Below are positions 1 through 64,000 of a DNA stretch of 64,000 nucleotides, one piece after another. Numbering within the stretch: position 1 is the stretch's first letter; each line of letters starts with the position of its first letter. A program made the position numbers and the translations under genes. Under the pieces are notes generated by a model. The model made no database searches. It was not told where the DNA came from and saw only the letters and a program-made list of their open reading frames with translations. The DNA lies in contig JAHIZV010000139.1 of NCBI GenBank assembly GCA_018814445.1, forward strand, positions 4,342-68,341, written 5' to 3'. The stretch is from Verrucomicrobiota bacterium (GTDB lineage: Bacteria > Verrucomicrobiota > Kiritimatiellia > JAHIZV01).

Positions 1-339
1 GCAATAGGCGATGGGGTGGCTATTCCGCATGTGCGCAATCCGGTCGTCCTGCATATCCCCTGCCCGATGATCGCACTCTGTTTTCTGGAGAACGCCATCG
101 ACTTTCAGGCGCTGGACGGCAAGCTGGTGCATACCGTTTTCGTTATCGTCAGCCCGACCATCACCGCACATTTGAATCTGCTGTCCCGACTTGCGTTTGC
201 ACTTCGGCAACCTGAATTCACCGACGTCATCACGCGCCCGGCATCCAGAGAGGAGATCATCGCGAGCGCGCAACATATCGATCGCCTCATCGCAAGCCGA
301 AACGCCAACACTGCCGGAGATGGAGGCGACCGCAAATGA
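1..339 (+). CDS. PTS EIIA type-2 (PtsN/EIIA-Ntr-like) domain protein, C-terminal fragment (5' end outside window); stop overlaps the hyfB-like start (ATGA)
   Basis: Has the GVAIPH phospho-His motif of PTS EIIA-2; the frame is open from the window start; stop at 337-339 overlaps ATG 336. Confidence 0.6.
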   Translation, partial: AIGDGVAIPHVRNPVVLHIPCPMIALCFLENAIDFQALDGKLVHTVFVIVSPTITAHLNLLSRLAFALRQPEFTDVITRPASREEIIASAQHIDRLIASRNANTAGDGGDRK

Positions 340-2331
340 TCGGCGTCGAACTCGCGTTGCTGATCCTGATCGCCGGGGCTTTTCTGTGCCTGGCGACGCT
401 CGGACGGCCCGCCTGGGCGCGCGTGGTAGGTCCGACCGTCGCCGTTCTGGGTTGCGCCGCCGGCCTGATTCCCTCTGCCACCGTCCTGATCGGAGCTGCG
501 CCAATCAGCCTGCGCCTGCCCTGGCTCATCCCGCTCGGTTCGCTGTCTCTGGAAATGGACGCGTTATCCGCCGTGTTCGCCGTGCCGATATTGCTGATCA
601 CGGCATTGGCGGCGGTCTATGGCGCGGAGTATCTCCGACCCTATGAAGGGAAGAAAGAAACGTCGGCCTCATGGTTCTTCTTCAATATGCTCACCGCCAG
701 CATGCTGCTCGTGGTTCTGGCGCGCAACGCATTGCTTTTTCTCCTGGCGTGGGAGATCATGTCACTCGCTTCCTTCTTCCTGGTCATGTTCGAGCATGAG
801 AAGGAAAGCGTCCAGCGTGCGGGATGGGTCTACCTCATCGCGACGCATATCGGTACCGCCTTTATCCTGGTGCTGTTTGTCCTGCTGGGCCGCCAGAGCG
901 GAACGCTGGATTTCGTTGGATTCTCTCTGACGCAGGCGGCCCCCGCCCTGGCGGCAACGATCTTCATACTGGCGACGATTGGTTTCGGCACGAAGGCCGG
1001 CTTCATTCCCGTACACGTCTGGCTTCCTGAAGCCCATCCCGCCGCGCCTTCGCATGTGTCGGCAGTTATGAGCGGCGTGATGATCAAGACCGGAGTGTAC
1101 GGGCTTGTTCGCGTGCTGACCTTTCTCGGAACACCACCGTACTGGTTTGGTTGGACGCTCGTCGGCGTCGGCGCCGTATCGGGGATACTCGGTGTGCTGT
1201 TCGCACTCGCGCAGCATGACCTTAAACGCCTGCTCGCCTATTCCAGCGTGGAGAACATCGGGATTATCGCACTGGGCCTGGGCATCGGTCTACTGGGCGT
1301 CAGCTGCGACAGCCCCATCATGGCGACGCTCGGATTCGCGGGAGCCCTTCTGCATGTGATCAATCACGCGATATTCAAGAGCCTGCTCTTTCTCGGCGCG
1401 GGCTCGGTCTTGCATGCCTGCGGGACGCGGGACATGAACCGTCTGGGCGGCCTACTGAGGCGCATGCGTGTGACGGGATTGATCATTCTTGTGGGATCAG
1501 CGGCCATCTGCGGACTTCCACCCCTGAACGGTTTCGTCAGCGAGTTCATGATCTATTTTGGTGCGCTCACCGGACTCGCGACTACGCCCGACGGCGCTAT
1601 GGGGGGGGCTGGCCGCCGCCCTCATCGTCGCAACGGGCTCACTCGCACTGATCGGGGGTTTGGCCGTGGTCTGCTTCACCAAGGCATTCGGCATGGTCTT
1701 CCTCGGCGAACAGCGCAGCGCCCATACCACCCACGCGCACGAGGCGGGGCCCGCCATGCAAGTGCCCATGGCCATTCTGGCAGTACTGTGTGTCGTCATC
1801 GGTCTCTCCGGTCCGCTCCTTTTGCCTCTCATTCAGCCTGCTGTATCGGTCGTGGCGGGCATGTCATCGGGTGTTGCTCTAAATACGGCGTGGATCGGTC
1901 GCGCGCTGTGGATGCTCGCTTCAATCGCAGTCGGAGCAGTGGTCCTGGCGACACTCCTCGCGTTCTTGCGTGCCCGTCTGCTGAGGGGCCGGAGTGTGAA
2001 CACGACCGTCACGTGGGATTGCGGCTACGCCGCGCCATCGCCTCGCATGCAGTACAGCGCTTCCTCCTTCGCGGATCCCGTCACGCGCATGTTCAGGGCA
2101 TTCCTGCGGACAAGCTACCGTCATACGCCGCCATCCGGACTCTTCCCCGAGTCGGCATCCTTCGCAAGCCACACACCCGATGTGCTTCACGATAGGATGT
2201 ATCGACCGGTCTTCTCGCTGCTCGCTAAGTCCCTGGCCCGCTTTCGTTGGCTGCAACACGGTCGCGTCAATCTCTATGTCCTCTACATCATGCTGGCCCT
2301 GCTGGGTCTGCTAGCGTGGAAGCTGATGTGA
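336..2331 (+). CDS. Hyf/Ehr complex subunit B-like (NuoL/MrpA-type antiporter-like membrane subunit); reading frame interrupted by an apparent +1 frameshift in a G8 homopolymer at 1601-1608
   Basis: ORFs 336..2195 and 1558..2331 both carry HyfB/NuoL-like transmembrane sequence; in frame 0 the sequence turns Arg-rich nonsense after codon ~422; deleting one G restores a continuous ~665-aa protein. Confidence 0.7.
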
Positions 2332-2335
2332 AAAG

Positions 2336-3262
2336 ATGAAAACGCTCCTTCTGCATGCATTCATGTTGTTCTCGGGATTAATCGCCGCACCTTTCCTTCT
2401 CGGCGTTATCAACCGTACGAAAGCCCTGTTCGCCGGCCGTAAAGGTGCGCCGCTATTCCAACTTTACTTCGACATGGCTAAACTGCTGCGCAAAGGCGTT
2501 ACGTACAGCCGCACTACAACGTGGATATTCCGGGCGGCGCCGGTGATCGGCCTCTCCGCCGTAATGACAGCCATGACGCTCATGCCGCTCGCACGCATGT
2601 CCGCCCCGCTTTCTTTTCCGGGGGACCTCGTCCTCTTCGCGTATTGCCTCGGACTGATGCGCTTTGTCACGGTCCTCGCCGCGCTGGACACGGGTTCCAG
2701 TTTCGAAGGCATGGGCGCGAGCCGCGAAGTTCAATTTTCGGCCCTCGCCGAACCGGTCCTCATCATCGCGATCGCCGCGCTGGTCTGCGCCGCCGGCTCG
2801 CCTTCGCTGACGGCGATATTCGCGGCCATGACCCGCGCAACATGGCAGGCTCTGGGCCCCGCTCTCGTCCTGATCGTGGCAGCACTGCTGGTGATCTTTC
2901 TGGTCGAGAACGCACGCATTCCTGTCGACGATCCGAATACGCACCTCGAACTCACGATGATTCATGAGGTGATGGTGCTGGATTACTCCGGCCCGGACCT
3001 GGCGTTCATTCTCTATGCGGCGTCACTGAAGCTCTGGGTGCTCGGAACGCTGATCGTGAATATCGCCATCTCCTTCCTGGACCTGCACGGTTTCTTCACA
3101 CCGCTCGCTTTTACTGCAGGCATGTTAGTCCTTGCTGTCCTTGTCGGCATCATCGAGTCGATCATGGCCCGCCTGAGTCTTCTCAAAGTCCCCCGTTTGC
3201 TGATGGGCGCGCTGGTACTGGCGGTGCTGGCGTTTGCTTTCATCGCGAGGTTCACGTCATGA
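2336..3262 (+). CDS. Hyf/Ehr complex subunit C-like (NuoH/HycD family membrane subunit)
   Basis: 308 aa, polytopic, resembles HycD/NuoH; tightly packed after the hyfB-like gene. Confidence 0.7.
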   Translation: MKTLLLHAFMLFSGLIAAPFLLGVINRTKALFAGRKGAPLFQLYFDMAKLLRKGVTYSRTTTWIFRAAPVIGLSAVMTAMTLMPLARMSAPLSFPGDLVLFAYCLGLMRFVTVLAALDTGSSFEGMGASREVQFSALAEPVLIIAIAALVCAAGSPSLTAIFAAMTRATWQALGPALVLIVAALLVIFLVENARIPVDDPNTHLELTMIHEVMVLDYSGPDLAFILYAASLKLWVLGTLIVNIAISFLDLHGFFTPLAFTAGMLVLAVLVGIIESIMARLSLLKVPRLLMGALVLAVLAFAFIARFTS

Positions 3263-3903
3263 CCGCTCTTCAGGATACCGTGCTTGTCCTGCTCGTCCTC
3301 TCCAGCTTCGCCTTGCTGGGAGCCAGCAGGCTGGGCGCGTGTATCCGCTTCGTCGCGCTCCAAGGCATCGTGACGGGTCTGCTTCCTATCGCTGTAAGTG
3401 GACACGGCCCGACTCCGCGCGTTGCCGTGATCGGCGCCACCGTGATCCTCATCAAGGGATTCTTTTTTCCTCACCTTCTAACCCGCGCGATGCGAGAAGC
3501 CCAGACTCGCCGCGAATTACAGCCTTTTGTCGGATACGTGACGTCGCTGGCCTTCGGCGTGCTCGCGCTGATCGGTTCGTTCTGGCTGGATAGCCGACTC
3601 AATCTGCCCATTCATGGAGCGTCTGATCTGGTCGTACCGGTAGCGCTCGCGACGATGATTATCGGTCTGTTTCTTATTGTCAGCCGACGGATTGCCGTCA
3701 GCCAGGTCATCGGTTTCCTCGTGCTCGAAAATGGAATATACGCCTTCGGAGTAGCGATCGTGCGGGATGTGCCCGCACTGATTGAACTGGGTATTCTAAT
3801 GGACGTCTTTGTGGCGGTGTTCGTCATGGGCATCGCCATCTATCACATTAACCGCGAATTTGATCACATCGATACCGATCGACTCACGATGTTGAAGGGC
3901 TGA
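3259..3903 (+). CDS. Hyf/Ehr complex subunit E-like small membrane subunit
   Basis: 214 aa hydrophobic protein, size and position as HyfE; overlaps the upstream stop (ATGA). Confidence 0.6.
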   Translation: MTALQDTVLVLLVLSSFALLGASRLGACIRFVALQGIVTGLLPIAVSGHGPTPRVAVIGATVILIKGFFFPHLLTRAMREAQTRRELQPFVGYVTSLAFGVLALIGSFWLDSRLNLPIHGASDLVVPVALATMIIGLFLIVSRRIAVSQVIGFLVLENGIYAFGVAIVRDVPALIELGILMDVFVAVFVMGIAIYHINREFDHIDTDRLTMLKG

Positions 3904-5388
3904 ATGATGCATACAGGATGGATACTGCCGGCGATGGTCCTGGCGCCGGTGCTGCTCGCCTTGATCAGCCTGCTGCTGCATTCGCCGCGCGCGATTCTGC
4001 GGCTGAGCGCTTTCGGGACGCTAAGCACGGCGGCACTTTCGGGTTTCGCCGTTTGGCGGGTCTTCAGGCAGGGCCCAATGTTCGCCGCCGGTCATTGGTT
4101 CATGCTGGATGCCCTGTCGGCATACCATGTAGCCGTGATGATGACCGTCTTCTCCGTTGCATCCCTCTTCGGTATCAGCTACTTCCGCGAGGAAACAGCC
4201 GACGGACGCTTTGGTCGTCGACAGTCTCGACGCTACGGCAGTCTCTGGTTCGGCTCGCTGGCCGCCATGATGCTCGTCCTTGTTTCAAATAACCTTGGTA
4301 TCATGTGGATTGGCATCGAGGCCACCACCCTGCTGACCGCTTTTCTGATCTGCGTCCACGTGGCGCCGGCCGCGCTTGAGGCTATGTGGAAGTACCTGCT
4401 CATGTGCTCGGTCGGCGTCGCACTCGCGTTCACAGGAACCTTGCTGACGGCGGCATCGGCCGAACACGCCTCGCTGCACGGCACCGACGTACTGCTTTGG
4501 ACCAACCTGCGTGACGCGGCCCAGTTCCTGAATCCCGCCCTGTTGAAAGCCGGCTTCATCTTTCTGGTCGTCGGCTATGGCACGAAGGCGGGCCTTGCTC
4601 CCATGCACAACTGGTTGCCCGACGCGCACAGTCAGGCCCCCGCGCCGGTTTCAGCCATCTTCTCGGGTTTCCTGCTCAACGCGGCTCTGTATTGCATTCT
4701 GCGCTTCCTCCCCCTGGTCGAAGCAGCCACTGGCCATACCGGCTGGGGCCGAAGTATTCTGGTGGTATTCGGTCTGTTGTCGGTTCTTATGGCGTCAGCA
4801 TTCATCGTGACTCAGTGCGACGTGAAACGTCTGCTTGCCTATTCCAGCGTGGAGCATATCGGCGTCATGACACTCGGTTTCGGCATCGGCGGTCTCGGCA
4901 CACTCGCAGCACTCTTTCACATGCTGAGCCACTCACTGTGCAAGACGCTTGCATTCTGCTGTGCGGGACGACTGGGCCAGGTGTTCGGAACGCACGATAT
5001 GCGACGCATAACACGCGTCTTGTCTATCGCGCCAATGTGGGGCGCCGGACTGTTGGGAGGTCTCCTCGTCCTGATCGGCTCCGCTCCTCTGGCCCTGTTT
5101 ACCAGCGAGTTCCTCATCCTCAAGGCAGCCATGGACCGCGGCTCATATGTCGTCGGCGGTCTCTTTCTCGTCGGTCTGGCCGTTGTCTTCGTCGCCGTCC
5201 TCCGCCGCATGATCGCAATGGCATGCAGCCCCGCCGCTGACCGAACATCGCCCTTGCAGACGCACCGCGCTGAATCCCTGCTGATACTCACTTCGTTGAT
5301 CGCGATGCTCGTTCTCGGCCTCTTCTGGCCTCCGCCTCTCATGCGCGCTCTTGCCGCCGCCGCGAACATCCTCGGAGGCGCATTATGA
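3904..5388 (+). CDS. Hyf/Ehr complex subunit F-like (NuoN/NuoM-type antiporter-like)
   Basis: 494 aa; contains the KAGxxPxHxWLPDAH and LLAYSSVEH motifs of complex I antiporter-like subunits. Confidence 0.7.
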   Translation: MMHTGWILPAMVLAPVLLALISLLLHSPRAILRLSAFGTLSTAALSGFAVWRVFRQGPMFAAGHWFMLDALSAYHVAVMMTVFSVASLFGISYFREETADGRFGRRQSRRYGSLWFGSLAAMMLVLVSNNLGIMWIGIEATTLLTAFLICVHVAPAALEAMWKYLLMCSVGVALAFTGTLLTAASAEHASLHGTDVLLWTNLRDAAQFLNPALLKAGFIFLVVGYGTKAGLAPMHNWLPDAHSQAPAPVSAIFSGFLLNAALYCILRFLPLVEAATGHTGWGRSILVVFGLLSVLMASAFIVTQCDVKRLLAYSSVEHIGVMTLGFGIGGLGTLAALFHMLSHSLCKTLAFCCAGRLGQVFGTHDMRRITRVLSIAPMWGAGLLGGLLVLIGSAPLALFTSEFLILKAAMDRGSYVVGGLFLVGLAVVFVAVLRRMIAMACSPAADRTSPLQTHRAESLLILTSLIAMLVLGLFWPPPLMRALAAAANILGGAL

Positions 5389-6887
5389 CCATCGACCGCA
5401 CCCTCCCCAATGGCGGCAGCATCCCGCTTGACTCGACACCCGATCTCGCCGCACCCGAGTTCCGCCGCCGAGTCCTGGAGGGCGTGACGAACGGCGCTCG
5501 AATCGCCGCTCTCTTCGGTTGCCCGGAAGGCGACTCCGTGCGTCTCTTTTCAATTCTCGCATGGGAGGACACAGGATTGCTGTCGGTCCTTTCCACTACA
5601 GTCAAAGACCGCTATCCGTCGTTGACGCCGGATTGCCCGCAGGCACATCTTTTCGAGCGCGAACTCGCCGAGCAGTGGAGGATCACACCCGAAGGCCATC
5701 CGTGGCTCAAACCGGTTCGGTTCCAAACACCCATGCGCGGCAAATCCAACGAGCCTCTGCCCACCCAGTGCGGAGTCGCGGATTTCTTTCAAATGACCGG
5801 TGAAGAGGTCCACGAAGTGGCCGTCGGGCCCGTGCATGCCGGCATCATTGAGCCGGGCCATTTCCGCTTTCAGTGCCATGGCGAGACAGTTCACCACTTG
5901 GAAATATCCCTTGGCTATCAACACCGCGGCATAGAAAAGGCGCTGGCCGGAGGTCCCGACAAAAGAACGCTGCACTACATGGAGACACTTGCCGGCGATA
6001 CGACCATTGGCCACACAACGGCCTATTGTCGAACGATCGAGGCACTGACCAAATCCCGTGTCCCAGCGCGCGCACAGGTCGTTCGAGGCATCGCTCTCGA
6101 ACTTGAACGCATAGCAAATCACATCGGGGATCTCGGCGCCCTTGCCGGCGACATTGGATTTCTGCCGACCATGTCCTATTGCGGGCGGATTCGCGGCGAT
6201 GTGCTTAATCTGACCGCGCTGCTTTGCGGCAACCGTTTCGGCCGCCGACTCATCGAACCCGGAGGAACAGGCTACGATTTGACCGAAGACAGCCTGGCGC
6301 AACTTCGAGACCGGTTGAAGACCGCCATAACGGATGCCGAACAGGCGATCAGTCTCTTGTGGAAGACGCCATCCGTCCTGGCACGGTTTGAAGGCGCGGG
6401 CCCGATCAGCCGTAAGACCGCCGAGGAAATAGGACTGGTCGGCGTCTCCGCGCGCGCCTGTGGCCTGGAACGGGATGTCCGTCGCGATTTCCCCTACGGC
6501 ATCTTCCAGATGGCTCACATCCCGATCGTCACATGGCACACCGGCGATGTGTTTGCCCGCGCCTTCGTCCGCTGGCTGGAGATTGAGCGCTCCGCCATGT
6601 TCATCCTCGACCAGTTAGAATCTCTCCCCGCACGACCTCCGGCTGCGCCCTTCACCAGACAGATGTCCTCGCGGCATCTCGCCCTGGCCCTGGTAGAAGG
6701 CTGGCGCGGCGAAATCTGCCATGTGGCCGTCACAAATGAGGCCGGCCGGTTCGCATGCTATAAGATCGTGGATCCATCGTTCCATAATTGGTTCGGCCTT
6801 GCGCTCGCGCTGCGGGAGCAGCAGATATCCGATTTCCCGCTCTGCAACAAGAGCTTCAATCTCTCCTATTGCGGTCACGATCTGTAG
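5385..6887 (+). CDS. NuoC-NuoD fused, group-4 [NiFe]-hydrogenase large-subunit homologue lacking all four Ni-Fe cysteine ligands (Ehr-type, non-hydrogenase)
   Basis: N-terminal 30-kDa/NuoC-like region followed by HycE-like VGPVHAGIIEPGHFRF; the RxCGxCxxxH site reads LAGDTTIGHTTAY and the C-terminal DPCxxC reads DPSFHNW. Confidence 0.75.
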   Translation: MTIDRTLPNGGSIPLDSTPDLAAPEFRRRVLEGVTNGARIAALFGCPEGDSVRLFSILAWEDTGLLSVLSTTVKDRYPSLTPDCPQAHLFERELAEQWRITPEGHPWLKPVRFQTPMRGKSNEPLPTQCGVADFFQMTGEEVHEVAVGPVHAGIIEPGHFRFQCHGETVHHLEISLGYQHRGIEKALAGGPDKRTLHYMETLAGDTTIGHTTAYCRTIEALTKSRVPARAQVVRGIALELERIANHIGDLGALAGDIGFLPTMSYCGRIRGDVLNLTALLCGNRFGRRLIEPGGTGYDLTEDSLAQLRDRLKTAITDAEQAISLLWKTPSVLARFEGAGPISRKTAEEIGLVGVSARACGLERDVRRDFPYGIFQMAHIPIVTWHTGDVFARAFVRWLEIERSAMFILDQLESLPARPPAAPFTRQMSSRHLALALVEGWRGEICHVAVTNEAGRFACYKIVDPSFHNWFGLALALREQQISDFPLCNKSFNLSYCGHDL

Positions 6888-6898
6888 AGGAACACCCG

Positions 6899-7669
6899 AT
6901 GATCGAGATACTCAAAGTCAGACTGAAACAGGGATGCAGGACTATGTCCTATCCGGCGGGTCCAGCACCGGAAATGCCCCCGCATTTTACAGGCAGGCCG
7001 GTCATCCACCCAGAATCCTGCGGCGAAGACTGCCGCGAATGCATAGAGGTATGCCCTTCCGATGCGATCAGTGTGACCGGATCAGAAGTGCGGATCGATA
7101 CCGGCCGGTGTATCTTCTGCGCAAAGTGTCGTCAGGTATGTCCTGAACAGATTATTGACTTCAGTCCCGATTTCCGGCTCGCTGCGGCTCGACGCGAAGA
7201 CCTCGTTCTGGGTTCCGGCGACGACCCCGTCCCATCCGCATCCAGCGCCGTGGCGAAGAAGCTCTTCGGCCGATCCCTCAAACTCCGGCAGGTTAGCGCC
7301 GGAGGTTGCAACGCCTGTGAGGCGGACACCAATGTACTCAACACACTCGCGTGGGATCTCGGACGTTTCGGCATTCAGTTCGTGGCCTCTCCACGCCATG
7401 CCGACGGCCTTCTCGTCACCGGACCGGTCACAAACCACATGGAACTCGCCTTGAAGAAGACCTACGAGGCGCTGCCCGACCCGAAAATCGTCATCGCCGT
7501 TGGAGCCTGCGCCGCCTCGGGCGGAATCTTTCGCACACACCCGGAGTCGAGCAAAGTCCTCGCCGATATCATCCCCGTCGACTTGTTCATCCCGGGGTGT
7601 CCACCCCATCCGGCCACAATACTCGACGGGTTGCTGCGGTTGGTCGGCCGAATAGATGAGAAAGAGTAG
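6899..7669 (+). CDS. Fused 2x[4Fe-4S] ferredoxin (HycF/NuoI-like) and NuoB/HycG-like small subunit
   Basis: Two CxxCxxCxxxCP motifs followed by GGCNACE...GACAASGGIF...GCPPHP; start chosen at ATG 6899 with AGGAAC RBS (ORF track allows 6788). Confidence 0.7.
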   Translation: MIEILKVRLKQGCRTMSYPAGPAPEMPPHFTGRPVIHPESCGEDCRECIEVCPSDAISVTGSEVRIDTGRCIFCAKCRQVCPEQIIDFSPDFRLAAARREDLVLGSGDDPVPSASSAVAKKLFGRSLKLRQVSAGGCNACEADTNVLNTLAWDLGRFGIQFVASPRHADGLLVTGPVTNHMELALKKTYEALPDPKIVIAVGACAASGGIFRTHPESSKVLADIIPVDLFIPGCPPHPATILDGLLRLVGRIDEKE

Positions 7670-7768
7670 GTCTCGCGGCTGGCCCGCATGTTGCACCGGC
7701 GTGTGTCGATCCGCGAAGCATACGCTCAGATACCCATGACCTCCGGGCTTGATCTCGGTCTTGTGGAA

Positions 7769-8209
7769 TCAGGTCGCGATCTTATCGATGGCTTTACTGA
7801 TCGCATGCCATGACATGGTCGCACATTTGATCCTGAGCGGATAGCGGCGGACGCCCTCCAGAGAGGCCATGTCGCCCAACTCCGCCAGGTCTGAATCCTT
7901 CTCGCCGCGCATCACGGCCACGAAATCGGCGATGATCTGCCTGGCCTCGTCCACGGGCTTGCCAACGACCGCTTCGGCCATCATCGACGCCGATGCCATG
8001 CTGATGGCGCAGCCGTGGCCATCGTAGCGGATATCTTTGACTACACCGTCGGCAACCACGGCCGTCATCCGGATCTGGTCGCCGCACGTCGGATTATACT
8101 CGTCCACCAGAACTTCGTCGTCATTCAGTTCAGAGAAGTGGCGCGGGTTCTTGAAGTGATCAAGGATGATCTCCTGGTAGAGTTCATCCATATCTGCATT
8201 GCTGCTCAT
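7769..8209 (-). CDS. sufU: SUF Fe-S cluster assembly scaffold SufU (NifU/IscU-like)
   Basis: 146 aa with conserved Cys/His (CGD...GHGC...C); directly downstream of sufS. Confidence 0.75.
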   Translation of the reverse strand: MSSNADMDELYQEIILDHFKNPRHFSELNDDEVLVDEYNPTCGDQIRMTAVVADGVVKDIRYDGHGCAISMASASMMAEAVVGKPVDEARQIIADFVAVMRGEKDSDLAELGDMASLEGVRRYPLRIKCATMSWHAISKAIDKIAT

Positions 8210-9474
8210 ACCTTAAAGAAATCCTTTGCTTTTCCAATCGCGTAGACCAACTGGTCAACGTCCTCTTCCACGTTATACAGATACACGCTCGCCCGGCTCA
8301 CGGCGCCGACTCCTAACCGCTTCATCAACGGTTGAGCGCACATATGTCCGGCCCGTATTGCGACGCCCTCACGGTCGACAAGCTGCGAAAGATCATGTGG
8401 ATGAATGCCGGCCACTTCAAACGAAATCGCCCCGCCCCGCTCGGGCGCCTTGCCGAATATCTTAATGCCCTCTATCGCCGAAAGTTTTTCGATGGTGTAC
8501 GCCGTCAACCGCCGATCGTGTTCGAGAATCTTGTCCATACCCAGGTTCGCCAGGAAGTCGACGGCCACACCCAATCCAACAGCCCCGGAGATGTTGGGTG
8601 TTCCCGCCTCGAATTTGTGAGGAACCTCCGCCCAGGTCGCGTCATCAAGACTAACGCGATTGATCATCTCTCCTCCACCCATGAAAGGATCCATGTCCTC
8701 CAGAAGCTCGCGTCTTGCATAAAGAGCGCCTATGCCTGTCGGCGCGCACATCTTGTGACCGGAGAAAGCAAAGAAATCCACTCCCAGGTCCTGCACGTCA
8801 ATCGGCATATGGGGAGCGCTTTGCGCTCCGTCCACCAGCACTCGCGCCCCCGCAGCCCGAGCGGCGTCCGCAAGTTCCTTGACAGGATTAATGGTTCCCA
8901 GCACGTTCGACATATGCGTTACGGCGAACAGTTTCACCTTTGAAGACAGGCTTCTATGAAAAGCCTCGATATCAAGGGATCCGTCGTCGAGCACAGGAAC
9001 GTAGACGAGTTTCGCCCCTTTTTCCCGCGCGAGAATCTGCCAGGGGATGATGTTGCTGTGGTGCTCCATTTCCGTGAGCAGAATCACGTCGCCCTCTTCT
9101 ATGAACTTCCTCCCCCACGCATAAGCAACGAGATTGATACTTTCTGTCGTGCCGCGCGTGAAGACTACAGACTCCTCCTGCCCGGCGCCAATGAAGCGCG
9201 CCACTTTCCTGCGCGATTCGTCATATTGCTCCGTCGCCCTTTCCGCGAGTTCATGCAGGGCGCGATGCACGTTTGAATTACAGAATTCATAGTACTCGCA
9301 AAGGGCGCATATGACCGGTTGCGGCTTCTGTGTCGTCGCCGCGTTGTCGAGATAGGCGAGGCGCTTGTCCCCGTGAATCTTCTGGGCCAGTATGGGAAAC
9401 TGAAACCGCAGCATGGCCGGATCAAAACCAGGCCCGCGGAGGATGTCGTCCCCTGTGACAGGCGTCGTGGTCAT
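8206..9474 (-). CDS. sufS: Cysteine desulfurase SufS
   Basis: 422 aa class-V aminotransferase with SGHKMCAPTG PLP-Lys motif and C-terminal catalytic Cys region. Confidence 0.85.
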   Translation of the reverse strand: MTTTPVTGDDILRGPGFDPAMLRFQFPILAQKIHGDKRLAYLDNAATTQKPQPVICALCEYYEFCNSNVHRALHELAERATEQYDESRRKVARFIGAGQEESVVFTRGTTESINLVAYAWGRKFIEEGDVILLTEMEHHSNIIPWQILAREKGAKLVYVPVLDDGSLDIEAFHRSLSSKVKLFAVTHMSNVLGTINPVKELADAARAAGARVLVDGAQSAPHMPIDVQDLGVDFFAFSGHKMCAPTGIGALYARRELLEDMDPFMGGGEMINRVSLDDATWAEVPHKFEAGTPNISGAVGLGVAVDFLANLGMDKILEHDRRLTAYTIEKLSAIEGIKIFGKAPERGGAISFEVAGIHPHDLSQLVDREGVAIRAGHMCAQPLMKRLGVGAVSRASVYLYNVEEDVDQLVYAIGKAKDFFKV

Positions 9475-9491
9475 AGACGCCCTGCCCGTTT

Positions 9492-9526
9492 GGTGTTCGA
9501 TGTTCCATGTTCGATGTTCGATGTTC
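9492..9526. repeat. TTCGATG-family heptamer tandem repeat upstream of sufS
   Basis: gtgttcgatgttccatgttcgatgttcgatgttc. Confidence 0.8.
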
Positions 9527-9529
9527 TTC

Positions 9530-9856
9530 TCACGCTTTCACCAGAATCTTCTCGCCTTCGATTTTCACTTTGAACGTCGGGATCGGCTTTGTGGCCGGCA
9601 GACTCAACTGTTGACCGTTTCGAATATCAAAACGCGCGCCGTGAAACGGACAGGTCAACTCACATCCTGCCAGATCGCCGCTGATCAGAGACATTCGCTG
9701 ATGACTGCACCAGGCGCTCACTGCGTGAAACTGACCATCGACCTTGAAAAGCCCAATCTGCTTCTCTCCGCCCAGATCCACCAGCTTCCGATCCGTTTCC
9801 TCAAACTCGCCGACCGTGGCGACCTCATGCCACTCCTTGCTGTCAAACAGTCCCAT
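9530..9856 (-). CDS. Rieske [2Fe-2S] ferredoxin-like protein embedded in the suf operon
   Basis: CSH...CPFHG Rieske ligand pairs; 108 aa. Confidence 0.7.
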   Translation of the reverse strand: MGLFDSKEWHEVATVGEFEETDRKLVDLGGEKQIGLFKVDGQFHAVSAWCSHQRMSLISGDLAGCELTCPFHGARFDIRNGQQLSLPATKPIPTFKVKIEGEKILVKA

Positions 9857-9892
9857 CGTTATCTCCTGCTCCCTTTTTCCCTCGCTGCGAAG

Positions 9893-11200
9893 CTACCCTC
9901 TCTCCTGCACGTACGCATGCACCCGGTCACGAATAAACTCGTAGGGTATTCTTTGCGCGACCTCGTCGTAAAATCCGTTAATCACGACCTTGCGGGCCTC
10001 ATCCTGGCTGATTCCGCGCGAGCGAAGGTAAAACAACTGGTCTTCGTCAAGATTCCCTATCGTTGCTCCGTGACTGCACTTCAGGTCATCCGCATCAATC
10101 AGCAGACCCGGGATCGTGTCGGCTCTCGCCGAATCGCTCAGAACAAGATTGTTGTTCGTCTGATACGCATCGACTTTCACCGCTCCCGGCTTCGCGACGA
10201 TAATGCCCTGGTACACGGAGTGACTCTCGTCATTCACCGCTCCCTTGTACAGAAGCCGACTGTACGTATTCGGCGACGAGTGTATCTGCAAGGTCTTCTG
10301 GTCTACGTGCTGTTCGCCGTGCGTGAAGAACAGGCCGTCCAGTTCAGCCGCGGAGCCCTCGCCCGCAACATCACACGCGATTCGGGCTTTGACCAGGCGA
10401 GAACCGAAATTGAGCCCGATCCACTCAATGGTCGCGTTTCTTTCGACGCGGGCCCAGTCGTTGGCAAGATGCGCGCTCTGATCGTTCAGCTCCTGCAGGC
10501 TGATCACCTTCAGGACAGCACCATCTTCCACATACATTTCCTTCGTCGAGACACAGATCACCGCGCTGTCCGGACTGTTCCCGGTGCATTCGACTACGGT
10601 AGCGGACGACTGCGCACCGGATGAAAGGACCAGGCGAGGGACAAATGCCCCCGCTTCCGACTCGACGTCGCAACGCACCAGAATACCCCTCTCCAAGACC
10701 ACGTTGGGCTCTATCCGGACCAGCAACCCGAAATTCCAGAACGCGGAATTGAGCGCTTCGAACTTCCCGGCTTCCTCTCCGATCGCTTTGCCGTCAAGAT
10801 ACTGTGCCATCAATCCAGGCTCCTGTTCAGCAGCTTCGGAAAGACCCATCACTTTGACTTTGCCATCGGCAAGAAGTCCCGAGGCATCCTGTACGCCGAA
10901 GCCGTCCGCCGACACGCTCACCACGATGTCGAACAGGCTGTCATTGGGTCCCGCGACATATTTTCCTGCGGGAATGACGGGCAGAAGCTGCACTTTATCG
11001 AACGGGAACATCTGCGGGCTCGTGCGGCGCCACTCCTCATCCACTGCCCTGGGAGCGGGCAGGCCGAGGTAGCGCTCAAAAGCCTTCTGCCTTGCGGCGA
11101 TGGAGGCTTCCGCGTCGGTCAGTACCAGTTGCTCGAAAGCCCCGGCATCAAACCCGGGAATGTTCTCTTCTCGTTTCTCTGCTTCCATTTGCGTGTTCAT
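9893..11200 (-). CDS. sufD: Fe-S cluster assembly protein SufD
   Basis: 435 aa SufB/D family protein, positioned after sufB. Confidence 0.8.
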   Translation of the reverse strand: MNTQMEAEKREENIPGFDAGAFEQLVLTDAEASIAARQKAFERYLGLPAPRAVDEEWRRTSPQMFPFDKVQLLPVIPAGKYVAGPNDSLFDIVVSVSADGFGVQDASGLLADGKVKVMGLSEAAEQEPGLMAQYLDGKAIGEEAGKFEALNSAFWNFGLLVRIEPNVVLERGILVRCDVESEAGAFVPRLVLSSGAQSSATVVECTGNSPDSAVICVSTKEMYVEDGAVLKVISLQELNDQSAHLANDWARVERNATIEWIGLNFGSRLVKARIACDVAGEGSAAELDGLFFTHGEQHVDQKTLQIHSSPNTYSRLLYKGAVNDESHSVYQGIIVAKPGAVKVDAYQTNNNLVLSDSARADTIPGLLIDADDLKCSHGATIGNLDEDQLFYLRSRGISQDEARKVVINGFYDEVAQRIPYEFIRDRVHAYVQERG

Positions 11201-11228
11201 AACTCACAATCCAATCCACAATCCAAAA

Positions 11229-12677
11229 TCATCCGATGCTTCCCTCAAGTTTAATTTCCAGCAGTTTCGTGGCTTCGACCGCGAATTCCAGGGGAAGCTT
11301 CTTGAATACGTCCTTGCAGAACCCGTTGACCACGAGATTGATCGCGCTCTCTTCATCAATGCCGCGGCTCTTGATGTAGAACAGTTGATCCTCGCTGATC
11401 TTGGAAGTCGTGGCCTCGTGCTCGATAATCGCCGTGCTGTCTTCCGCTTCGATATACGGCACTGTATTCGCACTGCATTTGTCTCCGACCAACATGGAGT
11501 CGCAGATCGAGTAGTTTCTGCATCCCTTCGCACCCGGAACAACCTGAACAAGACCCCGATATGTATTAACGGACTCGTCACACGATATCCCTTTGGAGAC
11601 GATCGTACTCTTCGTGTTGTTGCCGACATGAATCATCTTCGTCCCGGTATCGGCCTGCATCCGGTTGTTGGTCACGGCCACGGAGTAGAATTCACCGGTG
11701 GAGCCGTCGCCCTCAAGGATACAGCTCGGGTACTTCCACGTGATCGCCGCACCCGCTTCCACCTGAGTCCAGGAGATTTTCGATTTCCTGCCCCGGCAGT
11801 GACCGCGCTTGGTCACAAAGTTGTAGATGCCGCCCCGGCCCTTTTCATCACCCGCGTACCAGTTCTGAATGGTCGCGTACTTGATCTCCGCGTTGTCCAT
11901 CGCGATCAATTCGACCACGGCGGCGTGCAGTTGGTTGGTGTCGCGCATCGGAGCCGTGCAGCCTTCGAGGTAGGACACGTAGGCGCCTTCGTCCGCGATA
12001 ATCAGCGTGCGCTCAAACTGCCCCGTGTCCTGCGCGTTAATACGAAAGTAGGTCGAGAGTTCAACCGGACATTTCACGCCCTTCGGAACGTAGACGAAGG
12101 ATCCATCCGTAAATACCGCAGAGTTCAGCGAGGCAAAGTAGTTGTCGGTGTGCGGGACTACCGCCCCCATGTACTTCTTGATCAGATCAGGATGCTTGAT
12201 AATCGCTTCTGAAATCGGACAGAAGATAATGCCCATCTCCTCGAGCATTTCCTGATGGGATGTAGCCACTGACACACTGTCAAAGACGGCATCGACAGCG
12301 ACACCCTCCAGGCGCTTCGCTTCACCGAGCGGAATGCCTAGTCGCTCAAAGGTCTTCGAAATCTCCGGGTCTATCTCCCCGTCTTCATTCTTGAAGCGGT
12401 CAATCATCTTCTTTGGAGCCGAGTAGTAGCGGATGTCCTGATAGTCGATCTCCGGATAGTCCAGCAACGCCCATCGCGGCTCTTTCCTTGTCGTCCACCA
12501 TCTGTACGCCTTCAAACGCCACTCAAGCATCCACTCCGGCTCATTCTTCTTGGCCGAAATAAAGCGAATGATATCTTCATTCAGCCCCTTCGGAGCCTCA
12601 TCAGCTTCGATGTCAGTAACGAAGCCGTACTTGTACTCGCCGGAGGCAAATGTCTCTTTTGTTTCAATTTCACTCAT
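11229..12677 (-). CDS. sufB: Fe-S cluster assembly protein SufB
   Basis: 482 aa, strong SufB-like sequence throughout. Confidence 0.9.
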
Positions 12678-12709
12678 ATACCTGACCTCTGACTTCTGCC
12701 TTCTCTCCC

Positions 12710-13498
12710 CTAACCAACCAGTACTTCATGGCCGAATTTCTCGCGCACCCAGTCGTAGCCCTTTTCCTCAAGTTCTTTGACCAGCTCACGGCCGCCCGTC
12801 ATGACGATCCTTCCATCGATCAGAATATGGATGTGGTCGGGGTGGATATAGCGGAGGATGCGCTCGTAATGGGTAATGACGAGGACGCTGAATTCAGGGC
12901 CGACCAGTCTGTTCACACCCTTCGAGACGACCTTGAGCGCATCGATATCCAGGCCGGAATCGGTCTCGTCCATGACGGCCAGGCCCGGCTTCAGCGTGAG
13001 CATCTGCAGGATCTCCATGCGTTTCTTCTCGCCACCCGAGAACCCGTCGTTCAGATAACGATTCACAAAGGTCTCATCCATCTCGAGGTACTTCATATTA
13101 TCGCGCAGTTCCTTAAGGAACTCGGTCGGCTTAACCTTCCCGCCTTCGCCGGCAATCGCATCAACCGCGCTTTTCAGAAACTTCGCGACGGTTACGCCCG
13201 GGATGGCCACGGGGTACTGAAAGGCCAGAAATAGCCCAAGGATCGCGCGCTCTTCGGGGTCCATTTCGAGGATATTCTCTCCCTTGAAGAAAATCTCACC
13301 CGCAGTCACTTCATAGGAGGGATGCCCCATAATCACACAGGCAAGAGTACTCTTGCCGGAACCGTTGGGTCCCATCAGCGCGTGCACTTCGCCCTTGTTG
13401 ATAGTCAGGTTCAAACCCTTAAGAATCAGCTTATCCTCCACGTTAGCGTGAAGGTTCTTGATCTGAAAATACGGCATCTCACTCATAGTTCTTCTCAT
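12710..13498 (-). CDS. sufC: Fe-S cluster assembly ATPase SufC
   Basis: Walker [13 protein letters not shown] signature and Walker B; precise start ambiguous (13498, 13486 or 13477). Confidence 0.9.
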
Positions 13499-13502
13499 TC
13501 AT

Positions 13503-13543
13503 TCGATGTTCATTGTTCGAAGTTCGATGTTCGATGTTCAAAG
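13503..13543. repeat. TTCGATG-family heptamer tandem repeat upstream of sufC
   Basis: ttcgatgttcattgttcgaagttcgatgttcgatgttcaaag. Confidence 0.8.
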
Positions 13544-13888
13544 ATCGAATCCAAGCTCCAACTTAGCTTCTTCAGACATCCGGTCCGGGCCCCAGGGGGG
13601 ATTCCAGATAACGTTCAAATTCACTGCCTTGATGCCCGGCTGTGTCTGCGCGGTCTGATCGACCTGGTACAGAAGCTGAGGACCATAGGGACAGCCCGGC
13701 GTCGTCAACGTCATATCGATATCCGCCGCGCCGTCTTTCACCCGCACATCATAGAGAAGTCCGAGATCCACAATGTTCATGTGCAGTTCGGGATCCAGAA
13801 CCGTCTTTAGAAGTTCACGTACAGCATCCTGCAGTTGTTCGTCTGTCAGCGTCTGCCCTTCCCCCTGTTCTTTCACTTCGTCCGTCAT
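13538..13888 (-). CDS. SufT/DUF59 (MIP18-family) Fe-S assembly protein
   Basis: 116 aa with a PGCP-containing DUF59 signature; located in the suf operon. Confidence 0.65.
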   Translation of the reverse strand: MTDEVKEQGEGQTLTDEQLQDAVRELLKTVLDPELHMNIVDLGLLYDVRVKDGAADIDMTLTTPGCPYGPQLLYQVDQTAQTQPGIKAVNLNVIWNPPWGPDRMSEEAKLELGFDL

Positions 13889-13916
13889 CTCCTCTTCCTC
13901 ACATTGGATCCCCCGG

Positions 13917-14345
13917 TCACCTGATCACCGGAGTGAGTCTTCTCTTCCCTCTGAACTGCCCGAGATTCATATTGTAGATGTAGGCAACAAGCTGGTCCTG
14001 CATCTGCGTGACAGGCTCCTTGATATTGCAGGTTCCATACTGCCGGCAGGCCTCAGGGTCTTCGCTGCAGGCCGCAATATGCACGGGACCGTCAATGGCC
14101 TCGATCACTTCGCCCAAGGTCATCTCATCCAGCTTCCGTGCGAGACGATATCCGCCGTGAGCCCCTGAGGTCGACTCCACGACCCCGCCTTTGGCAAGGC
14201 ACTGAAGCACTTTGCCGAGCAGTTCGCCTGGAATTCCGTATTGGTCGGACACCTCTTTGGCCGATGCCAGATTGCCCCGGCGCAGGCCGTCCATATGGAG
14301 GAGCGCCATCAGGCCATATTCAACTTTCTTGCTCAGTTTCAGCAT
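13917..14345 (-). CDS. Rrf2-family transcriptional regulator (IscR/SufR-like, three-Cys cluster ligand set)
   Basis: MLKLSKKVEYGL... HTH N-terminus; C-x5-C-x5-C (CSEDPEACRQYGTC); start at internal Met 14345, not ORF start 14534. Confidence 0.75.
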   Translation of the reverse strand: MLKLSKKVEYGLMALLHMDGLRRGNLASAKEVSDQYGIPGELLGKVLQCLAKGGVVESTSGAHGGYRLARKLDEMTLGEVIEAIDGPVHIAACSEDPEACRQYGTCNIKEPVTQMQDQLVAYIYNMNLGQFRGKRRLTPVIR

Positions 14346-14463
14346 CGCCCAGCCATCAGGGACCAAATAGGTCGCATTTACTTCCAAAAAAATAGACCGG
14401 TTCCCGATCTCTTGAGGCAATATAGCTTCCCCGTTGCGGCTGTCAAACGTTTGCGGCACGGAA

Positions 14464-15291
14464 TCAGCGGGACTCGGGCGGAGGTCCACGGTGCATATTC
14501 TCAAAGAAGGAGCGCATTGAAGTGACGTCGACAATGCCGTTCAGGTACTCAACAAACTGAACGGCTTCGTCTTCAGCGTAGCCGAAATCCAGACCTATCT
14601 CATAAAATTCCCGGTCCCGTTGCGCATCCAGCATGGGTGTCAGTTCCACGATGTTGTCCCGCATCTCGTGCATAAGTGGTCGCCGATCCTCCCGCGGGAT
14701 ATCGCCGCGAAGCTGTTCGGCAAGACTCCATGTGCGGTCGAGGAGCGTCAACATATGCTGATACTCCGCTGCTTCATCCTCGGACATGGACGACTTGTCC
14801 CGATCGAGAAAGTGAGCCGCTTTCTTAGCAAAACCTTCCCGCATGCGCTGCCTCGACTCTTCCCGCTGCTTCAGAATTTCCTGATAGCGCTCAGGGTCCT
14901 CCTCTTTGATTCGATCGAGCCAGTCGCGCCGGCTCTCCCAGCGGTTCGTGGAAACCAGCGTGATGTTCGTCTGAGACGCGCGCAGTGAATCAATACTGGC
15001 ATCGCGCTCGGAGATCACGTGCTCCAATTCGAGTATCTGATCCCGCAACTCAGCGATCAGTTCGGCATCCCCCTGATCAGACCGATTCGACTGATCAGTC
15101 GGATCAGTCGGCGCCAACATCACGGGAGTCGCCACTTGCTCGGCTCTATAAAGTTCCAACTCTCCGCGGCGAAATCGCTCTTCTTCGGCGACTCGCTTGA
15201 AGTGGTAGGCCGCGGTGGAAGCCGCGCCCAGCAGAAGCAACATCGTGAGCTCCACCACCCAATACGCTTTCACAGATCTCTTCATATGCAC
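14464..15291 (-). CDS. Hypothetical membrane-anchored coiled-coil protein
   Basis: N-terminal TM helix followed by a charged, E/R/D-rich coiled-coil-like sequence; no recognised domain. Confidence 0.4.
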   Translation of the reverse strand: MHMKRSVKAYWVVELTMLLLLGAASTAAYHFKRVAEEERFRRGELELYRAEQVATPVMLAPTDPTDQSNRSDQGDAELIAELRDQILELEHVISERDASIDSLRASQTNITLVSTNRWESRRDWLDRIKEEDPERYQEILKQREESRQRMREGFAKKAAHFLDRDKSSMSEDEAAEYQHMLTLLDRTWSLAEQLRGDIPREDRRPLMHEMRDNIVELTPMLDAQRDREFYEIGLDFGYAEDEAVQFVEYLNGIVDVTSMRSFFENMHRGPPPESR

Positions 15292-15353
15292 TCCCCGTTA
15301 CACTCTTCACAGCGTCTTGCCGACCGAAGACTGACCGCCCCACAGGAACTGTG

Positions 15354-16289
15354 CTACATCCTCTCACTGCACGACGCGCCGTAGGCGAAGCAGGAGAAGC
15401 AGCGATGATGTTTCATCATAATGCGGGCCTTCATGGCATCACTCAATGTGCTCCCGAGATCGTAGTCCGCATCATCGTCAACCAGCGTGCAGGCATAGAC
15501 CCGCATTTCTCCGTCTTTCTTCAGGACGAACTTGGTATAGTCGCACATGAAGCCGGAGCGGCTCTTCTCGGTGTGATACGTCGTCATACAGTTCTCGGTG
15601 ATCTCCGGCACGTCGGGTGTCTCTCCCGGCGTCAGAAATTCCGGAAAGCTGACGATATTGATGTCGGTCGGAACGCCGATCTCATCGAGGAACGGAGCGA
15701 ACTGCCGGTCAATCGCCTCTGCGTCTTCATCCTTCGCCCGCTGACGCGCAATCGAAACAGGAAAACCGTAGACATGAAGTCTGCGCAGGGCGTCCAGCGA
15801 CTGCCGGAACGTTCCCGGGCCCCTTCCCTGCTCGTGCTTCGTCTCATCGGGATAGTCTATGCTGACGCGAAATTTCAGCGGATGCGGCTTCTCAAGCAGA
15901 GGCAATACTTCTTCCATTCTATTCAGAAGAGGCTCGGTGCCGTTGGTAAGGACAAGACACGGGCAGTGATCCAATGCGCGGTCCAGGATTCTGACAAACT
16001 CAGGAATCACGAAGGGTTCACCGCCTGTGAACGAGAACTGCTCCACGCCCATCGACATCGCCTCGTCTATGAAAGGCTTCGCGTCATCGAACGTGATTGG
16101 GTTGATCCGGTTGTCGCCCGGTTTTGATCCTTCGAGACAGAACGGACAACGAAGATTGCAGGTTGTCCCCGTATGAAACCACAGTTCGGTCAGCTTCTCA
16201 GGCAGAATATACCCCCTGGCTTCCCCCCGTGAGGTCAGAAGCCAGTCGCTCTCTGCCTTTGAACGTTGAACGTTGAACTTCGAACTCAT
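15354..16289 (-). CDS. Radical SAM protein with C-terminal Cys-rich region (possibly ArsS/TIGR04167-like)
   Basis: CNLRCPFC (Cx3Cx2C) plus C-terminal CxxC...C cluster; start placed at ATG 16289 forming an ATGA overlap with the upstream stop. Confidence 0.65.
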   Translation of the reverse strand: MSSKFNVQRSKAESDWLLTSRGEARGYILPEKLTELWFHTGTTCNLRCPFCLEGSKPGDNRINPITFDDAKPFIDEAMSMGVEQFSFTGGEPFVIPEFVRILDRALDHCPCLVLTNGTEPLLNRMEEVLPLLEKPHPLKFRVSIDYPDETKHEQGRGPGTFRQSLDALRRLHVYGFPVSIARQRAKDEDAEAIDRQFAPFLDEIGVPTDINIVSFPEFLTPGETPDVPEITENCMTTYHTEKSRSGFMCDYTKFVLKKDGEMRVYACTLVDDDADYDLGSTLSDAMKARIMMKHHRCFSCFAYGASCSERM

Positions 16290-16957
16290 GCGCTGTACGA
16301 CGCGTTGAAAAAGCACTCTCTGTGAATCCGGGTTATGACCACTCCCTTTGCTTCAAGCCAGCGCGACACTTCATCAATCATGCTGTCGAGGCCGCACAGG
16401 TAGTAGTTGATATCATCGGCAACCGGCAGATCTTCGAGCAGACCCGTGACCCTTCCATGGAAGTAGTCGGGATGATCCTCCCGCGAAACAGCCAGGCGTA
16501 GGTCGCAGCGACCAGCGAGATAAGCCCTCTCGCACGCGTCATCCAACTTACGTACACCGTGGAGGCACTGGATAGGAGTGCGCGCGGGATCAGAGCGGAA
16601 GAACGAAAGAAACGGCGCAATCCCTGTGCCCGTGGCCACGAATACGAAGCGGTCGCCGTGTACCGGCGCTCCCGGTCGGAACCAGCCGAAAGGCGGACTG
16701 ATCTGAACCGTGTCCCCCGGTTTTCTGTCAGCGAGATACGGAGAGACTATGCCGCCTTCCATGCGGCGGATCAGAAAGCGCAGGACCTTTTCATCGGTGC
16801 CGGAGGCTATGCTGTAAGGTCTGGACGTCTTTCCATCCGCGCTGAAAAGAGCAAGACAGTCGCCCGGCACAAAAGAAATCCCGTTACGTTCGAGATCGAG
16901 CTCAAAGATCTGGTCCGAAAGCCAACGTCTTTCGCAAACTGTAAGAGATGCATTCAT
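16286..16957 (-). CDS. FNR-like FAD/NAD(P)-binding oxidoreductase (ferredoxin/flavodoxin reductase family)
   Basis: RPYSIAS FAD-binding motif and GTGIAP NAD-binding motif; 223 aa. Confidence 0.7.
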   Translation of the reverse strand: MNASLTVCERRWLSDQIFELDLERNGISFVPGDCLALFSADGKTSRPYSIASGTDEKVLRFLIRRMEGGIVSPYLADRKPGDTVQISPPFGWFRPGAPVHGDRFVFVATGTGIAPFLSFFRSDPARTPIQCLHGVRKLDDACERAYLAGRCDLRLAVSREDHPDYFHGRVTGLLEDLPVADDINYYLCGLDSMIDEVSRWLEAKGVVITRIHRECFFNASYSA

Positions 16958-17155
16958 TGATAAAGGGTAGTCGAGAGTTGTAGCTCTATCTTACTATTCA
17001 TATGCAGCGAGCGTCATCGGGAGGAGCAACTTGTCATCCATAGCTTGCAGAGCGACGGAGGAAGCGATGCGGCGATCCAGGGGAGAACGTCTGGATTGCC
17101 ACGCTCCGCCATTCGGCGAAGCTCGCGATGACAGCGTCTGGCCTGTTTCGGTAGT

Positions 17156-18172
17156 CTAAAAGAAATCGTCCCGGTGCTCCTCTCCTTCAAACTCACCCAG
17201 GTAGCGTACCTCACGCTTAAGCTCAAGATCGAACCTGTCCTTCACGGCATGTGCCATCTGTTCGACAAGATCCCTGACATCCTGCGCGGTACACCCTTCG
17301 CCCTTAACGACGATATTGGCGTGCTTCTCGAACACGCGGGCGCCGCCGACTCGCATGTCCAGTGCACCGGCCTCCTCCAGAAACCAGCCTGCCGCCTGTC
17401 GCCGTCCTGCCGCTGAGGTCGGTTCGATGTTCCGGAATATACTGCCGATACACGGGTCTACCGAGAGATCGGGGTGCTTCTCAGCCCTGATCTTCAGAAT
17501 GCGCGCGCGTTCCTCCATCTGCTTCGCGCGATCACCGTTTCCCGATGAGAAACATGCGGAAATGATCGTTTCGCCTGACTGCTGAATGTCCGAGCGCCGA
17601 TACGCGAATCCCAGCGTGGAGGCGTCTGCTTCGCGGACCGCTCCCGTTTCATCCATCAGCGTCACTGACTGCAACACATCGGCAATCTGTTCGCCCCATG
17701 CTCCCGCGTTTCCGGCAATCGCGCCGCCAACAGTTCCCGGGATGCCGGTACAGCTCATCAACCCGGAAATGCCCTCCCGGGCAGTGAACTCCGCGAGCTT
17801 GTCGAGCGGTGAGCAGGCCGTGACTTCGAAGAAATGATCCTCCCGCTCAATCGACAGCCGGTCAGAAACAAATCGAACAACGACACCGTCGTATCCGGCA
17901 TCCGAGACAAGAACGTTGGAACCGCCGCCAAGGATAACAAACTTCACGCCGGTCGTTGTCAGACTGCCGACTGTCCGGATAAGTTCATCAGGGGCACTGC
18001 ACGATATGAGACAGCGGCACGGACCACCCAGCTTGAAAGTCGTGTAACCGCTGAGCGGCGCGTTCTCGCGAATGTCTATGCCGGGGAGCAACTCTGAGAA
18101 ATCAGCCATATCGTGTTCACAAACCGCCATGCACCGGCTCACATGAAGTTCGCCCTCCAGAGATTCAGTCAT
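17156..18172 (-). CDS. murB: UDP-N-acetylenolpyruvoylglucosamine reductase MurB
   Basis: FAD-binding TFKLGGP...GGGSNVL motifs; N-terminal start uncertain. Confidence 0.8.
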   Translation of the reverse strand: MTESLEGELHVSRCMAVCEHDMADFSELLPGIDIRENAPLSGYTTFKLGGPCRCLISCSAPDELIRTVGSLTTTGVKFVILGGGSNVLVSDAGYDGVVVRFVSDRLSIEREDHFFEVTACSPLDKLAEFTAREGISGLMSCTGIPGTVGGAIAGNAGAWGEQIADVLQSVTLMDETGAVREADASTLGFAYRRSDIQQSGETIISACFSSGNGDRAKQMEERARILKIRAEKHPDLSVDPCIGSIFRNIEPTSAAGRRQAAGWFLEEAGALDMRVGGARVFEKHANIVVKGEGCTAQDVRDLVEQMAHAVKDRFDLELKREVRYLGEFEGEEHRDDFF

Positions 18173-18713
18173 CTTTCAGAAATGTTTTTGAATCTTCCTC
18201 CAGCCTCGCAAGAAGCCACAGGTAGTCCGAGAGGCGATTCATCCAGACCAGCAGATGCTGATTGCCGACAAGCCCCCCCTCGACAAGCTTAACGACCTTC
18301 CGCTCGCATCTTCGCGCCACGGTCCGTGCGTGATCAATATGCGCGGCGGCAACGGTACCCCCGGGAATGACAAAGCCCGAAGGCATGGCAACCACGGCCT
18401 CAATCGCCTCCCGCCTGCTTTCCAGAAGCCCTAGCATTTCCTCGTCCACCCGGTTCTCCAGCCGTCCGACATGTTCCTCGCCCGTGGCCAGCTCCGCCGC
18501 CACGATAAACAGATCCCGCTGAATCTCCAGAAGGGCTCCCGCGACCTCTTCGTTTCGACAAAGATTGCGGGCGACACCGAGTATGCTGTTCAGCTCGTCG
18601 ATATCTCCGTATGCATCCGTTCGCGGAGAATCTTTTGAGACAAACTCTCCGGAAAAGAGCTGAGTCTGACCTTTGTCACCGGTCTTCGTCGTAATGCTGG
18701 GCTTCTTCTCCAT
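18165..18713 (-). CDS. PduO-type ATP:cob(I)alamin adenosyltransferase
   Basis: TKTGDKGQT...DAYGDIDELNS motifs; 182 aa. Confidence 0.8.
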   Translation of the reverse strand: MEKKPSITTKTGDKGQTQLFSGEFVSKDSPRTDAYGDIDELNSILGVARNLCRNEEVAGALLEIQRDLFIVAAELATGEEHVGRLENRVDEEMLGLLESRREAIEAVVAMPSGFVIPGGTVAAAHIDHARTVARRCERKVVKLVEGGLVGNQHLLVWMNRLSDYLWLLARLEEDSKTFLKDD

Positions 18714-18764
18714 AGGACCTTAGATTCCGCCAAAGCACACGGGATGTCAACGGATACGGAAGGA

Positions 18765-18837
18765 GTTCAAAGTCCTCAGTTCAAGGTTCAAAGAGTCTCT
18801 ATGCCTCCTTTGAACTATAAACTTTGAACTTTGAACC
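18765..18837. repeat. Inverted GTTCAAA/TTTGAAC heptamer arrays in the divergent PduO/suhB promoter region
   Basis: gttcaaagtcctcagttcaaggttcaaag...ctttgaactataaactttgaactttgaacc. Confidence 0.8.
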
Positions 18838-18860
18838 TTAAGCACTAGGCTCTGAGAATC

Positions 18861-19652
18861 ATGTCTGATCCTTCTTACACAGACTACCTCGAGACAGCGA
18901 TCGCTGCCGCCCGCGCCGGCGGAGAGCACGCGTATGCCAATCAGTATCGCCGCAACGAGGTGGACGAACAGTTCGCGCATGACGTGAAACTGGTCCTGGA
19001 CCGCGAGACGCAGGCGGTCGTGGAGAAGGTCCTTCGCGACAGGTATCCGGAACACGCGATCCTGGGTGAAGAAGGCGGCGAGGCGGACGATTCGCGTCCG
19101 ACGTGGATCGTGGATCCCATCGACGGCACCGTTAACTACTTTCACGGCATGCCGATCTGGTGCTGTTCCGTCGCGATACAGGTGGACCGACGTATCGTAG
19201 CCGGAGCCGTCTATGTCCCTCCTCTGAACGAACTCTATACGGCAACGACAGATGGGCCGGCCCTTCTGAACGGCGAACCCATCGGGCCGTCCAAAGTCGC
19301 CTCACTCGCGGAGGGCATGGTGGCTACGGGTCTTTCTAAAAACGTGAGTGCCGGAGGGGTTATCGACCGGCTTACACGGCTCTCCCTGTCGGCTCAGAAG
19401 GTACGAATCATGGGTGCAGCCGCTGTCGATATCTGTCACGTCGCCTGCGGACGGGCGGATGGATATATCGACTCGGGCATCTACATCTGGGACGTCGCGG
19501 CCGCAGGACTGATCGCAGAACGCGCAGGCGCACAGGTGGAGATCATCGAATACATCGACGATATGCAGTTCCGGTATCTCTGCTCAAACGGGCTGATTCA
19601 CGATGATTTGAAGAAGATCATCACAGATCAGTATCAAGAGCCCGAAGACTGA
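18861..19652 (+). CDS. Inositol monophosphatase family protein (SuhB-like)
   Basis: WIVDPIDGT metal-binding motif and the IMPase fold signature. Confidence 0.8.
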   Translation: MSDPSYTDYLETAIAAARAGGEHAYANQYRRNEVDEQFAHDVKLVLDRETQAVVEKVLRDRYPEHAILGEEGGEADDSRPTWIVDPIDGTVNYFHGMPIWCCSVAIQVDRRIVAGAVYVPPLNELYTATTDGPALLNGEPIGPSKVASLAEGMVATGLSKNVSAGGVIDRLTRLSLSAQKVRIMGAAAVDICHVACGRADGYIDSGIYIWDVAAAGLIAERAGAQVEIIEYIDDMQFRYLCSNGLIHDDLKKIITDQYQEPED

Positions 19653-20019
19653 CCGTCACGCGAACGGAAGGCCGTTCTTTCATCGAGACCGTCACAACGT
19701 CCCACGCAACCGTCTCGCGGCCCACCTTCACAAATCCTTCTTCGCTGTCGACGTCCCACTCCCCGGCGGCGTCACCATCTTCCAGACCCAACTGCCGGCT
19801 GGTGAATGTCGATTGCGCACCAAGCGCCGCCTCTTGAAACAGCTGAGCCTGTCTCTCCGCGGTAAGCGAGCGTATGAGCGATGTGCCTACAACAGTTGCC
19901 AGCACACCGACAATCAGAAGGGCGACGAGCACCTCAATGAAGGAGAATCCGTTCTCTTTGAACTTTGAACTGAGAACTTTAAACTTAGGAATCCCCACTG
20001 GAAATATCCGCCGCATCAT
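19621..20019 (-). CDS. Minor pseudopilin (prepilin-type N-terminal cleavage/methylation domain)
   Basis: G|FSFIEVLVALLIVGVLA prepilin signature; leader overlaps the 3' end of the upstream pseudopilin gene; start codon uncertain. Confidence 0.55.
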   Translation of the reverse strand: MMRRIFPVGIPKFKVLSSKFKENGFSFIEVLVALLIVGVLATVVGTSLIRSLTAERQAQLFQEAALGAQSTFTSRQLGLEDGDAAGEWDVDSEEGFVKVGRETVAWDVVTVSMKERPSVRVTVSLRALDTDL

Positions 20020-20458
20020 CCACTCCGCCGGGTTCGCCGTCGCTTCCGTAGCTGATAATCTCATAAGGCAGGTTATCTCTCCCCGGAACCAGGTAGATGT
20101 ACGGCCGCCCCCACGGATCGAGGGGCACATCCCTGCTTTCGAGATACCCTTCGTCCGGATAGTTGCGGGGAACCGGCGCGGTCGCGGGCTCCCTGACCAG
20201 CGCATCAAGTCCCTGCTGTTGAGTCGGAACGAAACCGTTCTCCGTGCGATAGACCTGGATCGCAGTCTGCAGATTCTTGATCTGCACTTTCGCGGCAGTG
20301 ATCCGCGCTTCGGCAGGCTTCCGCAATACGTTGCCCCCCACAATCCCCGCCAAGACCGCGATGATGACGAGAGCGACGAGAATCTCAATCAACGTGAAGC
20401 CCTGCCTGCGATCGCCTCGATGTCCGATGTTCGATGTTCGATGTTCGATGTTTTCCAT
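19985..20458 (-). CDS. GspG-like major pseudopilin (type II secretion/type IV pilus-like)
   Basis: G|FTLIEILVALVIIAVLA plus DPWGRPY GspG motif; ATG 20458 with GGAGG SD (GTG 20464 would overlap the polB stop); the 20-aa leader is encoded by the AACATCG x3 repeat. Confidence 0.7.
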   Translation of the reverse strand: MENIEHRTSNIGHRGDRRQGFTLIEILVALVIIAVLAGIVGGNVLRKPAEARITAAKVQIKNLQTAIQVYRTENGFVPTQQQGLDALVREPATAPVPRNYPDEGYLESRDVPLDPWGRPYIYLVPGRDNLPYEIISYGSDGEPGGVDDAADISSGDS

Positions 20459-20460
20459 CC

Positions 20461-22713
20461 TCACCCTCCGAGTCCCAACTCCTGCTGAGCAGTCTCATTT
20501 TCAATAGTCGCAAACTTCTTGTACAGCGCCTCGAGCTTCGCCACATAGTAGGGAACATTCTCATCCCTGTTGTCCGGATCCCATTCTGCCACGGATCTGG
20601 CCGCTTCGTAAACAGCGACGCTCTTCTTCGCACCCGTCACGTAGTACGATATCTGATCCCCCGCCTGGTAAGCCCGTCCCGAATTCAAGGCCAGCTCGTA
20701 TGCCGCGTTGCGGCCCCGGCTCTTGCCCTTGATCTTCTCCGCGTACGTGGCGGGGGCGTCCTGGAGTGTCTCGGTCTTGGCGAGCATCTGAATCGGCCAG
20801 GTCTTCTCCTCGATGCACTTTCTATACTGATCGTGCAGTTCACCGATCCGCTCGTTGTTCCGCTCGAGCTTCAATCTTAACATCTCCCGCAAAAACTCCC
20901 GCTGGAATCTCTCCAGGCCGCGGGACTTGAGGGCCGCACCCTTGATGATTACCTCATCATGCTCGTCAAGAAGTGCATAGTTCTTCATCTTGTAGCTGAA
21001 CATCGCCTTGTACTCGGCATCAAATTCGATATCGATGCCCTCAGGCAATGAGGCCTCAAAGTCGGCTCTGAACTTCTTCAGCTCCTTATCTGACTTGAAG
21101 GGCGGCGGAACGAAGTAGATACCGTCGGTGTCGATCTCGATGGTCTTCGCGCCATTGCCGTCGAGCCACTTGATCATCTGCTTCAGAAGCTGTCTTCCCT
21201 CGTAGGCCACTTTCTCGGCGGAAGAGAAATCGCTGAAGCGCGCCTGACGAAAACCCAGGTAACCGTAAAACGAATTGATCAGGATCTTAAACGTGCTCTG
21301 AAGCGCGTCAAGGTAGACCTTCTCGTCAGCGTTCTTTGTGTTCTGCATTTTCGTCTTCGCGTCGATCCTGAACGAACGCAAGTAGTCGAGCAACTCGAGG
21401 AATATCCTCAATTCGTCTGTCCTGGGGCACAACTGCTGAGTCAGCATCAGGGATGGATACAGCGAGCGAACGTCACAATGATGAACATTCTCCTCAACGC
21501 CGACGACAAACACGTCGGTGTATCCCCCGGCGAACTCCCGCGGTATATCCGGATACGGGATAGCCTCATCCCGCCGGACGTATTCACGGAGCAGAAGAGA
21601 GTCAATCTTCGCTCCGTTGCCCCTGACGCTGACATTCTGATACGAGAAAGGAAGAATCTGGGCCTGCGCGAAGTAGATCGGGGACAGGATGTTGCTGATT
21701 TCACGCGTCTCGATGATGTCATCACAGGCGTAGTCCATGAGCGTTGAGGGATCCTTATCGAACATGGACGCAATCTCCGCTCCCTCGATGTACGTCCTTC
21801 CTTCGGGAGCAACGCCGAAGTGGATAGCGACTTCTTTCAGTCCAAATCCCTCAAGCGCACGGTTGGTGATATCGTAAAGCTGGACCAGGAAAAGCGTGTC
21901 GATGACGTGCCGGCCGAATATGTCGAACTTCGGATACGTGATGGACCGCTCCCCTGCGATAAAACGGCCGGGACGGCTCTTAATCGTGCTTCCGTCCCTG
22001 CCAAGCGTCATCTTCACTTTGTGACGCTTCGCGCGCGTCGCGATGAACGGCAGATCGAATCTGAAAATGTTGTGTCCCTCGATAACGTCAGGATCTTTCT
22101 CCTTCACTATCTCGACGAACTTCTGCAGAAGCGCCTTCTCGTCGAGTTCCGCCCCTGAGAGCACTTCCGTCCATCCCGTCTCGTCCGCCAGGGCAATCGC
22201 GATGATCCTGTCCTCTTCACGTTCGGCGTTGGGGAACTCATAGCCTTTCGTCGTGTAGGTCTCGATATCGACCTGGAGCCGTTTGAGTTCTCCGAACTTC
22301 AATCCCTTGAACAGCGTTCTGCCAGTGAGCAGTAGGTACTGTTGGACCGGATCGGTGAGGTAGTAATAGGGAGCTTCTCCTGAAGAGGGATTCTGGCCCG
22401 TTTTCCTTCGCAGGAACTTAACCGCGTCCTGGCAATCCTTCCACGAATCGAACTCGGCCCGGTATTTGAAGGCCCCCTTCCCTGACAGGTCGTGAATCCC
22501 GTGTCGTATTTCCGAATCAGACAGCAGATCCGGGCTGACCAACCAGATGAACGGCTTGAAGGGCTCCTTCTCCTGTGTGAGTGCGTTGCCGGCGCGAACG
22601 AACCGGGTGATCTCATCGGCGGCGTCCTTGTTCCTCGTCAACTCAACGGCAACAAGACCTTCACCGGGATGGTGACCGAAGATGAGGCGGTTGTCAGACG
22701 GGTCCTTGATCAT
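20461..22713 (-). CDS. Family B DNA polymerase (Pol II-like) with 3'-5' exonuclease domain
   Basis: Exo I DIETY; motif A DVRSLYPS; motif B KILINSFYGYLG; motif C IDTDGIY; 750 aa. Confidence 0.8.
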   Translation of the reverse strand: MIKDPSDNRLIFGHHPGEGLVAVELTRNKDAADEITRFVRAGNALTQEKEPFKPFIWLVSPDLLSDSEIRHGIHDLSGKGAFKYRAEFDSWKDCQDAVKFLRRKTGQNPSSGEAPYYYLTDPVQQYLLLTGRTLFKGLKFGELKRLQVDIETYTTKGYEFPNAEREEDRIIAIALADETGWTEVLSGAELDEKALLQKFVEIVKEKDPDVIEGHNIFRFDLPFIATRAKRHKVKMTLGRDGSTIKSRPGRFIAGERSITYPKFDIFGRHVIDTLFLVQLYDITNRALEGFGLKEVAIHFGVAPEGRTYIEGAEIASMFDKDPSTLMDYACDDIIETREISNILSPIYFAQAQILPFSYQNVSVRGNGAKIDSLLLREYVRRDEAIPYPDIPREFAGGYTDVFVVGVEENVHHCDVRSLYPSLMLTQQLCPRTDELRIFLELLDYLRSFRIDAKTKMQNTKNADEKVYLDALQSTFKILINSFYGYLGFRQARFSDFSSAEKVAYEGRQLLKQMIKWLDGNGAKTIEIDTDGIYFVPPPFKSDKELKKFRADFEASLPEGIDIEFDAEYKAMFSYKMKNYALLDEHDEVIIKGAALKSRGLERFQREFLREMLRLKLERNNERIGELHDQYRKCIEEKTWPIQMLAKTETLQDAPATYAEKIKGKSRGRNAAYELALNSGRAYQAGDQISYYVTGAKKSVAVYEAARSVAEWDPDNRDENVPYYVAKLEALYKKFATIENETAQQELGLGG

Positions 22714-22843
22714 TCGAACAGTATAGGGAAGAAGTCCGAGATCAGAAGTCAGAAGTCAGAGGGCCGCGCAGAAGCACCCGTTCCAGGCGTGGAACTTCCA
22801 ATGCCTGGAAATTCCGACGGAAAAAGTTCCAAGCCCTGGAACT

Positions 22844-23023
22844 TTACTTCTTTGTGGATATCTTGAGCGGACAGTAGAGGGGGCACCACCCGATCAAACC
22901 CGTAATCAGAGGTATCGCGCCGACGGCCCCCCACCAGTTTTTGAAGTAGAGTCCGGCACCGATGATGGCCACGCCGACGAGTACCCGAATGATCTTATCC
23001 GTCTTTCCAACATTGCTTTTCAT
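22844..23023 (-). CDS. DUF2892 (YgaP-like) small inner-membrane protein, 59 aa (below the ORF-track size cutoff)
   Basis: Hand translation gives MKSNVGKTDKIIRVLVGVAIIGAGLYFKNWWGAVGAIPLITGLIGWCPLYCPLKISTKK, which fits the DUF2892 pattern. Confidence 0.55.
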   Translation of the reverse strand: MKSNVGKTDKIIRVLVGVAIIGAGLYFKNWWGAVGAIPLITGLIGWCPLYCPLKISTKK

Positions 23024-23060
23024 AGTGTGTTTCTCCCGCTGTTAGGACACTCTGCTGAGT

Positions 23061-24515
23061 CTACTTTATCCCGTATTTATCGATTTGCGAGCAGCTCTCA
23101 CACGATTCGCGACTCAGTTCATCTTCGATGCCCCGCAGCACCTCTTCCGCGATCGCTTTTTCGGTCCTGAACCTTTCAACCAGTTCTTCTACGGTGACGT
23201 AGCCGTATTTTTCACTGAGCCGCACCCAGTCACGCCCGTACCTGTAGGCTCTGCCCAGCATCGCCTTGCGGATGATCGGCCGCGCATGCAGAACCGGCGC
23301 GAGATCCAACTGCCTGTACTCAACACCGGCTGCCTGCAAACGGAGAAACCACTCCGTGTCTTCCGCGTTCCCGAAGTCGCTATTGCGTACGAACTTTCGG
23401 ATCAGATCGGCAGGACCCGCCGTGTTTGACATGTTGGGAGTTGTATCGGTGATGGTAACACCGTGAACGATGGCGTTCGGCACAACGGCCGCCGCCAGTT
23501 CCGTCAGCCAGTTTTCGTTCAGCGGAGAGCAGTCTGTCTCGGTGAACACAATGATATCGCCGGTGGCTTTGTCGACGGCCTCCTGAAAAGCCTCGGCCAG
23601 GCCGGGCGCGGTGGAAGTGCAAAACTCAAAAGATGGATAAGCCTGCTTCCGAAGCTCGCGCATCTTCTCTTCAATCTCGGCATCTGTCTTCGCGACGAGC
23701 ACGATGCTTATTTTCGGAGGCTTGTCCGTTCCCTGTTTCTCTGCAGTGATCCACGGCTGTAACCGGTATCTCCGCACTACTTTCTCGAAGTCAGGATCCC
23801 TTGCGCCTTCGACCCGCGCCCGGGTGTGATTCCGGTCGTGGACCCGGTAGTGGAAGGCCGTATCCGGCACATACTTTCCGACCTGGTTCTGTTCGAGGAG
23901 CCGCAGCCATAAATCCCAGTCGTGATACGTGCGCAAACTCGGATCCAGTTGGACCGATGTCCGCCAGAGCATGGAGCATGTGTCGATATAGTTACCCCGG
24001 CGAAGGCGATCTGGATCAAAGTCACCGACTTCTACCCGTGTGACATCGGAGCCCTCAGGATCATAGTCGGGATGCCACGATGCTTCATAGTGCATGATCC
24101 TGTCGCCGTAAGCGAATGCCGGTCGAGATCCGTTCCTGCCGCGAGTCATCAATGCGCTCGCACACTTTCTCACAAAGTCGGGCTCAAGCCAGTTGTCTAC
24201 ATCGAGAAGAAGAATCCTGCGCCCACGACTCATCGACAGTCCGAATATGCGCGCCCGGTTCGCGTTTCCCTCCTCAATTCTGAAGTAGCGAATCCGCCTG
24301 CTACGCTTGCGATACCGCCTGACGACCTCTGATGTCGAATCTCGGGAGCTGTCGTCGACGACAATGATCTCGCGCGGCACATATCCCCTCTCCTGCTTGA
24401 GAATACTGTCGAGACAGGCCGGCAGAAAAGCGGCCCCATCCCGGCATGGAATGATGACAGACACGTCCCTGGCAAAACGACTTTCGGCAAATCTAAAAGG
24501 CACTCGCCCCTCCAC
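23061..24515 (-). CDS. Family 2 glycosyltransferase (two GT-like domains)
   Basis: VIIPCRDGAAFL...DDSSRD...LLDVD GT-A/DxD signatures in the N-terminal half, plus a second GT-like half. Confidence 0.7.
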   Translation of the reverse strand: MEGRVPFRFAESRFARDVSVIIPCRDGAAFLPACLDSILKQERGYVPREIIVVDDSSRDSTSEVVRRYRKRSRRIRYFRIEEGNANRARIFGLSMSRGRRILLLDVDNWLEPDFVRKCASALMTRGRNGSRPAFAYGDRIMHYEASWHPDYDPEGSDVTRVEVGDFDPDRLRRGNYIDTCSMLWRTSVQLDPSLRTYHDWDLWLRLLEQNQVGKYVPDTAFHYRVHDRNHTRARVEGARDPDFEKVVRRYRLQPWITAEKQGTDKPPKISIVLVAKTDAEIEEKMRELRKQAYPSFEFCTSTAPGLAEAFQEAVDKATGDIIVFTETDCSPLNENWLTELAAAVVPNAIVHGVTITDTTPNMSNTAGPADLIRKFVRNSDFGNAEDTEWFLRLQAAGVEYRQLDLAPVLHARPIIRKAMLGRAYRYGRDWVRLSEKYGYVTVEELVERFRTEKAIAEEVLRGIEDELSRESCESCSQIDKYGIK

Positions 24516-24583
24516 TGACTACCGCTCACACCCGAACACAGCGGATCCATAGTGAAGTCCTTAAGCCCATAAGGCAACCTCTC

Positions 24584-25519
24584 CTATTTCAGGAACCACT
24601 CGACGGTGCGGGCAAGACCTTCATCGAACGGCACCGAGGGATTCCAGCCGAGAAGTTCCCTGGCCCTGGTCGAATCGGCCTGGGAATCGCGCACGTCCCC
24701 AGGACGCGGTTTGCCGTGAAGCGGCGGGATGTTTTTGCCCATGATAGCTGAGATTTTCGCGGCGAGTTCGTTGATTGACGTGCGGTAGCCCCACGCAAGA
24801 TTGTATACACCGCCCGCGGCATCCTCCGGCGCCGTGCAACAGCACAGATTACCGGCGATGACGTCCGCGACAAACGTGAAGTCGCGCGTCTGTTCCCCAT
24901 CGCCGTCAATCGTCGGAGGGCGCTCGTTCTTGAATGCGTCAACGAACAACGGGATCACCGCGGCGTACTGTGAACCCGGATCCTGCCTGGGGCCGAAGAC
25001 ATTAAAGTAGCGCAGTGCAAATGTCTTCAACCCGTAGAGACGGTGGAAAATGCGGCAGTAGTGTTCGCCGGTCAACTTGTTCAGCGCGTAGGGCGAAAGC
25101 GGATTGGGAGTCATATCTTCCCGCTTCGGCAAAGTGGGGGTATCGCCGTACACGGAAGAAGACGAAGAAAAGACAAAACGGTCGACGCCGGCATCGCGGG
25201 CCGCGATCAGAAGATTCAATGTGCCTGTCACATTGACTTCGTTGCTCGTGAATGGATCCTCGACCGAACGGACCACCGACCCAAGTGCTCCGAGATGCAG
25301 GACGAAGCGAACGCCATCAACAGCTCTCTGAAGATCGTCAACGTTTCTCAGGTCGCCCACGACAAGGTCGATACTGCTTTCGAGACCCGCGAGGTTCTCA
25401 CGCCGCCCGGTCGAGAAGTTATCGAGCACGCGGACGCTTGATCCATCGGAAACAAGTTTGTGAACAATGTTGGAGCCGATAAAGCCCCCACCGCCGGTTA
25501 CAAGGTAGTCAACAGCCAT
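24584..25519 (-). CDS. NAD-dependent nucleotide-sugar epimerase/dehydratase
   Basis: TGGGGFIGSN Rossmann motif, YxxxK; start at Met MAVDYLVTGG. Confidence 0.8.
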   Translation of the reverse strand: MAVDYLVTGGGGFIGSNIVHKLVSDGSSVRVLDNFSTGRRENLAGLESSIDLVVGDLRNVDDLQRAVDGVRFVLHLGALGSVVRSVEDPFTSNEVNVTGTLNLLIAARDAGVDRFVFSSSSSVYGDTPTLPKREDMTPNPLSPYALNKLTGEHYCRIFHRLYGLKTFALRYFNVFGPRQDPGSQYAAVIPLFVDAFKNERPPTIDGDGEQTRDFTFVADVIAGNLCCCTAPEDAAGGVYNLAWGYRTSINELAAKISAIMGKNIPPLHGKPRPGDVRDSQADSTRARELLGWNPSVPFDEGLARTVEWFLK

Positions 25520-25535
25520 GCAGAAATATCCCCAG

Positions 25536-27698
25536 TTATCGTCCCAGATCCAGGTGAGCCCTGGGCAGCGCCAGTATCCAGAGCTGAGCCCATACAGTGA
25601 TGTCGTTATCGACCTCTTTCCACCCGACGCCCCAGCCAAGACAGTCCATTTTATGGTCTATCTCATAGCGATGCTCTTCGATATCGTTGCCGTCGAGGTC
25701 ATAACGCCAGTAGGCTCGGTAGGTCCATTTCTCCTCTGGAAACAGTTCCGTACTGAATGCGATCTGATCACGCCTCTCATCGATGAATCTGTACTCAAGT
25801 CCGGCGGTCGACCCCGCCCGGCTCTCCAAATACATCTGCGCGTTGAACTCTTCGATATTGGTGTCATAGAAATTGTAGCGGCCATCGACATCCAGGGAGT
25901 ACCAGTCGACAAATCTGAATTCCGCATCGACATCCAACGTCGAGAAATCATCCTCTCCCTCTGCCGGATCAAGGCGGTAGTCGGTATGAACGTCGAGATC
26001 AAGGAGGTCCCGGATCTGCTTCTGCTTCTTTGTCTGGAACTTGTTCCTGACGCCGAGCCTGATCTGATGAAACTTGTCCAGCGCGTCGATATCATCGAAC
26101 TGGTAAAGGTCTGCGGGTTCAACGCTGGGCGTCGGGACGTAGGTGTACTGGGCATAGGGCTCGACTACGTGGCGCAAGCCGCGGCCGAACCGGTTCTGGT
26201 TGGGACTGATCTCCTTGAACGATTTGAACGAGGTCTCGAAGCCCAGTTCAAAGAGGGAGCGGAATTCGGCGCCTCCGCTCGCCACTGTGATTTCGATGTT
26301 GGTTTCGGTGCCGATCACCACACCATTCGTATCAGTCAGAGGCGACAAGACCTCATTCTCCGTGGCCAGGGGGGTATCCGAGTAATATGTGCCTCTCACT
26401 CCTGCCTGCGGGATGAAGTTCAGAAACCCGAAATGCCGTGTGGGATAGATAAAGACATGGTGCGTATCGAGGCGAAGAGAGTCGTAATCCTCGATTCCCG
26501 AGCCCTCCGGGAATACGCGCGCCAACCGGGCGAGGCTGTTGTCACTCTCGTAGTAGAATCCAGAACTGCCGACCTCCTGGCGGCTTATATCGAGGGTCAG
26601 TTCCGGCGTCCGGTCCACACTCTCGTAGAAGTCATTCAGCCTCTTGGTAACCTCCGCGCCCACCGTGTAGTCGTCTTCGCGGTGCAGGAGAGAAACGCGA
26701 TTCTCCGGCTGGGAGTTCCTCCTGAACTCGCCGTCGAAGAAATCCTCGAGTACGTCCGGATCACTCAGGTAGTTCAGTTCGGTGATAAGGTAGGTCCGGT
26801 CGCTCATCTTCTGGTTGTGCGACAGCCGCGCGCGGTAGCGCTCACTGCTTATTAAATCGCCGCGATCCAGTTCTTCTTCTTTGCTGTCAAAGGGCTCCTT
26901 GTCATCAAGGTAATACAACCTCAATCTCCCCGCGTAGTCGCGGTCCGGCGATTTCCATTCAAAGTCCTGGCCAACACCGACCCCCCGCTTCGAGCGGTAG
27001 TCGAGATGGGTTCTGCCTTTGGTGACGGGTGTTACATTGTAGTTGTAGGAGGACAGAAGAAAGGCCCCCATCTTACCGCTATAACCGGGTGTGACATCGA
27101 TGCCTGTATCCCGGTCGTCAAAATCCCGTTTGGCCCACGGCAGGTAGAAGATAGGCACGGGACCGAGAAACACGCCGAAATGCTTCACTTTCAGAATGTG
27201 ATTGTCTATCAGCCTTCCCTCGCGCGCTCTGAAGGAATACTCGGAGTCGCCGGGTTTGCACGTACTCATTCTCAGCTTATAGAGATGGAATTCGTTGCTT
27301 GAGACGCGCTCGGAATCTTCAGCATGTACGTAGTAGGGATCGAATTCCGCGGAGAATTCGCCGAAGTCGCCCTGCTGTGTATCGAAGTTGTAGTGAACTT
27401 CCTCGCCTGCCCAGGTGCGCCCGCCACGGTCAAATACGACATGGCCGCGGGCATACACTTCTGATGTCTCTGTTTCGACTTCGATATAGTCGGCCCGAAG
27501 CTCATCGCCGCTATCCGTTACAACAACGTTGCCGACACCTACCAGGATCTTACGGCCGGCATCGTATTCCAGCCGGTCGGCCTGAATATCCACCCCGCCG
27601 GCTGCGACACCGACGTCGGCAGCGAGAATCGTCTTCTCCAAAAGGAACCCTGTTGCCGCCGCAAGCAGCAGAACCAGCCAGAATCTGTGAAGTGTCAT
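25536..27698 (-). CDS. lptD: LPS-assembly protein LptD (OstA family)
   Basis: Signal peptide, OstA N-terminal domain and large beta-barrel C-terminal domain; ~720 aa. Confidence 0.75.
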   Translation of the reverse strand: MTLHRFWLVLLLAAATGFLLEKTILAADVGVAAGGVDIQADRLEYDAGRKILVGVGNVVVTDSGDELRADYIEVETETSEVYARGHVVFDRGGRTWAGEEVHYNFDTQQGDFGEFSAEFDPYYVHAEDSERVSSNEFHLYKLRMSTCKPGDSEYSFRAREGRLIDNHILKVKHFGVFLGPVPIFYLPWAKRDFDDRDTGIDVTPGYSGKMGAFLLSSYNYNVTPVTKGRTHLDYRSKRGVGVGQDFEWKSPDRDYAGRLRLYYLDDKEPFDSKEEELDRGDLISSERYRARLSHNQKMSDRTYLITELNYLSDPDVLEDFFDGEFRRNSQPENRVSLLHREDDYTVGAEVTKRLNDFYESVDRTPELTLDISRQEVGSSGFYYESDNSLARLARVFPEGSGIEDYDSLRLDTHHVFIYPTRHFGFLNFIPQAGVRGTYYSDTPLATENEVLSPLTDTNGVVIGTETNIEITVASGGAEFRSLFELGFETSFKSFKEISPNQNRFGRGLRHVVEPYAQYTYVPTPSVEPADLYQFDDIDALDKFHQIRLGVRNKFQTKKQKQIRDLLDLDVHTDYRLDPAEGEDDFSTLDVDAEFRFVDWYSLDVDGRYNFYDTNIEEFNAQMYLESRAGSTAGLEYRFIDERRDQIAFSTELFPEEKWTYRAYWRYDLDGNDIEEHRYEIDHKMDCLGWGVGWKEVDNDITVWAQLWILALPRAHLDLGR

Positions 27699-28007
27699 GC
27701 TCACCCTCATGCTTGAAATCGTGGCGCGCACCGTAGCACAGGGGCCCCCAGACGCAAAGGAGAATGTCAAATTGGACTGCAGGGGTAATCGGGGTGGAGC
27801 GGTGGTGCAGAGATCTCATCTCCATGATCCATCAACCATGGGCGGCTCTCCGGGTTGGCCTCAGCTGACTTAAGGCCGGGACATGCCTTACGGCATTGAC
27901 TACGAACGATGCAAACTTCGTCTATTGTTTGTAGTGAAGCCCGTCAGGGCTGTGCCTTTCTTTGCCTGGCGCATCCGAAAGTGGTCTTAAGTCAGCGGCA
28001 TTCGCCC

Positions 28008-28274
28008 TCAGTCCATCCGCTTGATCTTGATAATGCGGGGTTTAGGCTTCGGCATCAGCAATTCGGGAGGAACATCAATACGGACGGTCGACCCCTTGGT
28101 TTGATCGAGACTCTCCGGAGCTTCGCGGATACCTTCGTCGGACTGTTCCACCTCTGGAGAAGGTATGGTGACACCCCTGCCGCACACGGGACACTCAATC
28201 TCGACACCCGCCATGTCATCAGGCGCATCGAGATTCTGCCCGCAGCCGGGGCAGTCAAAATTGATATCAGCCAT
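28008..28274 (-). CDS. Small zinc-ribbon protein (two CPxCG motifs), Pro/Lys-rich tail
   Basis: MADINFDCPGCGQ...CPVCGR. Confidence 0.5.
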   Translation of the reverse strand: MADINFDCPGCGQNLDAPDDMAGVEIECPVCGRGVTIPSPEVEQSDEGIREAPESLDQTKGSTVRIDVPPELLMPKPKPRIIKIKRMD

Positions 28275-28390
28275 AATGACCTCGAGTTTCCGACCCCTCC
28301 GGTTCCGCACCGAACGGAACACCCTCTATAGATTAAGTAGCACACGACGGTGTGCCATGTTAAGCCAAATCATCGGGTTCGAACCCCACG

Positions 28391-28843
28391 CTACACCATC
28401 CGCAGGACGTGTTTGAACTGCGCCCCGGTGACGGGCTGAACCGACAAGCGAGAACCTTTCTGAACGACCATCATGTCCTTGAGCGCCGCGTCCTGCTTCA
28501 ACTCGGCGAGTGCGACAATACGCGGGAACTTCTCCACAAATTCGACGTCGACCATCATCCAGACCGGTTTTTCCGGCGTGGAACGCTCATCGAAGTACCT
28601 GCTCTTCCTGTTCCACGCAAAGTGATCAGGATAACCCTCGCGGCAGATGCGGCCCACCCCTGCCACCCCGGAAGGATCGGCATTCGAATGATAGAAGAGA
28701 ACCGGATCCCCCACCCTCATATCGTCGCGCATGATGTTCCGCGCCTGGTAGTTGCGGACACCTTCCCATTGCGTAGCCCCGTCCCGTTCCAGATCGTCAA
28801 TCGAGTAGACAGACGGTTCACACTTCATCAGCCAGTATTTCAT
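28391..28843 (-). CDS. EVE (PUA-like) domain protein
   Basis: MKYWLMKCEP... typical EVE/DUF55 N-terminus; 150 aa. Confidence 0.75.
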   Translation of the reverse strand: MKYWLMKCEPSVYSIDDLERDGATQWEGVRNYQARNIMRDDMRVGDPVLFYHSNADPSGVAGVGRICREGYPDHFAWNRKSRYFDERSTPEKPVWMMVDVEFVEKFPRIVALAELKQDAALKDMMVVQKGSRLSVQPVTGAQFKHVLRMV

Positions 28844-28994
28844 GAAAGCAGGTTTCGGTGTTCAGGTTTGCTGCGCGCCGCTCCCGCGACGCTTGCCCTT
28901 CGGGCCACGCCAAGTCGTGTCTGCTCCCGCGCCTACCCTCGGCGCGTCCGCTCAGGTTTCGAAGAGTAGATACATCCCCCATTCCATTTTCAAC

Positions 28995-30599
28995 TCAGCG
29001 CTTGTGCCTGCTGCTTCCTTCCGCGGACGTGCCTCCGAAAATGCGGCGTTTGGGTTGACTCAATCTGGCGGGAAGCCGCCATTCGGTACCTGCCAGCTTC
29101 TCTTCACGGGCATGCGCCTGCGAGATAAAGCGTTCCGTGATCTTCTGAGGAGATTCCTCAACGGTCTGTTCCAAGGGCTGGTCTATCTGAACAATAGCTG
29201 CTTCGACGGGTTCCTCGATGTCTTCCGGAAGAATATTCTCCTCGGTCGGAAGGATCATGATGGCCGGTTCTTCAGCTTCGCCCTTCACCGCCAGTTCCTC
29301 GCGGAAAGACTTCATCGCATCTTTCAGCTCGCGAATCTCCGCAGCCAGCTCACTCTTTTCTCTTTCCATCCGGGCTATCTCATTCTGATATTCTTTTTCG
29401 ATGCTCCTCTTCCGGGCCGCCTCCGTTTCCAGGCTGGCCTTCATCGCCGACAAATCGGCCTGCAGAGACTTAAGTGAATTTTCGTCCATCTTGGCCCTCC
29501 CAGCCTCCGCCTCAAGTTCAGTCACGCGCGCAGTCAACTGATCCCGCTCCGCCGCGGTCTTCCGGAGTTCTGCACCAATCTTCTCCGCCTCGACCCGCGC
29601 CTTCACCAGATCCTCTTCAGCGCTCTTTCCACGGACCTCCAGTTCCTTCTTCTCCCCCTCAAGCGCTTCTATCCGCGCGGGCGACGCCGCGATCTCCAGG
29701 CGAAGCTTCGCGATCTGTCTTTCACGGGCAAGCTGTTCTTCGACCAGCCGCGCCTTCTCCTCTTCCACGTTCTTAAGTTGTTTCGAGGAGGCTTTACTCA
29801 GGATCCCTGCTTCGGCGGCGGCCTTCTTTGCCTGTTCACAGTCATTGGCAAGTTCCCGGTTCTGCCGCTGAAGGCTTTCGACCTCGCTTTTCGCGGCAGC
29901 AAGCTCCTCGCCACCCGCCGCCTGGCTTGACGCCAGTTCCTCGTGCTTCGTCCGAAGTTCCTCCAGATCTTTCTTCGTCTTCTGAAGAGCGGACTTGATC
30001 TCGTCCAGCGCGCTCTGAGCGGTGGCAACGGCTTCATCCCGTTCTGCAATGACCTTGTCCCTGTCCGCCAATTCCAGAACTCTCTGTTTGATCTCCTTAT
30101 CCTTTGACGAGAGTTGCCGGCGGTACTCATCACTCTCAGCCAGAGACGACTTCGCCTGCGCCAGCTGTTCTCTCAACGCCACAAGCTCCTTTTCATCGAC
30201 CGGCGGCCGTGTCGGAGTCTGCGCGGCAGAGAGCTTCTCGATATGTTTGCGCGCCTTGTCCACCTCCGTCATCAGAAGAGGGAGCAAGGCATCAGCCATC
30301 GACACGTTGTCGCCGGTCCGCCGATTGGTAAGATGGAACGAGCGTTCAATTTCACCGTCCGACAACAGATTCTGAACCGCCAGCAAAGTGATTGGCCCGT
30401 ACGTGGTGGAGTCGTCGATATGCACGATCCATTCCATCTTGAGCGCCTCGTATTCGTACGCCGGCTCCCAGTTCTTCTGATCGAGAGACAACTCGTCCTC
30501 CGGCCCCACGCGGCCGTCCGCGGCCCAGAGGCGCAGTTCATCAAATCCTACGGGTCCATATACCGATGAATCGGATTTCTTGAGGTACCATTTACTCAT
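28995..30599 (-). CDS. DUF4339 (GYF-like) domain protein with long coiled-coil region
   Basis: Two WY..GPvg..EL..L DUF4339-like N-terminal repeats, then a ~350-aa heptad coiled coil (many EELR/ELEA repeats). Confidence 0.55.
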   Translation of the reverse strand: MSKWYLKKSDSSVYGPVGFDELRLWAADGRVGPEDELSLDQKNWEPAYEYEALKMEWIVHIDDSTTYGPITLLAVQNLLSDGEIERSFHLTNRRTGDNVSMADALLPLLMTEVDKARKHIEKLSAAQTPTRPPVDEKELVALREQLAQAKSSLAESDEYRRQLSSKDKEIKQRVLELADRDKVIAERDEAVATAQSALDEIKSALQKTKKDLEELRTKHEELASSQAAGGEELAAAKSEVESLQRQNRELANDCEQAKKAAAEAGILSKASSKQLKNVEEEKARLVEEQLARERQIAKLRLEIAASPARIEALEGEKKELEVRGKSAEEDLVKARVEAEKIGAELRKTAAERDQLTARVTELEAEAGRAKMDENSLKSLQADLSAMKASLETEAARKRSIEKEYQNEIARMEREKSELAAEIRELKDAMKSFREELAVKGEAEEPAIMILPTEENILPEDIEEPVEAAIVQIDQPLEQTVEESPQKITERFISQAHAREEKLAGTEWRLPARLSQPKRRIFGGTSAEGSSRHKR

Positions 30600-30702
30600 A
30601 AGATGGGCTTCCAGTTTCGACTTGAGCACCAATATAGGCGATGATCACTATTTAGATCAAATTGATATATGCCGGACGGCGCCGGATGTTAACAGGGAGT
30701 GC

Positions 30703-31377
30703 ATGTTGGATCCTCTCGCGAGTCAGAAACAGTGCGTTGCAGTTTTCTGTAAGTATCCTGCCGACGGCGAGGTAAAGACGCGACTGGCTGAGTCTATCGG
30801 AGACGCGGCGACAAACAGGCTCTACCGCGCCATGGTGAACAGGACCCTCGATATCTGCGGTCAGCTTCAACATCCGGCCGACACGCTGGTCTTCTGCGCT
30901 CCAAATGCGAAGGATGAAGCGTACGTCGAATGGCTTGGTGCGGACCACCGGTATCGCAGGCAGTCGGGACAGGATCTCGGTGAGCGCATGCTGAATGCGT
31001 TTGAACGGACAAGGGACGAGGGATACACGGCAACGGTGCTCGTCGGAACGGACTGCCCCGCCCTGACCCCCGCTCTGATCGAACAGGCATTCTGTGAACT
31101 GGATCTCCATGAAATCGTTCTGGGCCCTTCTCACGATGGCGGATACTACCTTATCGGCGAAGTCTCTCCGCATCCCGGACTCATGAGCGGCATCGCGTGG
31201 AGCACCGACGAGGTGTTGTCACAAACCCTGCAGAAACTGCAGGAGGCCGGCACGAGCTACGCAATGCTTGAACCCCTGCAGGATCTCGACAATATGGAAA
31301 ACCTCATTTTCTACAAGGATCTCGGTCTGCCCCACTTTGATGTTGAACGACTGCTGGCCGGGCTTTATTCGCTGTGA
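30703..31377 (+). CDS. DUF2064/TIGR04282-family glycosyltransferase-like protein
   Basis: VFCKYPADGEVKTRLA...LYRAMVNRTLD pattern typical of DUF2064. Confidence 0.6.
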   Translation: MLDPLASQKQCVAVFCKYPADGEVKTRLAESIGDAATNRLYRAMVNRTLDICGQLQHPADTLVFCAPNAKDEAYVEWLGADHRYRRQSGQDLGERMLNAFERTRDEGYTATVLVGTDCPALTPALIEQAFCELDLHEIVLGPSHDGGYYLIGEVSPHPGLMSGIAWSTDEVLSQTLQKLQEAGTSYAMLEPLQDLDNMENLIFYKDLGLPHFDVERLLAGLYSL

Positions 31378-31614
31378 TTTTCGTCGACATCGTCACACGG
31401 CAGTCGGCGCGCACCCATGGTGTGCGTGTTGTTCTGGCACGCGGCATCCTGGGGCTCACGCCCCAGGCTAACGTCGTGATGCCGCTCTGCGGCAACCATC
31501 CAAGCCGCATCGCGGCGGCAGACGATTTTCTCAATGTCACCGCAGTCCCTTCATAATTGCTTTTGATATTCCGGTCGCTTGCTGTAAATTACGGCAGACT
31601 ATAGACCTAAGATT

Positions 31615-32793
31615 ATGCGCTTTCTGCTATCAACGTTATGTATTGCAGTCCTTCTCGCGGCCGGCCCGGTTCAGGGACTGACTAACGGGGTCAGGCTGAC
31701 CCTTGACGTGAGCTCGGATCTCCTGGGTGAGAACTTCCACGATGACGAGGCCGTTTCGTTGGGGCCCAACGCAGCCGGCACCATGATCGATTTCACCGCC
31801 TACGGGGTGCCCGAACGGGTTGGTATCGACGCCCTGATGGTTTACAGTAATCGTGTCGTGTTCTCCGGCGATGTGGATTTCTATACGAACGCCGAATACC
31901 ACGCGGATGAAGATCTGCTCGACCTCAATGTCACCGGCGGAACATTCACGGCTTTCTGGAACGGAGACTACGCGGGTATTCCCCGGGCCGCCGACGTTGA
32001 CGCCGCGTGTTTTGTGACGCCCGGCGGACAGTTCCTATTCTCCATCGATATCACGACGGAACTGCCGGGCGCGGGCACGGTCACGGACGACGACGTCATC
32101 AGGTGGAACGGAGCTTTCAGCAAAGCCTACGACGGGCAGACAAATCTCTCCATCCCCCCCGCCGCCGACATCGACGGTCTGTATCTCGGCACCAACAACG
32201 TACTCTACTTCTCTCTCGATACCACAGCCACCATCAACGGCTACACCGGGCAGGACGAAGACGTGTGGGCCTACGACATAGGGTCCGCGATTGTTACTCT
32301 CGCTGTCGACTATGACTCCCTCCGGACCGGCGCAGATGTCGTGGGCCTCGACAAAGCGACTGACAGCGACAGTGACTGGCTGACTGATTTTGAGGAAATC
32401 ACGGGTCTTGATGAACCCGGAATTACGATTCCGGGAACCGCCACACCGGTCGATCCCGAAGGCAGTACGTCCAATCCGAATGACAACGATACGGATGACG
32501 ACGGAGCTTCGGACGGTGAAGAAGCCGTCGCCGGCACGAATCCCCGGGACGGCAGTGACCTTCTGAAGATCACGCAGATCGATCGGGGGAGTCTGACAAA
32601 CCTCGTGGCCTGGTCAACCAAGACAAACCGCACCTACATTCTCGAAGCCACTACAAATCTGGTGACCACCCAATTCGCGCCTGTCGAGACCAGCATCGTC
32701 CCCGTGCCCGGCAGCACCAATACGGTCAGAAAACACCTGACCGGCAACACGAATGTGGCGGTGTACCGAGTGCGAGTACAGACGTCGCCGTAG
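31615..32793 (+). CDS. Secreted protein with thrombospondin type-3-like (Asp-rich calcium-binding) repeats
   Basis: Signal peptide; DSDSDW..D, NPNDNDTDDDGASDGEE, NPRDGSD repeats. Confidence 0.55.
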   Translation: MRFLLSTLCIAVLLAAGPVQGLTNGVRLTLDVSSDLLGENFHDDEAVSLGPNAAGTMIDFTAYGVPERVGIDALMVYSNRVVFSGDVDFYTNAEYHADEDLLDLNVTGGTFTAFWNGDYAGIPRAADVDAACFVTPGGQFLFSIDITTELPGAGTVTDDDVIRWNGAFSKAYDGQTNLSIPPAADIDGLYLGTNNVLYFSLDTTATINGYTGQDEDVWAYDIGSAIVTLAVDYDSLRTGADVVGLDKATDSDSDWLTDFEEITGLDEPGITIPGTATPVDPEGSTSNPNDNDTDDDGASDGEEAVAGTNPRDGSDLLKITQIDRGSLTNLVAWSTKTNRTYILEATTNLVTTQFAPVETSIVPVPGSTNTVRKHLTGNTNVAVYRVRVQTSP

Positions 32794-32922
32794 AAGAAGG
32801 TTTTGGGTGTTCGGTGTTCGGTGTTCGGTTGAGATAACTGCTTATTCAACCATCCCCCATCAACCATCAACTATGGGTGGTTCTGTCGGGCGGCAATCCA
32901 TGGGTGGCGAATTGGGGGGAGT

Positions 32923-32997
32923 TGGCTCCGGCGGTAGGGCTCGAACCTACGACCTAGTGGTTAACAGCCACCCGCTCTACCATTGAGCTACGCCGGA
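32923..32997 (-). tRNA. tRNA-Asn (GTT)
   Basis: Folded by hand: acceptor UCCGGCG/CGCCGGA, D arm GCUC-AAUGGUA-GAGC, anticodon loop CUGUUAA, T loop UUCGAGC, encoded CCA. Confidence 0.85.
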
Positions 32998-33058
32998 ACA
33001 GGATGAACTCCGAGAAGATAATGATGCAGGAACCTAAGTCAAGTCCGGGATTCTTCTT

Positions 33059-33652
33059 TCACATCTCTGTCCGGCCCTCGATTGCGCGGGAAAGAGTGAC
33101 GGAATCGGAATAGGCCAGGCCGCTGCCTGCCGGAATGCCCAGAGCCAGCCTGGTTACACGGACTTTAAGCCTCGAAAGGACGTCACGCAGGTAGCTTGCC
33201 GTCGCATCGCTTTCGACATCAGAATTCAGAGCTAAAATGATCTCTTTGAAGCCTTCTTCGCGAACGCGCCTGATCAGCGCCTCGACGCGAATGTCTTCAA
33301 TGCCTTTCTGGTTCATCGGAGAAATCTTGCCCATCAGGGCATGGTATCTGCCGCGATACCCTCCCGTTCTCTCGACCAGGGAAATGTCCGATGGTCCCTC
33401 GACGACACAGAGTACGGAATCATCGCGAGAGGGATCGGTGCACAGGCGGCAGGGATCTTTGTCGACCCGGGTGATGTTCCCGCATTTCGAACAGCACCGC
33501 AGTGACGCCCTGGCATCCTCCAGCGCCGCGATCAGTTCAGGAACGAGTTTCTCCGACTCCATGACAAGCCGCAGCGCCATCCGCTCAGCGGAACGCCAAC
33601 CGATGCCCGGCAATCGGCCCAGAGCCTTGATTAGTCTTTCGAGAGAATCCAT
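33059..33652 (-). CDS. recR: Recombination protein RecR
   Basis: LPGIG...zinc finger C-x2-C...C-x2-C, Toprim; start at MDSLERL (the upstream Met codons lie in the heptamer repeat). Confidence 0.85.
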   Translation of the reverse strand: MDSLERLIKALGRLPGIGWRSAERMALRLVMESEKLVPELIAALEDARASLRCCSKCGNITRVDKDPCRLCTDPSRDDSVLCVVEGPSDISLVERTGGYRGRYHALMGKISPMNQKGIEDIRVEALIRRVREEGFKEIILALNSDVESDATASYLRDVLSRLKVRVTRLALGIPAGSGLAYSDSVTLSRAIEGRTEM

Positions 33653-33655
33653 AAG

Positions 33656-33749
33656 AAACATCGAACATCGAACACCAAACATCAAACAGCGAACAGCGAA
33701 CGTTTTCCGGATTCGGAATTCGATGTTCGATGTTCAGAGTTCGATGTTC
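33656..33749. repeat. Inverted pair of heptamer tandem arrays (AACATCG x3... / ...TTCGATG x3) between ybaB and recR
   Basis: Read directly from the sequence. Confidence 0.8.
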
Positions 33750-34067
33750 CTACAAGCCCATCCCCGGCGGAAGTCCCATTCCCTGAGTGAGCTTGCCCAT
33801 CTCCTCCGCGGCCATGTCTTTAGCGGCCAACAGAGCTCCGTCCACGGCCGTTGTTACCAGGTCTTCCAGCATTTCGACGTCGTCAGGATCGACACATTGG
33901 GGATCAATCTTGATCGAAGCAATCGTCATGTCTCCTCTCGCCACCGCCGTGACCATGCCGCCGCCGCTCGTAAATTCTACCGTCTTGTCGGCAAGTTCCG
34001 CCTGCATCTTCTGCGCATTCTTCTGCATTTCAGCGGCCTGCTTCATCAGCTTCATCATATTAACCAT
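33750..34067 (-). CDS. ybaB: Nucleoid-associated protein YbaB/EbfC
   Basis: 105 aa, typical YbaB sequence, sits between dnaX and recR. Confidence 0.85.
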   Translation of the reverse strand: MVNMMKLMKQAAEMQKNAQKMQAELADKTVEFTSGGGMVTAVARGDMTIASIKIDPQCVDPDDVEMLEDLVTTAVDGALLAAKDMAAEEMGKLTQGMGLPPGMGL

Positions 34068-34159
34068 AAAGGCCTCTCATTAACCCGATCCCGGATTCCG
34101 GTTTCCGGATGTCGGATCGCGCCTGTTCCATCCGGCATCTGGAATCGGGCATCCGACAT

Positions 34160-35863
<1,704 letters not shown>

Positions 35864-35882
35864 GTCGCTTCGCTCCATTCAT

Positions 35883-35958
35883 GAATGGGGGATTGGGAGA
35901 AAGGGGGAAAGGGAGATCGCCCTCTCTTCCATTCACCCATTCTCCCACTCTCACTTCT
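35883..35958. repeat. G/A-rich 'AATGGGAGAAAGGGGGAAAGGGAGA' palindromic element (family also at 37183-37220 and 41363-41418)
   Basis: Three copies in the window, all at gene 3' ends or flanks; each contains an inverted GAATGGGAG/CTCCCATTC stem. Confidence 0.7.
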
Positions 35959-36009
35959 CCGCCCCGGGCGGAAAAGTGGTCGTGCACCCTTGTTCGTCCG
36001 ATCGATCAA

Positions 36010-36140
36010 AAACCGACGATCCCTGTTCAGACTCTGACCAGGTAGACCTACGGCACCCGAATATCATGACTTACCGCTGCTACCTTCCGGTCCTGACGGG
36101 GTTCACCAGCACTCGTCGCATAGGGCCCAGTCGTCAACGC
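36010..36140 (-). ncRNA. ffs: Signal recognition particle RNA (4.5S/ffs-like), approximate ends
   Basis: Minus-strand GUGCUGGUGAACCCCGUCAGGACCGGAAGGUAGCAGCGG matches the conserved SRP RNA domain-IV motif; canonical position upstream of dnaX; U-run at ~36008-36014. Confidence 0.6.
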
Positions 36141-36293
36141 CATTCCAGGAGGCCGATCCAGAATCTCACAGCCTCACGCGGGAATTAAACCCTGCTATAG
36201 CGGGTTGCAGGTCTTCCGCCAAGGCGGAATCAGGGCACCGCTACCTCCCCGTCTAGCACGACCAAGGGAGAGCCTACCCTCGGAGGGCAGGCA

Positions 36294-36409
36294 GTTCAAA
36301 GTCTAAAGTTCAACGTTCAAAGCCTTTCAAAGTTCGATGTTTGATGTTCGGTGTTCTGCGGTGCCTTTTTCCTCGCATCGGGCACCCGGTATCTGGTATC
36401 CGGTATCGG
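36294..36409. repeat. Composite heptamer arrays (GTTCAAA, TTCGATG, then GGTATCN x3) ending 3 nt before the surE start
   Basis: Read directly from the sequence. Confidence 0.8.
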
Positions 36410-36411
36410 TC

Positions 36412-37164
36412 ATGCGAATCCTCCTCTCCAACGACGACGGCATTCACGCCCCCGGCATCCGGGCGCTTTACGATGCCGTGAAGGATCTCGGCGATGTATT
36501 TGTCGTCGCCCCGAGCGTCGAGCAGAGCGCGGTGGGTCACGCGATCACGGTTTTCGATCCCATCAAGTGCAAACGCATCACCAAGGACGGGGCTTTTGAA
36601 GGATATGCCGTGGGCGGGACGCCGGCCGACTGTATCAAGCTGGCCGTCACGGAGATTCTGGACGGACCTCCTGATCTCGTGCTGAGCGGCATCAACCTCG
36701 GGCCGAACACGGGCATCAGCGTCATCTACTCCGGGACGGTGTCGGCGGCCACCGAAGGTACGGTCCTCGGCATTCCCAGCATCGCGTTTTCACTCGACAC
36801 CTTCAGCGAGCCGCGTTGGGACACGGCCGCCGCGATCGCCAGAAAAATCGTGATCGGCTCCCGGGAGAACGGTATTCCGGATGAGACTCTTCTCAATGTG
36901 AACATTCCTAATCTGCCACTTGACGAGATCAAAGGCTGTGCGGTCACACTCATGGGAAGATCGCGATGGATAGAGAAGTTCCACAAACGCAACGACCCGC
37001 GCGGCAATCATTACTTCTGGCTGGATGGAGAGATGGAGCAGTTGGACAATTCGGAAGGAACGGACATCCGCGCCGTTGCCGACGGCTTCGTTTCCATTAC
37101 CCCCATTGGTCTCGACCTCACGCGATATGAGGCAGTTGAAGAGCTTCAGAAGTGGGAACTCTAG
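36412..37164 (+). CDS. surE: 5'/3'-nucleotidase SurE
   Basis: MRILLSNDDGIHAPGI N-terminus; the heptamer array GGTATCN x3 ends 3 nt before the ATG. Confidence 0.85.
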   Translation: MRILLSNDDGIHAPGIRALYDAVKDLGDVFVVAPSVEQSAVGHAITVFDPIKCKRITKDGAFEGYAVGGTPADCIKLAVTEILDGPPDLVLSGINLGPNTGISVIYSGTVSAATEGTVLGIPSIAFSLDTFSEPRWDTAAAIARKIVIGSRENGIPDETLLNVNIPNLPLDEIKGCAVTLMGRSRWIEKFHKRNDPRGNHYFWLDGEMEQLDNSEGTDIRAVADGFVSITPIGLDLTRYEAVEELQKWEL

Positions 37165-37357
37165 CGGCGAAGCCGCTAGAGCGGGAATGGGAGAAAGGGA
37201 GAGCAGGCGAATGGGAGCCCGAAGATGCCCGCCATACCCATTCAACCATTAACCATCGACCATGGTGCAGTCGGCGTACATGGGGATGATTTCTTCCGAT
37301 ATTGGAAGTTGAGAGTTCGATGTTCGTTGTTCGATGTTTCGCGGTCGACGGCCGCGG

Positions 37358-38077
37358 CTACAGCCCCTTAATCACGCTTTCCTCTGCCCTGCGGATCGCG
37401 TCGTAGAGTTCCGCCGGATCATCGCTCTCCCGAAGCTTCACCAGCAGATCCGTGTTGTGGCACATCATGCAAAGACGGGCCAGAACGTGGAGATGTATCT
37501 TGTCGTCCTGACAGCAGATGAGAAAGAAAATGTCGGTCGTCCTGCCGTCGGGCGCGCCGAATGGAAGAGCCTGAATCGTGCGCCCCAGAACCACAAACGA
37601 GTCCTCGAAGGTGTACGGATCGTGGTGCCGCGGATGCAGCATAGCCACTCCTCCCTCCAGGGCAGTCGAGTACAGCGCCTCGCGGTCCCGCAAACCTGCC
37701 AGCAGATCTTCCGGATGGATCAGAAGATCCGTTTTCGCCGCAAGGTCAGACATCGCGCGCAGAAGAGCTGGCTTGGTCCGTGACACGATCTGTGGATCAA
37801 TAAATTGCGGCTGCATCAGTTCGGTGACAATGGCTGCGTCGCGGGAGAGGTTATGCACCTTCGCCGAGGTCACCTTGTGGTAGTCCGTGAGATCCCTCTC
37901 AGAGAACCCCATAATGCGTTGAGACGCCCACGCATCCAGCTCGCGCTTTCGGAAAACCACACGGTCCCCCATCCGTTCAAACGGAATTTCCCCTCGTTTG
38001 ACAAGTTGCTCGATGTCGACGGACTTGACGTGCAAGTACTCCGCCGCCGAATCTACGCTGAACATTTGATGTGGCAT
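37358..38077 (-). CDS. Excisionase/MerR-type HTH plus PTS EIIA type-2 (PtsN-like) domain protein
   Basis: N-terminal AEYLHVKSVDIEQLVKRGEIP HTH; C-terminal GGVAMLHPRH EIIA-2 phospho-His motif. Confidence 0.6.
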   Translation of the reverse strand: MPHQMFSVDSAAEYLHVKSVDIEQLVKRGEIPFERMGDRVVFRKRELDAWASQRIMGFSERDLTDYHKVTSAKVHNLSRDAAIVTELMQPQFIDPQIVSRTKPALLRAMSDLAAKTDLLIHPEDLLAGLRDREALYSTALEGGVAMLHPRHHDPYTFEDSFVVLGRTIQALPFGAPDGRTTDIFFLICCQDDKIHLHVLARLCMMCHNTDLLVKLRESDDPAELYDAIRRAEESVIKGL

Positions 38078-38243
38078 CGCTGTGATCGTCCGGTAAGACG
38101 CTCTTTTACCCTATGGTGCGGTTTTGGCAAGACTAAGCACGGGGTATGAAGAAGGGCTCGAACGTCGGGGTCAGATCCAGGCGAGTCCTTTTCACACCTT
38201 GACTTTGGTGTACACCTTCCTAATATTCTCGCCCTTTCTACGT

Positions 38244-38319
38244 GGCCAACGTAGCTCAGTTGGTAGAGCAGCTCACTCGTAATGAGCAGGTCGTCGGTTC
38301 GAATCCGACCGTTGGCTCC
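38244..38319 (+). tRNA. tRNA-Thr (CGT)
   Basis: Folded by hand: acceptor GCCAACG/CGUUGGC, anticodon stem-loop GCUCA-CUCGUAA-UGAGC, T loop UUCGAAU, CCA encoded. Confidence 0.85.
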
Positions 38320-38428
38320 AGTCTTCGCAACCAGCACAGGAAACCCAGCGCTCGTTGACTACGGCTTGGCATGCCCTTCTCCCGGAAGTCATCCGGCATC
38401 AGGCTTCCGGATACCGGCATCGGCGGAG

Positions 38429-39310
38429 CTACTCAATCGCTTCCCGCAGGGCTTCTTGAATTCCAACGGGCTCATCCGGCGCGCTTTGCGGTTCCGGGCG
38501 AACGACGGGCCTGGTCAGGCGTCCCGGATCGTACCCCATAACGATGTGGCTTTCACCTTCACTCAAGAGCTCGACTCTCACCTGCTCAAGTAGCTCCCCA
38601 CGCGGCTTCTGGAGAGTCTTGATGCTGAGATCGTAGTGCATCATCTGGCGCCGCGGAAGACTTACGGAGCTTATGACAAGTTCAAACCCGTCCATGGCAG
38701 CCAGCGTTGCTCCTTCTGCCGTCCGCCAGCGCACCTTGCCGTCCTGAATCGTGACCCGCGTCACCGGCGGCACCTTGGCCTGCGCCCTGCCGCTTTCCTC
38801 TTCGCGCGATGCGGCTGAATCCTCGCCCCCTCCGCCTTGCACTTGATCCGGCACTCCGACCCACTCGGTTAACCTTTCACCGGCTTTTCCAAGGATCTCA
38901 GGCAGCCACTGCCCCCGTCCGTTCGGCACCAGCGACAAAGCAAATCCTGACAGACTGAGCGAATCGAGTGCGAACTCCCGGCCCAGGAAGATTCGGCTGA
39001 AGTCAAAGTTGGCGTTCAACATCTCGGCCGTCACGGAAGGAGCGGTCTTCTTTTCACTATCCTTGCTGCTCACACCCTTCAATTGAAGGACCAATGCCGG
39101 AGACAATTGCGCTTCTTCAACAGTGATGTCCAGACCGAGTGACTCGCTGAGACGGTCTTCGATCAGGTAAAGGAATCCATCAGTTCTGGCGATCAACTGC
39201 GCGGCCACATAGAGCACGGCGAAGATGATCAGAACCGTCAGCGACAAGCGGAAGTAACTGTCCGCAATTCGTCCGCGTTTGCTCTCTTCCCGCTTTTTCC
39301 GGTGCGACAT
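38429..39310 (-). CDS. Hypothetical membrane protein (single TM, basic N-terminus)
   Basis: TM LSLTVLIIFAVLYVAA; no recognisable domain; start at MSHRKKRE overlapping the proC stop. Confidence 0.4.
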   Translation of the reverse strand: MSHRKKREESKRGRIADSYFRLSLTVLIIFAVLYVAAQLIARTDGFLYLIEDRLSESLGLDITVEEAQLSPALVLQLKGVSSKDSEKKTAPSVTAEMLNANFDFSRIFLGREFALDSLSLSGFALSLVPNGRGQWLPEILGKAGERLTEWVGVPDQVQGGGGEDSAASREEESGRAQAKVPPVTRVTIQDGKVRWRTAEGATLAAMDGFELVISSVSLPRRQMMHYDLSIKTLQKPRGELLEQVRVELLSEGESHIVMGYDPGRLTRPVVRPEPQSAPDEPVGIQEALREAIE

Positions 39311-39311
39311 A

Positions 39312-40130
39312 TCAGCTTCCCGAGAGTTCTTTGGATCTGTGTTCCGCTGCTTTAACGGCGTTGACGATGGCCTCTCCGACTCCGCTCTTCTCAAATACGG
39401 CCACGGCGGCGGCCGTGGTCCCGCCTTTCGACGTGACACGGGCCCTCAAATCCTCGGCACTCGATCCCGATTCGCTCATCAGCTTCGCGGCCCCCTGGAC
39501 AGTAGCCAGAACAAGGCCCCTGGCCGTGTCAGCGTCCATGCCTAATTCATCAGCGGCCTTGAGCATGTGCTCGATCAGGTAGAACACATAGGCCGGGCCG
39601 CTTCCGCTCAGCGCAGTGACGGCATCCATCGCATCCTCGTCAACTCGCACGACGATACCGACAGAGCCGAGCAGCTTCTCCGCGACGGCCAGGTCGTCAT
39701 CTGTCGCACGCGAGCCGGACGCTATAGCCGCCGCGCCGAGCCCGACGAGCGCAGGCGTATTCGGCATGACGCGAACAAGACGAATCCTGTCGCCAAGAGC
39801 CGATTCAAAGACCGTGCTTCGCAGTCCTGCGGCAATACTGATCACAAGTGTTTTCTCGCCGATCGCGCCGCGAAGTTCATCAAGGACCTCGGTCATGACC
39901 TGCGGCTTGACGGCCAGCACAACGATATCCTTCCCATCGACTGCTTTGCGATTGTCTGTCTCCGTCCCGACGCCGAATTTTTCACGGAAGATCGCCAGAC
40001 GGGCTTCCGCGATATCCGTAACAACAATATTGGCCGCGGGGCATACGCCTTTGCTGACGATGCCGCTGACGAGCGCCTCCGCCATGTTGCCCGCGCCGAT
40101 GAAGCAGATGGTTGATGGTTGATGGTTCAT
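39312..40130 (-). CDS. proC: Pyrroline-5-carboxylate reductase ProC
   Basis: ICFIGAGNMAEAL Rossmann N-terminus and P5CR fold; codons 2-8 are encoded by an AACCATC x3 repeat. Confidence 0.85.
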   Translation of the reverse strand: MNHQPSTICFIGAGNMAEALVSGIVSKGVCPAANIVVTDIAEARLAIFREKFGVGTETDNRKAVDGKDIVVLAVKPQVMTEVLDELRGAIGEKTLVISIAAGLRSTVFESALGDRIRLVRVMPNTPALVGLGAAAIASGSRATDDDLAVAEKLLGSVGIVVRVDEDAMDAVTALSGSGPAYVFYLIEHMLKAADELGMDADTARGLVLATVQGAAKLMSESGSSAEDLRARVTSKGGTTAAAVAVFEKSGVGEAIVNAVKAAEHRSKELSGS

Positions 40131-40165
40131 GGTTCAGATTCCGGGTTTCGGGTTTCGGGTTTCAG
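40107..40165. repeat. Heptamer arrays spanning the proC start: GGGTTTC x3 upstream and GGTTGAT x3 inside the first codons
   Basis: Read directly from the sequence. Confidence 0.8.
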
Positions 40166-40227
40166 AGAAGAGCGTGGTCCAGCATCCCATCATGTATCTC
40201 CCTGTGCCCATGTCTTCGCAGTAAAGA

Positions 40228-40917
40228 TCATCCTCTCCTCGGACCAAACAAGTCCGTGCCGACGCGAATATATGTCGCGCCTTCTTCGATGGCGACTTCG
40301 AAATCGTGCGACATCCCCATCGAAAGGTCAGCCAATGGAAAACCCCATTCCGTTTCACAACGTGTCTTCAATCCGGCAAGCTCGCGAAAGTGTCCACGCG
40401 CTTTTTCCGGGTCATCCGACCAGGGAGGCATAGTCATCAGCCCGCGCACCTCTATGTGCGGGCAGTTGACCGTTGATTCGAGCAGGTCCTGCAGATCGTC
40501 GGGATTCACCCCGAACTTCGCCGGCTCGCCGGAGACGTTCACCTCCACGAAGATCGGCATGATCTTGCCCAACTCCGCACAGGCCGCTTCAACGGATTCG
40601 AGCAGGAGGACGGAGTCGACGGAATGAATCATGTCGAACACGCGCACGGCCCGCCTTACCTTGTTCCGCTGGAGGTGACCGATAAGATGCCATGTGATCT
40701 GTCCCGGACAACGCGGAATTTTCGCCTCTGCTTCCTGGACCTTGCTCTCACCAAAGACGATCAGCCCGCAATCAGCCGCTTCGGCAATCTCCTCGGGTCC
40801 GCGCGTCTTGGAGACTGCCACCAGTGTTATGCAGGACGGATCACGGCCGCATCTCCCGCATGCGCTGTTGATGCGTGCCTGTACGGCAGTCCATCTTTCC
40901 TCAAACGACGTCTCCAT
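40228..40917 (-). CDS. YggS-family PLP homeostasis protein (alanine racemase N-terminal fold)
   Basis: 229 aa, LVAVSKT PLP-Lys motif. Confidence 0.8.
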   Translation of the reverse strand: METSFEERWTAVQARINSACGRCGRDPSCITLVAVSKTRGPEEIAEAADCGLIVFGESKVQEAEAKIPRCPGQITWHLIGHLQRNKVRRAVRVFDMIHSVDSVLLLESVEAACAELGKIMPIFVEVNVSGEPAKFGVNPDDLQDLLESTVNCPHIEVRGLMTMPPWSDDPEKARGHFRELAGLKTRCETEWGFPLADLSMGMSHDFEVAIEEGATYIRVGTDLFGPRRG

Positions 40918-40997
40918 ACGTTCATACTTCCAGACATTGGAAGTTCATGGCGAGAAATTTCCGAACCTTGGAAGCAAAGCAAGTGTTGAGTCAGGGG

Positions 40998-41059
40998 CCC
41001 GTAATCGTAATCATAATCCTACTCCTGATCTCTGCCTGTCGATTACGATTAGGATTACG
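40998..41059. repeat. Inverted CGTAATC/GATTACG heptamer arrays upstream of the DUF1805-like gene
   Basis: cgtaatcgtaatcataatcc...cgattacgattaggattacg. Confidence 0.8.
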
Positions 41060-41070
41060 AAAGGATAGGG

Positions 41071-41361
41071 ATGGTCATGGAACACACAGAAGTACAACTC
41101 AGCACCAGGAAGGCCGACGGTTATGTAATTCCTGCAGGCCCCTTCAACCTTGTTGCGGTTCTGACCGATGCGGGCATGATCGGATGCGGCGCTTTTGACG
41201 TGAAGGCGCTCGACGCCTTCAGCTATCCGGCAGTCAGGATCTCCGGCGTGGCCACGATCGACGACCTTCTGAACGGCATCGTGAAAGAAGCGAACACAAA
41301 CGCCCAGGCCCGCGGCATCAAGGAAGGCATGACCGGCCGGGAAGCGGCGGAGCTGCTTTAA
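41071..41361 (+). CDS. Small DUF1805-like protein
   Basis: 96 aa, GCGAFDV...ISGVATIDDLL pattern resembling the YunC/DUF1805 family. Confidence 0.45.
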   Translation: MVMEHTEVQLSTRKADGYVIPAGPFNLVAVLTDAGMIGCGAFDVKALDAFSYPAVRISGVATIDDLLNGIVKEANTNAQARGIKEGMTGREAAELL

Positions 41362-41423
41362 GTGAATGGGAGGTATCTCCCACTCTCCCATTCTCCCTTT
41401 CCCCCACTCTCCCCTTCCAGGCT

Positions 41424-44387
41424 TTAGGGCAGCTTCACTCCCGTCCGATAGAAGCTCTTCAGAGCGACATTGGTAATGGCGAACGTGACCGCTCCGCCGT
41501 TCGGCGCACCCGGAATATCGTATTTCATCGGAATCCACGCGCCACCACCCGTCACGCGATCACGTGACCACACGTCGTACACCCGGCTGTTGGTCGTCGG
41601 AGGCCCCGCCTGCAGGACGATGACTCCGAAGCCGTCCAGATTCGTGATCGAGTTGTCGAAGTACGATCCGCCGTTCGTCGGAATCGTATCGGCAATCCAT
41701 TCTTCCCCGTTGGAGGCAGGGTCGGCATCGCCGTTCGACTGCGCGTCGGCATTCGTGATGCCTCCGAAGTACTTCATCTCCCACCAGTCAGGAATGCCAT
41801 CACCATCCGTATCGCCAAGTCCCGGGGCGCCGAAGAAGGCGTCATCCACTTTCAGAGACTTATTACCCGGGGCCTCGTTTCTATGCCATTGAGCGAGCAC
41901 GACGGGCCGGACTTCAAACAGTTCAACATCGGTACAGGTACCCACCACCGAGTACTGCCGCCACACGTAATCCTTCGGTACGGTGATATTCGTCACACTG
42001 TCCGGTTGAACCTTGTTGAAGTTCCTGTCGAGCCACTCGATCCTCAATTCCGTGTTGGTGAGGTCGATCGCATCTTCGGCCTGCATCCAGACCGCAAACT
42101 GATAGGTTCCGGTCGATATGTTCAAGCCCTGGCTCAGGGCCCCGGTATACGTCAGGTTGTTCGTCAGATAGCCTTTGAATCCGCCACCCCAGGCGCCGGA
42201 TTTAGCCGCCCAGGACTCCTTGCTGACCCAATCGCTGACAACGGGATCCCAGTACCCCCCGTGAAACGCGTTTGTGCCTATTTCGAAGCTGGCGTTGGCC
42301 AGCTCGTGCACACCGGTAAATCCGCCGCTGTACAACTCGGCGTTGTCCAGAATCACGGCTTCGTGGAACGGATGCGTGCCGGCGTTCCAGCCCGCTGCGA
42401 CGACCGGACGAACAGTTAGAGCGTCGGCGTTCGTGTACGTGCTGTTCACGTAGACGCGATGCCATCGCTCGTCCGCCGGAATGCTTGCGGCAGACAGCGT
42501 GTCGACGTGCACGTTCTGCATGGCGGTGTTATACCACTCGAGCTTTATGTCCAGCGTGTTCACGGCCGCGCCCAGCATGCGCTTGACGAAGATCGAGAAA
42601 GTGTAGTTTGACTCCGTTGCCGAGACATCCTGATAGAGGCCTCCGCCCCCGGCGGTCCAGCTTGCAAAGTACGCGCCGCGCTCCCCTTCATAGGCAGCCC
42701 AGTCAGCCCTGGCGATGTTGCCATACGTGCCCCAGAATGCGTTCGCGAAATCGTTAGCGAGCGGAGTTTCGAAGTCCGCATTCTGCAGAGTTGCGTGTCT
42801 GACAGGATTGAGCGTTACGGAATAGTCGCGTCCTTCCGGCGCATCCGCAAACAGTTGCGCGAGGTTATTCGTCGTTGTGTCCGTGCCGGAAGCAACCAGA
42901 TATCGCCGGTCCGTTTCCTGCACTCCATTAGTCGAGCGGAGATATGGGGCGTAGTAGAGTGGAATCTGATTCGTGTAGAGAATATTGCTGTCGTCTCGCG
43001 GGAAGCCCTGAGTGTACGACCAGAGATCAAGCATCTTACTGCCTGCGGCGGGCATCCCATGGAATCCACCCGTACCCACAGTCACTGTACCCACGCGTGT
43101 CATCATCACGTACAGGTTCGTCCACGCGAGGGTGTCCGGCTTCTGCCAGGACATACGCAGGCTCACATCACTTCCCTCATCGCCGTACAGGGCCGCGTCC
43201 GGGTCCGCCAGCACGTAGAACATCATATTCGAACTCGCATAGTCCACCTGCAGGAAAGCCCCGACATTTGTTCCCGGCACCTGTTCAAGCGATGATTTCT
43301 TGCCGGCCGCGTTGTGATACGTCCAGTCCTCCTGAAGCGAACTGCCATCGTAGATTCCATGAAGGAACCTGGCGTCATCGACACGCGCCGCTTTGGAAGC
43401 TACCGGGTTCGTATTGCCGTCCCACTCATAGAGAATGACCGGACGGACCTCCCACAGAGCGGCGTTGTTACAGGTTCCCGTCACAGAGTACTCGCGCCAG
43501 ACGTTGTCGTTCGAAACGGTGATCGAGGAGATCGCGTCCGGACACACCTTGTTAGTGAGAGAGCTGTCATAAAACTCCAGGCGGAGTTCCGCATTGGTCA
43601 ACAGGAAGTTCTGCTCGCGTGAAGACCAGATAACAAAAGTGTACGTACCGGTTCCGGGATATACGGGCTGGGCGCCGTGCATTTCAAATCCTGAGCCTTC
43701 ATCCCATCCGAACAGGGCCACGCCCCATGCACCCGAGCGGTCACCCCAGTCACGGCGGCCAAAGCGCTGATCGAGCGTCGAAGAGCTCCACTTGCCCAAA
43801 TGCCAGTCATCCGGCAAGCCCTCTTCGAAACTGCCGCTCTCCAGGTACAGCGAACCGGGCGACTCGCCCTGCACGAGAACAGCGTCATCAAACATAAGAA
43901 CGTCCGACCCTCCGCCGAGAGGAGGGTTCCACGTTCCCGAAACAACCGCGCGAACATTCCCGAGTGAAGGACTCGTCGCCACGCCGGATACCTTCAGAAG
44001 ATGCCAGAGATCATCGCCCGGAACGGTTGCGTAGTTGACCATGGTGTCTGCCTGGACTTTCGAGGCAAGGCCCGCGTCCCAGAACTCGATTTTGACTTCA
44101 AGATTCGTGATATCGACGTTATGCCGTTTTTGAGACCAGATCGTGAACGAGTACAGGCCGGTCTGCGTCGCCGAAACGGCCTGATAAATCTCACCTGTCC
44201 CGGGATTCCAGCCATTGAACGCGACGCCGTTCGACACACTCCGCGCCGACCACCAACCCCAGGTGGCATCGTTGTTGACTGTCCACTGTGTGTTCGTTTC
44301 GAACCCTGGGTCATTCAATAGATTCGCCTGAGACATCGAGACTGAAAAGAGAAGCAGAATAACTGTCAGGACACTGAACTTTCGCAT
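41424..44387 (-). CDS. Large secreted protein with four tandem ~170-aa beta-sandwich (CBM-like) repeat modules and a distinct C-terminal domain
   Basis: Signal peptide; four internally homologous modules (...GWNPGTG..Y..VSAT.TGTYSFTIW...LTNTEL[RK]IE[FW][YWL]D...); AT-rich upstream region. Confidence 0.6.
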   Translation of the reverse strand: MRKFSVLTVILLLFSVSMSQANLLNDPGFETNTQWTVNNDATWGWWSARSVSNGVAFNGWNPGTGEIYQAVSATQTGLYSFTIWSQKRHNVDITNLEVKIEFWDAGLASKVQADTMVNYATVPGDDLWHLLKVSGVATSPSLGNVRAVVSGTWNPPLGGGSDVLMFDDAVLVQGESPGSLYLESGSFEEGLPDDWHLGKWSSSTLDQRFGRRDWGDRSGAWGVALFGWDEGSGFEMHGAQPVYPGTGTYTFVIWSSREQNFLLTNAELRLEFYDSSLTNKVCPDAISSITVSNDNVWREYSVTGTCNNAALWEVRPVILYEWDGNTNPVASKAARVDDARFLHGIYDGSSLQEDWTYHNAAGKKSSLEQVPGTNVGAFLQVDYASSNMMFYVLADPDAALYGDEGSDVSLRMSWQKPDTLAWTNLYVMMTRVGTVTVGTGGFHGMPAAGSKMLDLWSYTQGFPRDDSNILYTNQIPLYYAPYLRSTNGVQETDRRYLVASGTDTTTNNLAQLFADAPEGRDYSVTLNPVRHATLQNADFETPLANDFANAFWGTYGNIARADWAAYEGERGAYFASWTAGGGGLYQDVSATESNYTFSIFVKRMLGAAVNTLDIKLEWYNTAMQNVHVDTLSAASIPADERWHRVYVNSTYTNADALTVRPVVAAGWNAGTHPFHEAVILDNAELYSGGFTGVHELANASFEIGTNAFHGGYWDPVVSDWVSKESWAAKSGAWGGGFKGYLTNNLTYTGALSQGLNISTGTYQFAVWMQAEDAIDLTNTELRIEWLDRNFNKVQPDSVTNITVPKDYVWRQYSVVGTCTDVELFEVRPVVLAQWHRNEAPGNKSLKVDDAFFGAPGLGDTDGDGIPDWWEMKYFGGITNADAQSNGDADPASNGEEWIADTIPTNGGSYFDNSITNLDGFGVIVLQAGPPTTNSRVYDVWSRDRVTGGGAWIPMKYDIPGAPNGGAVTFAITNVALKSFYRTGVKLP

Positions 44388-44688
44388 TGCAGAGACTCCT
44401 TAATTTGCCGAGGCCGTGAATATCTAATCTACACCGTCACGACCAAGAGTTGAGAGCTAAAGAAAGTGAAAAGCTGATTTACCAATCCATCAACAAATGA
44501 ATGCGCTGCATTCACTCTTACTATATATGCATGTAAACGATTACATATAATGAAGGCATTGATGTCTGTCAATGCTTGCTTATCGTCTTGGCCCGCCGTC
44601 TTGCGCCATGGACGCGACCGAGGACCGATGAAGACCGACAAAACTACGGGTTTCCAATGACGCGCGCGAAGCGCGTGCTGACGGGACT

Positions 44689-45807
44689 CTACTTTTCCCG
44701 CTTCTCTATGCCGACTGTCAATGGTCTGCCGGGATCACCCGCCAGGTAGGTCGTCTGCGACGGGAAGGCGAAGTCTATGCCCTCTTCGCTGAAGCGACGC
44801 AGGATTTCCATGTTCACCTTTTCGTTGAATGCGCAGTAAGCCCAGTAGTCGGGTGGATGGAACCAGTAAAGCACCATAATGTTGAGCGAGCTGTCGTTGA
44901 ATTCGTTGAAGAACACGCGAGGCGGGAAGTCTTCTTTCATCCCCTCATGATCCTTGAGGATATCTTTGAGAATCTCCACTGCCCTGTCGACTTTTTCCGG
45001 AGGCGTGTCGTAGGTAATCATGATGTTCATCACACGCTTTATATAAGGACGCTTGCCGATGTTCTGGATGATCTTGTTTGCGAGGTCAGCATTCGGAACA
45101 GTGACGAGATGCCCGTCCAAAGTCCGAATTCGCGTCGATCGGAATCCCACCTCTTCGACCGGACCGTCAAAGCTGTCCACCACGATGCGGTCACCAAGCT
45201 CAAAAGGCTTGTCCGCAAAAATGACCAGCGACCCGAAAAAGTTCTTCAGCGTGTCCTGGGCCGCAAGCGCGATGGCTATGCCGCCGACACCGAGCCCGGC
45301 AATGATCGACGTGATCGGTTTATCGCTGAGTGCCTGCGCTATCTGGACAAGAACCAGAACTACAACGGTCACCTTCAAACTCTTGCGAACCATCGGCACA
45401 AGCATGTCATCCAGTTTACTTGCAGTCCGTGATGCGAGGCGGGTGAGCCAGACGTTGACGACATCAACAAGACAGTAGACGACGAAGCCGACGGCGGCGC
45501 AGACAACAATCTGCGTCACATCGTCGGCCAGACCCGCGACACCCTCACCGAGAACGAGTACCTTGACTCCCTGGCGTAGACCGATGCCGAAGCCGACGAG
45601 CAGTGATGAGCGGCCGATAGCGCGGCATGTACTGGCGACGATCGGCTTGCGTTCCGAATCCAGCCTCTTTGCCGCCGCGGACAGAAAGTACTTCACGGTC
45701 TGCCCGACAGCGAGACCGGCCAGGATGGACCCGAAGAGAGTCAGAATCCGCCACCACTCATTTGCACCGACTCCCGTTGTCTGCAATGTTGTCAAAAGAT
45801 TCGTCAT
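44689..45807 (-). CDS. Mechanosensitive ion channel (MscS family)
   Basis: TM3 pore helix and the FADKPFELGDRIVVD beta-domain motif. Confidence 0.8.
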   Translation of the reverse strand: MTNLLTTLQTTGVGANEWWRILTLFGSILAGLAVGQTVKYFLSAAAKRLDSERKPIVASTCRAIGRSSLLVGFGIGLRQGVKVLVLGEGVAGLADDVTQIVVCAAVGFVVYCLVDVVNVWLTRLASRTASKLDDMLVPMVRKSLKVTVVVLVLVQIAQALSDKPITSIIAGLGVGGIAIALAAQDTLKNFFGSLVIFADKPFELGDRIVVDSFDGPVEEVGFRSTRIRTLDGHLVTVPNADLANKIIQNIGKRPYIKRVMNIMITYDTPPEKVDRAVEILKDILKDHEGMKEDFPPRVFFNEFNDSSLNIMVLYWFHPPDYWAYCAFNEKVNMEILRRFSEEGIDFAFPSQTTYLAGDPGRPLTVGIEKREK

Positions 45808-45927
45808 GCGGAATACCTCAGTCTCGGAACTTCCTCACATCTACAGGAAAGCCGCGGAGCAACAAGCAGTTTTTTTCGCGAGCACACGCTTGCATGCGCG
45901 GAGTCGCGCCGATTATCATGATTACGT

Positions 45928-46707
45928 ATGGACATTGCCTCTCTTTGGGATCCTTTTGAATTGCCGCCGGGCCGATGCACTCACTGGCAGATCGGGCCTC
46001 TCGATCTCTGGATTCGCCGAACGGCGCTGGAATGGCATATCGCGTCCTCACGGGATCCACTGAAGGAAGAGCGCCTGAAGGTGGAGAATGATGCGAATCC
46101 CGGCGAAGATCTGAATTGGCGGCGCTGGACGGCCGGCAAGGACCAGACCCGGGTTCAGTTGACGGCAGTCATGCCCGACCGGCCGATCATCATCAGGCCC
46201 GACGGCGCCTTCACGGTCCTCCCCCACGAGGAAGTCCAATTCTTCGTGGGCATACCCGTCTGGATAAGTGTAAAGGCCGGTGACAACGAACTCCAGGAGA
46301 TGGCGACGTTGGTTCTCACCAATTCGTGGTTTGGCGACCCGACCGACGGGGAACTCTGTTACGGCCTGCTCACGACTGCCAAGCGCACTCCCGAAGATCT
46401 CCACAACCGGCCTTACCGGGCGGTGTGCCCGATCCGGATCAAGAACTCTTCAGACGAGAACCTCGATTTCCAACGTCTCTGCCTGCGCACGCAATTTCTG
46501 ACCGTGTTCCTCGGAAAGAACCACCTGTGGACCTCGGAGGGCCGGGTGACCTACCGCGGCGAAGCCAAATTCAGCCGGCTCATATACGGACGGAACGCAC
46601 CGGAATTCGATGACGCGGAAAGAAAAATTGGAGAGGCACGCAAATCGCCGGAACGCGGGCTCTGGGCAAAGTCGTTTGACGGATTGCGCTCTTACGTTGA
46701 TCTATAA
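45928..46707 (+). CDS. Hypothetical protein
   Basis: 259 aa, no recognised motif; consistent coding compositional bias. Confidence 0.4.
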   Translation: MDIASLWDPFELPPGRCTHWQIGPLDLWIRRTALEWHIASSRDPLKEERLKVENDANPGEDLNWRRWTAGKDQTRVQLTAVMPDRPIIIRPDGAFTVLPHEEVQFFVGIPVWISVKAGDNELQEMATLVLTNSWFGDPTDGELCYGLLTTAKRTPEDLHNRPYRAVCPIRIKNSSDENLDFQRLCLRTQFLTVFLGKNHLWTSEGRVTYRGEAKFSRLIYGRNAPEFDDAERKIGEARKSPERGLWAKSFDGLRSYVDL

Positions 46708-46717
46708 GTAGAAGACC

Positions 46718-47617
46718 ATGACAAATGTTGTTACAGAGGCACTGCAGACCATGCAACTGCACCACTACGCACCACTGATTCGGGCCGTCCTGCTGCTCGT
46801 CATCGGGTTGCCGATCTTCAAGGCACTTTCAACCATCATGGCCCGGTTTCTGAAGGGACACGTTTCGGATCAATCGGTGCTTCTTCTGTCCAAGTCCGTC
46901 CTTTACGGGGGATCGACTCTTCTTCTGATCATGTTCATGCGCGAACTCGGCTTCAAACTGACGACCCTTCTCGGCGCAGCGGGGATCGCGGGCGTGGCGA
47001 TCGGCTTCGCGTCACAGACCAGCCTCTCGAACCTGATCAGCGGCCTCTTTCTTATCTGGGAGAAACCTTTTCAGATCGGCGATGTGCTGAACGTCGGCGA
47101 CTCGGCCGGAGTTGTTCATTCGATTGATCTTCTGTCCGTGAATCTCCGTACCTTCGACAATCGCTTCATCAGGATTCCGAATGAGAACCTCATCAAGACT
47201 TCCTTCACCAACGTCACGCGCTTCCCTATTCGTCGAATGGACCTTGATATTGGTGTCGCCTATAAAGAGGACGTCGGCAGAGTAACGAAGATCCTGCAGG
47301 AACTTGCCGCGAACAACCCGTACTGTCTTGACGAGCCGGCTCCGCTGGTTCTCTTCAAGGGATTCGGCGATTCGGCACTGGAATTCCTGTTCGGCATCTG
47401 GTTCGTAAAGACCGACTTTGTACAGCTTCGCAACTCGATCATGAGGGAAATCAAGGAGCGCTTAGACGCAGAAGGCATAGAAATCCCATTCCCGCACAGG
47501 ACGCTTTACGCAGGCGCGGCCACCGCCCCCTTCCCCGTGCGCGTCGTGGAAGATCCCGCCGGACTGATTTCACGGACCTCACCCCCAGAAAAGGAGCAGC
47601 AGAACGATGTCTATTAA
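46718..47617 (+). CDS. Mechanosensitive ion channel (MscS family)
   Basis: WEKPFQIGDVLNVGDSAGVV MscS signature. Confidence 0.8.
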   Translation: MTNVVTEALQTMQLHHYAPLIRAVLLLVIGLPIFKALSTIMARFLKGHVSDQSVLLLSKSVLYGGSTLLLIMFMRELGFKLTTLLGAAGIAGVAIGFASQTSLSNLISGLFLIWEKPFQIGDVLNVGDSAGVVHSIDLLSVNLRTFDNRFIRIPNENLIKTSFTNVTRFPIRRMDLDIGVAYKEDVGRVTKILQELAANNPYCLDEPAPLVLFKGFGDSALEFLFGIWFVKTDFVQLRNSIMREIKERLDAEGIEIPFPHRTLYAGAATAPFPVRVVEDPAGLISRTSPPEKEQQNDVY

Positions 47618-49016
47618 GCTCAGTTTCCTCGGAGCCGCGCAAAACGTTACAGGATCATGCTACCTGCTTGAACAGGGCAACCGACGCATAGTCATCGACT
47701 GCGGGATGTTCCAGGAGCGCGACTTCCGAGGGCGCAACTGGGAGCCGTTCCCTGTGGCCCCGAACAGCATTGATACAGTGCTTCTTACTCACGCCCATCT
47801 CGACCACTGCGGTCTGCTTCCGAAACTTGTGAAGGAAGGATTCAAAGGAAAGATCCTCGGCACTCCGGCGTCTCTTGAGATCGCCCAGATCATCATGCTG
47901 GACTCAGGAAAGATCCAGCAGGAAGACGCCGCCTTTAAGAAGAAGCGGCACGAACGCGAGGACCGGAAAGGACCCCATCCTGTTGAGGCGCTTTACACAG
48001 TTGAAGATGCCGAAGCTGTTCCGCCTCTCTTTTCGCCGGTCGAATATGTTAAACCCATCGATCTCGGCGACGGGCTGTCCGCAAGTTTTCACGAGTCCGG
48101 TCATATACTCGGCGCCACATCCATCCGATTGGAGTTCGGTACAAACGGGACGCGGAAGTCGATTCTCTTCTCGGGCGATGTCGGACGCTGGGACTCCCCC
48201 ATCATCCGCGACCCGAACCCTGACACGGGGGCCGATTATGTCGTTACGGAGTCCACCTATGGAAACCGCGTTCACGCCCCCACCGCCGACATTCCTGAGA
48301 AACTGGCTGACATCATCAACTCAACCCGCGAGCGCGGCGGAAACGTCGTGGTGCCCAGCTTCGCCGTGGAACGGACGCAGGAACTACTCTTCCACATGAC
48401 CCTGTTGCGGCAGGCGAAGAAGATTCCGCACCTGATGGTCTTCGTCGACAGCCCCATGGCCATCCGCGTCACTGAAGTGTTCCGCAAACATCCCGAGCTG
48501 TTCGATGAAGAGGCGCGCGAACTGCTCAGGCAGGGGCGGCATCCGTGTGACTTCCCCGGACTGACCATGACGCGGTCGGCCAACGAGTCAAAGGCCATCA
48601 ACCAGATCAAGGGAACCGCCGTGATCATCGCGGGTTCGGGAATGTGCACGGGCGGACGCATCAAACATCACCTCGCCAACAACATCAGCCGCGAAGAAAG
48701 CACGATCATGTTTGTCGGCTACCAGGCGGTCGGCACACTGGGCAGAATCATTCTCGAGAAGCAGCACGAGGAGATACGTATTCACGGTCAGATGTATCCG
48801 CTGCGGGCACGCATAGAGAAGATCAACGGTTTCTCCGCTCACGGAGACAAGAACGAGCTTTTCCGCTGGATCAGTTCGCTCAACAAAGTTCCCCAGCGCG
48901 TCTTCGTGACACACGGGGAAGTGGAGGCGGCGGAAGACTACGCCCAGCTCCTGCGGGACAAGTTGAAATGCGAAGTCACTGTTCCTGAGTACAAGCAGGA
49001 TGTTGTTCTTGATTGA
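47607..49016 (+). CDS. MBL-fold beta-CASP ribonuclease (RNase J/CPSF-like RNA-metabolising metallo-beta-lactamase)
   Basis: LTHAHLDHCG motif 2, followed by beta-CASP and RMMBL-like C-terminus; 469 aa. Confidence 0.75.
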   Translation: MSIKLSFLGAAQNVTGSCYLLEQGNRRIVIDCGMFQERDFRGRNWEPFPVAPNSIDTVLLTHAHLDHCGLLPKLVKEGFKGKILGTPASLEIAQIIMLDSGKIQQEDAAFKKKRHEREDRKGPHPVEALYTVEDAEAVPPLFSPVEYVKPIDLGDGLSASFHESGHILGATSIRLEFGTNGTRKSILFSGDVGRWDSPIIRDPNPDTGADYVVTESTYGNRVHAPTADIPEKLADIINSTRERGGNVVVPSFAVERTQELLFHMTLLRQAKKIPHLMVFVDSPMAIRVTEVFRKHPELFDEEARELLRQGRHPCDFPGLTMTRSANESKAINQIKGTAVIIAGSGMCTGGRIKHHLANNISREESTIMFVGYQAVGTLGRIILEKQHEEIRIHGQMYPLRARIEKINGFSAHGDKNELFRWISSLNKVPQRVFVTHGEVEAAEDYAQLLRDKLKCEVTVPEYKQDVVLD

Positions 49017-49027
49017 ATGCGAATGGG

Positions 49028-49798
49028 CTACGAATCTGATACCGGCAGGAGGAAACGGAAGCAGGCTCCGCCAAAATCTGAGTCAATCACTTCGATCTTT
49101 CCCCCAAGTTCCCGTACGCACGCTTTGACTGATACGAGTCCCAGGCCATTGCCGTCTTCCTTTGTCGTGTAGAATGGTTTGAAGATTTCCTCCCGGTCTT
49201 CAGGATTCACGCCGGGGCCTGAATCGTGGACTTCCAGAATAACGCACTCATCTTTCCTGATCGCCCTCAATTCCACCTTCCCAATTCCTTCTATTGCCTG
49301 AACCCCGTTCAAGACAAGATTCACAAGCGCCCGGTACAGCAACGCCGGCTTCGCTTTCACTCGAAGCGGCCCGGTAATCCGTGTCGAAAAATCACAATGC
49401 CGCGCGGCTTCATGGCTGCGGATGAATGACATGATTTCACAGAAGACAACGCCAAGGTCGACATCCTCCCCTTCAGCGCACGCTGCTCCCCGCCCGTCGC
49501 GCATCAGCCGAATCGACATCTGTTTGATCTTGTCAACCGCAGAGGCCATCTCCTCAATCGCTCTGACATTCGCGCCCTCCAGATTCGCATCATTTCTGAT
49601 TTCAGCGATATTGAAATCCATGACACCAAGTATGTTGCGAATGTCGTGAGCCACACTGCAGGCGAGCAGACCGGCCATCGCCCGTTTCTCCGCAGAGATC
49701 AACGCTCTTTGCTGCCGCAGAATCACTTCTTCATTCCGGGCGATACGCTTCAGAAGAACGAGTGCGAATACGAACAAAGCAATGGCCGTCACAACCAC
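49028..49798 (-). CDS. Sensor histidine kinase (1 TM, HisKA + HATPase_c)
   Basis: H-box SVAHDIRN; N, G1 and G2 boxes. Confidence 0.8.
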   Translation of the reverse strand: MVVTAIALFVFALVLLKRIARNEEVILRQQRALISAEKRAMAGLLACSVAHDIRNILGVMDFNIAEIRNDANLEGANVRAIEEMASAVDKIKQMSIRLMRDGRGAACAEGEDVDLGVVFCEIMSFIRSHEAARHCDFSTRITGPLRVKAKPALLYRALVNLVLNGVQAIEGIGKVELRAIRKDECVILEVHDSGPGVNPEDREEIFKPFYTTKEDGNGLGLVSVKACVRELGGKIEVIDSDFGGACFRFLLPVSDS

Positions 49799-49893
49799 AA
49801 AGGCCAGTCCCTTGAACGTCTCAATGCCCTCAAGTTGTCTAACAGTCTCAGACAGATGTGCGGCCGCCTGCCGATGTTCTTATCGAAATTGCC

Positions 49894-50106
49894 TCAACCC
49901 TTTCTCCGCCTCACAATCAGGAGTGAAGTCAGCAAGCCCAGACCGAAACCGAGGAGTGCGGCAAGGAACAGCAGGAATGCGCGCGGCATGGTGACCGTGG
50001 CAAAGAGTATCTTCGTTTCAACGGCTGCCGTGTTCTGAAGAACAACGATCGTCAGAAAAAGAATCAGGACCAGAATGACTACCAGTTTGAATTTTGCGCT
50101 TCTCAT
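49894..50106 (-). CDS. Small membrane protein (LapA/DUF1049-like)
   Basis: 70 aa with two TM helices and an RRRKG tail. Confidence 0.45.
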   Translation of the reverse strand: MRSAKFKLVVILVLILFLTIVVLQNTAAVETKILFATVTMPRAFLLFLAALLGFGLGLLTSLLIVRRRKG

Positions 50107-50127
50107 AAAATGACCTCCGTTTTACTG

Positions 50128-50754
50128 CTACCAGTCTTTCTTCCACTGAACCGCCGCCGCCCCGTTCTCATCCTCGTTCCCCGACGCGTCGTAGATGAAC
50201 CAGAATTTTCTCCCGGGCAATCCAAGTTCAATGCGCTGCATGATGTACGATTCGTTTTCCGGGCTCCATAACCCTCCAACGCCCAGCGACAGCGAGCTCG
50301 TGACGGTACCGGACGCGCTTCGGAGCTGCTTGAGCTGATCCGTGTTGAGCTTCAGACGCATGGGAGTCTGTGCTTCCGGCTTTGGCCCGAAAGTCATGGT
50401 GCCGTCCGGTTGAGTAACCAGGAGCGGAACGCCGGACCGGGCAATACGCTGGGCTACGAAACGCTCAAGATTCGATGCCGTTCCCGATGAGTCCCCGCGA
50501 TACAGCACGTACAGGTCAGGCCGTTCCGCGCGAGAGATGTAGTTGGTGAACTGTTGCGGCGTCATGTTCGTACCATTGACGACAAGCCCCCCGCTTTCAG
50601 TCATGCGGATGTCAGCCTGGCTCACCACCCTTGAGCATTGCGATGTGTCACTCGCCGCGCGGGAGCCAGCGATCAGAGCCGGAAAAAGCAGTAGAAACAG
50701 TACTAATATACAGCGCATAACAGTTCTCTCGATGCCGACATAGAGCCCAGACAC
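50128..50754 (-). CDS. Hypothetical secreted protein
   Basis: Signal peptide, 208 aa, no recognised domain. Confidence 0.4.
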   Translation of the reverse strand: MSGLYVGIERTVMRCILVLFLLLFPALIAGSRAASDTSQCSRVVSQADIRMTESGGLVVNGTNMTPQQFTNYISRAERPDLYVLYRGDSSGTASNLERFVAQRIARSGVPLLVTQPDGTMTFGPKPEAQTPMRLKLNTDQLKQLRSASGTVTSSLSLGVGGLWSPENESYIMQRIELGLPGRKFWFIYDASGNEDENGAAAVQWKKDW

Positions 50755-50792
50755 CCCCCTCGCATCCGCGCCCCCTGACTACTGATCACTGA

Positions 50793-51905
50793 TTACTCAT
50801 TCTCGACGTCTGACGAAGATCTGAGCCAGCCTTTTCTCTTGAAGAACCAGAGCATTCCGCCCGCAACCAATATCATCACGACCCAAATCAACGGGTAGCC
50901 CCATTTCCAGGTCAGCTCAGGCATGTTGAAACGGGAGGCCTCGTTGCTGAAGTTCATGCCGTAGATACCGGCGATGAAGGTCAAGGGAATGAAGACGGAA
51001 GCCATGATCGTCAGTACCTTCATAACTTCATTCATGCGGTTGCTTACCTGTGACAGATAGAAATCCATCAGACTCGAGCACATCTCCCGCAGACCTTCGT
51101 TCATTTCAATGATGCGAAGGGAGTGGTCATAGGCGTCACGCAGATAGAGAAGCGTCTCCTTCTCGAAATGGCGCGACTGGTCCCGCGTCAGCGTGTTGAG
51201 CATATCACGCACACCCCACATCACCCGGCGGATGGAAACAAGACACCTCTTCATGCGATAGATTCGTTTGACGCTTCCGCTGTTCGTCGATTGCATGATA
51301 GCAGCCTCGATGTCTTCGACGTCCTCATCATTCTTCTCAAGAAGGGGGAAATAGGAATCGATAATGACGTCTATCATCGTATAGGCCAGGTAACCCGAAG
51401 ATGATTTTCTCACGCGGCCTTTATCCTGCACGATTCGATCCAGTATGGTCTCCAGCCGGTGTATGGAGGTTGACTGAAACGTCACGACGTAGCCCTTGCC
51501 CAGGTAAATGCAGATCTGCTCAAAGTCGAGCCCGTTCTCGAACACCGGATACTGCATGACGATAAAGAGGTAGTCGTCATACTCTTCGACCTTCGGGCGC
51601 TGGTTGAGACTGACGACATCCTCCAGCGACAGCCTGTGGAAGCCGAACAGGTCGCCCAGCTTCGTCAGGAGCCCCTCGTCTCCAAGTCCGTTAACGTCGA
51701 CCCACACAACACTGGACTTCCCAAGAAAGGGCTTGATTTCATCAGGATCGGCAACTCGCTTTTGAACCACCTCTGCCGCGCTGTACGCTATGACGTCAAT
51801 GGTCGGAAGAGGTGAGTCTTCAGGGATATTGAGATGCCCGGGGGGCAGTCCGATGTCGCGCGTGTACGAAGCCTTCATCCTCCACGTCTCCTCAGTAATC
51901 GTCAA
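50793..51905 (-). CDS. corA: Magnesium/cobalt transporter CorA
   Basis: YGMNF...MPEL signature and two C-terminal TM helices. Confidence 0.85.
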   Translation of the reverse strand: MTITEETWRMKASYTRDIGLPPGHLNIPEDSPLPTIDVIAYSAAEVVQKRVADPDEIKPFLGKSSVVWVDVNGLGDEGLLTKLGDLFGFHRLSLEDVVSLNQRPKVEEYDDYLFIVMQYPVFENGLDFEQICIYLGKGYVVTFQSTSIHRLETILDRIVQDKGRVRKSSSGYLAYTMIDVIIDSYFPLLEKNDEDVEDIEAAIMQSTNSGSVKRIYRMKRCLVSIRRVMWGVRDMLNTLTRDQSRHFEKETLLYLRDAYDHSLRIIEMNEGLREMCSSLMDFYLSQVSNRMNEVMKVLTIMASVFIPLTFIAGIYGMNFSNEASRFNMPELTWKWGYPLIWVVMILVAGGMLWFFKRKGWLRSSSDVENE

Positions 51906-52018
51906 AACGAACCTGACTCATTTGTCATTTGCACAGTAGCACAGAATCCCGCGGATGACACCCCGCAATCGTCCAGGACAACCATCCCGGCAATAGCTTT
52001 CCGCGCCGGTCACACGGG

Positions 52019-54787
52019 GTGGACAAAGAGATTCTGTTCTGGGATACTTCTCCGATGGTATCGGGGGGTTCGATGTCAACTGGACAAGTGCGGGTACTGG
52101 CGATAGACGACATTCAGGATAGCCTGGATCTAATCGGACATGTGCTGCGCGCCCATTTTCCCGGAGCTGAACTCGTTACCGCCCTGAACGGCACGGAGGG
52201 AATTCAGAAGGCCAGGACCTCTCAACCGAGCATCATCCTTCTCGATGTGCTCATGCCCGAAATGGATGGCTTCGAGGCTTGTCGACGGCTCAAATCCGAC
52301 CCGGCGACGGCGCATATCCCGGTCCTCATGATTTCGGGTATCCGGGTCGCGGATATCGACCGTACAATCGGCGTCCAGTCCGGGGCCGACGGATATCTCT
52401 GTAAACCCTACGAACCGAACGAGCTCATCTCGCAAATCCATTCACTCCTGCGCATAAGCGCGAACGAGCAACACCTTCGCGAACAGCGGGAAGAACTTCG
52501 GGCCGAACTGTCGGAAACGCTCCGGCATCTTGAGGATCAGCGAAACTATCTCAAATCACTTTTCGACGAGTCTCCGGACGCCATTTTCGTGGAAGATGTG
52601 CAGGGAAACGTGCTCGACGTCAATAGACGGGCATGTGAACTACATGATCTCTCCCGCGAGGAGCTCATCGGAAAGAATGTCCTCGATCTCGTTCCCCCTG
52701 AAGAACGTGAACGAGTCGCGGGGGATTTTCCAAAGTGGTCGGCGGGCTCAATCCATCACTATTCCGGCTTCAGCTACAAGGCCGACGGGACGGCGATTCC
52801 CGTGGAAATCCGGCGCAGTTCGATCATCCACAAAGGACAGGAAGCGCATCTTCTTCACGTCAGGGACGTAAGCGAGCGCGTTGAGGCGGAGAAGAAGATT
52901 CAATTCACGGAATTCTCACTCGCCCATGCATCGCTCGCAGCCTTCTGGGTGGCGGAAGACGCGAGTTTTGCCTATGCGAATGAAGCCGCAGCCCGCAGTC
53001 TCGGATACACGAAGGAAGAGCTTCTCAGTATGGGCGTTCCGGATATCGACCCGCTTTATACGGCGGAAGCGTGGCCCGAGCATTGGAAGGTCTTTTCCCG
53101 CGAGAAAGTACTTACGTTTGAATCACTGCACAGGCGAAAAGACGGCACCACTTTCCCGGTTGAAATCACGACCAACTATGTCGAGGTGGACGGGAAGCCT
53201 TTCATGTTTTCCTTCGCCCAGAATATCGCGGAACGGAAGCAGGCCGAAGAATCCCTTAGACAAAGCGAGGCCCGGTTCAGAGAACTCGTAGCACTTCTGC
53301 CTGAGCTCATCTTTGAAATCAGCCCCGATGGGCATGTGTTGTTTGCCAACAGAACCGGCCTCGAAATGTTCGGGTACACAGAAGAAGAGCTGGCCGCCGG
53401 CCTGAACGCTTTCAATATGTTCGCGCGACGGGACGTTCCTCGTGTGGTGTCAAACATGTCGAAAGTTGTTCGTGGCGAGAACATCGGACACACCGAGTAC
53501 ATGGCTAAACGTAAGAACGGAACTTTCTTTCCGGTGTCCGCCTATGTCGCCCCTATCATTAAGGAGGGCACGATTGTGGGTCTCCGGGGTATCGGCGTCG
53601 ACGTAACAGACCGCAAACGCGCGGAAGAAATCGAAGCCAGGATGATGCAGGCGGATAAACTCGAGAGCATCGGCGTGCTCGCCGGGGGCATCGCGCACGA
53701 TTTCAATAACATTCTGATGTCGATCATTGGCTACTGTGATCTCGCTCTTCAGGACTCGAAAGAAGGAAACGATGTACGCGGTCATCTGGAGGAGATCATG
53801 TCCGCCGGGAAGCGGGCGCGGACACTGATAAAACAAATCCAGACATTCTCGCGCGAATCCGACTCCGAGAAGAAGCCGGTCGACATTCGGTCAGTCGTTC
53901 AGGAAGCGCTTCACTTCTTGCGGGTCTCGATTCCCGTAATGATCAGGATCGACACGGATTTGCATGAAGATTGCGGCACGATAGCGGCTGATCCGACACA
54001 GGTTCACCAGGTGGTCATGAACATATGCACGAATGCTTACCAGGCCATGGAATCAACCGGCGGGGTGCTGCGCATCGCGGTTGAGCCGATTGAGGTGACG
54101 CCCGACCTGGCAGCCAGGAATCCTGATCTGCACCCGGGCCCCTATGTCCGCCTCATCATCGAAGACAACGGCCCCGGAATTGACCCCTATCACCTGCCCC
54201 GCATCTTCGATCCGTTTTTTACAACTAAAGATCCAACCAAAGGAACGGGGTTGGGGCTTTCCGTGGTCCACGGAATCATTTCAGGTCACCATGGCGCCGT
54301 AACCGTCGAGTCCGAACCCGGCAAGGGCACGAGATTTGAAATCTATCTTCCAAGAGCCAAGACGCCTGCGGCGGATGCGACAGCCTCCACGCAGGAGTTA
54401 CAGCCGCAGAAAGGCACGGAAAGGATTCTTTGTGTGGATGATGAAGAGAGAATCGCGCAGCTTTCCAAAAGACTCCTGGAAACACTCGGATACACGGCGG
54501 ATAGCTTCTCGAGCAGCGCCGAAGCCCTCGCGGCCTTCCGTGAGAATCCTGATATGTACGATCTGGTTCTCACGGACCTTGCGATGCCGGAGCTTACGGG
54601 AACCGAACTGGCTTCAACCATTCTGCAGATACGGCCGGACATTCCGATTGTCCTGTGTACGGGCTATAACCAGACAGTGACGCAGGAAGAAGTGGTGCGA
54701 ACAGGCATATCCAAGCTGGTCCACAAGCCTTTCACCCGCGATCAGATTGCCAGAGACTTGCGGGAGCTGCTGGACAGGAAAGGGTAA
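52019..54787 (+). CDS. Hybrid sensor histidine kinase/response regulator (REC-PAS x3/4-HisKA-HATPase-REC)
   Basis: N-terminal REC (DVLMPEMDG), PAS repeats, H-box GIAHDFNN, HATPase and C-terminal REC. Confidence 0.85.
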   Translation: MDKEILFWDTSPMVSGGSMSTGQVRVLAIDDIQDSLDLIGHVLRAHFPGAELVTALNGTEGIQKARTSQPSIILLDVLMPEMDGFEACRRLKSDPATAHIPVLMISGIRVADIDRTIGVQSGADGYLCKPYEPNELISQIHSLLRISANEQHLREQREELRAELSETLRHLEDQRNYLKSLFDESPDAIFVEDVQGNVLDVNRRACELHDLSREELIGKNVLDLVPPEERERVAGDFPKWSAGSIHHYSGFSYKADGTAIPVEIRRSSIIHKGQEAHLLHVRDVSERVEAEKKIQFTEFSLAHASLAAFWVAEDASFAYANEAAARSLGYTKEELLSMGVPDIDPLYTAEAWPEHWKVFSREKVLTFESLHRRKDGTTFPVEITTNYVEVDGKPFMFSFAQNIAERKQAEESLRQSEARFRELVALLPELIFEISPDGHVLFANRTGLEMFGYTEEELAAGLNAFNMFARRDVPRVVSNMSKVVRGENIGHTEYMAKRKNGTFFPVSAYVAPIIKEGTIVGLRGIGVDVTDRKRAEEIEARMMQADKLESIGVLAGGIAHDFNNILMSIIGYCDLALQDSKEGNDVRGHLEEIMSAGKRARTLIKQIQTFSRESDSEKKPVDIRSVVQEALHFLRVSIPVMIRIDTDLHEDCGTIAADPTQVHQVVMNICTNAYQAMESTGGVLRIAVEPIEVTPDLAARNPDLHPGPYVRLIIEDNGPGIDPYHLPRIFDPFFTTKDPTKGTGLGLSVVHGIISGHHGAVTVESEPGKGTRFEIYLPRAKTPAADATASTQELQPQKGTERILCVDDEERIAQLSKRLLETLGYTADSFSSSAEALAAFRENPDMYDLVLTDLAMPELTGTELASTILQIRPDIPIVLCTGYNQTVTQEEVVRTGISKLVHKPFTRDQIARDLRELLDRKG

Positions 54788-54904
54788 TCGGCGGGGCGGA
54801 CACGGCGTTTTGAGGCCATTCCAGGACAGTCTTCAGTTCTGACAGCGACTGCTTGACACTTCCGCGCATATACATATATTGGCCCTTCACTTCGCGGGAA
54901 GGCC

Positions 54905-54980
54905 GGGGGGTTAGCTCAGTTGGGAGAGCGCCTGAATGGCATTCAGGAGGTCGTGGGTTCGACCCCCATACCCTCCACCA
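54905..54980 (+). tRNA. tRNA-Ala (GGC)
   Basis: Acceptor GGGGGGU with the G3:U70 alanine identity pair; anticodon loop AUGGCAU; CCA encoded. Confidence 0.85.
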
Positions 54981-55099
54981 GCCTTCGCGAGTTCATGATC
55001 GCCGCTTGACTCCCCCCGTTCCGGCCCCACAATACCCATGTCGATGAACTTAACGTCCAGGCGGGAAAGTCATATTCTTAACGTCGGAGGGAGAAGAGA

Positions 55100-55693
55100 A
55101 TGAAAGCACAGCATATAGTCGTCCTCAGCATTGTTTTCGGCCTGTTCTGCGGTTTCACGTCGGCCTTCGGGCAGGATGCAGAAACGGAGACTCCGGCTGT
55201 ACCGCGGATCCTCGTGATTCTTCCCGAGCAGGTTGATGTGGAATGGTTCTGGTATCACTACACGGCCCAGTCCCAGCATATTGTCCAGACCGCCATCGAG
55301 CAGGAGCTGGTTCGTGCCGGTTTTGACCTGGTCGACGTTTCCGCCGCGGAAGGCGCAAAGGCATATGGTTCGATTGACGCACTCCTGAACAAAGACAACG
55401 CAATCAAACTCGCTAAAGAACTCGGAGCTCAGTACGTCATCATCGGCCAGGCAAGTGCTGTCCGCGCCAGTCATGACGTGGCCTACGGCGTAAATGTATA
55501 CCGTTCAGAGGCTGTCGCCAGCGCGAAAATTATCCGCGTTGAAGACGGGAAGATACTCGACGTTGTGGAAATAGATGCCGATGCCGGCGGACAGTCCCAG
55601 CGGACAGCGGGAAGAGACGCGCTGAAGGATGCGGGAAAATCGCTCGCTAAAGAAGTGCGCAGGCAGACAAAAGGACTGTTGCCGCCCGAATAA
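55100..55693 (+). CDS. Hypothetical secreted protein (possibly LPP20/FlgO-like fold)
   Basis: Signal peptide; 197 aa; no firm motif. Confidence 0.4.
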   Translation: MKAQHIVVLSIVFGLFCGFTSAFGQDAETETPAVPRILVILPEQVDVEWFWYHYTAQSQHIVQTAIEQELVRAGFDLVDVSAAEGAKAYGSIDALLNKDNAIKLAKELGAQYVIIGQASAVRASHDVAYGVNVYRSEAVASAKIIRVEDGKILDVVEIDADAGGQSQRTAGRDALKDAGKSLAKEVRRQTKGLLPPE

Positions 55694-55736
55694 GCCAACT
55701 CATTTCCGAGTTTCGAATGCTGATTTTCGATGGGGG

Positions 55737-56297
55737 ATGTTTGTGTCCGGGAACCACAGACCGAAATTCAGGAATCGAAATTCGAAAATCGTTTTCTCCT
55801 GGCCCGATCCCCCTCTGAACGTTGTCCTTGTCGAACCTGAGATCCCCCCCAACACGGGCAACATCGCGCGGCTGTGCGCGGCGACGGGCTCGACACTTCA
55901 CCTCGTAGGACCTCTTGGTTTCCGCCTGACCGATCGCGCGCTCAAACGGGCCGGTCTGGATTACTGGAAGTCTGTCACCATCGTCCGTCACAAGGATCTG
56001 CAGGAGTTCCTGCCCGCGATCACCGGCCGGCGGTTTCATCTCCTCAGCACGTCAGGGGAGACCTGCTACACAGAAGCATCATTCGCCCCAGGGGACTTTC
56101 TCATCTTCGGAAGTGAGACAAGGGGTCTGCCCGGAGACTTTCTGGAAGCATATAGAGAACGCGTTCTCGGCGTCCCCATGATCACCAGTAGTGTCCGGTC
56201 CCTGAACTTGGCAACAACTGCCGGGATCGTGCTGTACGAAGCTCTTCGGCAAGCGGGAAGGCCCGCCTCTCCTCCGATGGTTGATGGCGCGTCCTGA
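55737..56297 (+). CDS. trmL: tRNA (cytidine/uridine-2'-O)-methyltransferase TrmL (SpoU/TrmH family)
   Basis: EPEIPPNTGNIARLCAATGSTLHLVGPLGF SPOUT motifs; the ATG lies inside an inverted heptamer-repeat structure, so the start is uncertain. Confidence 0.75.
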   Translation: MFVSGNHRPKFRNRNSKIVFSWPDPPLNVVLVEPEIPPNTGNIARLCAATGSTLHLVGPLGFRLTDRALKRAGLDYWKSVTIVRHKDLQEFLPAITGRRFHLLSTSGETCYTEASFAPGDFLIFGSETRGLPGDFLEAYRERVLGVPMITSSVRSLNLATTAGIVLYEALRQAGRPASPPMVDGAS

Positions 56298-56429
56298 ACC
56301 CGGGTTTGGGATTTCAGTTTTTCTTTCTCACTTTCCCCTTTTTTGTTTGAACAAAACGCTCTCTTCTCAGTCAGTATTGAGAGACTCTAAACAGGCAGAT
56401 AGCTGTGGAAAGAAATACAGGAGTTCATC

Positions 56430-57419
56430 ATGGAAGCAGGCATAAGCGTCATAAATGAACGAGTGAAACAGGAGGGCGCATTCATCCAGGCCCTCAAGTA
56501 CGAAATCCGCAAGGTGATTGTGGGTCAGGAGTATCTGATCGACCGCCTCGTGATCGGCCTGCTCGCCAACGGGCATATCCTTCTCGAAGGCGTTCCGGGC
56601 TTGGCGAAAACACTGGCCGTGAAAACACTGGCCGCCGCCATCGACACCTCCTTCCAGAGAATCCAGTTCACACCCGACCTTCTGCCCGCCGATCTTATCG
56701 GGACGCTTGTCTACAACCCGAAAGACGGAAATTTCACCACGAAGAAGGGGCCTGTATTCGCCAACGTGATTCTGGCCGATGAAATAAATCGCGCGCCTGC
56801 CAAAGTTCAGAGCGCACTGCTCGAAGCCATGCAGGAACGCCAGGTGACGATCGGAAGTCAGACCTTTCCCCTCCCTACCCCGTTCCTCGTAATGGCAACG
56901 GAGAACCCCATCGAGCAGGAAGGAACCTATCCCCTCCCCGAGGCACAGGTCGACCGGTTCATGCTGAAGCTCAGGATCACGTATCCCAGTATCGAAGAGG
57001 AACGGCAGATTCTCGACGCGATGGCCGTGACGCAGACGAATATAGAAGTGTCGCCCGCGGTGAAGCCGGAGGCCATCCTGAGCGCGCGCAAGGTAGTCGA
57101 TGAAGTGTACGTGGACGACAAAATCAAGGACTACATTCTGAGTATTGTTTTTGCCACGCGGGAACCGAAGAAGTACTCGCTCGACATCGAGGATTACATC
57201 CGGTACGGCGCGTCTCCGCGGGCCACCATCTACCTGACCGTTGCAGCCAAGGCCCACGCTTTTCTGCACGGCCGCGGATATGTGACCCCGCAGGATGTGA
57301 AGTCTATCGCCCCCGACATCCTCCGCCACCGATTGATTGTCACGTACGAGGCGGAGGCCGAAGAGCTCACGTCTGACGACCTGGTGACAAGGCTGTTGAA
57401 CGAACTGCCGGTTCCTTAG
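56430..57419 (+). CDS. MoxR-family AAA+ ATPase
   Basis: Walker A GVPGLAKT; typical MoxR length and sequence. Confidence 0.85.
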   Translation: MEAGISVINERVKQEGAFIQALKYEIRKVIVGQEYLIDRLVIGLLANGHILLEGVPGLAKTLAVKTLAAAIDTSFQRIQFTPDLLPADLIGTLVYNPKDGNFTTKKGPVFANVILADEINRAPAKVQSALLEAMQERQVTIGSQTFPLPTPFLVMATENPIEQEGTYPLPEAQVDRFMLKLRITYPSIEEERQILDAMAVTQTNIEVSPAVKPEAILSARKVVDEVYVDDKIKDYILSIVFATREPKKYSLDIEDYIRYGASPRATIYLTVAAKAHAFLHGRGYVTPQDVKSIAPDILRHRLIVTYEAEAEELTSDDLVTRLLNELPVP

Positions 57420-57448
57420 AGGTTCAAGGTCCCATGTCCCGGATCCAA

Positions 57449-57489
57449 AGTCAGACACTCAGGTCTCAGGTCTCAGGTTTCAGGTTTCC
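57449..57489. repeat. CAGGTCT/CAGGTTT heptamer array ending 3 nt before the DUF58 start
   Basis: ctcaggtctcaggtctcaggtttcaggtttcc. Confidence 0.8.
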
Positions 57490-57492
57490 CAT

Positions 57493-58377
57493 ATGATTCC
57501 AAAGGAAATCATACGCAAGGTTCGGCACATCCAGATCCGGACACGTCACATGGTCAATGACGTGTTTGCGGGCCAGTATCACAGTGTGTTCAAGGGACAG
57601 GGCATCGAATTCGAAGAGGTGCGCGAGTACGTTCCGGGGGACGATATTCGTTCTATTGACTGGAACGTGACCGCCCGCATGGGGCATCCCTATATCAAGA
57701 AATTCGTCGAAGAACGTGAAATGACGGTCATGCTTCTTGTGGACATCAGTGCTTCAAATGTTTTCGGGAGCACTCAACAGCTTAAGAAGGACCTCGCGGC
57801 GGAAATTGCCGCTGTGCTGGCTTTCTCCGCCATCCGGAACAACGACCGCGTCGGATTGATTCTTTTCACCGACGAAGTGGAACGCTACGTTCCCCCGCAG
57901 AAGGGCGTCCGACACGTCCTGCGTGTCATTCGGGAAGTTCTTCACTTTGAACCCAGGCAGAAGAAAACGCGGGTCGTCCCGACGCTTGATTTTCTGAATC
58001 ACGTCGCCACGCGCAAAGCAGTCACGTTTCTCATCAGCGATTTTCTTTTCCCCGAAGACTATAAGCGGGCATTGACTGTAACCGCGAAACGCCACGACCT
58101 CGTCGGCGTCATTGTCAGGGATAAACGCGAACAGGCATGGCCGAAGGTCGGGCTTGTGGACTGGGAAGACGCGGAGTCGGGTCGGCGATATCTCGTGGAT
58201 TCAAGCGACGCGTCCGTAAGGCGCGCCCTGGCGAGAATGGAAGAGGCGAAAATGGAGAGGACGCGCGAGATTCTCCGGAGCTCAGGCTGCGACCGGATTG
58301 AAGTGTTCGCAGGCGAGTACTACGAAAAGGAATTCATCAAGTTCTTCCGCATGAGAGAGCGGAGGTTGAGGGTATGA
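57493..58377 (+). CDS. DUF58 (vWA-like) protein, MoxR partner
   Basis: Conserved DUF58 core; follows moxR. Confidence 0.8.
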   Translation: MIPKEIIRKVRHIQIRTRHMVNDVFAGQYHSVFKGQGIEFEEVREYVPGDDIRSIDWNVTARMGHPYIKKFVEEREMTVMLLVDISASNVFGSTQQLKKDLAAEIAAVLAFSAIRNNDRVGLILFTDEVERYVPPQKGVRHVLRVIREVLHFEPRQKKTRVVPTLDFLNHVATRKAVTFLISDFLFPEDYKRALTVTAKRHDLVGVIVRDKREQAWPKVGLVDWEDAESGRRYLVDSSDASVRRALARMEEAKMERTREILRSSGCDRIEVFAGEYYEKEFIKFFRMRERRLRV

Positions 58378-59408
58378 AGACGTGTGGAAGTGTGAAAGTG
58401 CGTGAGTATGGAAGTGGACCGACCCCCACACCCCCGTACTCCCACACCCCCATACTGCTTCTTTGCCTGACACTTCTTGTTTCCGCCTGCTCGCAAACCA
58501 ACGCTCCCTCAGGTGCGAGCCAACATGTGACCGCCTCCCTCAGCACGAATACCATTCACATCGGCGATGAAGTAATCGCCACACTGTCAGTGATTCATCC
58601 GGCAGGCACACACGTTCAACTGGATGAGCCCGGACGGGGTAAGGCCATCATCGTCCGCGACAGAAAATGGGATTCCTCCGAGCTGAATCCAACACAACTG
58701 ATTTCGCGCGCGACCTACACGCTCACCTCTCTGGAGATCGGCGATCACAGTGTGTCCACGGGCAGAGTCCAGATTGTGAGCGAAGAGGGGGATGCCGTTT
58801 CGGCGCCTTATCCCGATATTCAACTGCATGTCGTAAGTGCGCTGGAATCAGAAGACACCCAGCCGCACGACATCAAAGACCTGGCCGTCTGGCCCCGACG
58901 TTTTCCCCGCTGGATCGGCGTTCTCATCGGCATCGCACTGGCCGCCCTTGCGATTGCTTTGCTGGTTGGCCGCTTTCTCTCAAAACCCCGCACGATTATT
59001 CACGAACCTCCACCCATTCCGGCTCACGAGAAGGCGCTCCGCGCATTGATGCTTCTGAAGGAGAAGGGATGGATCGAGGCTTTGAACATAGAACCCTTCT
59101 ATGTTGCCCTCTCAGATGTCGTTCGCCATTACATCGAAGACCGGTTTCGTCTTCACGCACCCGAGCGGACGACGGAGGAGTTTATCCGCGAAGCGGCGGC
59201 CAACTCTGATCTCAATACAGATCACCGAATGCTGGTGTCCGACTTCCTGACCCAGTCCGACCTGGTTAAGTTCGCAAAGTACCAACCGGAACAGCGCGAC
59301 ATGCAATCAGCCTTCGACTCAGCAGAGCGCCTGATACACGAAACCACCTCTTCTGTACCCCCAGACTCCCACACTCCCACACACGGGGAAAGGGGGCGGC
59401 AAACATGA
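58374..59408 (+). CDS. Bat-operon membrane protein (DUF4381-like); N-terminal region encoded by octamer/heptamer repeats
   Basis: Lipobox-like LVSAC, central TM helix; position between DUF58 and BatA. Confidence 0.5.
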   Translation: MKTCGSVKVREYGSGPTPTPPYSHTPILLLCLTLLVSACSQTNAPSGASQHVTASLSTNTIHIGDEVIATLSVIHPAGTHVQLDEPGRGKAIIVRDRKWDSSELNPTQLISRATYTLTSLEIGDHSVSTGRVQIVSEEGDAVSAPYPDIQLHVVSALESEDTQPHDIKDLAVWPRRFPRWIGVLIGIALAALAIALLVGRFLSKPRTIIHEPPPIPAHEKALRALMLLKEKGWIEALNIEPFYVALSDVVRHYIEDRFRLHAPERTTEEFIREAAANSDLNTDHRMLVSDFLTQSDLVKFAKYQPEQRDMQSAFDSAERLIHETTSSVPPDSHTPTHGERGRQT

Positions 59409-60400
59409 CCTTCCGCTACCCATGGCTGTTGCTCCTGGTCCTGCTCGTGCCTCTGCTGACGTATGTCCGGTACGGGCGGCGACGGACTCCGTCCCTCCGG
59501 TTCAGCGACGGCACGACACTCGGAAAGCTCCCTCTCTCGTGGGCCGTGCTGGGACACAATCTGCTCCCCGCCCTGTATACAATAGGCCTGCTGTGCCTGG
59601 TAGTCGCGCTCGCGCGCCCTCAGAAAGGACTCGAGGAAAGCCGGGTTCGCACCGAGGGCGTCGACATCGTTCTCCTCGTTGACGTTTCGACATCAATGAA
59701 TGCCGAAGATTTCTCGTCATTGACGAAACACATAAATCGGCTGGATGCCGCAAAGCTGGTCATAGAGAAGTTCGTAAGAAAACGCGATAACGACCGTATT
59801 GCCATGGTCGCCTTTGCCGCCCTGCCCTACACGATCGTGCCTCTCACGCTGGACCACGGATGGCTCATCGGTCAGATGGACAGGCTGCAGACCGGTATGC
59901 TTGAAGACGGTACAGCGATTGGCTCCGCTCTTGGTTCAGCCATCAACAGACTCAGGGAAAGTGAAGCAAAGAGCAAAGTGGTGATACTCCTGACTGACGG
60001 GGTGAACAACGCAGGCACTCTATCGCCCGAGAATGCGGCCGAAGCGGCACGAGCGCTGGGGATTAAGGTCTATACGGTCGGCGCCGGTTCCAGCGGCTAT
60101 GTGCGAGTTCCGGTCACTGACGCCTTCGGCGGACAGCGCTACATCCGCCAACTTTCGGAAATCGATGAGCGGACACTCCAGCATATAGCCCGGACGACCG
60201 ATGCAAGGTACTTCCGTGCAGAGGATCTGAAAGCCCTTTCAGACGTGTACGACGAGATCGACAAACTTGAGCGAACGGAGATCGATGTCGAACAGTTCAC
60301 CACGTTCGAGGAGAAGTTCATGGGATTTGTCTGGGCGGCGGTTATTCTGCTTCTTCTCGATAAACTGATGTCGTTCGGAAGATTAGGGAGGCTTCCATAA
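59405..60400 (+). CDS. batA: BatA-like vWA domain membrane protein
   Basis: Two N-terminal TM helices, vWA MIDAS DVSTSM...TDG. Confidence 0.75.
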   Translation: MTFRYPWLLLLVLLVPLLTYVRYGRRRTPSLRFSDGTTLGKLPLSWAVLGHNLLPALYTIGLLCLVVALARPQKGLEESRVRTEGVDIVLLVDVSTSMNAEDFSSLTKHINRLDAAKLVIEKFVRKRDNDRIAMVAFAALPYTIVPLTLDHGWLIGQMDRLQTGMLEDGTAIGSALGSAINRLRESEAKSKVVILLTDGVNNAGTLSPENAAEAARALGIKVYTVGAGSSGYVRVPVTDAFGGQRYIRQLSEIDERTLQHIARTTDARYFRAEDLKALSDVYDEIDKLERTEIDVEQFTTFEEKFMGFVWAAVILLLLDKLMSFGRLGRLP

Positions 60401-61410
60401 TGAAATGGGCTGATCCGGATGCGTTGCAGGGATTGTGGAAGCTGATCCTTCTTGCCGTTGTTCTCTATGTCGGCGTGCGGCATCGACGGCGGAGGCTGGC
60501 AAAGATGGCGGATCCCCGGGCTCTTGCTGCACTTGCCGGAAACCTGCATCCTACCCGTTATCAGCATCGTCAGATGCTCTGGTTCATTGCGGTCGCTCTG
60601 CTCTTCCTCTCCGTCGCGCGGCCACAGTGGGGTTTCAAGTGGCAGGAAGTCAAACGCCGCGGGCTGGATATGATCGTCGTCCTTGACACCTCAAACAGTA
60701 TGCTGGCAACCGACGTGAAACCCAATCGCCTCCAGCGCGCGAAATGGGGCATCAAAGACGTCATACAGAATCTCAAAGGAGACAGAGTCGGGCTCGTTAC
60801 TTTTGCCGGAAGTGCTTTCCTCCAATGCCCGCTCACTATCGACTACGGCGCTTTTCTAATGAACCTGGAAGACGTCTATGCGGGCATTATTCCTCGCGGC
60901 GGAACGGCGATTTCTCAAGCACTGCAGAAGGCCATCGAGAGCTTTGACGACAAGACAGGGGCTGACCGCGTTATCGTGCTGATTACGGACGGCGAAGACC
61001 ACGAGGGAGATCCCAGATCACTCCTTCCCCTCCTCAAGGAGGAGAAGATCAAAGTCTACTCAGTCGGTGTCGGCAGTCTTGAAGGTGATTTGATTCCTCA
61101 GCAGGACGACGGCGGCAGAATGGGGTTCCTCAAGAATAAGAACGGAGAAGTCGTCAAATCGGCCCTCCAGGAGAGCGCGCTGCAGGATCTGGCGCTGGCG
61201 ACGGGAGGCAGCTATGTCCGTTCCGCGCCGGGCGATTTCGGACTCGATCGACTTGTCGAACAGGGCATGGCGAATCTTCAGCGGGACGAACGGGAGTCGC
61301 GCATGGTCAAACAGTATGAAGACCGATTCACGTGGTTCATCGCCGCGGCCATGATTCTCCTCGCCGTCGAAGCCGTCTGGACTGAACGAGTAAAGGGAGT
61401 GCGCGCGTGA
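60400..61410 (+). CDS. batB: BatB-like vWA domain membrane protein
   Basis: vWA MIDAS DTSNSM...TDGED, C-terminal TM helix. Confidence 0.75.
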   Translation: MKWADPDALQGLWKLILLAVVLYVGVRHRRRRLAKMADPRALAALAGNLHPTRYQHRQMLWFIAVALLFLSVARPQWGFKWQEVKRRGLDMIVVLDTSNSMLATDVKPNRLQRAKWGIKDVIQNLKGDRVGLVTFAGSAFLQCPLTIDYGAFLMNLEDVYAGIIPRGGTAISQALQKAIESFDDKTGADRVIVLITDGEDHEGDPRSLLPLLKEEKIKVYSVGVGSLEGDLIPQQDDGGRMGFLKNKNGEVVKSALQESALQDLALATGGSYVRSAPGDFGLDRLVEQGMANLQRDERESRMVKQYEDRFTWFIAAAMILLAVEAVWTERVKGVRA

Positions 61411-62240
61411 GACCGACACGATCCATTCTTCTCCTCTGCATATTCCTCGGCACAATACGTGCTGCCTCCTCGGAAGATGCGCGTTCCATGCTACGTGAAG
61501 GCGCCGGGAAGATGAAAGAAAACGCATTCGCGGAGGCCGCGCCGTTGTTTGAACAGGCTCAGTCCCAGGCCCCTGACGAGGGTCTCGATCCCGCCGTTGC
61601 GGCATACGACAAGGGAAATGCTTTGTACCGCGCAGGCCTGTACGATCAGGCTATCAGCGCCTTCACGGAGGCCCAGTCGTCGCCGGACCTGGGCCTTCAG
61701 CAGCGGGCCTATTTCAACCGGGGCAATGCCCTCGTTGAGCAAAGCAAGGCCCTTGTTGAAGAACAACAGCAAATGGACGCAGGAATTCAAGGTCTCGAAG
61801 CCGCCCTGGCGGCCTATGAGCGCGCCATGTCGCTCAGTCCGGGGGACAAAGCCCCGAAGATCAACTATGAACTCGCGGACCAACTCAAACAGCAGTGGCA
61901 GGAGATGCAGCAACAGCAGCAGGATCAACAACAGCAGGACCAACAGCAGCAGAATCAGAAGAACGAGGATCAGAAGGAGCAAGATCAGTCCGACCAGCAA
62001 CAACAGGACCAGCAACAGCAGCAGGATCAACAGGACCAGTCAAATCAACAGAAGGAGCAGCAACAGCAATCGCCACAGCAACAGCAGCAAAGTCCTTCAG
62101 GCGAACTGCAGCGGCCCGAAGAGATGACGCCGGAGGAAGCCATGATGCTGCTGGATGCTCTGAAGGAAGAAGAGCAGGCCGACAGAGACAAGATGCGACT
62201 CTTGCTTGGACGCCCCATGCCCGCGGACAAAGACTGGTGA
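61407..62240 (+). CDS. batC: BatC-like TPR-repeat protein with Gln-rich low-complexity region
   Basis: TPR-like YNRGNAL...YERAMSL; Q/D-rich tract 61900-62100. Confidence 0.65.
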   Translation: MRPTRSILLLCIFLGTIRAASSEDARSMLREGAGKMKENAFAEAAPLFEQAQSQAPDEGLDPAVAAYDKGNALYRAGLYDQAISAFTEAQSSPDLGLQQRAYFNRGNALVEQSKALVEEQQQMDAGIQGLEAALAAYERAMSLSPGDKAPKINYELADQLKQQWQEMQQQQQDQQQQDQQQQNQKNEDQKEQDQSDQQQQDQQQQQDQQDQSNQQKEQQQQSPQQQQQSPSGELQRPEEMTPEEAMMLLDALKEEEQADRDKMRLLLGRPMPADKDW

Positions 62241-62286
62241 TTCAGGATGGAGATTCTGAAGACCTCGCTTTAGAGTGAAATCTGTT

Positions 62287-64000
62287 ATGAGACGTTGGCA
62301 ATCCAATCCAGTCAGGCGGCAGAAACCACGCACGCTGATCGCTGTTGTGGTTACTCTGCTGGCAGCTCTCACCTACGCCTTCGCGGATGTCTCAGTTACC
62401 TTTGACGTTCAGCCCCGGACCATCAAAGTCGGCGATTCCGCCGTGTGTACGTTCACCATTCGCGGAGCCAACAACCCCTCAACTCCCTCATTGCCTCAGA
62501 TTGATGGTCTGCAGTTCAGCGGACCTGCGGTCCAGCGGAATTTCTCAATGGTCAACGGTAAGATTGATAATTACGTGTCGTATCAATACCAGGTCGTGCC
62601 TATTCGCAACGGCAGCTTCTCAATCGGCCCGTTTAAGTACCAGGCTGGCAATCAGGTTCTCGACCTGCCATCCATCACGCTTCAGGCCTTATCTCGGTCG
62701 GCAGACGCATCACAATCCGGACAGCAACAGGGGCAGGACTGGCTTTTTGCCAGACTCAGTGCCAGCAAGACAAACGTGATCAACCAGGAGAGCTTCGAGA
62801 TACTGATTTCCGTGTATATCGCTCAGGGACTCAGCATCGGTCGTGAGATATCTCTTGCCAACATGCCTGATGCCGGATTGACCATTCAGAACTTTCATGA
62901 AATCAGCGGTGTTCGGGAGGCCGTCAACAACAAGGCTTACGAAGTAAAGAGGTTCCGGGCGAACGCCCGTGCCCTCACGGAAGGAACATTCGTCCTGGAA
63001 CCTGTCATCCGAGCCAGTCTGCGGGTTCCAAGAAATTCACGCAGTCGTCCGAGAAGCATGTTTGACGACTCCTTTTTCGACAGCTTCTTCGGTCGAACTG
63101 AAGCACAACCCGTCGATCTTCACGTTAAACCCGTCAACATCACCGTCGCCGCCGTGCCCGGCGAAGGCAAACCTGAGTCTTTCTCGGGGGCTGTGGGACT
63201 TTTCACATTCGATGTCGATGTGAAACCGACCGAGCTGACCGTCGGTGATCCCGTCACCATGACGGCGCGAATCGCGGGACAAGGCAATATAGACTCCTTA
63301 TCCGCCCCATTGCTCAAGGCCGATGACCATTTCAAACTCTACGAGTCCCGACTTGTTTCAAAGAACATCAATGAAGCAGGAACGGCCGGCGAGAAAATAT
63401 TCGAACAGGTTCTGATTCCGCGGTCGGAGGACGCCGCCACAGTCCCCCCCCTTGAATTCTCATTCTTTGACCCGGAGAAGAAAGCCTATCAGGTAATTCG
63501 CCGAGGGCCGTTCACACTGGCGCTCAAGCCCGCTGAAAATGGAACCGCCCGCATAGTGCAGTCGACAACCGAACGTGCCGGCCCAACAAGGATTCTAGGA
63601 ACGGACATCGTTTATCTTAAACCGCCTCCTTCAGCCTGGAACGACACTCTGAAAAGCGCCGTATACACGCGGTCATCGTTCTGGATTGTCCAAGCCATCC
63701 CCTTACTGGGTGTAGCGCTGGTGTATGTTACCTCTCTCCGGAAGCGCCAACTGCAGACAGATGTGGCTTTCGCCCGCAGGCAGAGAGCCCCGAAGGCGGC
63801 GCGAGCGGGACTTAGAAAAGCCGAAACGGCCCTTCGGGAAACCAATGCAGCTGAGTTCTATGAAGCGATGTGGGATGCCCTGTCCTCCTATTTCGGGAAC
63901 CGGCTCAATCTTGCGCCGGGCGAAGTCACAGACCGGTCCATTCTGGATGCTGTGGAGCATTCAGGAATGGAAATGTCAGACATAAGCATCCTCAAGTCAC
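62287..64000 (+). CDS. batD: BatD-like protein (3' end beyond window)
   Basis: Frame open from ATG 62287 to the window end (not in the ORF track because no stop); hand translation is coding-like throughout. Confidence 0.6.
   Translation, partial: MRRWQSNPVRRQKPRTLIAVVVTLLAALTYAFADVSVTFDVQPRTIKVGDSAVCTFTIRGANNPSTPSLPQIDGLQFSGPAVQRNFSMVNGKIDNYVSYQYQVVPIRNGSFSIGPFKYQAGNQVLDLPSITLQALSRSADASQSGQQQGQDWLFARLSASKTNVINQESFEILISVYIAQGLSIGREISLANMPDAGLTIQNFHEISGVREAVNNKAYEVKRFRANARALTEGTFVLEPVIRASLRVPRNSRSRPRSMFDDSFFDSFFGRTEAQPVDLHVKPVNITVAAVPGEGKPESFSGAVGLFTFDVDVKPTELTVGDPVTMTARIAGQGNIDSLSAPLLKADDHFKLYESRLVSKNINEAGTAGEKIFEQVLIPRSEDAATVPPLEFSFFDPEKKAYQVIRRGPFTLALKPAENGTARIVQSTTERAGPTRILGTDIVYLKPPPSAWNDTLKSAVYTRSSFWIVQAIPLLGVALVYVTSLRKRQLQTDVAFARRQRAPKAARAGLRKAETALRETNAAEFYEAMWDALSSYFGNRLNLAPGEVTDRSILDAVEHSGMEMSDISILKS

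Follow-up and report, generated by a model that had tools for sequence, protein, structure and literature searches.

Six genes in this stretch of DNA have a short tandem array directly after, or containing, the start codon. They encode a radical SAM protein, ProC, the pseudopilins GspG and a GspH-family protein, TrmL and a lipoprotein. None of the six has a canonical downstream start that would leave the conserved parts of the protein intact, and the NCBI annotation uses the same starts. Four of the genes abut or overlap the gene upstream (FNR-like/radical SAM, polB/gspG, gspG/gspH and DUF58/lipoprotein), so there is no spacer for an array to occupy. The lack of a usable downstream start, together with the lack of a spacer at these four genes, makes it very probable that the repeats are translated, yielding a prepilin leader, the n-region of a signal peptide or a short tail at the N-terminus. 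The same pattern is seen in relatives. We infer, with a probability of about 0.6, that the heptamer arrays have grown by slippage and survive in unconstrained sequence. They would be translated but tolerated where no spacer exists, and would have no required function.

Heptamer arrays at gene boundaries

The window, meaning the whole 64-kb stretch analysed, is from a MAG contig labelled Verrucomicrobia by NCBI, and its closest relatives are Kiritimatiellia. Array coordinates, periods and copy numbers were taken from TRF. There are 18 tandem arrays of period 7, against 0.2 expected from Markov shuffles. Among periods 4 to 16, the sole other period to stand out is 14, twice 7 (10 arrays against 0), and periods 6, 8, 15 and 16 gave two to four arrays each. 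Arrays have three to six units. The dominant unit family, GTTCRAN, accounts for 11 of 20 arrays and is present in both orientations; GTTCGAT is found at seven loci. AACCATC, GAAACCC, CTCAGGT and AAGTCAG are also used, as are C/G-rich octamers. Adjoining units carry identical variants (CGTTCAA twice; AACAGCG twice; CTCAGGT three times, then TTCAGGT), a signature of slippage.

Non-coding DNA makes up 9.3% of the window yet holds 76% of array bases. Of the 134 array bases within coding sequence, 115 belong to the first 42 nt of four ORFs, and the one gene-internal array is trivial, with two copies. Fifteen of the 20 arrays fall between -53 and +42 of a start codon. Eight end 3–17 nt upstream of a start, and arrays lie closer to the following start than to the preceding stop. 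Genes preceded by an array mostly lack a Shine-Dalgarno (SD) sequence; SD-like motifs are missing at sufD, recR, surE, DUF58, proC and polB. Some arrays lie elsewhere, in 3' or convergent positions or next to RNA genes (32799-32871, 37315-37338 and around the SRP RNA). ARAGORN calls a pseudo-tRNA at 37256-37349.

Several arrays lie between cistrons or upstream of a start codon. The suf operon (9488..13549, minus strand) has four intercistronic junctions, each with a different heptamer array (9488-9526, 11212-11230, 12682-12704 and 13502-13549). An intercistronic array of CTCAGGT, 4.4 copies (57458..57488, plus strand), stops 5 nt short of the DUF58 ATG. The ybaB-recR spacer has inverted arrays (33657..33735, minus strand; hairpin z = -8.4) that are untranslated and end 5 nt before the recR ATG at 33652, and at surE two arrays (36326..36407, plus strand) likewise stop 5 nt ahead of the true ATG at 36412. 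At both surE and recR, the longest ORF passes through the arrays and the real ATG lies downstream. The sequence-only reading had repeats running into coding N-termini; this holds for the six genes but not for surE and recR, where the arrays are purely 5'UTR.

Several arrays are inverted pairs that fold into very stable hairpins. Folding better than shuffles is confined to inverted arrays (the ybaB-recR spacer, the lipoprotein gene and the relative L053); for the direct arrays in gspG, proC and the radical SAM gene, folding does not exceed that of shuffles. An Rfam scan of the window returned the SRP RNA and three tRNAs only, with no match at any array, and a promoter and terminator scan gave no prediction coinciding with arrays. 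The resemblance of GTTCRAN to a tRNA T-loop was treated as coincidence, given no stem context and no Rfam support. A LexA-type site (TGTTC-N4-GAACA in Verrucomicrobia) is improbable given the 7-bp direct spacing of the units.

Arrays in the first codons of six genes

The radical SAM gene (15354..16289, minus strand; 311 aa, MBU0678296.1) starts with an ATG at 16289. This ATG overlaps the stop of the upstream FNR-like oxidoreductase gene (16286..16957, minus strand) as ATGA, leaving no spacer. An array of period 7 and 4.3 copies (AGTTCGA AGTTCAA CGTTCAA CGTTCAA AG; 16257..16286, minus strand) occupies codons 2-11, from +3 to +32 of the ATG. The sense strand reads ATG AGT TCG AAG TTC AAC GTT CAA CGT TCA AAG, or MSSKFNVQRSK, which bears out the proposal of a repeat-encoded N-terminus. 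Homology starts at residue 14-16. The ATGA overlap is also kept in L004. An array lies at this junction in L049, and about 1 in 12 relatives have the junction with an array.

The array of the proC gene (39312..40130, minus strand; 272 aa), AACCATG followed by three copies of AACCATC (40107..40134, minus strand; 4.0 copies, 95% matches), supplies the start codon and codons 2-8 to give MNHQPSTI, just as the sequence-only reading had it. An in-frame TGA lies two codons upstream of the ATG, and the Rossmann strand runs from residue 7. Directly upstream of proC is a second array, three untranslated copies of GAAACCC (40142..40163, minus strand).

The two pseudopilin genes are adjacent. The gspG ATG (19985..20458, minus strand; 157 aa) has a GGAGG 6 nt and the polB stop 2 nt upstream. 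An array of five GAACATC units (20417..20452, minus strand) encodes residues 2-14 of the 20-residue prepilin leader and translates as ENIEHRTSNIGHR. That the leader derives from AACATCG repeats was therefore rightly seen, although with 5.1 copies and not three. GspG has the features of a type IV prepilin-like (T2SS pseudopilin) leader, a short charged stretch closing with Gly and followed by F/M-T/S-L-I-E and a hydrophobic helix; the predicted cleavage is after the glycine of …RRQG/FTLIEILVAL, and the protein matches PF07963 (N_methyl) and PF08334 (T2SSG). Leaders of 110 homologues range from 4 to 34 residues, with a mode of 11. The GspH-family gene (19621..19998, minus strand; 125 aa) begins with a GTG and overlaps the final 14 nt of gspG. 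Its AGTTCAA-family array (19956..19986, minus strand) contributes to the leader …KFKVLSSKFKENG/FSFIE. This array is a sixth case within a coding sequence and was absent from the earlier list, whose five sites were all present at the coordinates it cited. Neither pseudopilin gene has an ATG, GTG or TTG between the array and the G/F cleavage site. L050 has arrays in both leaders; the L051 GspG is without one.

TrmL (55737..56297, plus strand; 186 aa) has 28 extra N-terminal residues, which match an extension conserved across 119 homologues, with the motif H-R…F-x-W-P-D-P-P. Within the extension, an imperfect array of CGAAATT, 4.3 copies (55762..55791, plus strand), encodes PKFRNRNSKI. A partner arm, TTTCGAATGCTGATTTTCGATG, lies upstream (55706..55729, plus strand), and the ATG at 55737 does stand between two repeat arms, as had been noted. 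Pairing of the arms is no better than in shuffles. The idea that this ATG sits in a meaningful RNA loop was dropped because the two arms fold at z = -0.8.

The lipoprotein gene (58374..59408, plus strand; 344 aa, hypothetical) overlaps the DUF58 gene as ATGA. By inspection, ILLLCLTLLVSAC has the n-region, hydrophobic core and lipobox ([LVI][ASTVI][GAS]C, here VSAC) of a lipoprotein signal peptide. A G-rich arm (period 8) and a C-rich arm (period 8/16) at 58382..58456 (plus strand) encode residues 4-28 of the n-region and form a hairpin of -47 kcal/mol (z = -4.2 against shuffles). The repeats reported in this N-terminus are thus real, but they are a G-rich/C-rich inverted repeat of period 8/16 rather than heptamers. 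The accompanying label, DUF4381-like, is weak: no Pfam family matched at E <= 0.01, and PF14316 occurs in 1 of 119 homologues (precomputed). A hairpin starts directly after the ATG in L053 as well (z = -4.7). Homologues have an identical signal-peptide layout with n-regions of 0-67 residues, and the ATGA overlap is common to orthologues, whose frames stay open through their own arrays. Arrays lie in the N-terminus in L052, L053 and L058, and heptamer-encodable peptides occur in 19 of 120 homologues, concentrated at the termini. The octamer array CTCCCACA (59357..59382, plus strand) codes for a segment of the C-terminal tail of the lipoprotein and lies 22 nt ahead of the ATG of the overlapping batA.

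Origin and possible roles of the arrays

The arrays most likely grow in place by replication slippage. They would persist only in unconstrained sequence, mainly short spacers at gene boundaries, where they would usually end a few bases before the next start. Where cistrons abut or overlap, such an array would fall within the opening codons of the second gene, and it may be tolerated there because the segment is removed from the mature protein (the prepilin leader and the lipoprotein n-region) or because it is a short unstructured tail (the ProC, radical SAM and TrmL segments). Coding regions would keep only a stop-free orientation and a net length that preserves the frame. The opposite orientation has a TGA in three of the five units within coding sequences, and each of these arrays preserves the reading frame. 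Different heptamers are found at the same gene junctions in relatives.

The arrays might instead be functional elements next to start codons, acting as targets of an RNA- or DNA-binding factor, as spacers that leave the initiation region free of structure or as inverted hairpins that enforce translational coupling. Without a spacer, the element would sit just downstream of the start, and its translation would be a side effect. The gathering of 15 arrays around starts, eight of them ending just upstream, favours this reading. The nearness of arrays to the following start rather than the preceding stop and the scarcity of SD motifs are as a translation-related role would predict. These two features count against tolerated clutter, as do the stable hairpins of inverted pairs, two of which come right after a lipoprotein ATG (in the window and in L053). 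In distant relatives, the N-termini of GspG, GspH and the lipoprotein keep the position of the array while its sequence has turned over. Units also recur in other genomes: Kiritimatiellia relatives have AACCATC, GTTCAAG and GTCCAAA, and an Acidobacteriota MAG has AAGTTCA. This would suit a common unit set used across genomes, and recurrence at unlinked loci or in other genomes is not predicted by slippage from random local seeds. The units within coding sequences have little G on the sense strand and show no folding beyond that of shuffles, which also favours a functional element. Comparable ideas have been put forward for Beggiatoaceae (PMC4679880), and in Nostoc effects on reporters were measured (bioRxiv 10.1101/2022.06.06.494920). 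We nonetheless consider such a role unlikely. Arrays at different starts have no common sense-strand motif, and GTTCRAN occurs in both orientations. Arrays are also found at 3' ends, in convergent regions and beside RNA genes, and no factor emerged as a candidate binder. At the same junctions, most relatives are without arrays, as the low frequency at the FNR/radical SAM junction and the array-free L051 GspG illustrate.

It is similarly doubtful that arrays are maintained at junctions throughout Kiritimatiellia, with shared units that tune or couple initiation and repeatedly supply new coding sequence. Leaders, n-regions, hydrophobic cores (ILHSSFLIL from ATTCTTC, GLWTLGFGL from GGACTTT) and C-terminal tails would then have been rebuilt from repeats. 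If true, this would be a lineage-wide route from simple repeats to targeting peptides, not passive clutter. If the arrays are only tolerated clutter, they neatly show where a genome has room for junk. In-frame arrays inside essential genes, with units that differ at shared junctions, are concrete test material for the origin and role of heptamer repeats.

Heptamer repeats in bacteria were first seen in cyanobacteria. The window arrays belong to the known class of heptanucleotide simple repeats of cyanobacteria, Beggiatoaceae and Xanthomonas. Among long simple repeats in bacteria, heptamers are the most frequent (PMC4679880). The long simple sequence repeats (LSSR) of Mrazek et al. 2007 (via PMC4679880, PMC4692102), defined by 5-11 nt units repeated head to tail, include 7-nt tandem units beyond chance, with intergenic enrichment, a patchy phylogenetic distribution and polymerase slippage as the proposed origin. 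Window arrays are likewise longer than chance and enriched in non-coding DNA. They differ in that a sizeable share is translated and in that neither a Kiritimatiellia-like (PVC) taxon nor GTTCRAN is among those described in the searched literature. Nothing relevant on heptamer repeats in Verrucomicrobia or Kiritimatiellaeota turned up in literature searches.

TAACTGA of marine Beggiatoaceae, also found in some cyanobacteria and Bacteroidetes (MacGregor 2015, PMC4679880), comes in 2-6 copies, mostly a few nucleotides upstream of starts. SD motifs are rare there, the downstream genes have no functional theme and some are essential, a minority of arrays overlap ORFs at the periphery only, and the unit is common to distant lineages (PMC4679880). 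The window shares the recurrence of units, the start-proximal ends and the rare SD motifs of the Beggiatoaceae and cyanobacterial types. TAACTGA is not among the units of the window arrays; the nearest units are ACTGATC at 50781-50797 and, in L002, CACTGAA. Forward TAACTGA has stops in all frames and allows no read-through (PMC4679880), whereas several stop-free units in the window make up leaders, parts of signal peptides and tails, and orthologous junctions show this repeatedly. The cyanobacterial STRR (Nostoc GGGGAYT, TTTTGAA, GACYAAT) also comprise many heptamer families near starts or promoters, a few of them overlapping a start codon, with inverted pairs and a unit, TTCAAAA, that resembles GTTCAAA. 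Unlike the window arrays, they reach tens of copies, and translation into leader peptides is not described for them (PMC4692102; bioRxiv 10.1101/2022.06.06.494920). Xanthomonas genomes have about 180 intergenic heptamer arrays each, mostly of four units, with positions kept between species, varying length and sequence, and inverted arrangements. The Xanthomonas unit GGGAATC is G-rich and quadruplex-forming, whereas window units have no G-tracts except in the separate G/C-rich octamers (PMC4692102).

Copy number, start codons and assembly

Arrays within coding sequences could act as contingency (phase-variation) switches, turned off by a slip of one or two units and on again by the reverse slip. 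Because seven is not a multiple of three, gain or loss of one or two units shifts the frame; in all four proteins tested by computation, it truncates the product after 15-83 residues. Only three-unit steps keep the frame and alter the peptide. Removing three units would give a ProC N-terminus of MCFIGAGNMA and a GspG leader of 13 residues. The claim that repeat-number changes alter N-terminal peptides is therefore right for three-unit changes, while changes of one or two units truncate instead. Contingency loci of host-adapted pathogens (Haemophilus influenzae; PMC2651432, PMC12721329) likewise have an out-of-frame unit at the ORF 5' end, where a one-unit slip turns the gene off. GspG, the GspH-family protein and the lipoprotein, three of the six, are envelope or secretion proteins and fit the surface or host-interaction genes of such loci. 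The other three, ProC, TrmL and the radical SAM enzyme, fall outside this group and are not of a phase-varying type. The window tracts are short, three to five units within coding sequences, and some lie in housekeeping genes; the organism is environmental. Typical contingency tracts are longer than that. We regard a switch as very unlikely.

No copy-number variants were found by exact-sequence cluster look-ups, in which the 90% protein clusters were all singletons, or by comparison with Logan SRR2540949, the only other assembly of the organism, which is 100% identical. That assembly gives 7,464 bp including four arrays. One of its contigs ends inside the gspG array, which would fit a switch, but an assembler working with k=31 should in any event break where a repeat is 35 nt long. 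Genome and metagenome scans found no relatives above 76% amino-acid identity. A 5.7-unit array of one relative is identical in four assemblies; these are clonal, and their invariance is weak evidence against a switch because the flanks are also 100% identical.

Mis-called starts, with translation from downstream non-canonical codons and the arrays as 5'UTR, are more improbable still. Downstream starts were considered for every gene and accepted at surE and recR, where the longest ORF spans arrays despite a real ATG downstream. An in-frame CTG at 55815 falls exactly at the start of the SpoU domain of TrmL, and the lipoprotein gene has ATA and CTG codons just ahead of the hydrophobic core. However, a downstream start would cost ProC its Rossmann strand and the two pseudopilins their leader and cleavage site, and initiation at a CTG in the radical SAM gene would lose a conserved D-W. 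Relatives keep the TrmL extension motif, and lipoprotein orthologues are open from the ATGA overlap through their own arrays. On these conserved parts, overlaps and homologue extensions, together with the NCBI starts, we reject the suggestion that the true starts of the six genes are downstream non-ATG codons. We propose that the annotated upstream starts are correct, in which case the repeats would be translated. For annotation, the longest ORF can mislead (surE, recR), and an odd repetitive N-terminus can be correct (proC, gspG, trmL). Start calling and signal-peptide prediction in this lineage should account for arrays.

That the arrays are assembly artefacts is scarcely credible: the window is a short-read MAG contig and assembly can collapse or expand repeats, but all arrays are at most 45 nt, below read length, the independent Logan assembly matches four of them at 100% identity, the frame is kept in every array within a coding sequence, and the phenomenon is also present in unrelated assemblies.

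Distribution of the period-7 arrays

Tandem Repeats Finder listed about 25 period-7 arrays in the window, which has a G+C content of about 56%. Our own run detector (score >= 9) found 18, against 0.2 in Markov shuffles. The other clear excess was at period 14, twice 7 (10 arrays vs 0), while periods 6, 8, 15, and 16 yielded 2–4 arrays each. The CAG/CAA tract at 61898-62086, which codes for a Gln-rich stretch of ORF 61407-62240 in the bat operon and has periods 3, 15, and 18, is low-complexity coding sequence of another kind than the heptamers. Positions 12984-20447 are reproduced at 100% identity in an independent Logan assembly of run SRR2540949, whose contig terminates within the gspG array.

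On the curated gene map, the non-coding 9.3% of the window holds 76% of the array bases. Coding sequence contains 134 array bases. Four ORFs hold 115 of these in their first 42 nt, a trivial two-copy repeat internal to one gene accounts for 15, and 4 overlap stop codons. Relative to the start codon, 15 of 20 arrays lie between -53 and +42. Array sequence makes up most of the MoxR/DUF58, ybaB/recR, and YbaB-upstream spacers, as well as the four junctions of the suf operon (sufS, sufD, sufB, sufC, and an Fe-S assembly protein gene; 8206-13888, minus strand), which carry a different heptamer array each (GAACATC, GGATTGT, AGAAGTC, GAACATC). Of the six in-CDS arrays (arrays just after or including a start codon), four occur where the adjoining genes leave no spacer: two at ATGA overlaps, one at a 14-nt overlap, and one at a 2-nt gap. 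C-termini are also reached. The tail of a 344-residue lipoprotein, …PPDSHTPTH, derives from CTCCCACA units (59357-59382) right before the overlapping batA start. The TrmL C-terminus, …PPMVDG, is encoded by two GATGGTT units (56271-56287). Arrays distant from any start include those adjoining tRNA-Asn (32799-32871), lying between convergent genes (37315-37338), and flanking the SRP RNA gene.

Start codons and probable translation of the in-CDS arrays

For each gene with an in-CDS array, we asked if any start codon 3' of the array could still give the conserved protein. The radical SAM array (16257-16286, 4.3 copies) encodes MSSKFNVQRSK. Its ATG lies in an ATGA overlap with the upstream FNR-like gene, and a locus from another genome, L004, has the same overlap (…ECFFNESYSA* / ATGA). 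The closest proteins are in Kiritimatiellia MAGs (70–76% identity). Homology to orthologues begins at residue 14-16 (DWL), and no canonical start codon occurs between the array and this DWL. Repeat-coded FNVQR aligns with FHIQR, YHITR, or HHITR in orthologues (16230-16290 vs L004, L030, and others). Growth of the array out of ancestral codons, not insertion, could explain this, or the alignment may be a coincidence.

The proC array (40107-40134; AACCATG followed by three AACCATC units) encodes MNHQPSTI, and the ATG is itself part of the variant unit AACCATG. An in-frame TGA lies two codons 5' of this ATG, and there is no ATG, GTG, or TTG between the array start codon and ICFIGAGNMA. The Pfam Rossmann-type domain begins at residue 7, and residue 5-8 corresponds to residue 3-4 in alignments with solved structures of bacterial ProC.

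The gspG array (20417-20452) consists of five GAACATC units and encodes ENIEHRTSNIGHR. Upstream of the G|FTLIE cleavage motif there is no other possible start. A GGAGG lies 6 nt upstream of the ATG, inside the last codons of the DNA polymerase II gene (polB, 20456-22713, minus strand), which ends 2 nt before the gspG start. It is odd to find a repair polymerase gene next to an operon for type II secretion pseudopilins. The following gene encodes a GspH-family pseudopilin, and its sole possible start is a GTG overlapping the end of gspG. An AGTTCAA-type array (19956-19986), missed by the sequence-only reading, falls in its leader, …KFKVLSSKFKENG|FSFIE.

The trmL array (55762-55791) encodes PKFRNRNSKI, and the SpoU domain begins at residue 27. 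An N-terminal extension, most often 21 residues long, is present in 119 homologues and follows the consensus …HRRR..LPFxWPxPP. The window extension, MFVSGNHRPKFRNRNSKIVFSWPDPP, places 28 residues ahead of the conserved hydrophobic strand. It keeps the H-R and F-x-W-P-D-P-P anchors, and its basic middle segment is replaced by the array. In the lipoprotein gene (58374..59408, plus strand), the array (58382-58456) encodes KTCGSVKVREYGSGPTPTPPYSHTP. The ATG lies in an ATGA overlap with the DUF58 gene, with GGAGG/GAGGG upstream, and no canonical start occurs from codon 9 to the hydrophobic core ILLLCLTLLVSAC.

NCBI annotation, where the proteins are numbered MBU0678290-337 with locus tags KJ626_, gives identical starts for these genes. 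The longest ORFs of surE and recR also cross arrays. There the true starts lie downstream, at 36412 (MRILLSNDDG) and 33652 (MDSLERLIKALGRLPGIG), and the arrays stop 5 nt before the ATG. Judged from sequence, the in-CDS arrays are very probably translated and not 5'UTR.

The sequence-only reading had cited five repeat sites, and all read as it stated. It correctly derived proC NHQPSTI from three AACCATC units and radical SAM SSKFNVQRSK from repeats, and placed the trmL ATG (55737) between two repeat arms. Its gspG leader is indeed array-encoded, but by five units, not three. The lipoprotein N-terminus does come from repeats, but their period is 8/16 instead of 7, and they make up a G-rich/C-rich inverted repeat; the label DUF4381-like has no Pfam support. 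Its suggestion that the true starts are downstream non-ATG codons does not hold for the in-CDS genes, as no canonical start downstream of an array would leave the conserved protein intact.

Read in the sense orientation, none of the five in-CDS heptamer units gives a stop codon; in the opposite one, three (GTTCAAC, AACCATC, AGTTCAA) would give TGA. In simulations, slipping by 1 or 2 units truncated the radical SAM, ProC, GspG, and GspH-family proteins after 15–83 residues, and slipping by 3 units kept the frame. The earlier proposal that repeat-number changes alter N-terminal peptides would therefore hold only for three-unit steps; single-unit steps would frameshift. ProC minus three units gives the canonical MCFIGAGNMA. 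The GspG leader has 20 residues in the window (110 homologues: mode 11, range 4–34), and minus three units it has 13, near the mode.

Repeat-derived termini in relatives

Repeat-derived terminal peptides are a phenomenon beyond this genome. At locus L050 (GspG 63% identical), the GspG leader contains (GGTTTCA)x4, and the GspH-like leader after it contains (CTCGTAT)x2-3. The FNR/radical SAM junction of L049, whose radical SAM protein is 75% identical, carries (CCAAAGT)x4.5, with another two units close to the probable start. In the syntenic TrmL-MoxR-DUF58-lipoprotein-BatA region of GCA_012103575.1 (L052), an ATGA overlap is followed by (GGTTCAA)x5.7, giving MKGFGVQGSRFKVQG ahead of the hydrophobic core. 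Three further loci have arrays in the lipoprotein gene. L053 has (AGTCCAA)x5 and an inverted partner at the position of the L052 array. In L058 (1060-1100), (ATTCTTC)2(ATTCTTA)2 directly encodes ILHSSFLIL, the hydrophobic core of the signal peptide. In L060 (1310-1351), (AACCATC)n encodes SHQPSTINHSP at the C-terminus; unit and peptide match the window ProC N-terminus, and the last unit provides the ATGA overlap with batA. Elsewhere, (GGTCNAA)4 lies in a polyketide synthase KS-AT linker (L004, 18822-18851), and inverted arrays encode the long n-region of a TPR protein (L052, 11830-11911).

We scanned homologous proteins for 9-residue stretches encodable by a perfect heptamer array (<=1 mismatch). 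This flagged 19 of 120 lipoprotein homologues, with matches in 18/4,800 N-terminal, 9/3,600 C-terminal, and 8/31,093 interior windows; most of the 8 interior matches lie in N- or C-terminal extensions of longer homologues. Two of 120 GspG proteins were flagged, and one TrmL homologue at an interior position, with none at the TrmL N-terminus. Most relatives lack an array at a given junction, and array density varies widely from locus to locus. An Acidobacteriota MAG (L023, 1958-2098) has inverted (AAGTTCA)4/(AACTTTG)4 arrays between two co-directional cistrons; AAGTTCA is the window's dominant unit, yet the phylum is another.

Proposed origin and possible roles of the arrays

Among long simple repeats of bacteria, heptamers have been described as the most frequent, and their proposed origin is slippage (Mrazek 2007, cited through PMC4679880 and PMC4692102). 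Beggiatoaceae TAACTGA repeats lie within a few nucleotides of start codons, without SD motifs, upstream of unrelated, even essential genes, and overlap ORFs only peripherally (PMC4679880). In Nostoc, several heptamer families occur close to starts and four of them overlap the start codon; the effects seen in reporters were modest (bioRxiv 10.1101/2022.06.06.494920). Xanthomonas GGGAATC arrays differ in length and sequence from species to species yet stay at the same positions, and inversion is possible (PMC4692102). The window arrays match this class feature by feature except in unit sequence and taxon; our literature search found no paper on heptamer repeats for the PVC group. The new element here is the probable regular translation of stop-free units into N-terminal targeting peptides at overlapped junctions, repeatedly across a class.

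The best-supported reading is that heptanucleotide simple repeats expand in place and persist where sequence can vary freely. Arrays would grow by slippage and survive anywhere sequence is free to vary. At a spacer-less junction, the only such sequence would be the downstream ORF start or the upstream ORF tail, and the array would be translated into a cleaved leader, a signal-peptide n-region, or a floppy tail. The position and frame of the in-CDS arrays, the absence of alternative starts, and the recurrence in relatives are observed; we infer the slippage origin and that arrays are merely tolerated. Adjacent units often share a variant (CGTTCAA x2; AACAGCG x2; CTCAGGT x3 then TTCAGGT), the pattern expected of stepwise slippage.

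The leading alternative is that the arrays serve a function as elements close to start codons. They do lie near start codons, and SD-like motifs, present upstream of about 45% of starts, are mostly missing where an array abuts the start. Units also recur across loci and genomes, and positions are kept while sequences turn over. However, start-proximal arrays have no common motif or orientation. GTTCRAN, the dominant family, fits 11/20 arrays (GTTCGAT at seven loci, GTTCAAA or GTTCAAC at four), and its core TTCGAA is a palindrome; the arrays occur in both orientations relative to the downstream gene, so those near starts share no sense-strand motif. Some arrays lie in 3' regions, and occurrence in relatives is patchy. 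Direct arrays (radical SAM gene, gspG, proC) do not exceed shuffles in folding (z about 0). Inverted pairs give very stable folds: -49.4 kcal/mol (z -8.4) for the ybaB-recR spacer, -47 (z -4.2) for the lipoprotein 5' coding region, and -64.9 (z -4.7) for its L053 counterpart. The trmL arms, at -29.5 (z -0.8), do not exceed shuffles. In the lipoprotein genes of the window and L053, the hairpin starts just after the overlapped start, which could make reinitiation dependent on the upstream ribosome and counts for the functional alternative. Phase variation is formally conceivable, but proC, trmL, and the radical SAM gene are poor candidates for it, as are tracts of just 3–5 units.

The ybaB-recR spacer (33645-33750, minus strand) is nearly all one 96-nt hairpin of inverted heptamer arrays, ending about 8 nt before the recR ATG and followed by UUUCUU. 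It could be an attenuator or coupling device. The SRP RNA gene (35980-36261, minus strand) has a G-rich/C-rich octamer inverted repeat on one side and GTTCAAA/GTTCGAT heptamers on the other (35883-35952, 36293-36356). This octamer family (TCTCCCAC / GGGAGA) appears again at 37170-37205, 41362-41418, 58422-58456, and 59357-59382. ARAGORN called a 'tRNA-???' with a 4-nt anticodon at 37256-37349, overlapping a GTTCGAT array; the call has no Rfam support and is false, probably prompted by the likeness of GTTCRAN to the tRNA T-loop consensus. Three sites (27820-27870, 32846-32900, and 37238-37275) share a dispersed element made of (CCATCAA)n and then CCATGGGYGGYTCT…GGG (3 matches to a 17-nt core with <=3 mismatches vs 0.24 expected). 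Its similarity extends past the repeat, and every copy terminates with an ATG, a possible start for a very small ORF.

Follow-up and report, generated by a model that had tools for sequence, protein, structure and literature searches.

A family-B DNA polymerase gene (polB) and the gene for a major pseudopilin (gspG) form a conserved pair in two related phyla, Kiritimatiellota and Lentisphaerota. The gspG gene directly followed polB in 25 of the 29 evaluable loci from these groups, including the 64-kb stretch of DNA analyzed here (the window). The pair is probably best explained as an inherited operon: an orphan gspG would rely for its expression on the 3' end of an accessory polB, and the two genes would share expression rather than function. 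In the window, polB, gspG, and a minor pseudopilin gene are consecutive on the minus strand (Table 1), placed and oriented as an earlier sequence-only reading of the same DNA had described. That reading called the pairing unusual; it is real and, in related loci, conserved.

Table 1. Features of the polB-gspG region, in window coordinates
Feature	Position	Strand	Description
SuhB-like inositol monophosphatase	18861..19652	+	Pfam Inositol_P; convergent, 32-nt overlap with 3' end of minor pseudopilin gene
Minor pseudopilin	19621..20019	-	132 aa from ATG 20019 or 125 aa from GTG 19998
Tandem heptamer array, GTTCAAA type	19956..19986	-	~4.4 copies; gspG/minor-pseudopilin junction; TRF, pattern search
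gspG	19985..20458	-	T2SS major pseudopilin (by profile), 157 aa; 20-aa leader, G/FTLIE cleavage motif
Tandem heptamer array, GAACATC	20417..20452	-	~5 copies; TRF
polB	20461..22713	-	750 aa; family-B DNA polymerase, assigned to G3 (Pol-epsilon-N-like) group
GGAGG, putative Shine-Dalgarno of gspG	20465..20469	-	within last two polB codons; read from sequence
QQELGL codons	20470..20487	-	PolB residues 743-748; beta-clamp-binding-like motif, C-terminus
Tandem heptamer array, CTGACTT type	22730..22760	-	~4.4 copies; TRF, sequence
G+C hairpin with T-run	22823..22845	either	terminator-like; gap between YgaP-like ORF and polB; sequence, terminator scan
YgaP-like transmembrane protein	22844..23023	-	59 aa; Pfam PF11127, 78.6 bits; lineage-specific insertion upstream of polB
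Family-2 glycosyltransferase	23061..24515	-	Pfam Glycos_transf_2; lineage-specific insertion in epimerase/polB gap
NAD-dependent sugar epimerase/dehydratase (cluster c8)	24584..25639	-	Pfam Epimerase, 201 bits
LptD, outer-membrane LPS insertion protein (cluster c4)	25536..27770	-	Pfam LptD, 49.9 bits

The polB stop codon is a TGA at 20463 to 20461. The gspG ATG at 20458 starts 2 nt past it, with GGAGG 6 nt upstream; this ribosome-binding site within the 3' end of polB and the 2-nt spacing had both been read correctly from the sequence. The alternative GTG start at 20464, proposed at the same time, does overlap polB, by 4 nt (GTGA) and not by 3 nt. Likewise, the second pseudopilin gene overlaps gspG as claimed, although the overlap from ATG 20019 measures 35 nt instead of 34 nt. 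The NCBI model of this protein (125 aa) implies the GTG start at 19998 and an overlap of 14 nt. In a terminator scan, the three genes were not separated by any terminator-like site. The hairpin upstream of polB probably makes them a separate transcription unit in the source genome. The GAACATC array encodes most of the GspG leader peptide (13 matches in a pattern search versus 0.09 expected), and the GTTCAAA-type array encodes the leader of the minor pseudopilin. The CTGACTT-type array lies 17 nt upstream of the polB ATG, in a leader in which inspection of the sequence revealed no Shine-Dalgarno motif.

PolB identity in the Kiritimatiellota and Lentisphaerota loci was 52 to 63%. In the 25 loci with the pair, an orthologous GspG (50 to 71% identity) occupied the same position, and its start was located 8 to 140 nt past the polB stop. 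The linkage was present in none of 49 loci from other phyla. PVC genomes carry many prepilin-type proteins, and the sequence-only reading had kept as a fallback a fortuitous adjacency arising from very numerous, randomly scattered pseudopilin genes. Constancy of position across 25 genomes contradicts this explanation, and the distribution of prepilin-motif ORFs refutes it, reducing its probability to almost nil: 24 were found in the 6-kb zone after polB versus 2 in approximately 840 kb elsewhere (one lay in the remaining 306 kb of these loci, the second in 530 kb from different loci). Exactly two such ORFs occur in the window, both directly after polB; locally, pseudopilins were therefore not seen to be dispersed and very numerous.

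The junction itself points to coupled expression. In 13 of 24 relatives, the polB stop and the gspG start share bases as ATGA or TTGA, with a GGAG inside polB 5 to 12 nt upstream of the overlap, and GTGA is possible in the window; in two further loci, the genes overlap by 4 nt (L168) and by 8 nt (L166). From this arrangement we infer that polB and gspG are co-transcribed and translationally coupled. Coupling would operate at the level of gene expression: since the final codons of polB contain the gspG ribosome-binding site, gspG would be started by ribosomes that have just completed polB or that load on the Shine-Dalgarno sequence embedded there. A different use of the same embedded signals, which we regard as rather unlikely, is a purely historical lock-in without co-transcription. 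Here, a gspG promoter inside the 3' part of polB would allow independent regulation, and adjacency would persist only because separation would destroy the gspG promoter and RBS. The gspG Shine-Dalgarno sequence, and necessarily any proximal promoter, does lie inside polB, and a major pseudopilin requires far higher expression than an accessory polymerase, as is known from T2SS stoichiometry. Moreover, locus L021 has a terminator-like hairpin between the genes followed by a separate RBS, and the spacers in L008, L011, and L012 extend to about 90 to 110 nt. However, 13 lineages have ATGA-type overlaps, which classically mark genes coupled in translation within one mRNA, and no convincing internal promoter was found by a sigma-70 consensus scan, which is weak for PVC bacteria.

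In a PolB tree rooted with the Salinibacter phage G3 PolB, all 28 gspG-linked polymerases fell within one clade of 33 tips, whose other members were only the four loci that lost gspG and one that was not evaluable. The linkage thus arose once, with weak support for the clade (NJ bootstrap, 51%). The two genes behave asymmetrically. While polB occurs without gspG in 4 of 29 loci, among 11 loci retrieved by way of GspG, four (L085, L164, L165, and L167) carry an orthologous gspG (58 to 67% identity) but no polB; in L165, gspG follows lptD immediately. In three loci (L001, L166, and L168), polB and gspG, with or without the minor pseudopilin gene, lie in unrelated contexts, and the pair was kept through several rearrangements that broke the link to lptD (L001 to L004, L166, and L168). 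Under the operon explanation, the shared ancestor of Kiritimatiellota and Lentisphaerota would already have had the three genes together and passed them on vertically. The dispensable member would be polB, which may be missing at the locus while gspG stays; a relocated polB would take gspG along because it contains the signals for gspG initiation. That the pair outlasted the lptD breaks could point to selection for co-expression in addition to these embedded signals.

The relocated copies might instead suggest a cassette that is mobile or was acquired horizontally, for instance from a phage or an integrative element. G3 PolBs are encoded by Salinibacter and Nostoc phages (PMC7544198), and in locus L081 a DDE transposase is found 8 kb away from the trio. 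Nevertheless, in the window the flanks of the trio are free of integrases, transposases, repeats, and tRNAs, the GC content is flat across the region, and the flanks in most loci are core genes in conserved order. The PolB tree also separates a Kiritimatiellota-like from a Lentisphaerota-like subclade, the pattern that vertical descent predicts, and a cassette of this kind is accordingly very improbable.

The polymerase carries the complete motif set that had been listed for it: ExoI (D149-I-E151), ExoII (N215..D220), ExoIII (Y328..D332), and polymerase motifs A (D414..SLYPS421), B (K476..NSFYG484), and C (E526-I-DTD530), all invariant in a 12-sequence alignment. Pfam scores were 92 bits for DNA_pol_B and 70 bits for DNA_pol_B_exo1. 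The question of a Pol II versus an archaeal or phage-like affiliation, raised by the sequence-only reading, could be addressed with family models. An ordinary E. coli-type Pol II was ruled out by a score of 103 against a cutoff of 570 for the NCBIfam Pol II equivalog. Among PDB entries, archaeal PolB matched at an E value of 5e-46 and E. coli Pol II (3K57) at about 1e-12 to 2e-12. The best phage matches were the Salinibacter and Nostoc phage PolBs, both named as viral G3 members (PMC7544198). On these similarities, PolB is assigned to the bacterial G3 (Pol-epsilon-N-like) group. The motif Q-x-[ED]-[LMF]-x-[LF] recurs at or near the PolB C terminus in many of 78 loci, and the enzyme is probably clamp binding. 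It is predicted to be a proofreading enzyme and to be accessory to the Pol III replisome, the latter because DnaX and RecR are encoded within the window and dnaE follows polB in locus L022.

GspG is, judged by its profile matches, a canonical T2SS major pseudopilin at the equivalog level. It scored 143.9 bits with TIGR01710 (cutoff, 88.85) and 118 bits with Pfam T2SSG, in addition to matching N_methyl, and its family profile matched solved PulG, XcpT, and EpsG structures (E values of about 1e-34 to 4e-34). A ComGC-type competence pilin was ruled out, as the ComGC model scored only 31 against a cutoff of 75. The minor pseudopilin, which has orthologues downstream of gspG in about 20 related loci, is small and fast evolving, with a mature C-terminal part of about 85 aa. 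Only N_methyl/TIGR02532 exceeded the cutoff (prepilin motif G/FSFIE), profile matches to PDB pilins were confined to the N-terminal helix, and an AF2 model was confident for helix 27-74 only. Most of 75 metagenome GspG loci at 52% identity or less had the canonical E-F-G-H-I-J layout, with additional pseudopilin genes located roughly +450, +950, and +1350 from gspG and the GspE Walker A motif near -2000 wherever it was detected. None of the 75 carried polB. Compared with this layout, gspG of the window is considered an orphan. Pfam searches of essentially all ORFs of at least 150 aa across the 64 kb detected no GspD/E/F/C/L/M, PilB/C/D/Q, ComEA/EC, or DprA, and a GspE Walker A regular expression had no match, bearing out the earlier remark that no other T2SS or T4P genes are nearby. 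The gspG product would serve a T2SS whose ATPase, platform, secretin, and peptidase are encoded elsewhere.

The pair could also be a functional module in which the G3 polymerase and a filament of GspG and minor pseudopilin act in one process. A competence-like pseudopilus might capture extracellular DNA, whose strands PolB would convert or repair as they enter, or a stress program might co-induce repair synthesis and secretion. Tight adjacency and putative translational coupling kept over phylum-level divergence, relocation of the trio as one unit, and a gspG that, in contrast to canonical loci, is apart from any gspE/F operon and has no more than one minor pseudopilin beside it are compatible with this idea. 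So is the description of G3 PolBs as experimentally uncharacterized and of no known function in the passages of PMC12926913 on this group; biochemically, a role tied to the envelope or to DNA uptake is thus conceivable. We nevertheless judge such a module clearly improbable. The linkage has a single origin with no convergent case among the 49 loci of other phyla, either gene can occur without the other, GspG is of the T2SS type, and neither the window nor the conserved flanks contain ComEA, ComEC, DprA, PilB, or PilQ. The neighbors, moreover, form a functionally mixed housekeeping array. The DNA uptake or competence connection suggested from the sequence is unsupported on the same grounds. We infer that PolB and GspG share no biochemical role, and a real functional link between the polymerase and the pseudopilins is unlikely.

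This array is a conserved same-strand series of PBP2, RodA, RNase E/G, LptD, epimerase, polB, and gspG, followed by convergent SuhB and SMC genes; locus L165 extends it to mreB, mreC, and mreD. The polB-gspG pair is the tail of this mreBCD-PBP2-RodA-RNase E/G-LptD-epimerase array of functionally mixed housekeeping and envelope genes. At least 20 related loci encode LptD upstream of polB, and the window protein is 38% identical to the one directly upstream of gspG in L165. The epimerase gene, which probably begins downstream of its listed TTG start, is the immediate 5' neighbor of polB in eight relatives. The glycosyltransferase gene is not at this position in relatives. The SuhB-like gene closes the unit and is also the convergent neighbor in L002, L003, L010, L019, L024, L029, L030, L164, and L169.

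Conserved heterogeneous arrays such as mreBCD-maf-rng and the mrdAB cell shape clusters are known as uber-operons. The window array resembles them in its tightly packed same-strand genes of unrelated functions, retained over long evolutionary distances, but differs in including a family-B polymerase and a pseudopilin. Literature searches returned no described envelope or cell shape array with these two genes, and the position of polB in an envelope gene array and its coupling to gspG appear undescribed so far.

With the G3 PolBs (Kazlauskas et al. 2020, PMC7544198; Timinskas et al. 2026, PMC12926913), the window PolB shares the canonical N-terminal/exonuclease/polymerase architecture, intact ExoI-III and motifs A-C, a Glu before DTD (E526-I-DTDG in the window), and a C-terminal clamp-binding-like motif, the last reported in PMC12926913. 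The searched text of both papers makes no mention of Kiritimatiellota or Lentisphaerota, and the G3 passages of PMC12926913 give no gene neighborhood. The scatter of the group over phyla matches that of the window PolB relatives (PVC, NC10, Binatia, Desulfobacterota, anammox, Acidobacteria, and others).

With E. coli Pol II, the window PolB would share the part of an accessory, proofreading, clamp-binding family-B polymerase alongside the Pol III replisome. Pol II, the polB product of E. coli, is an SOS-regulated member of the G1 group that combines these properties. In contrast, the window enzyme is distant in sequence, as the PDB matches show, has GHN in ExoII where the G1 signature is GWN, and its gene shows no sign of LexA/SOS control.

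The ComG pseudopilus of Firmicutes is short and consists of a GspG-like major subunit (ComGC) and small minor pilins. This composition is similar to that encoded in the window and was the DNA link intended by the sequence-only reading. Unlike in ComG, the neighborhood of the window gspG lacks genes for a ComGA/GB ATPase or platform, for ComEA/EC, and for DprA, and its product is closer to Gram-negative GspG. The product also shares the G/FTLIE motif, the profile and structure matches, and the C-terminal DPWG...SYG.DG..GG motif region with GspG of canonical T2SS operons (gspC-O; Pul, Xcp, and Eps), whereas the gene is detached from gspE/F and gspH-K, with a DNA polymerase gene upstream and at most one tiny, divergent pseudopilin gene downstream. 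The split T2SS loci of Acinetobacter and Psychrobacter (Harding et al. 2016; PMC4713064) differ in belonging to another phylum and in the position of gspG beside gspF in Acinetobacter, and neither a polymerase partner nor a start/stop overlap with an unrelated gene was reported for them. They nevertheless offer a precedent for the window arrangement, being split and conserved across species: Acinetobacter distributes its T2SS genes among five loci, and some of the genes share putative operons with others that have nothing to do with secretion (PMC4713064).

In the window, polB, gspG and the gene of a second, minor pseudopilin follow one another on the minus strand, and a convergent inositol-monophosphatase gene closes the unit (see the table below). 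Upstream of polB lie, in order, genes for a family-2 glycosyltransferase and a 59-aa YgaP-like membrane protein and then a hairpin with a T-run, after which the polB leader extends for 130 nt with no Shine-Dalgarno (SD) sequence. The nearest relatives of the window are Kiritimatiellia. The sequence-only reading had seen no further type II secretion system (T2SS) or type IV pilus (T4P) gene near the pair, and this held for the entire 64-kb window: in Pfam scans covering nearly every ORF of appreciable size, no other T2SS, T4P, or competence gene turned up, and only two ORFs carried a prepilin motif, both 3' of polB. Neither the window nor any flank of the related loci contained GspD, GspE, GspF, or GspO. 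Rfam and tRNA scans gave no match at the polB-gspG locus. Since DnaX and RecR are encoded in the window, the organism should possess a normal Pol III replisome, with PolB as an accessory enzyme. Their genes form a cluster with a large-type signal recognition particle (SRP) RNA gene; the ORF that crosses this cluster on the plus strand had no Pfam match and is probably spurious. Several other ORFs were likewise without a Pfam family, including the window's largest unannotated gene.

Features of the window and their coordinates
Feature	Position	Strand	Remarks
polB	22713..20461	-	750 aa; PF00136 92 bits, PF03104 70 bits, both above gathering score
gspG	ATG 20458, end 19985	-	GspG equivalog model
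Minor pseudopilin gene	20019 or 19998..19621	-	prepilin motif G|FSFIE
Inositol-monophosphatase gene	18861-19652		convergent; overlaps 3' end of minor pseudopilin gene
Hairpin with T-run	22845-22823		upstream of polB
EVE-domain protein gene	28391-28843	-	just 5' of lptD
recR	33059-33685	-	cluster 33059-36261
dnaX	34160-35878	-	cluster 33059-36261
SRP RNA	35980-36261	-	large type; cluster 33059-36261
ORF, 352 aa	33237-34295	+	across dnaX/recR cluster
ORF, 392 aa	31615-32793	+	no Pfam family at E<=1e-4
ORF, 987 aa	41424-44387	-	no Pfam family at E<=1e-3
ORF, 363 aa	56367-57458	-	no Pfam family at E<=1e-3
ORF, 344 aa	58374-59408	+	no Pfam family at E<=1e-3
ARAGORN call 'tRNA-???'	37256-37349	+	94 nt; 4-base anticodon (gatt)
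Tandem arrays	9494-9526, 11212-11230, 12682-12704, 13502-13549, 16257-16286, 18808-18836
Tandem arrays	19956-19986, 20417-20452, 22730-22760, 32806-32871, 33657-33749, 35883-35952
Tandem arrays	36293-36356, 40107-40163, 57458-57485, 58422-58452, 59360-59382

By its Pfam domains (DNA_pol_B and a family-B exonuclease) and its motifs, the polB product is a family-B DNA polymerase. ExoI (D149-I-E151), ExoII (N215..D220), and ExoIII (Y328..D332) are all present, as are motifs A (D414..SLYPS), B (K476..NSFYG, with YG484), and C (E526-I-DTD). In an alignment with 11 relatives of 55 to 63% identity, D149/E151, D220, Y328/D332, D414, K476..YG484, and D528/D530 were invariant, and so was the complete stretch E526-I527-D528-T529-D530-G531 of motif C. 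Kazlauskas et al. (PMC7544198) distinguish three groups of bacterial PolBs. In G1, the Pol II type, ExoII reads GWN with a conserved Trp; G2 (PolB2) contains TLS polymerases with an inactivated exonuclease, in which ExoI is not conserved, ExoIII is missing, and motif C has a single Asp (PMC7544198). G3 is the EpsilonN-like clade, and the Glu of motif C (E-x-DTD) is a synapomorphy of PolEpsilonN, B10, and G3; it is the most taxonomically scattered group, with viral members only in Salinibacter and Nostoc phages (PMC7544198). PMC12926913 describes G3 as the second most abundant bacterial family-B group, with active exonuclease and polymerase sites plus a motif for binding the beta clamp, and as experimentally uncharacterised, with no known function.

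That PolB might be something other than an ordinary Pol II, a point that the sequence-only reading had proposed to check, was borne out. An E. coli-type Pol II was rejected because the best Pol II equivalog, NF004421, scored 102.8 bits against a cut-off of 570 and ExoII reads E-G-H-N-I-F-R-F-D, that is, GHN in contrast to the GWN of G1. By sequence, archaeal PolBs matched the protein better (5e-46) than E. coli Pol II did (about 1e-12). Membership in G2 was rejected as well, with ExoI, ExoIII, and both motif-C aspartates present and invariant. In common with G3, the window PolB has the motif-C Glu (E-I-DTDG), intact active-site residues for exonuclease and polymerase, and, at its C terminus, the putative clamp-binding-like motif QQELGL, of the type Q-x-E-[LM]-x-[LF], which many relatives also have. 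In a phage collection, its best matches came from Salinibacter phages (2e-138; 38.7% identity over 97% of the query) and the next from Nostoc/Anabaena phages; these are the viral G3 carriers named in PMC7544198. The spread of its relatives over many bacterial phyla fits G3 also; the relevant taxa were absent from the supplementary tables of PMC7544198. On the strength of the GHN ExoII, the intact exonuclease, both aspartates, E-I-DTDG, and the phage matches, we assigned the window PolB to G3, a probable assignment made from motifs and nearest relatives.

The gspG product scored 143.9 bits against the GspG equivalog TIGR01710 (cut-off, 88.85), 37.7 bits against N_methyl, and 118 bits against T2SSG. 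A profile of this protein and its orthologues matched the solved structures of PulG (5wda), XcpT (2kep), and EpsG (3gn9) over the full length, with E-values from 4e-34 to 1e-31. By these scores, the protein is the major pseudopilin of a T2SS, a system that Kiritimatiella glycovorans, a cultured Kiritimatiellae relative, is reported to encode (PMC5148204). The DNA-uptake or competence connection initially suggested for the pair found no support: GspG reached only 31.4 against the ComGC equivalog (cut-off, 75), and neither ComGA, ComGB, nor DNA-uptake genes were found in the window or the conserved flanks. A competence (ComG-type) pseudopilus was rejected on these grounds. The minor pseudopilin passed no model except the generic prepilin domain. 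Among the GspH/I/J/K models, it scored 21 for GspH (cut-off, 80) and 19.8 for XpsI (cut-off, 150), and GspI was not reported; its NCBI name, 'GspH family', rests on the N-terminal segment. A word-index search for homologues returned only the protein itself, its profile matched PDB entries in the N-terminal helix alone, and a single-sequence AlphaFold model had a pLDDT of 58, being confident in helix 27-74 only.

The linkage was surveyed from the polB side by a scan of one genome per species, which yielded 80 loci with PolB relatives. Both the window and 24 of 28 further evaluable loci of Kiritimatiellota/Lentisphaerota type (25/29) had a prepilin-motif ORF starting 8 to 140 nt past the polB stop; PolBs of these relatives are 52 to 63% identical to that of the window. 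The proteins encoded 3' of polB are orthologous GspGs (49 to 61% identity to window GspG). None of the 49 loci of other lineages, comprising NC10, Binatia, Desulfobacterota, anammox Planctomycetota, Acidobacteriota, Nitrospirota, Chthoniobacterales, Methylacidiphilum, and a divergent Victivallales set, had such an ORF just after polB. The linkage is thus kept in relatives. The alternative offered by the sequence-only reading, a fortuitous neighbourhood of dispersed and numerous pseudopilin genes, is contradicted by the motif counts: 24 in the 6 kb after polB, versus a single one in the 306 kb that make up the rest of these loci and another in the 530 kb of all remaining loci. Searches of the literature on a PolB-pseudopilin or Kiritimatiellae T2SS link found no description of the linkage.

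Phylogeny was limited to neighbor-joining (NJ) trees. A first, midpoint-rooted tree, in which other phyla were nested among PVC sequences, was distorted by a 95-aa fragment (L060) and was replaced by one that left out fragments and was rooted on phage G3 PolB. Here, all 28 gspG-linked PolBs fell into one 33-tip clade (bootstrap, 51%), with four gspG-less loci and one non-evaluable locus nested inside it. This pattern fits a single origin of the polB-gspG linkage followed by a few losses. At one locus (L022), dnaE, encoding Pol III alpha, stands at 8368-11904 (+) directly 3' of polB (5920-8253), in place of gspG; its product has PHP, DNA_pol3_alpha, finger, HHH_6, and OB domains in Pfam, so that two DNA polymerase genes lie in tandem.

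The junction itself is tight. The gspG ATG lies 2 nt past the polB stop (TGA, 20463-20461), and a GGAGG at 20469-20465, within the last two polB codons, precedes it by 6 nt; with the alternative GTG at 20464 as its start, gspG would overlap polB by 4 nt (GTGA). Stop and start overlap as ATGA (TTGA once) in 13 of 24 relatives, and there a GGAG inside polB is located 5 to 12 nt upstream of the gspG start. In several of these, the GGAG bases belong to the codons for a Q-[QK]-E-[LM]-x-L motif at the PolB C terminus, CAG/AAG-GAG supplying AGGAG, and the SD is thereby placed within the putative clamp-binding codons. The motif fits the beta-clamp-binding consensus and agrees with the G3 motif described in PMC12926913. 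For the window, the same placement was rejected, as the SD is found instead in two extra Gly codons 3' of the motif. The junction is looser in a few lineages, with spacers of about 90 to 110 nt at L008, L011, and L012. At about 2845-2940 of another locus (L021), a terminator-like G+C hairpin and seven T separate polB from gspG, which then has its own GGAGG; in that one lineage, the two genes seem to be uncoupled yet still adjacent.

Scanning the window revealed no terminator-like sites between polB, gspG, and the minor pseudopilin gene. With genes on one strand, abutting start, and an SD inside polB, the arrangement is that expected of an operon with translational coupling. Alternatively, gspG could be driven by an independent internal promoter and merely be locked in behind polB. 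We consider this unlikely. A sigma-70 promoter scan found 3 sites where 1.9 were expected, which is chance level, and such a scan is uninformative for this phylum.

Clustering of ORFs over all loci placed polB-gspG at the end of a longer same-strand array in the order PBP2, RodA, RNase E/G, LptD, NAD-dependent sugar epimerase, polB, gspG; convergent SuhB and SMC frequently come next. In one Lentisphaerae contig, mreB, mreC, and mreD extend the array upstream. Spacing between polB and its upstream neighbour was tight, about -13 to +96 nt, as estimated by hand from coordinates. LptD and the epimerase are in place in the window, where the glycosyltransferase and YgaP-like ORFs represent lineage-specific insertions. 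The closest relatives (L001-L004) no longer have lptD 5' of polB (in L003 it is relocated), yet they keep polB-gspG(-minor) intact. The EVE-domain protein gene, which also occurs just 5' of lptD in a Kiritimatiellia contig (L164, 15632-16120, -), is an additional conserved neighbour of the lptD-polB-gspG block. Epimerases from the BLAST cluster (c8) of the one upstream of polB were also located within a few kb of G3 polB in several unrelated phyla, at L036, L044, L045, and L058 (Desulfobacterota, Scalindua, Binatia); the mere abundance of such epimerases may account for this.

Seen from the side of gspG, the two partners are not equivalent. A metagenome scan with a GspG profile yielded 80 loci, to which six orthologues (58 to 67% identity) on long contigs were added. 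Where GspG identity was at least 55% (n = 5), polB was upstream in four loci, the fifth (L085) having an ECF-sigma context. At or below 52% identity, polB was absent from all 75 metagenome loci; most of these had the canonical layout, in which additional pseudopilin genes stand at about +450, +950, and +1350 and, wherever the motif was detected, a GspE Walker A is some 2 kb upstream. Three of the long contigs (L166, L168, and L169) carry polB-gspG, whose stop and start overlap or abut, two of them in entirely unrelated contexts; polB relocation takes gspG along. On two others (L164 and L167), gspG occurs with the minor pseudopilin gene in the absence of polB, still near SuhB, epimerase, and LptD, and L165 reads RNase E/G, LptD, gspG, with an lptD-gspG spacing of only 90 nt and a 755-aa protein 38% identical to window LptD. 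Because gspG followed polB in 25/29 loci and polB preceded gspG in 7/11, polB would be the dispensable partner.

A short tandem array of period 7 nt is present in the polB leader and at each of the two gene junctions. Arrays of this kind comprise 3 to 6 copies; the period is mostly 7 and in some cases 8, and the unit differs between genes (GAACATC, GTTCAAA, CTGACTT, GAAACCY, TCAGGTC, GGATTGT, and others). They are found on both strands, a few to about 50 nt from many housekeeping start codons, often with no visible SD; the genes include sufS/B/C/D, polB, gspG, recR, dnaX, surE, proC, and the bat operon. The window has 18 period-7 arrays (0.28 per kb); with the exception of L011, L019, and L036, the density was near zero in the majority of related loci. 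Phase variation of gspG via its leader array was set aside, since similar arrays precede many housekeeping genes here. The ARAGORN call, which overlaps arrays at 37238-37256 and 37315-37338 and was missed by the Rfam tRNA model, is probably a false positive due to these repeats. Among phenomena already described, the nearest is that of the TAACTGA direct repeats, which in Beggiatoaceae, cyanobacteria, and some Bacteroidetes stand a short way upstream of start codons (PMC4679880); the window arrays are likewise near start codons, with a variable unit.

Conservation, start/stop overlaps, and SD sequences embedded in polB argue strongly, on the basis of gene arrangement, for a real operon with translational coupling and against chance. 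Expression coupling without shared function is the most probable reading, and an operon at the level of expression is, in our judgment, reasonably probable. An orphan gspG would then stand at the distal end of an array of envelope and cell-shape genes, and the pair would be hard to separate because the initiation signals of gspG are inside polB. A true functional module, in which polymerase and pseudopilin share a biochemical role, appears quite improbable, given the probable single origin of the linkage, the heterogeneous surrounding array, the persistence of gspG without polB, the resemblance of GspG to a canonical T2SS pseudopilin, and the failure to find DNA-uptake genes nearby. More speculative still is the idea that, in Kiritimatiellota/Lentisphaerota, a G3 PolB works as one functional unit with an orphan GspG/minor-pseudopilin pair, for example, a minimal pseudopilus importing or exposing DNA for PolB to copy or repair; if true, G3 PolBs would gain their first physiological role, and a pseudopilin of T2SS type would have a role related to DNA in Gram-negatives. 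Small remainders of probability fall to a mobile cassette or to chance; a mobile element was rejected because no integrase, transposase, or repeats were found and the flanks are conserved core genes.

A genomic setting conserved in two phyla is one of the few handles on G3 PolB. A whole clade's major pseudopilin would be expressed from the tail of a polymerase gene, apart from the rest of the T2SS, which affects both the search for T2SS loci and the modelling of their regulation in PVC bacteria. Downstream initiation signals in the C-terminal codons of an upstream gene can, it appears, freeze a functionally arbitrary pair for a very long time. For secretion genes accompanied by unrelated partners, there is a precedent in Acinetobacter, where dispersed T2SS genes are found in operons with unrelated genes (PMC4713064).
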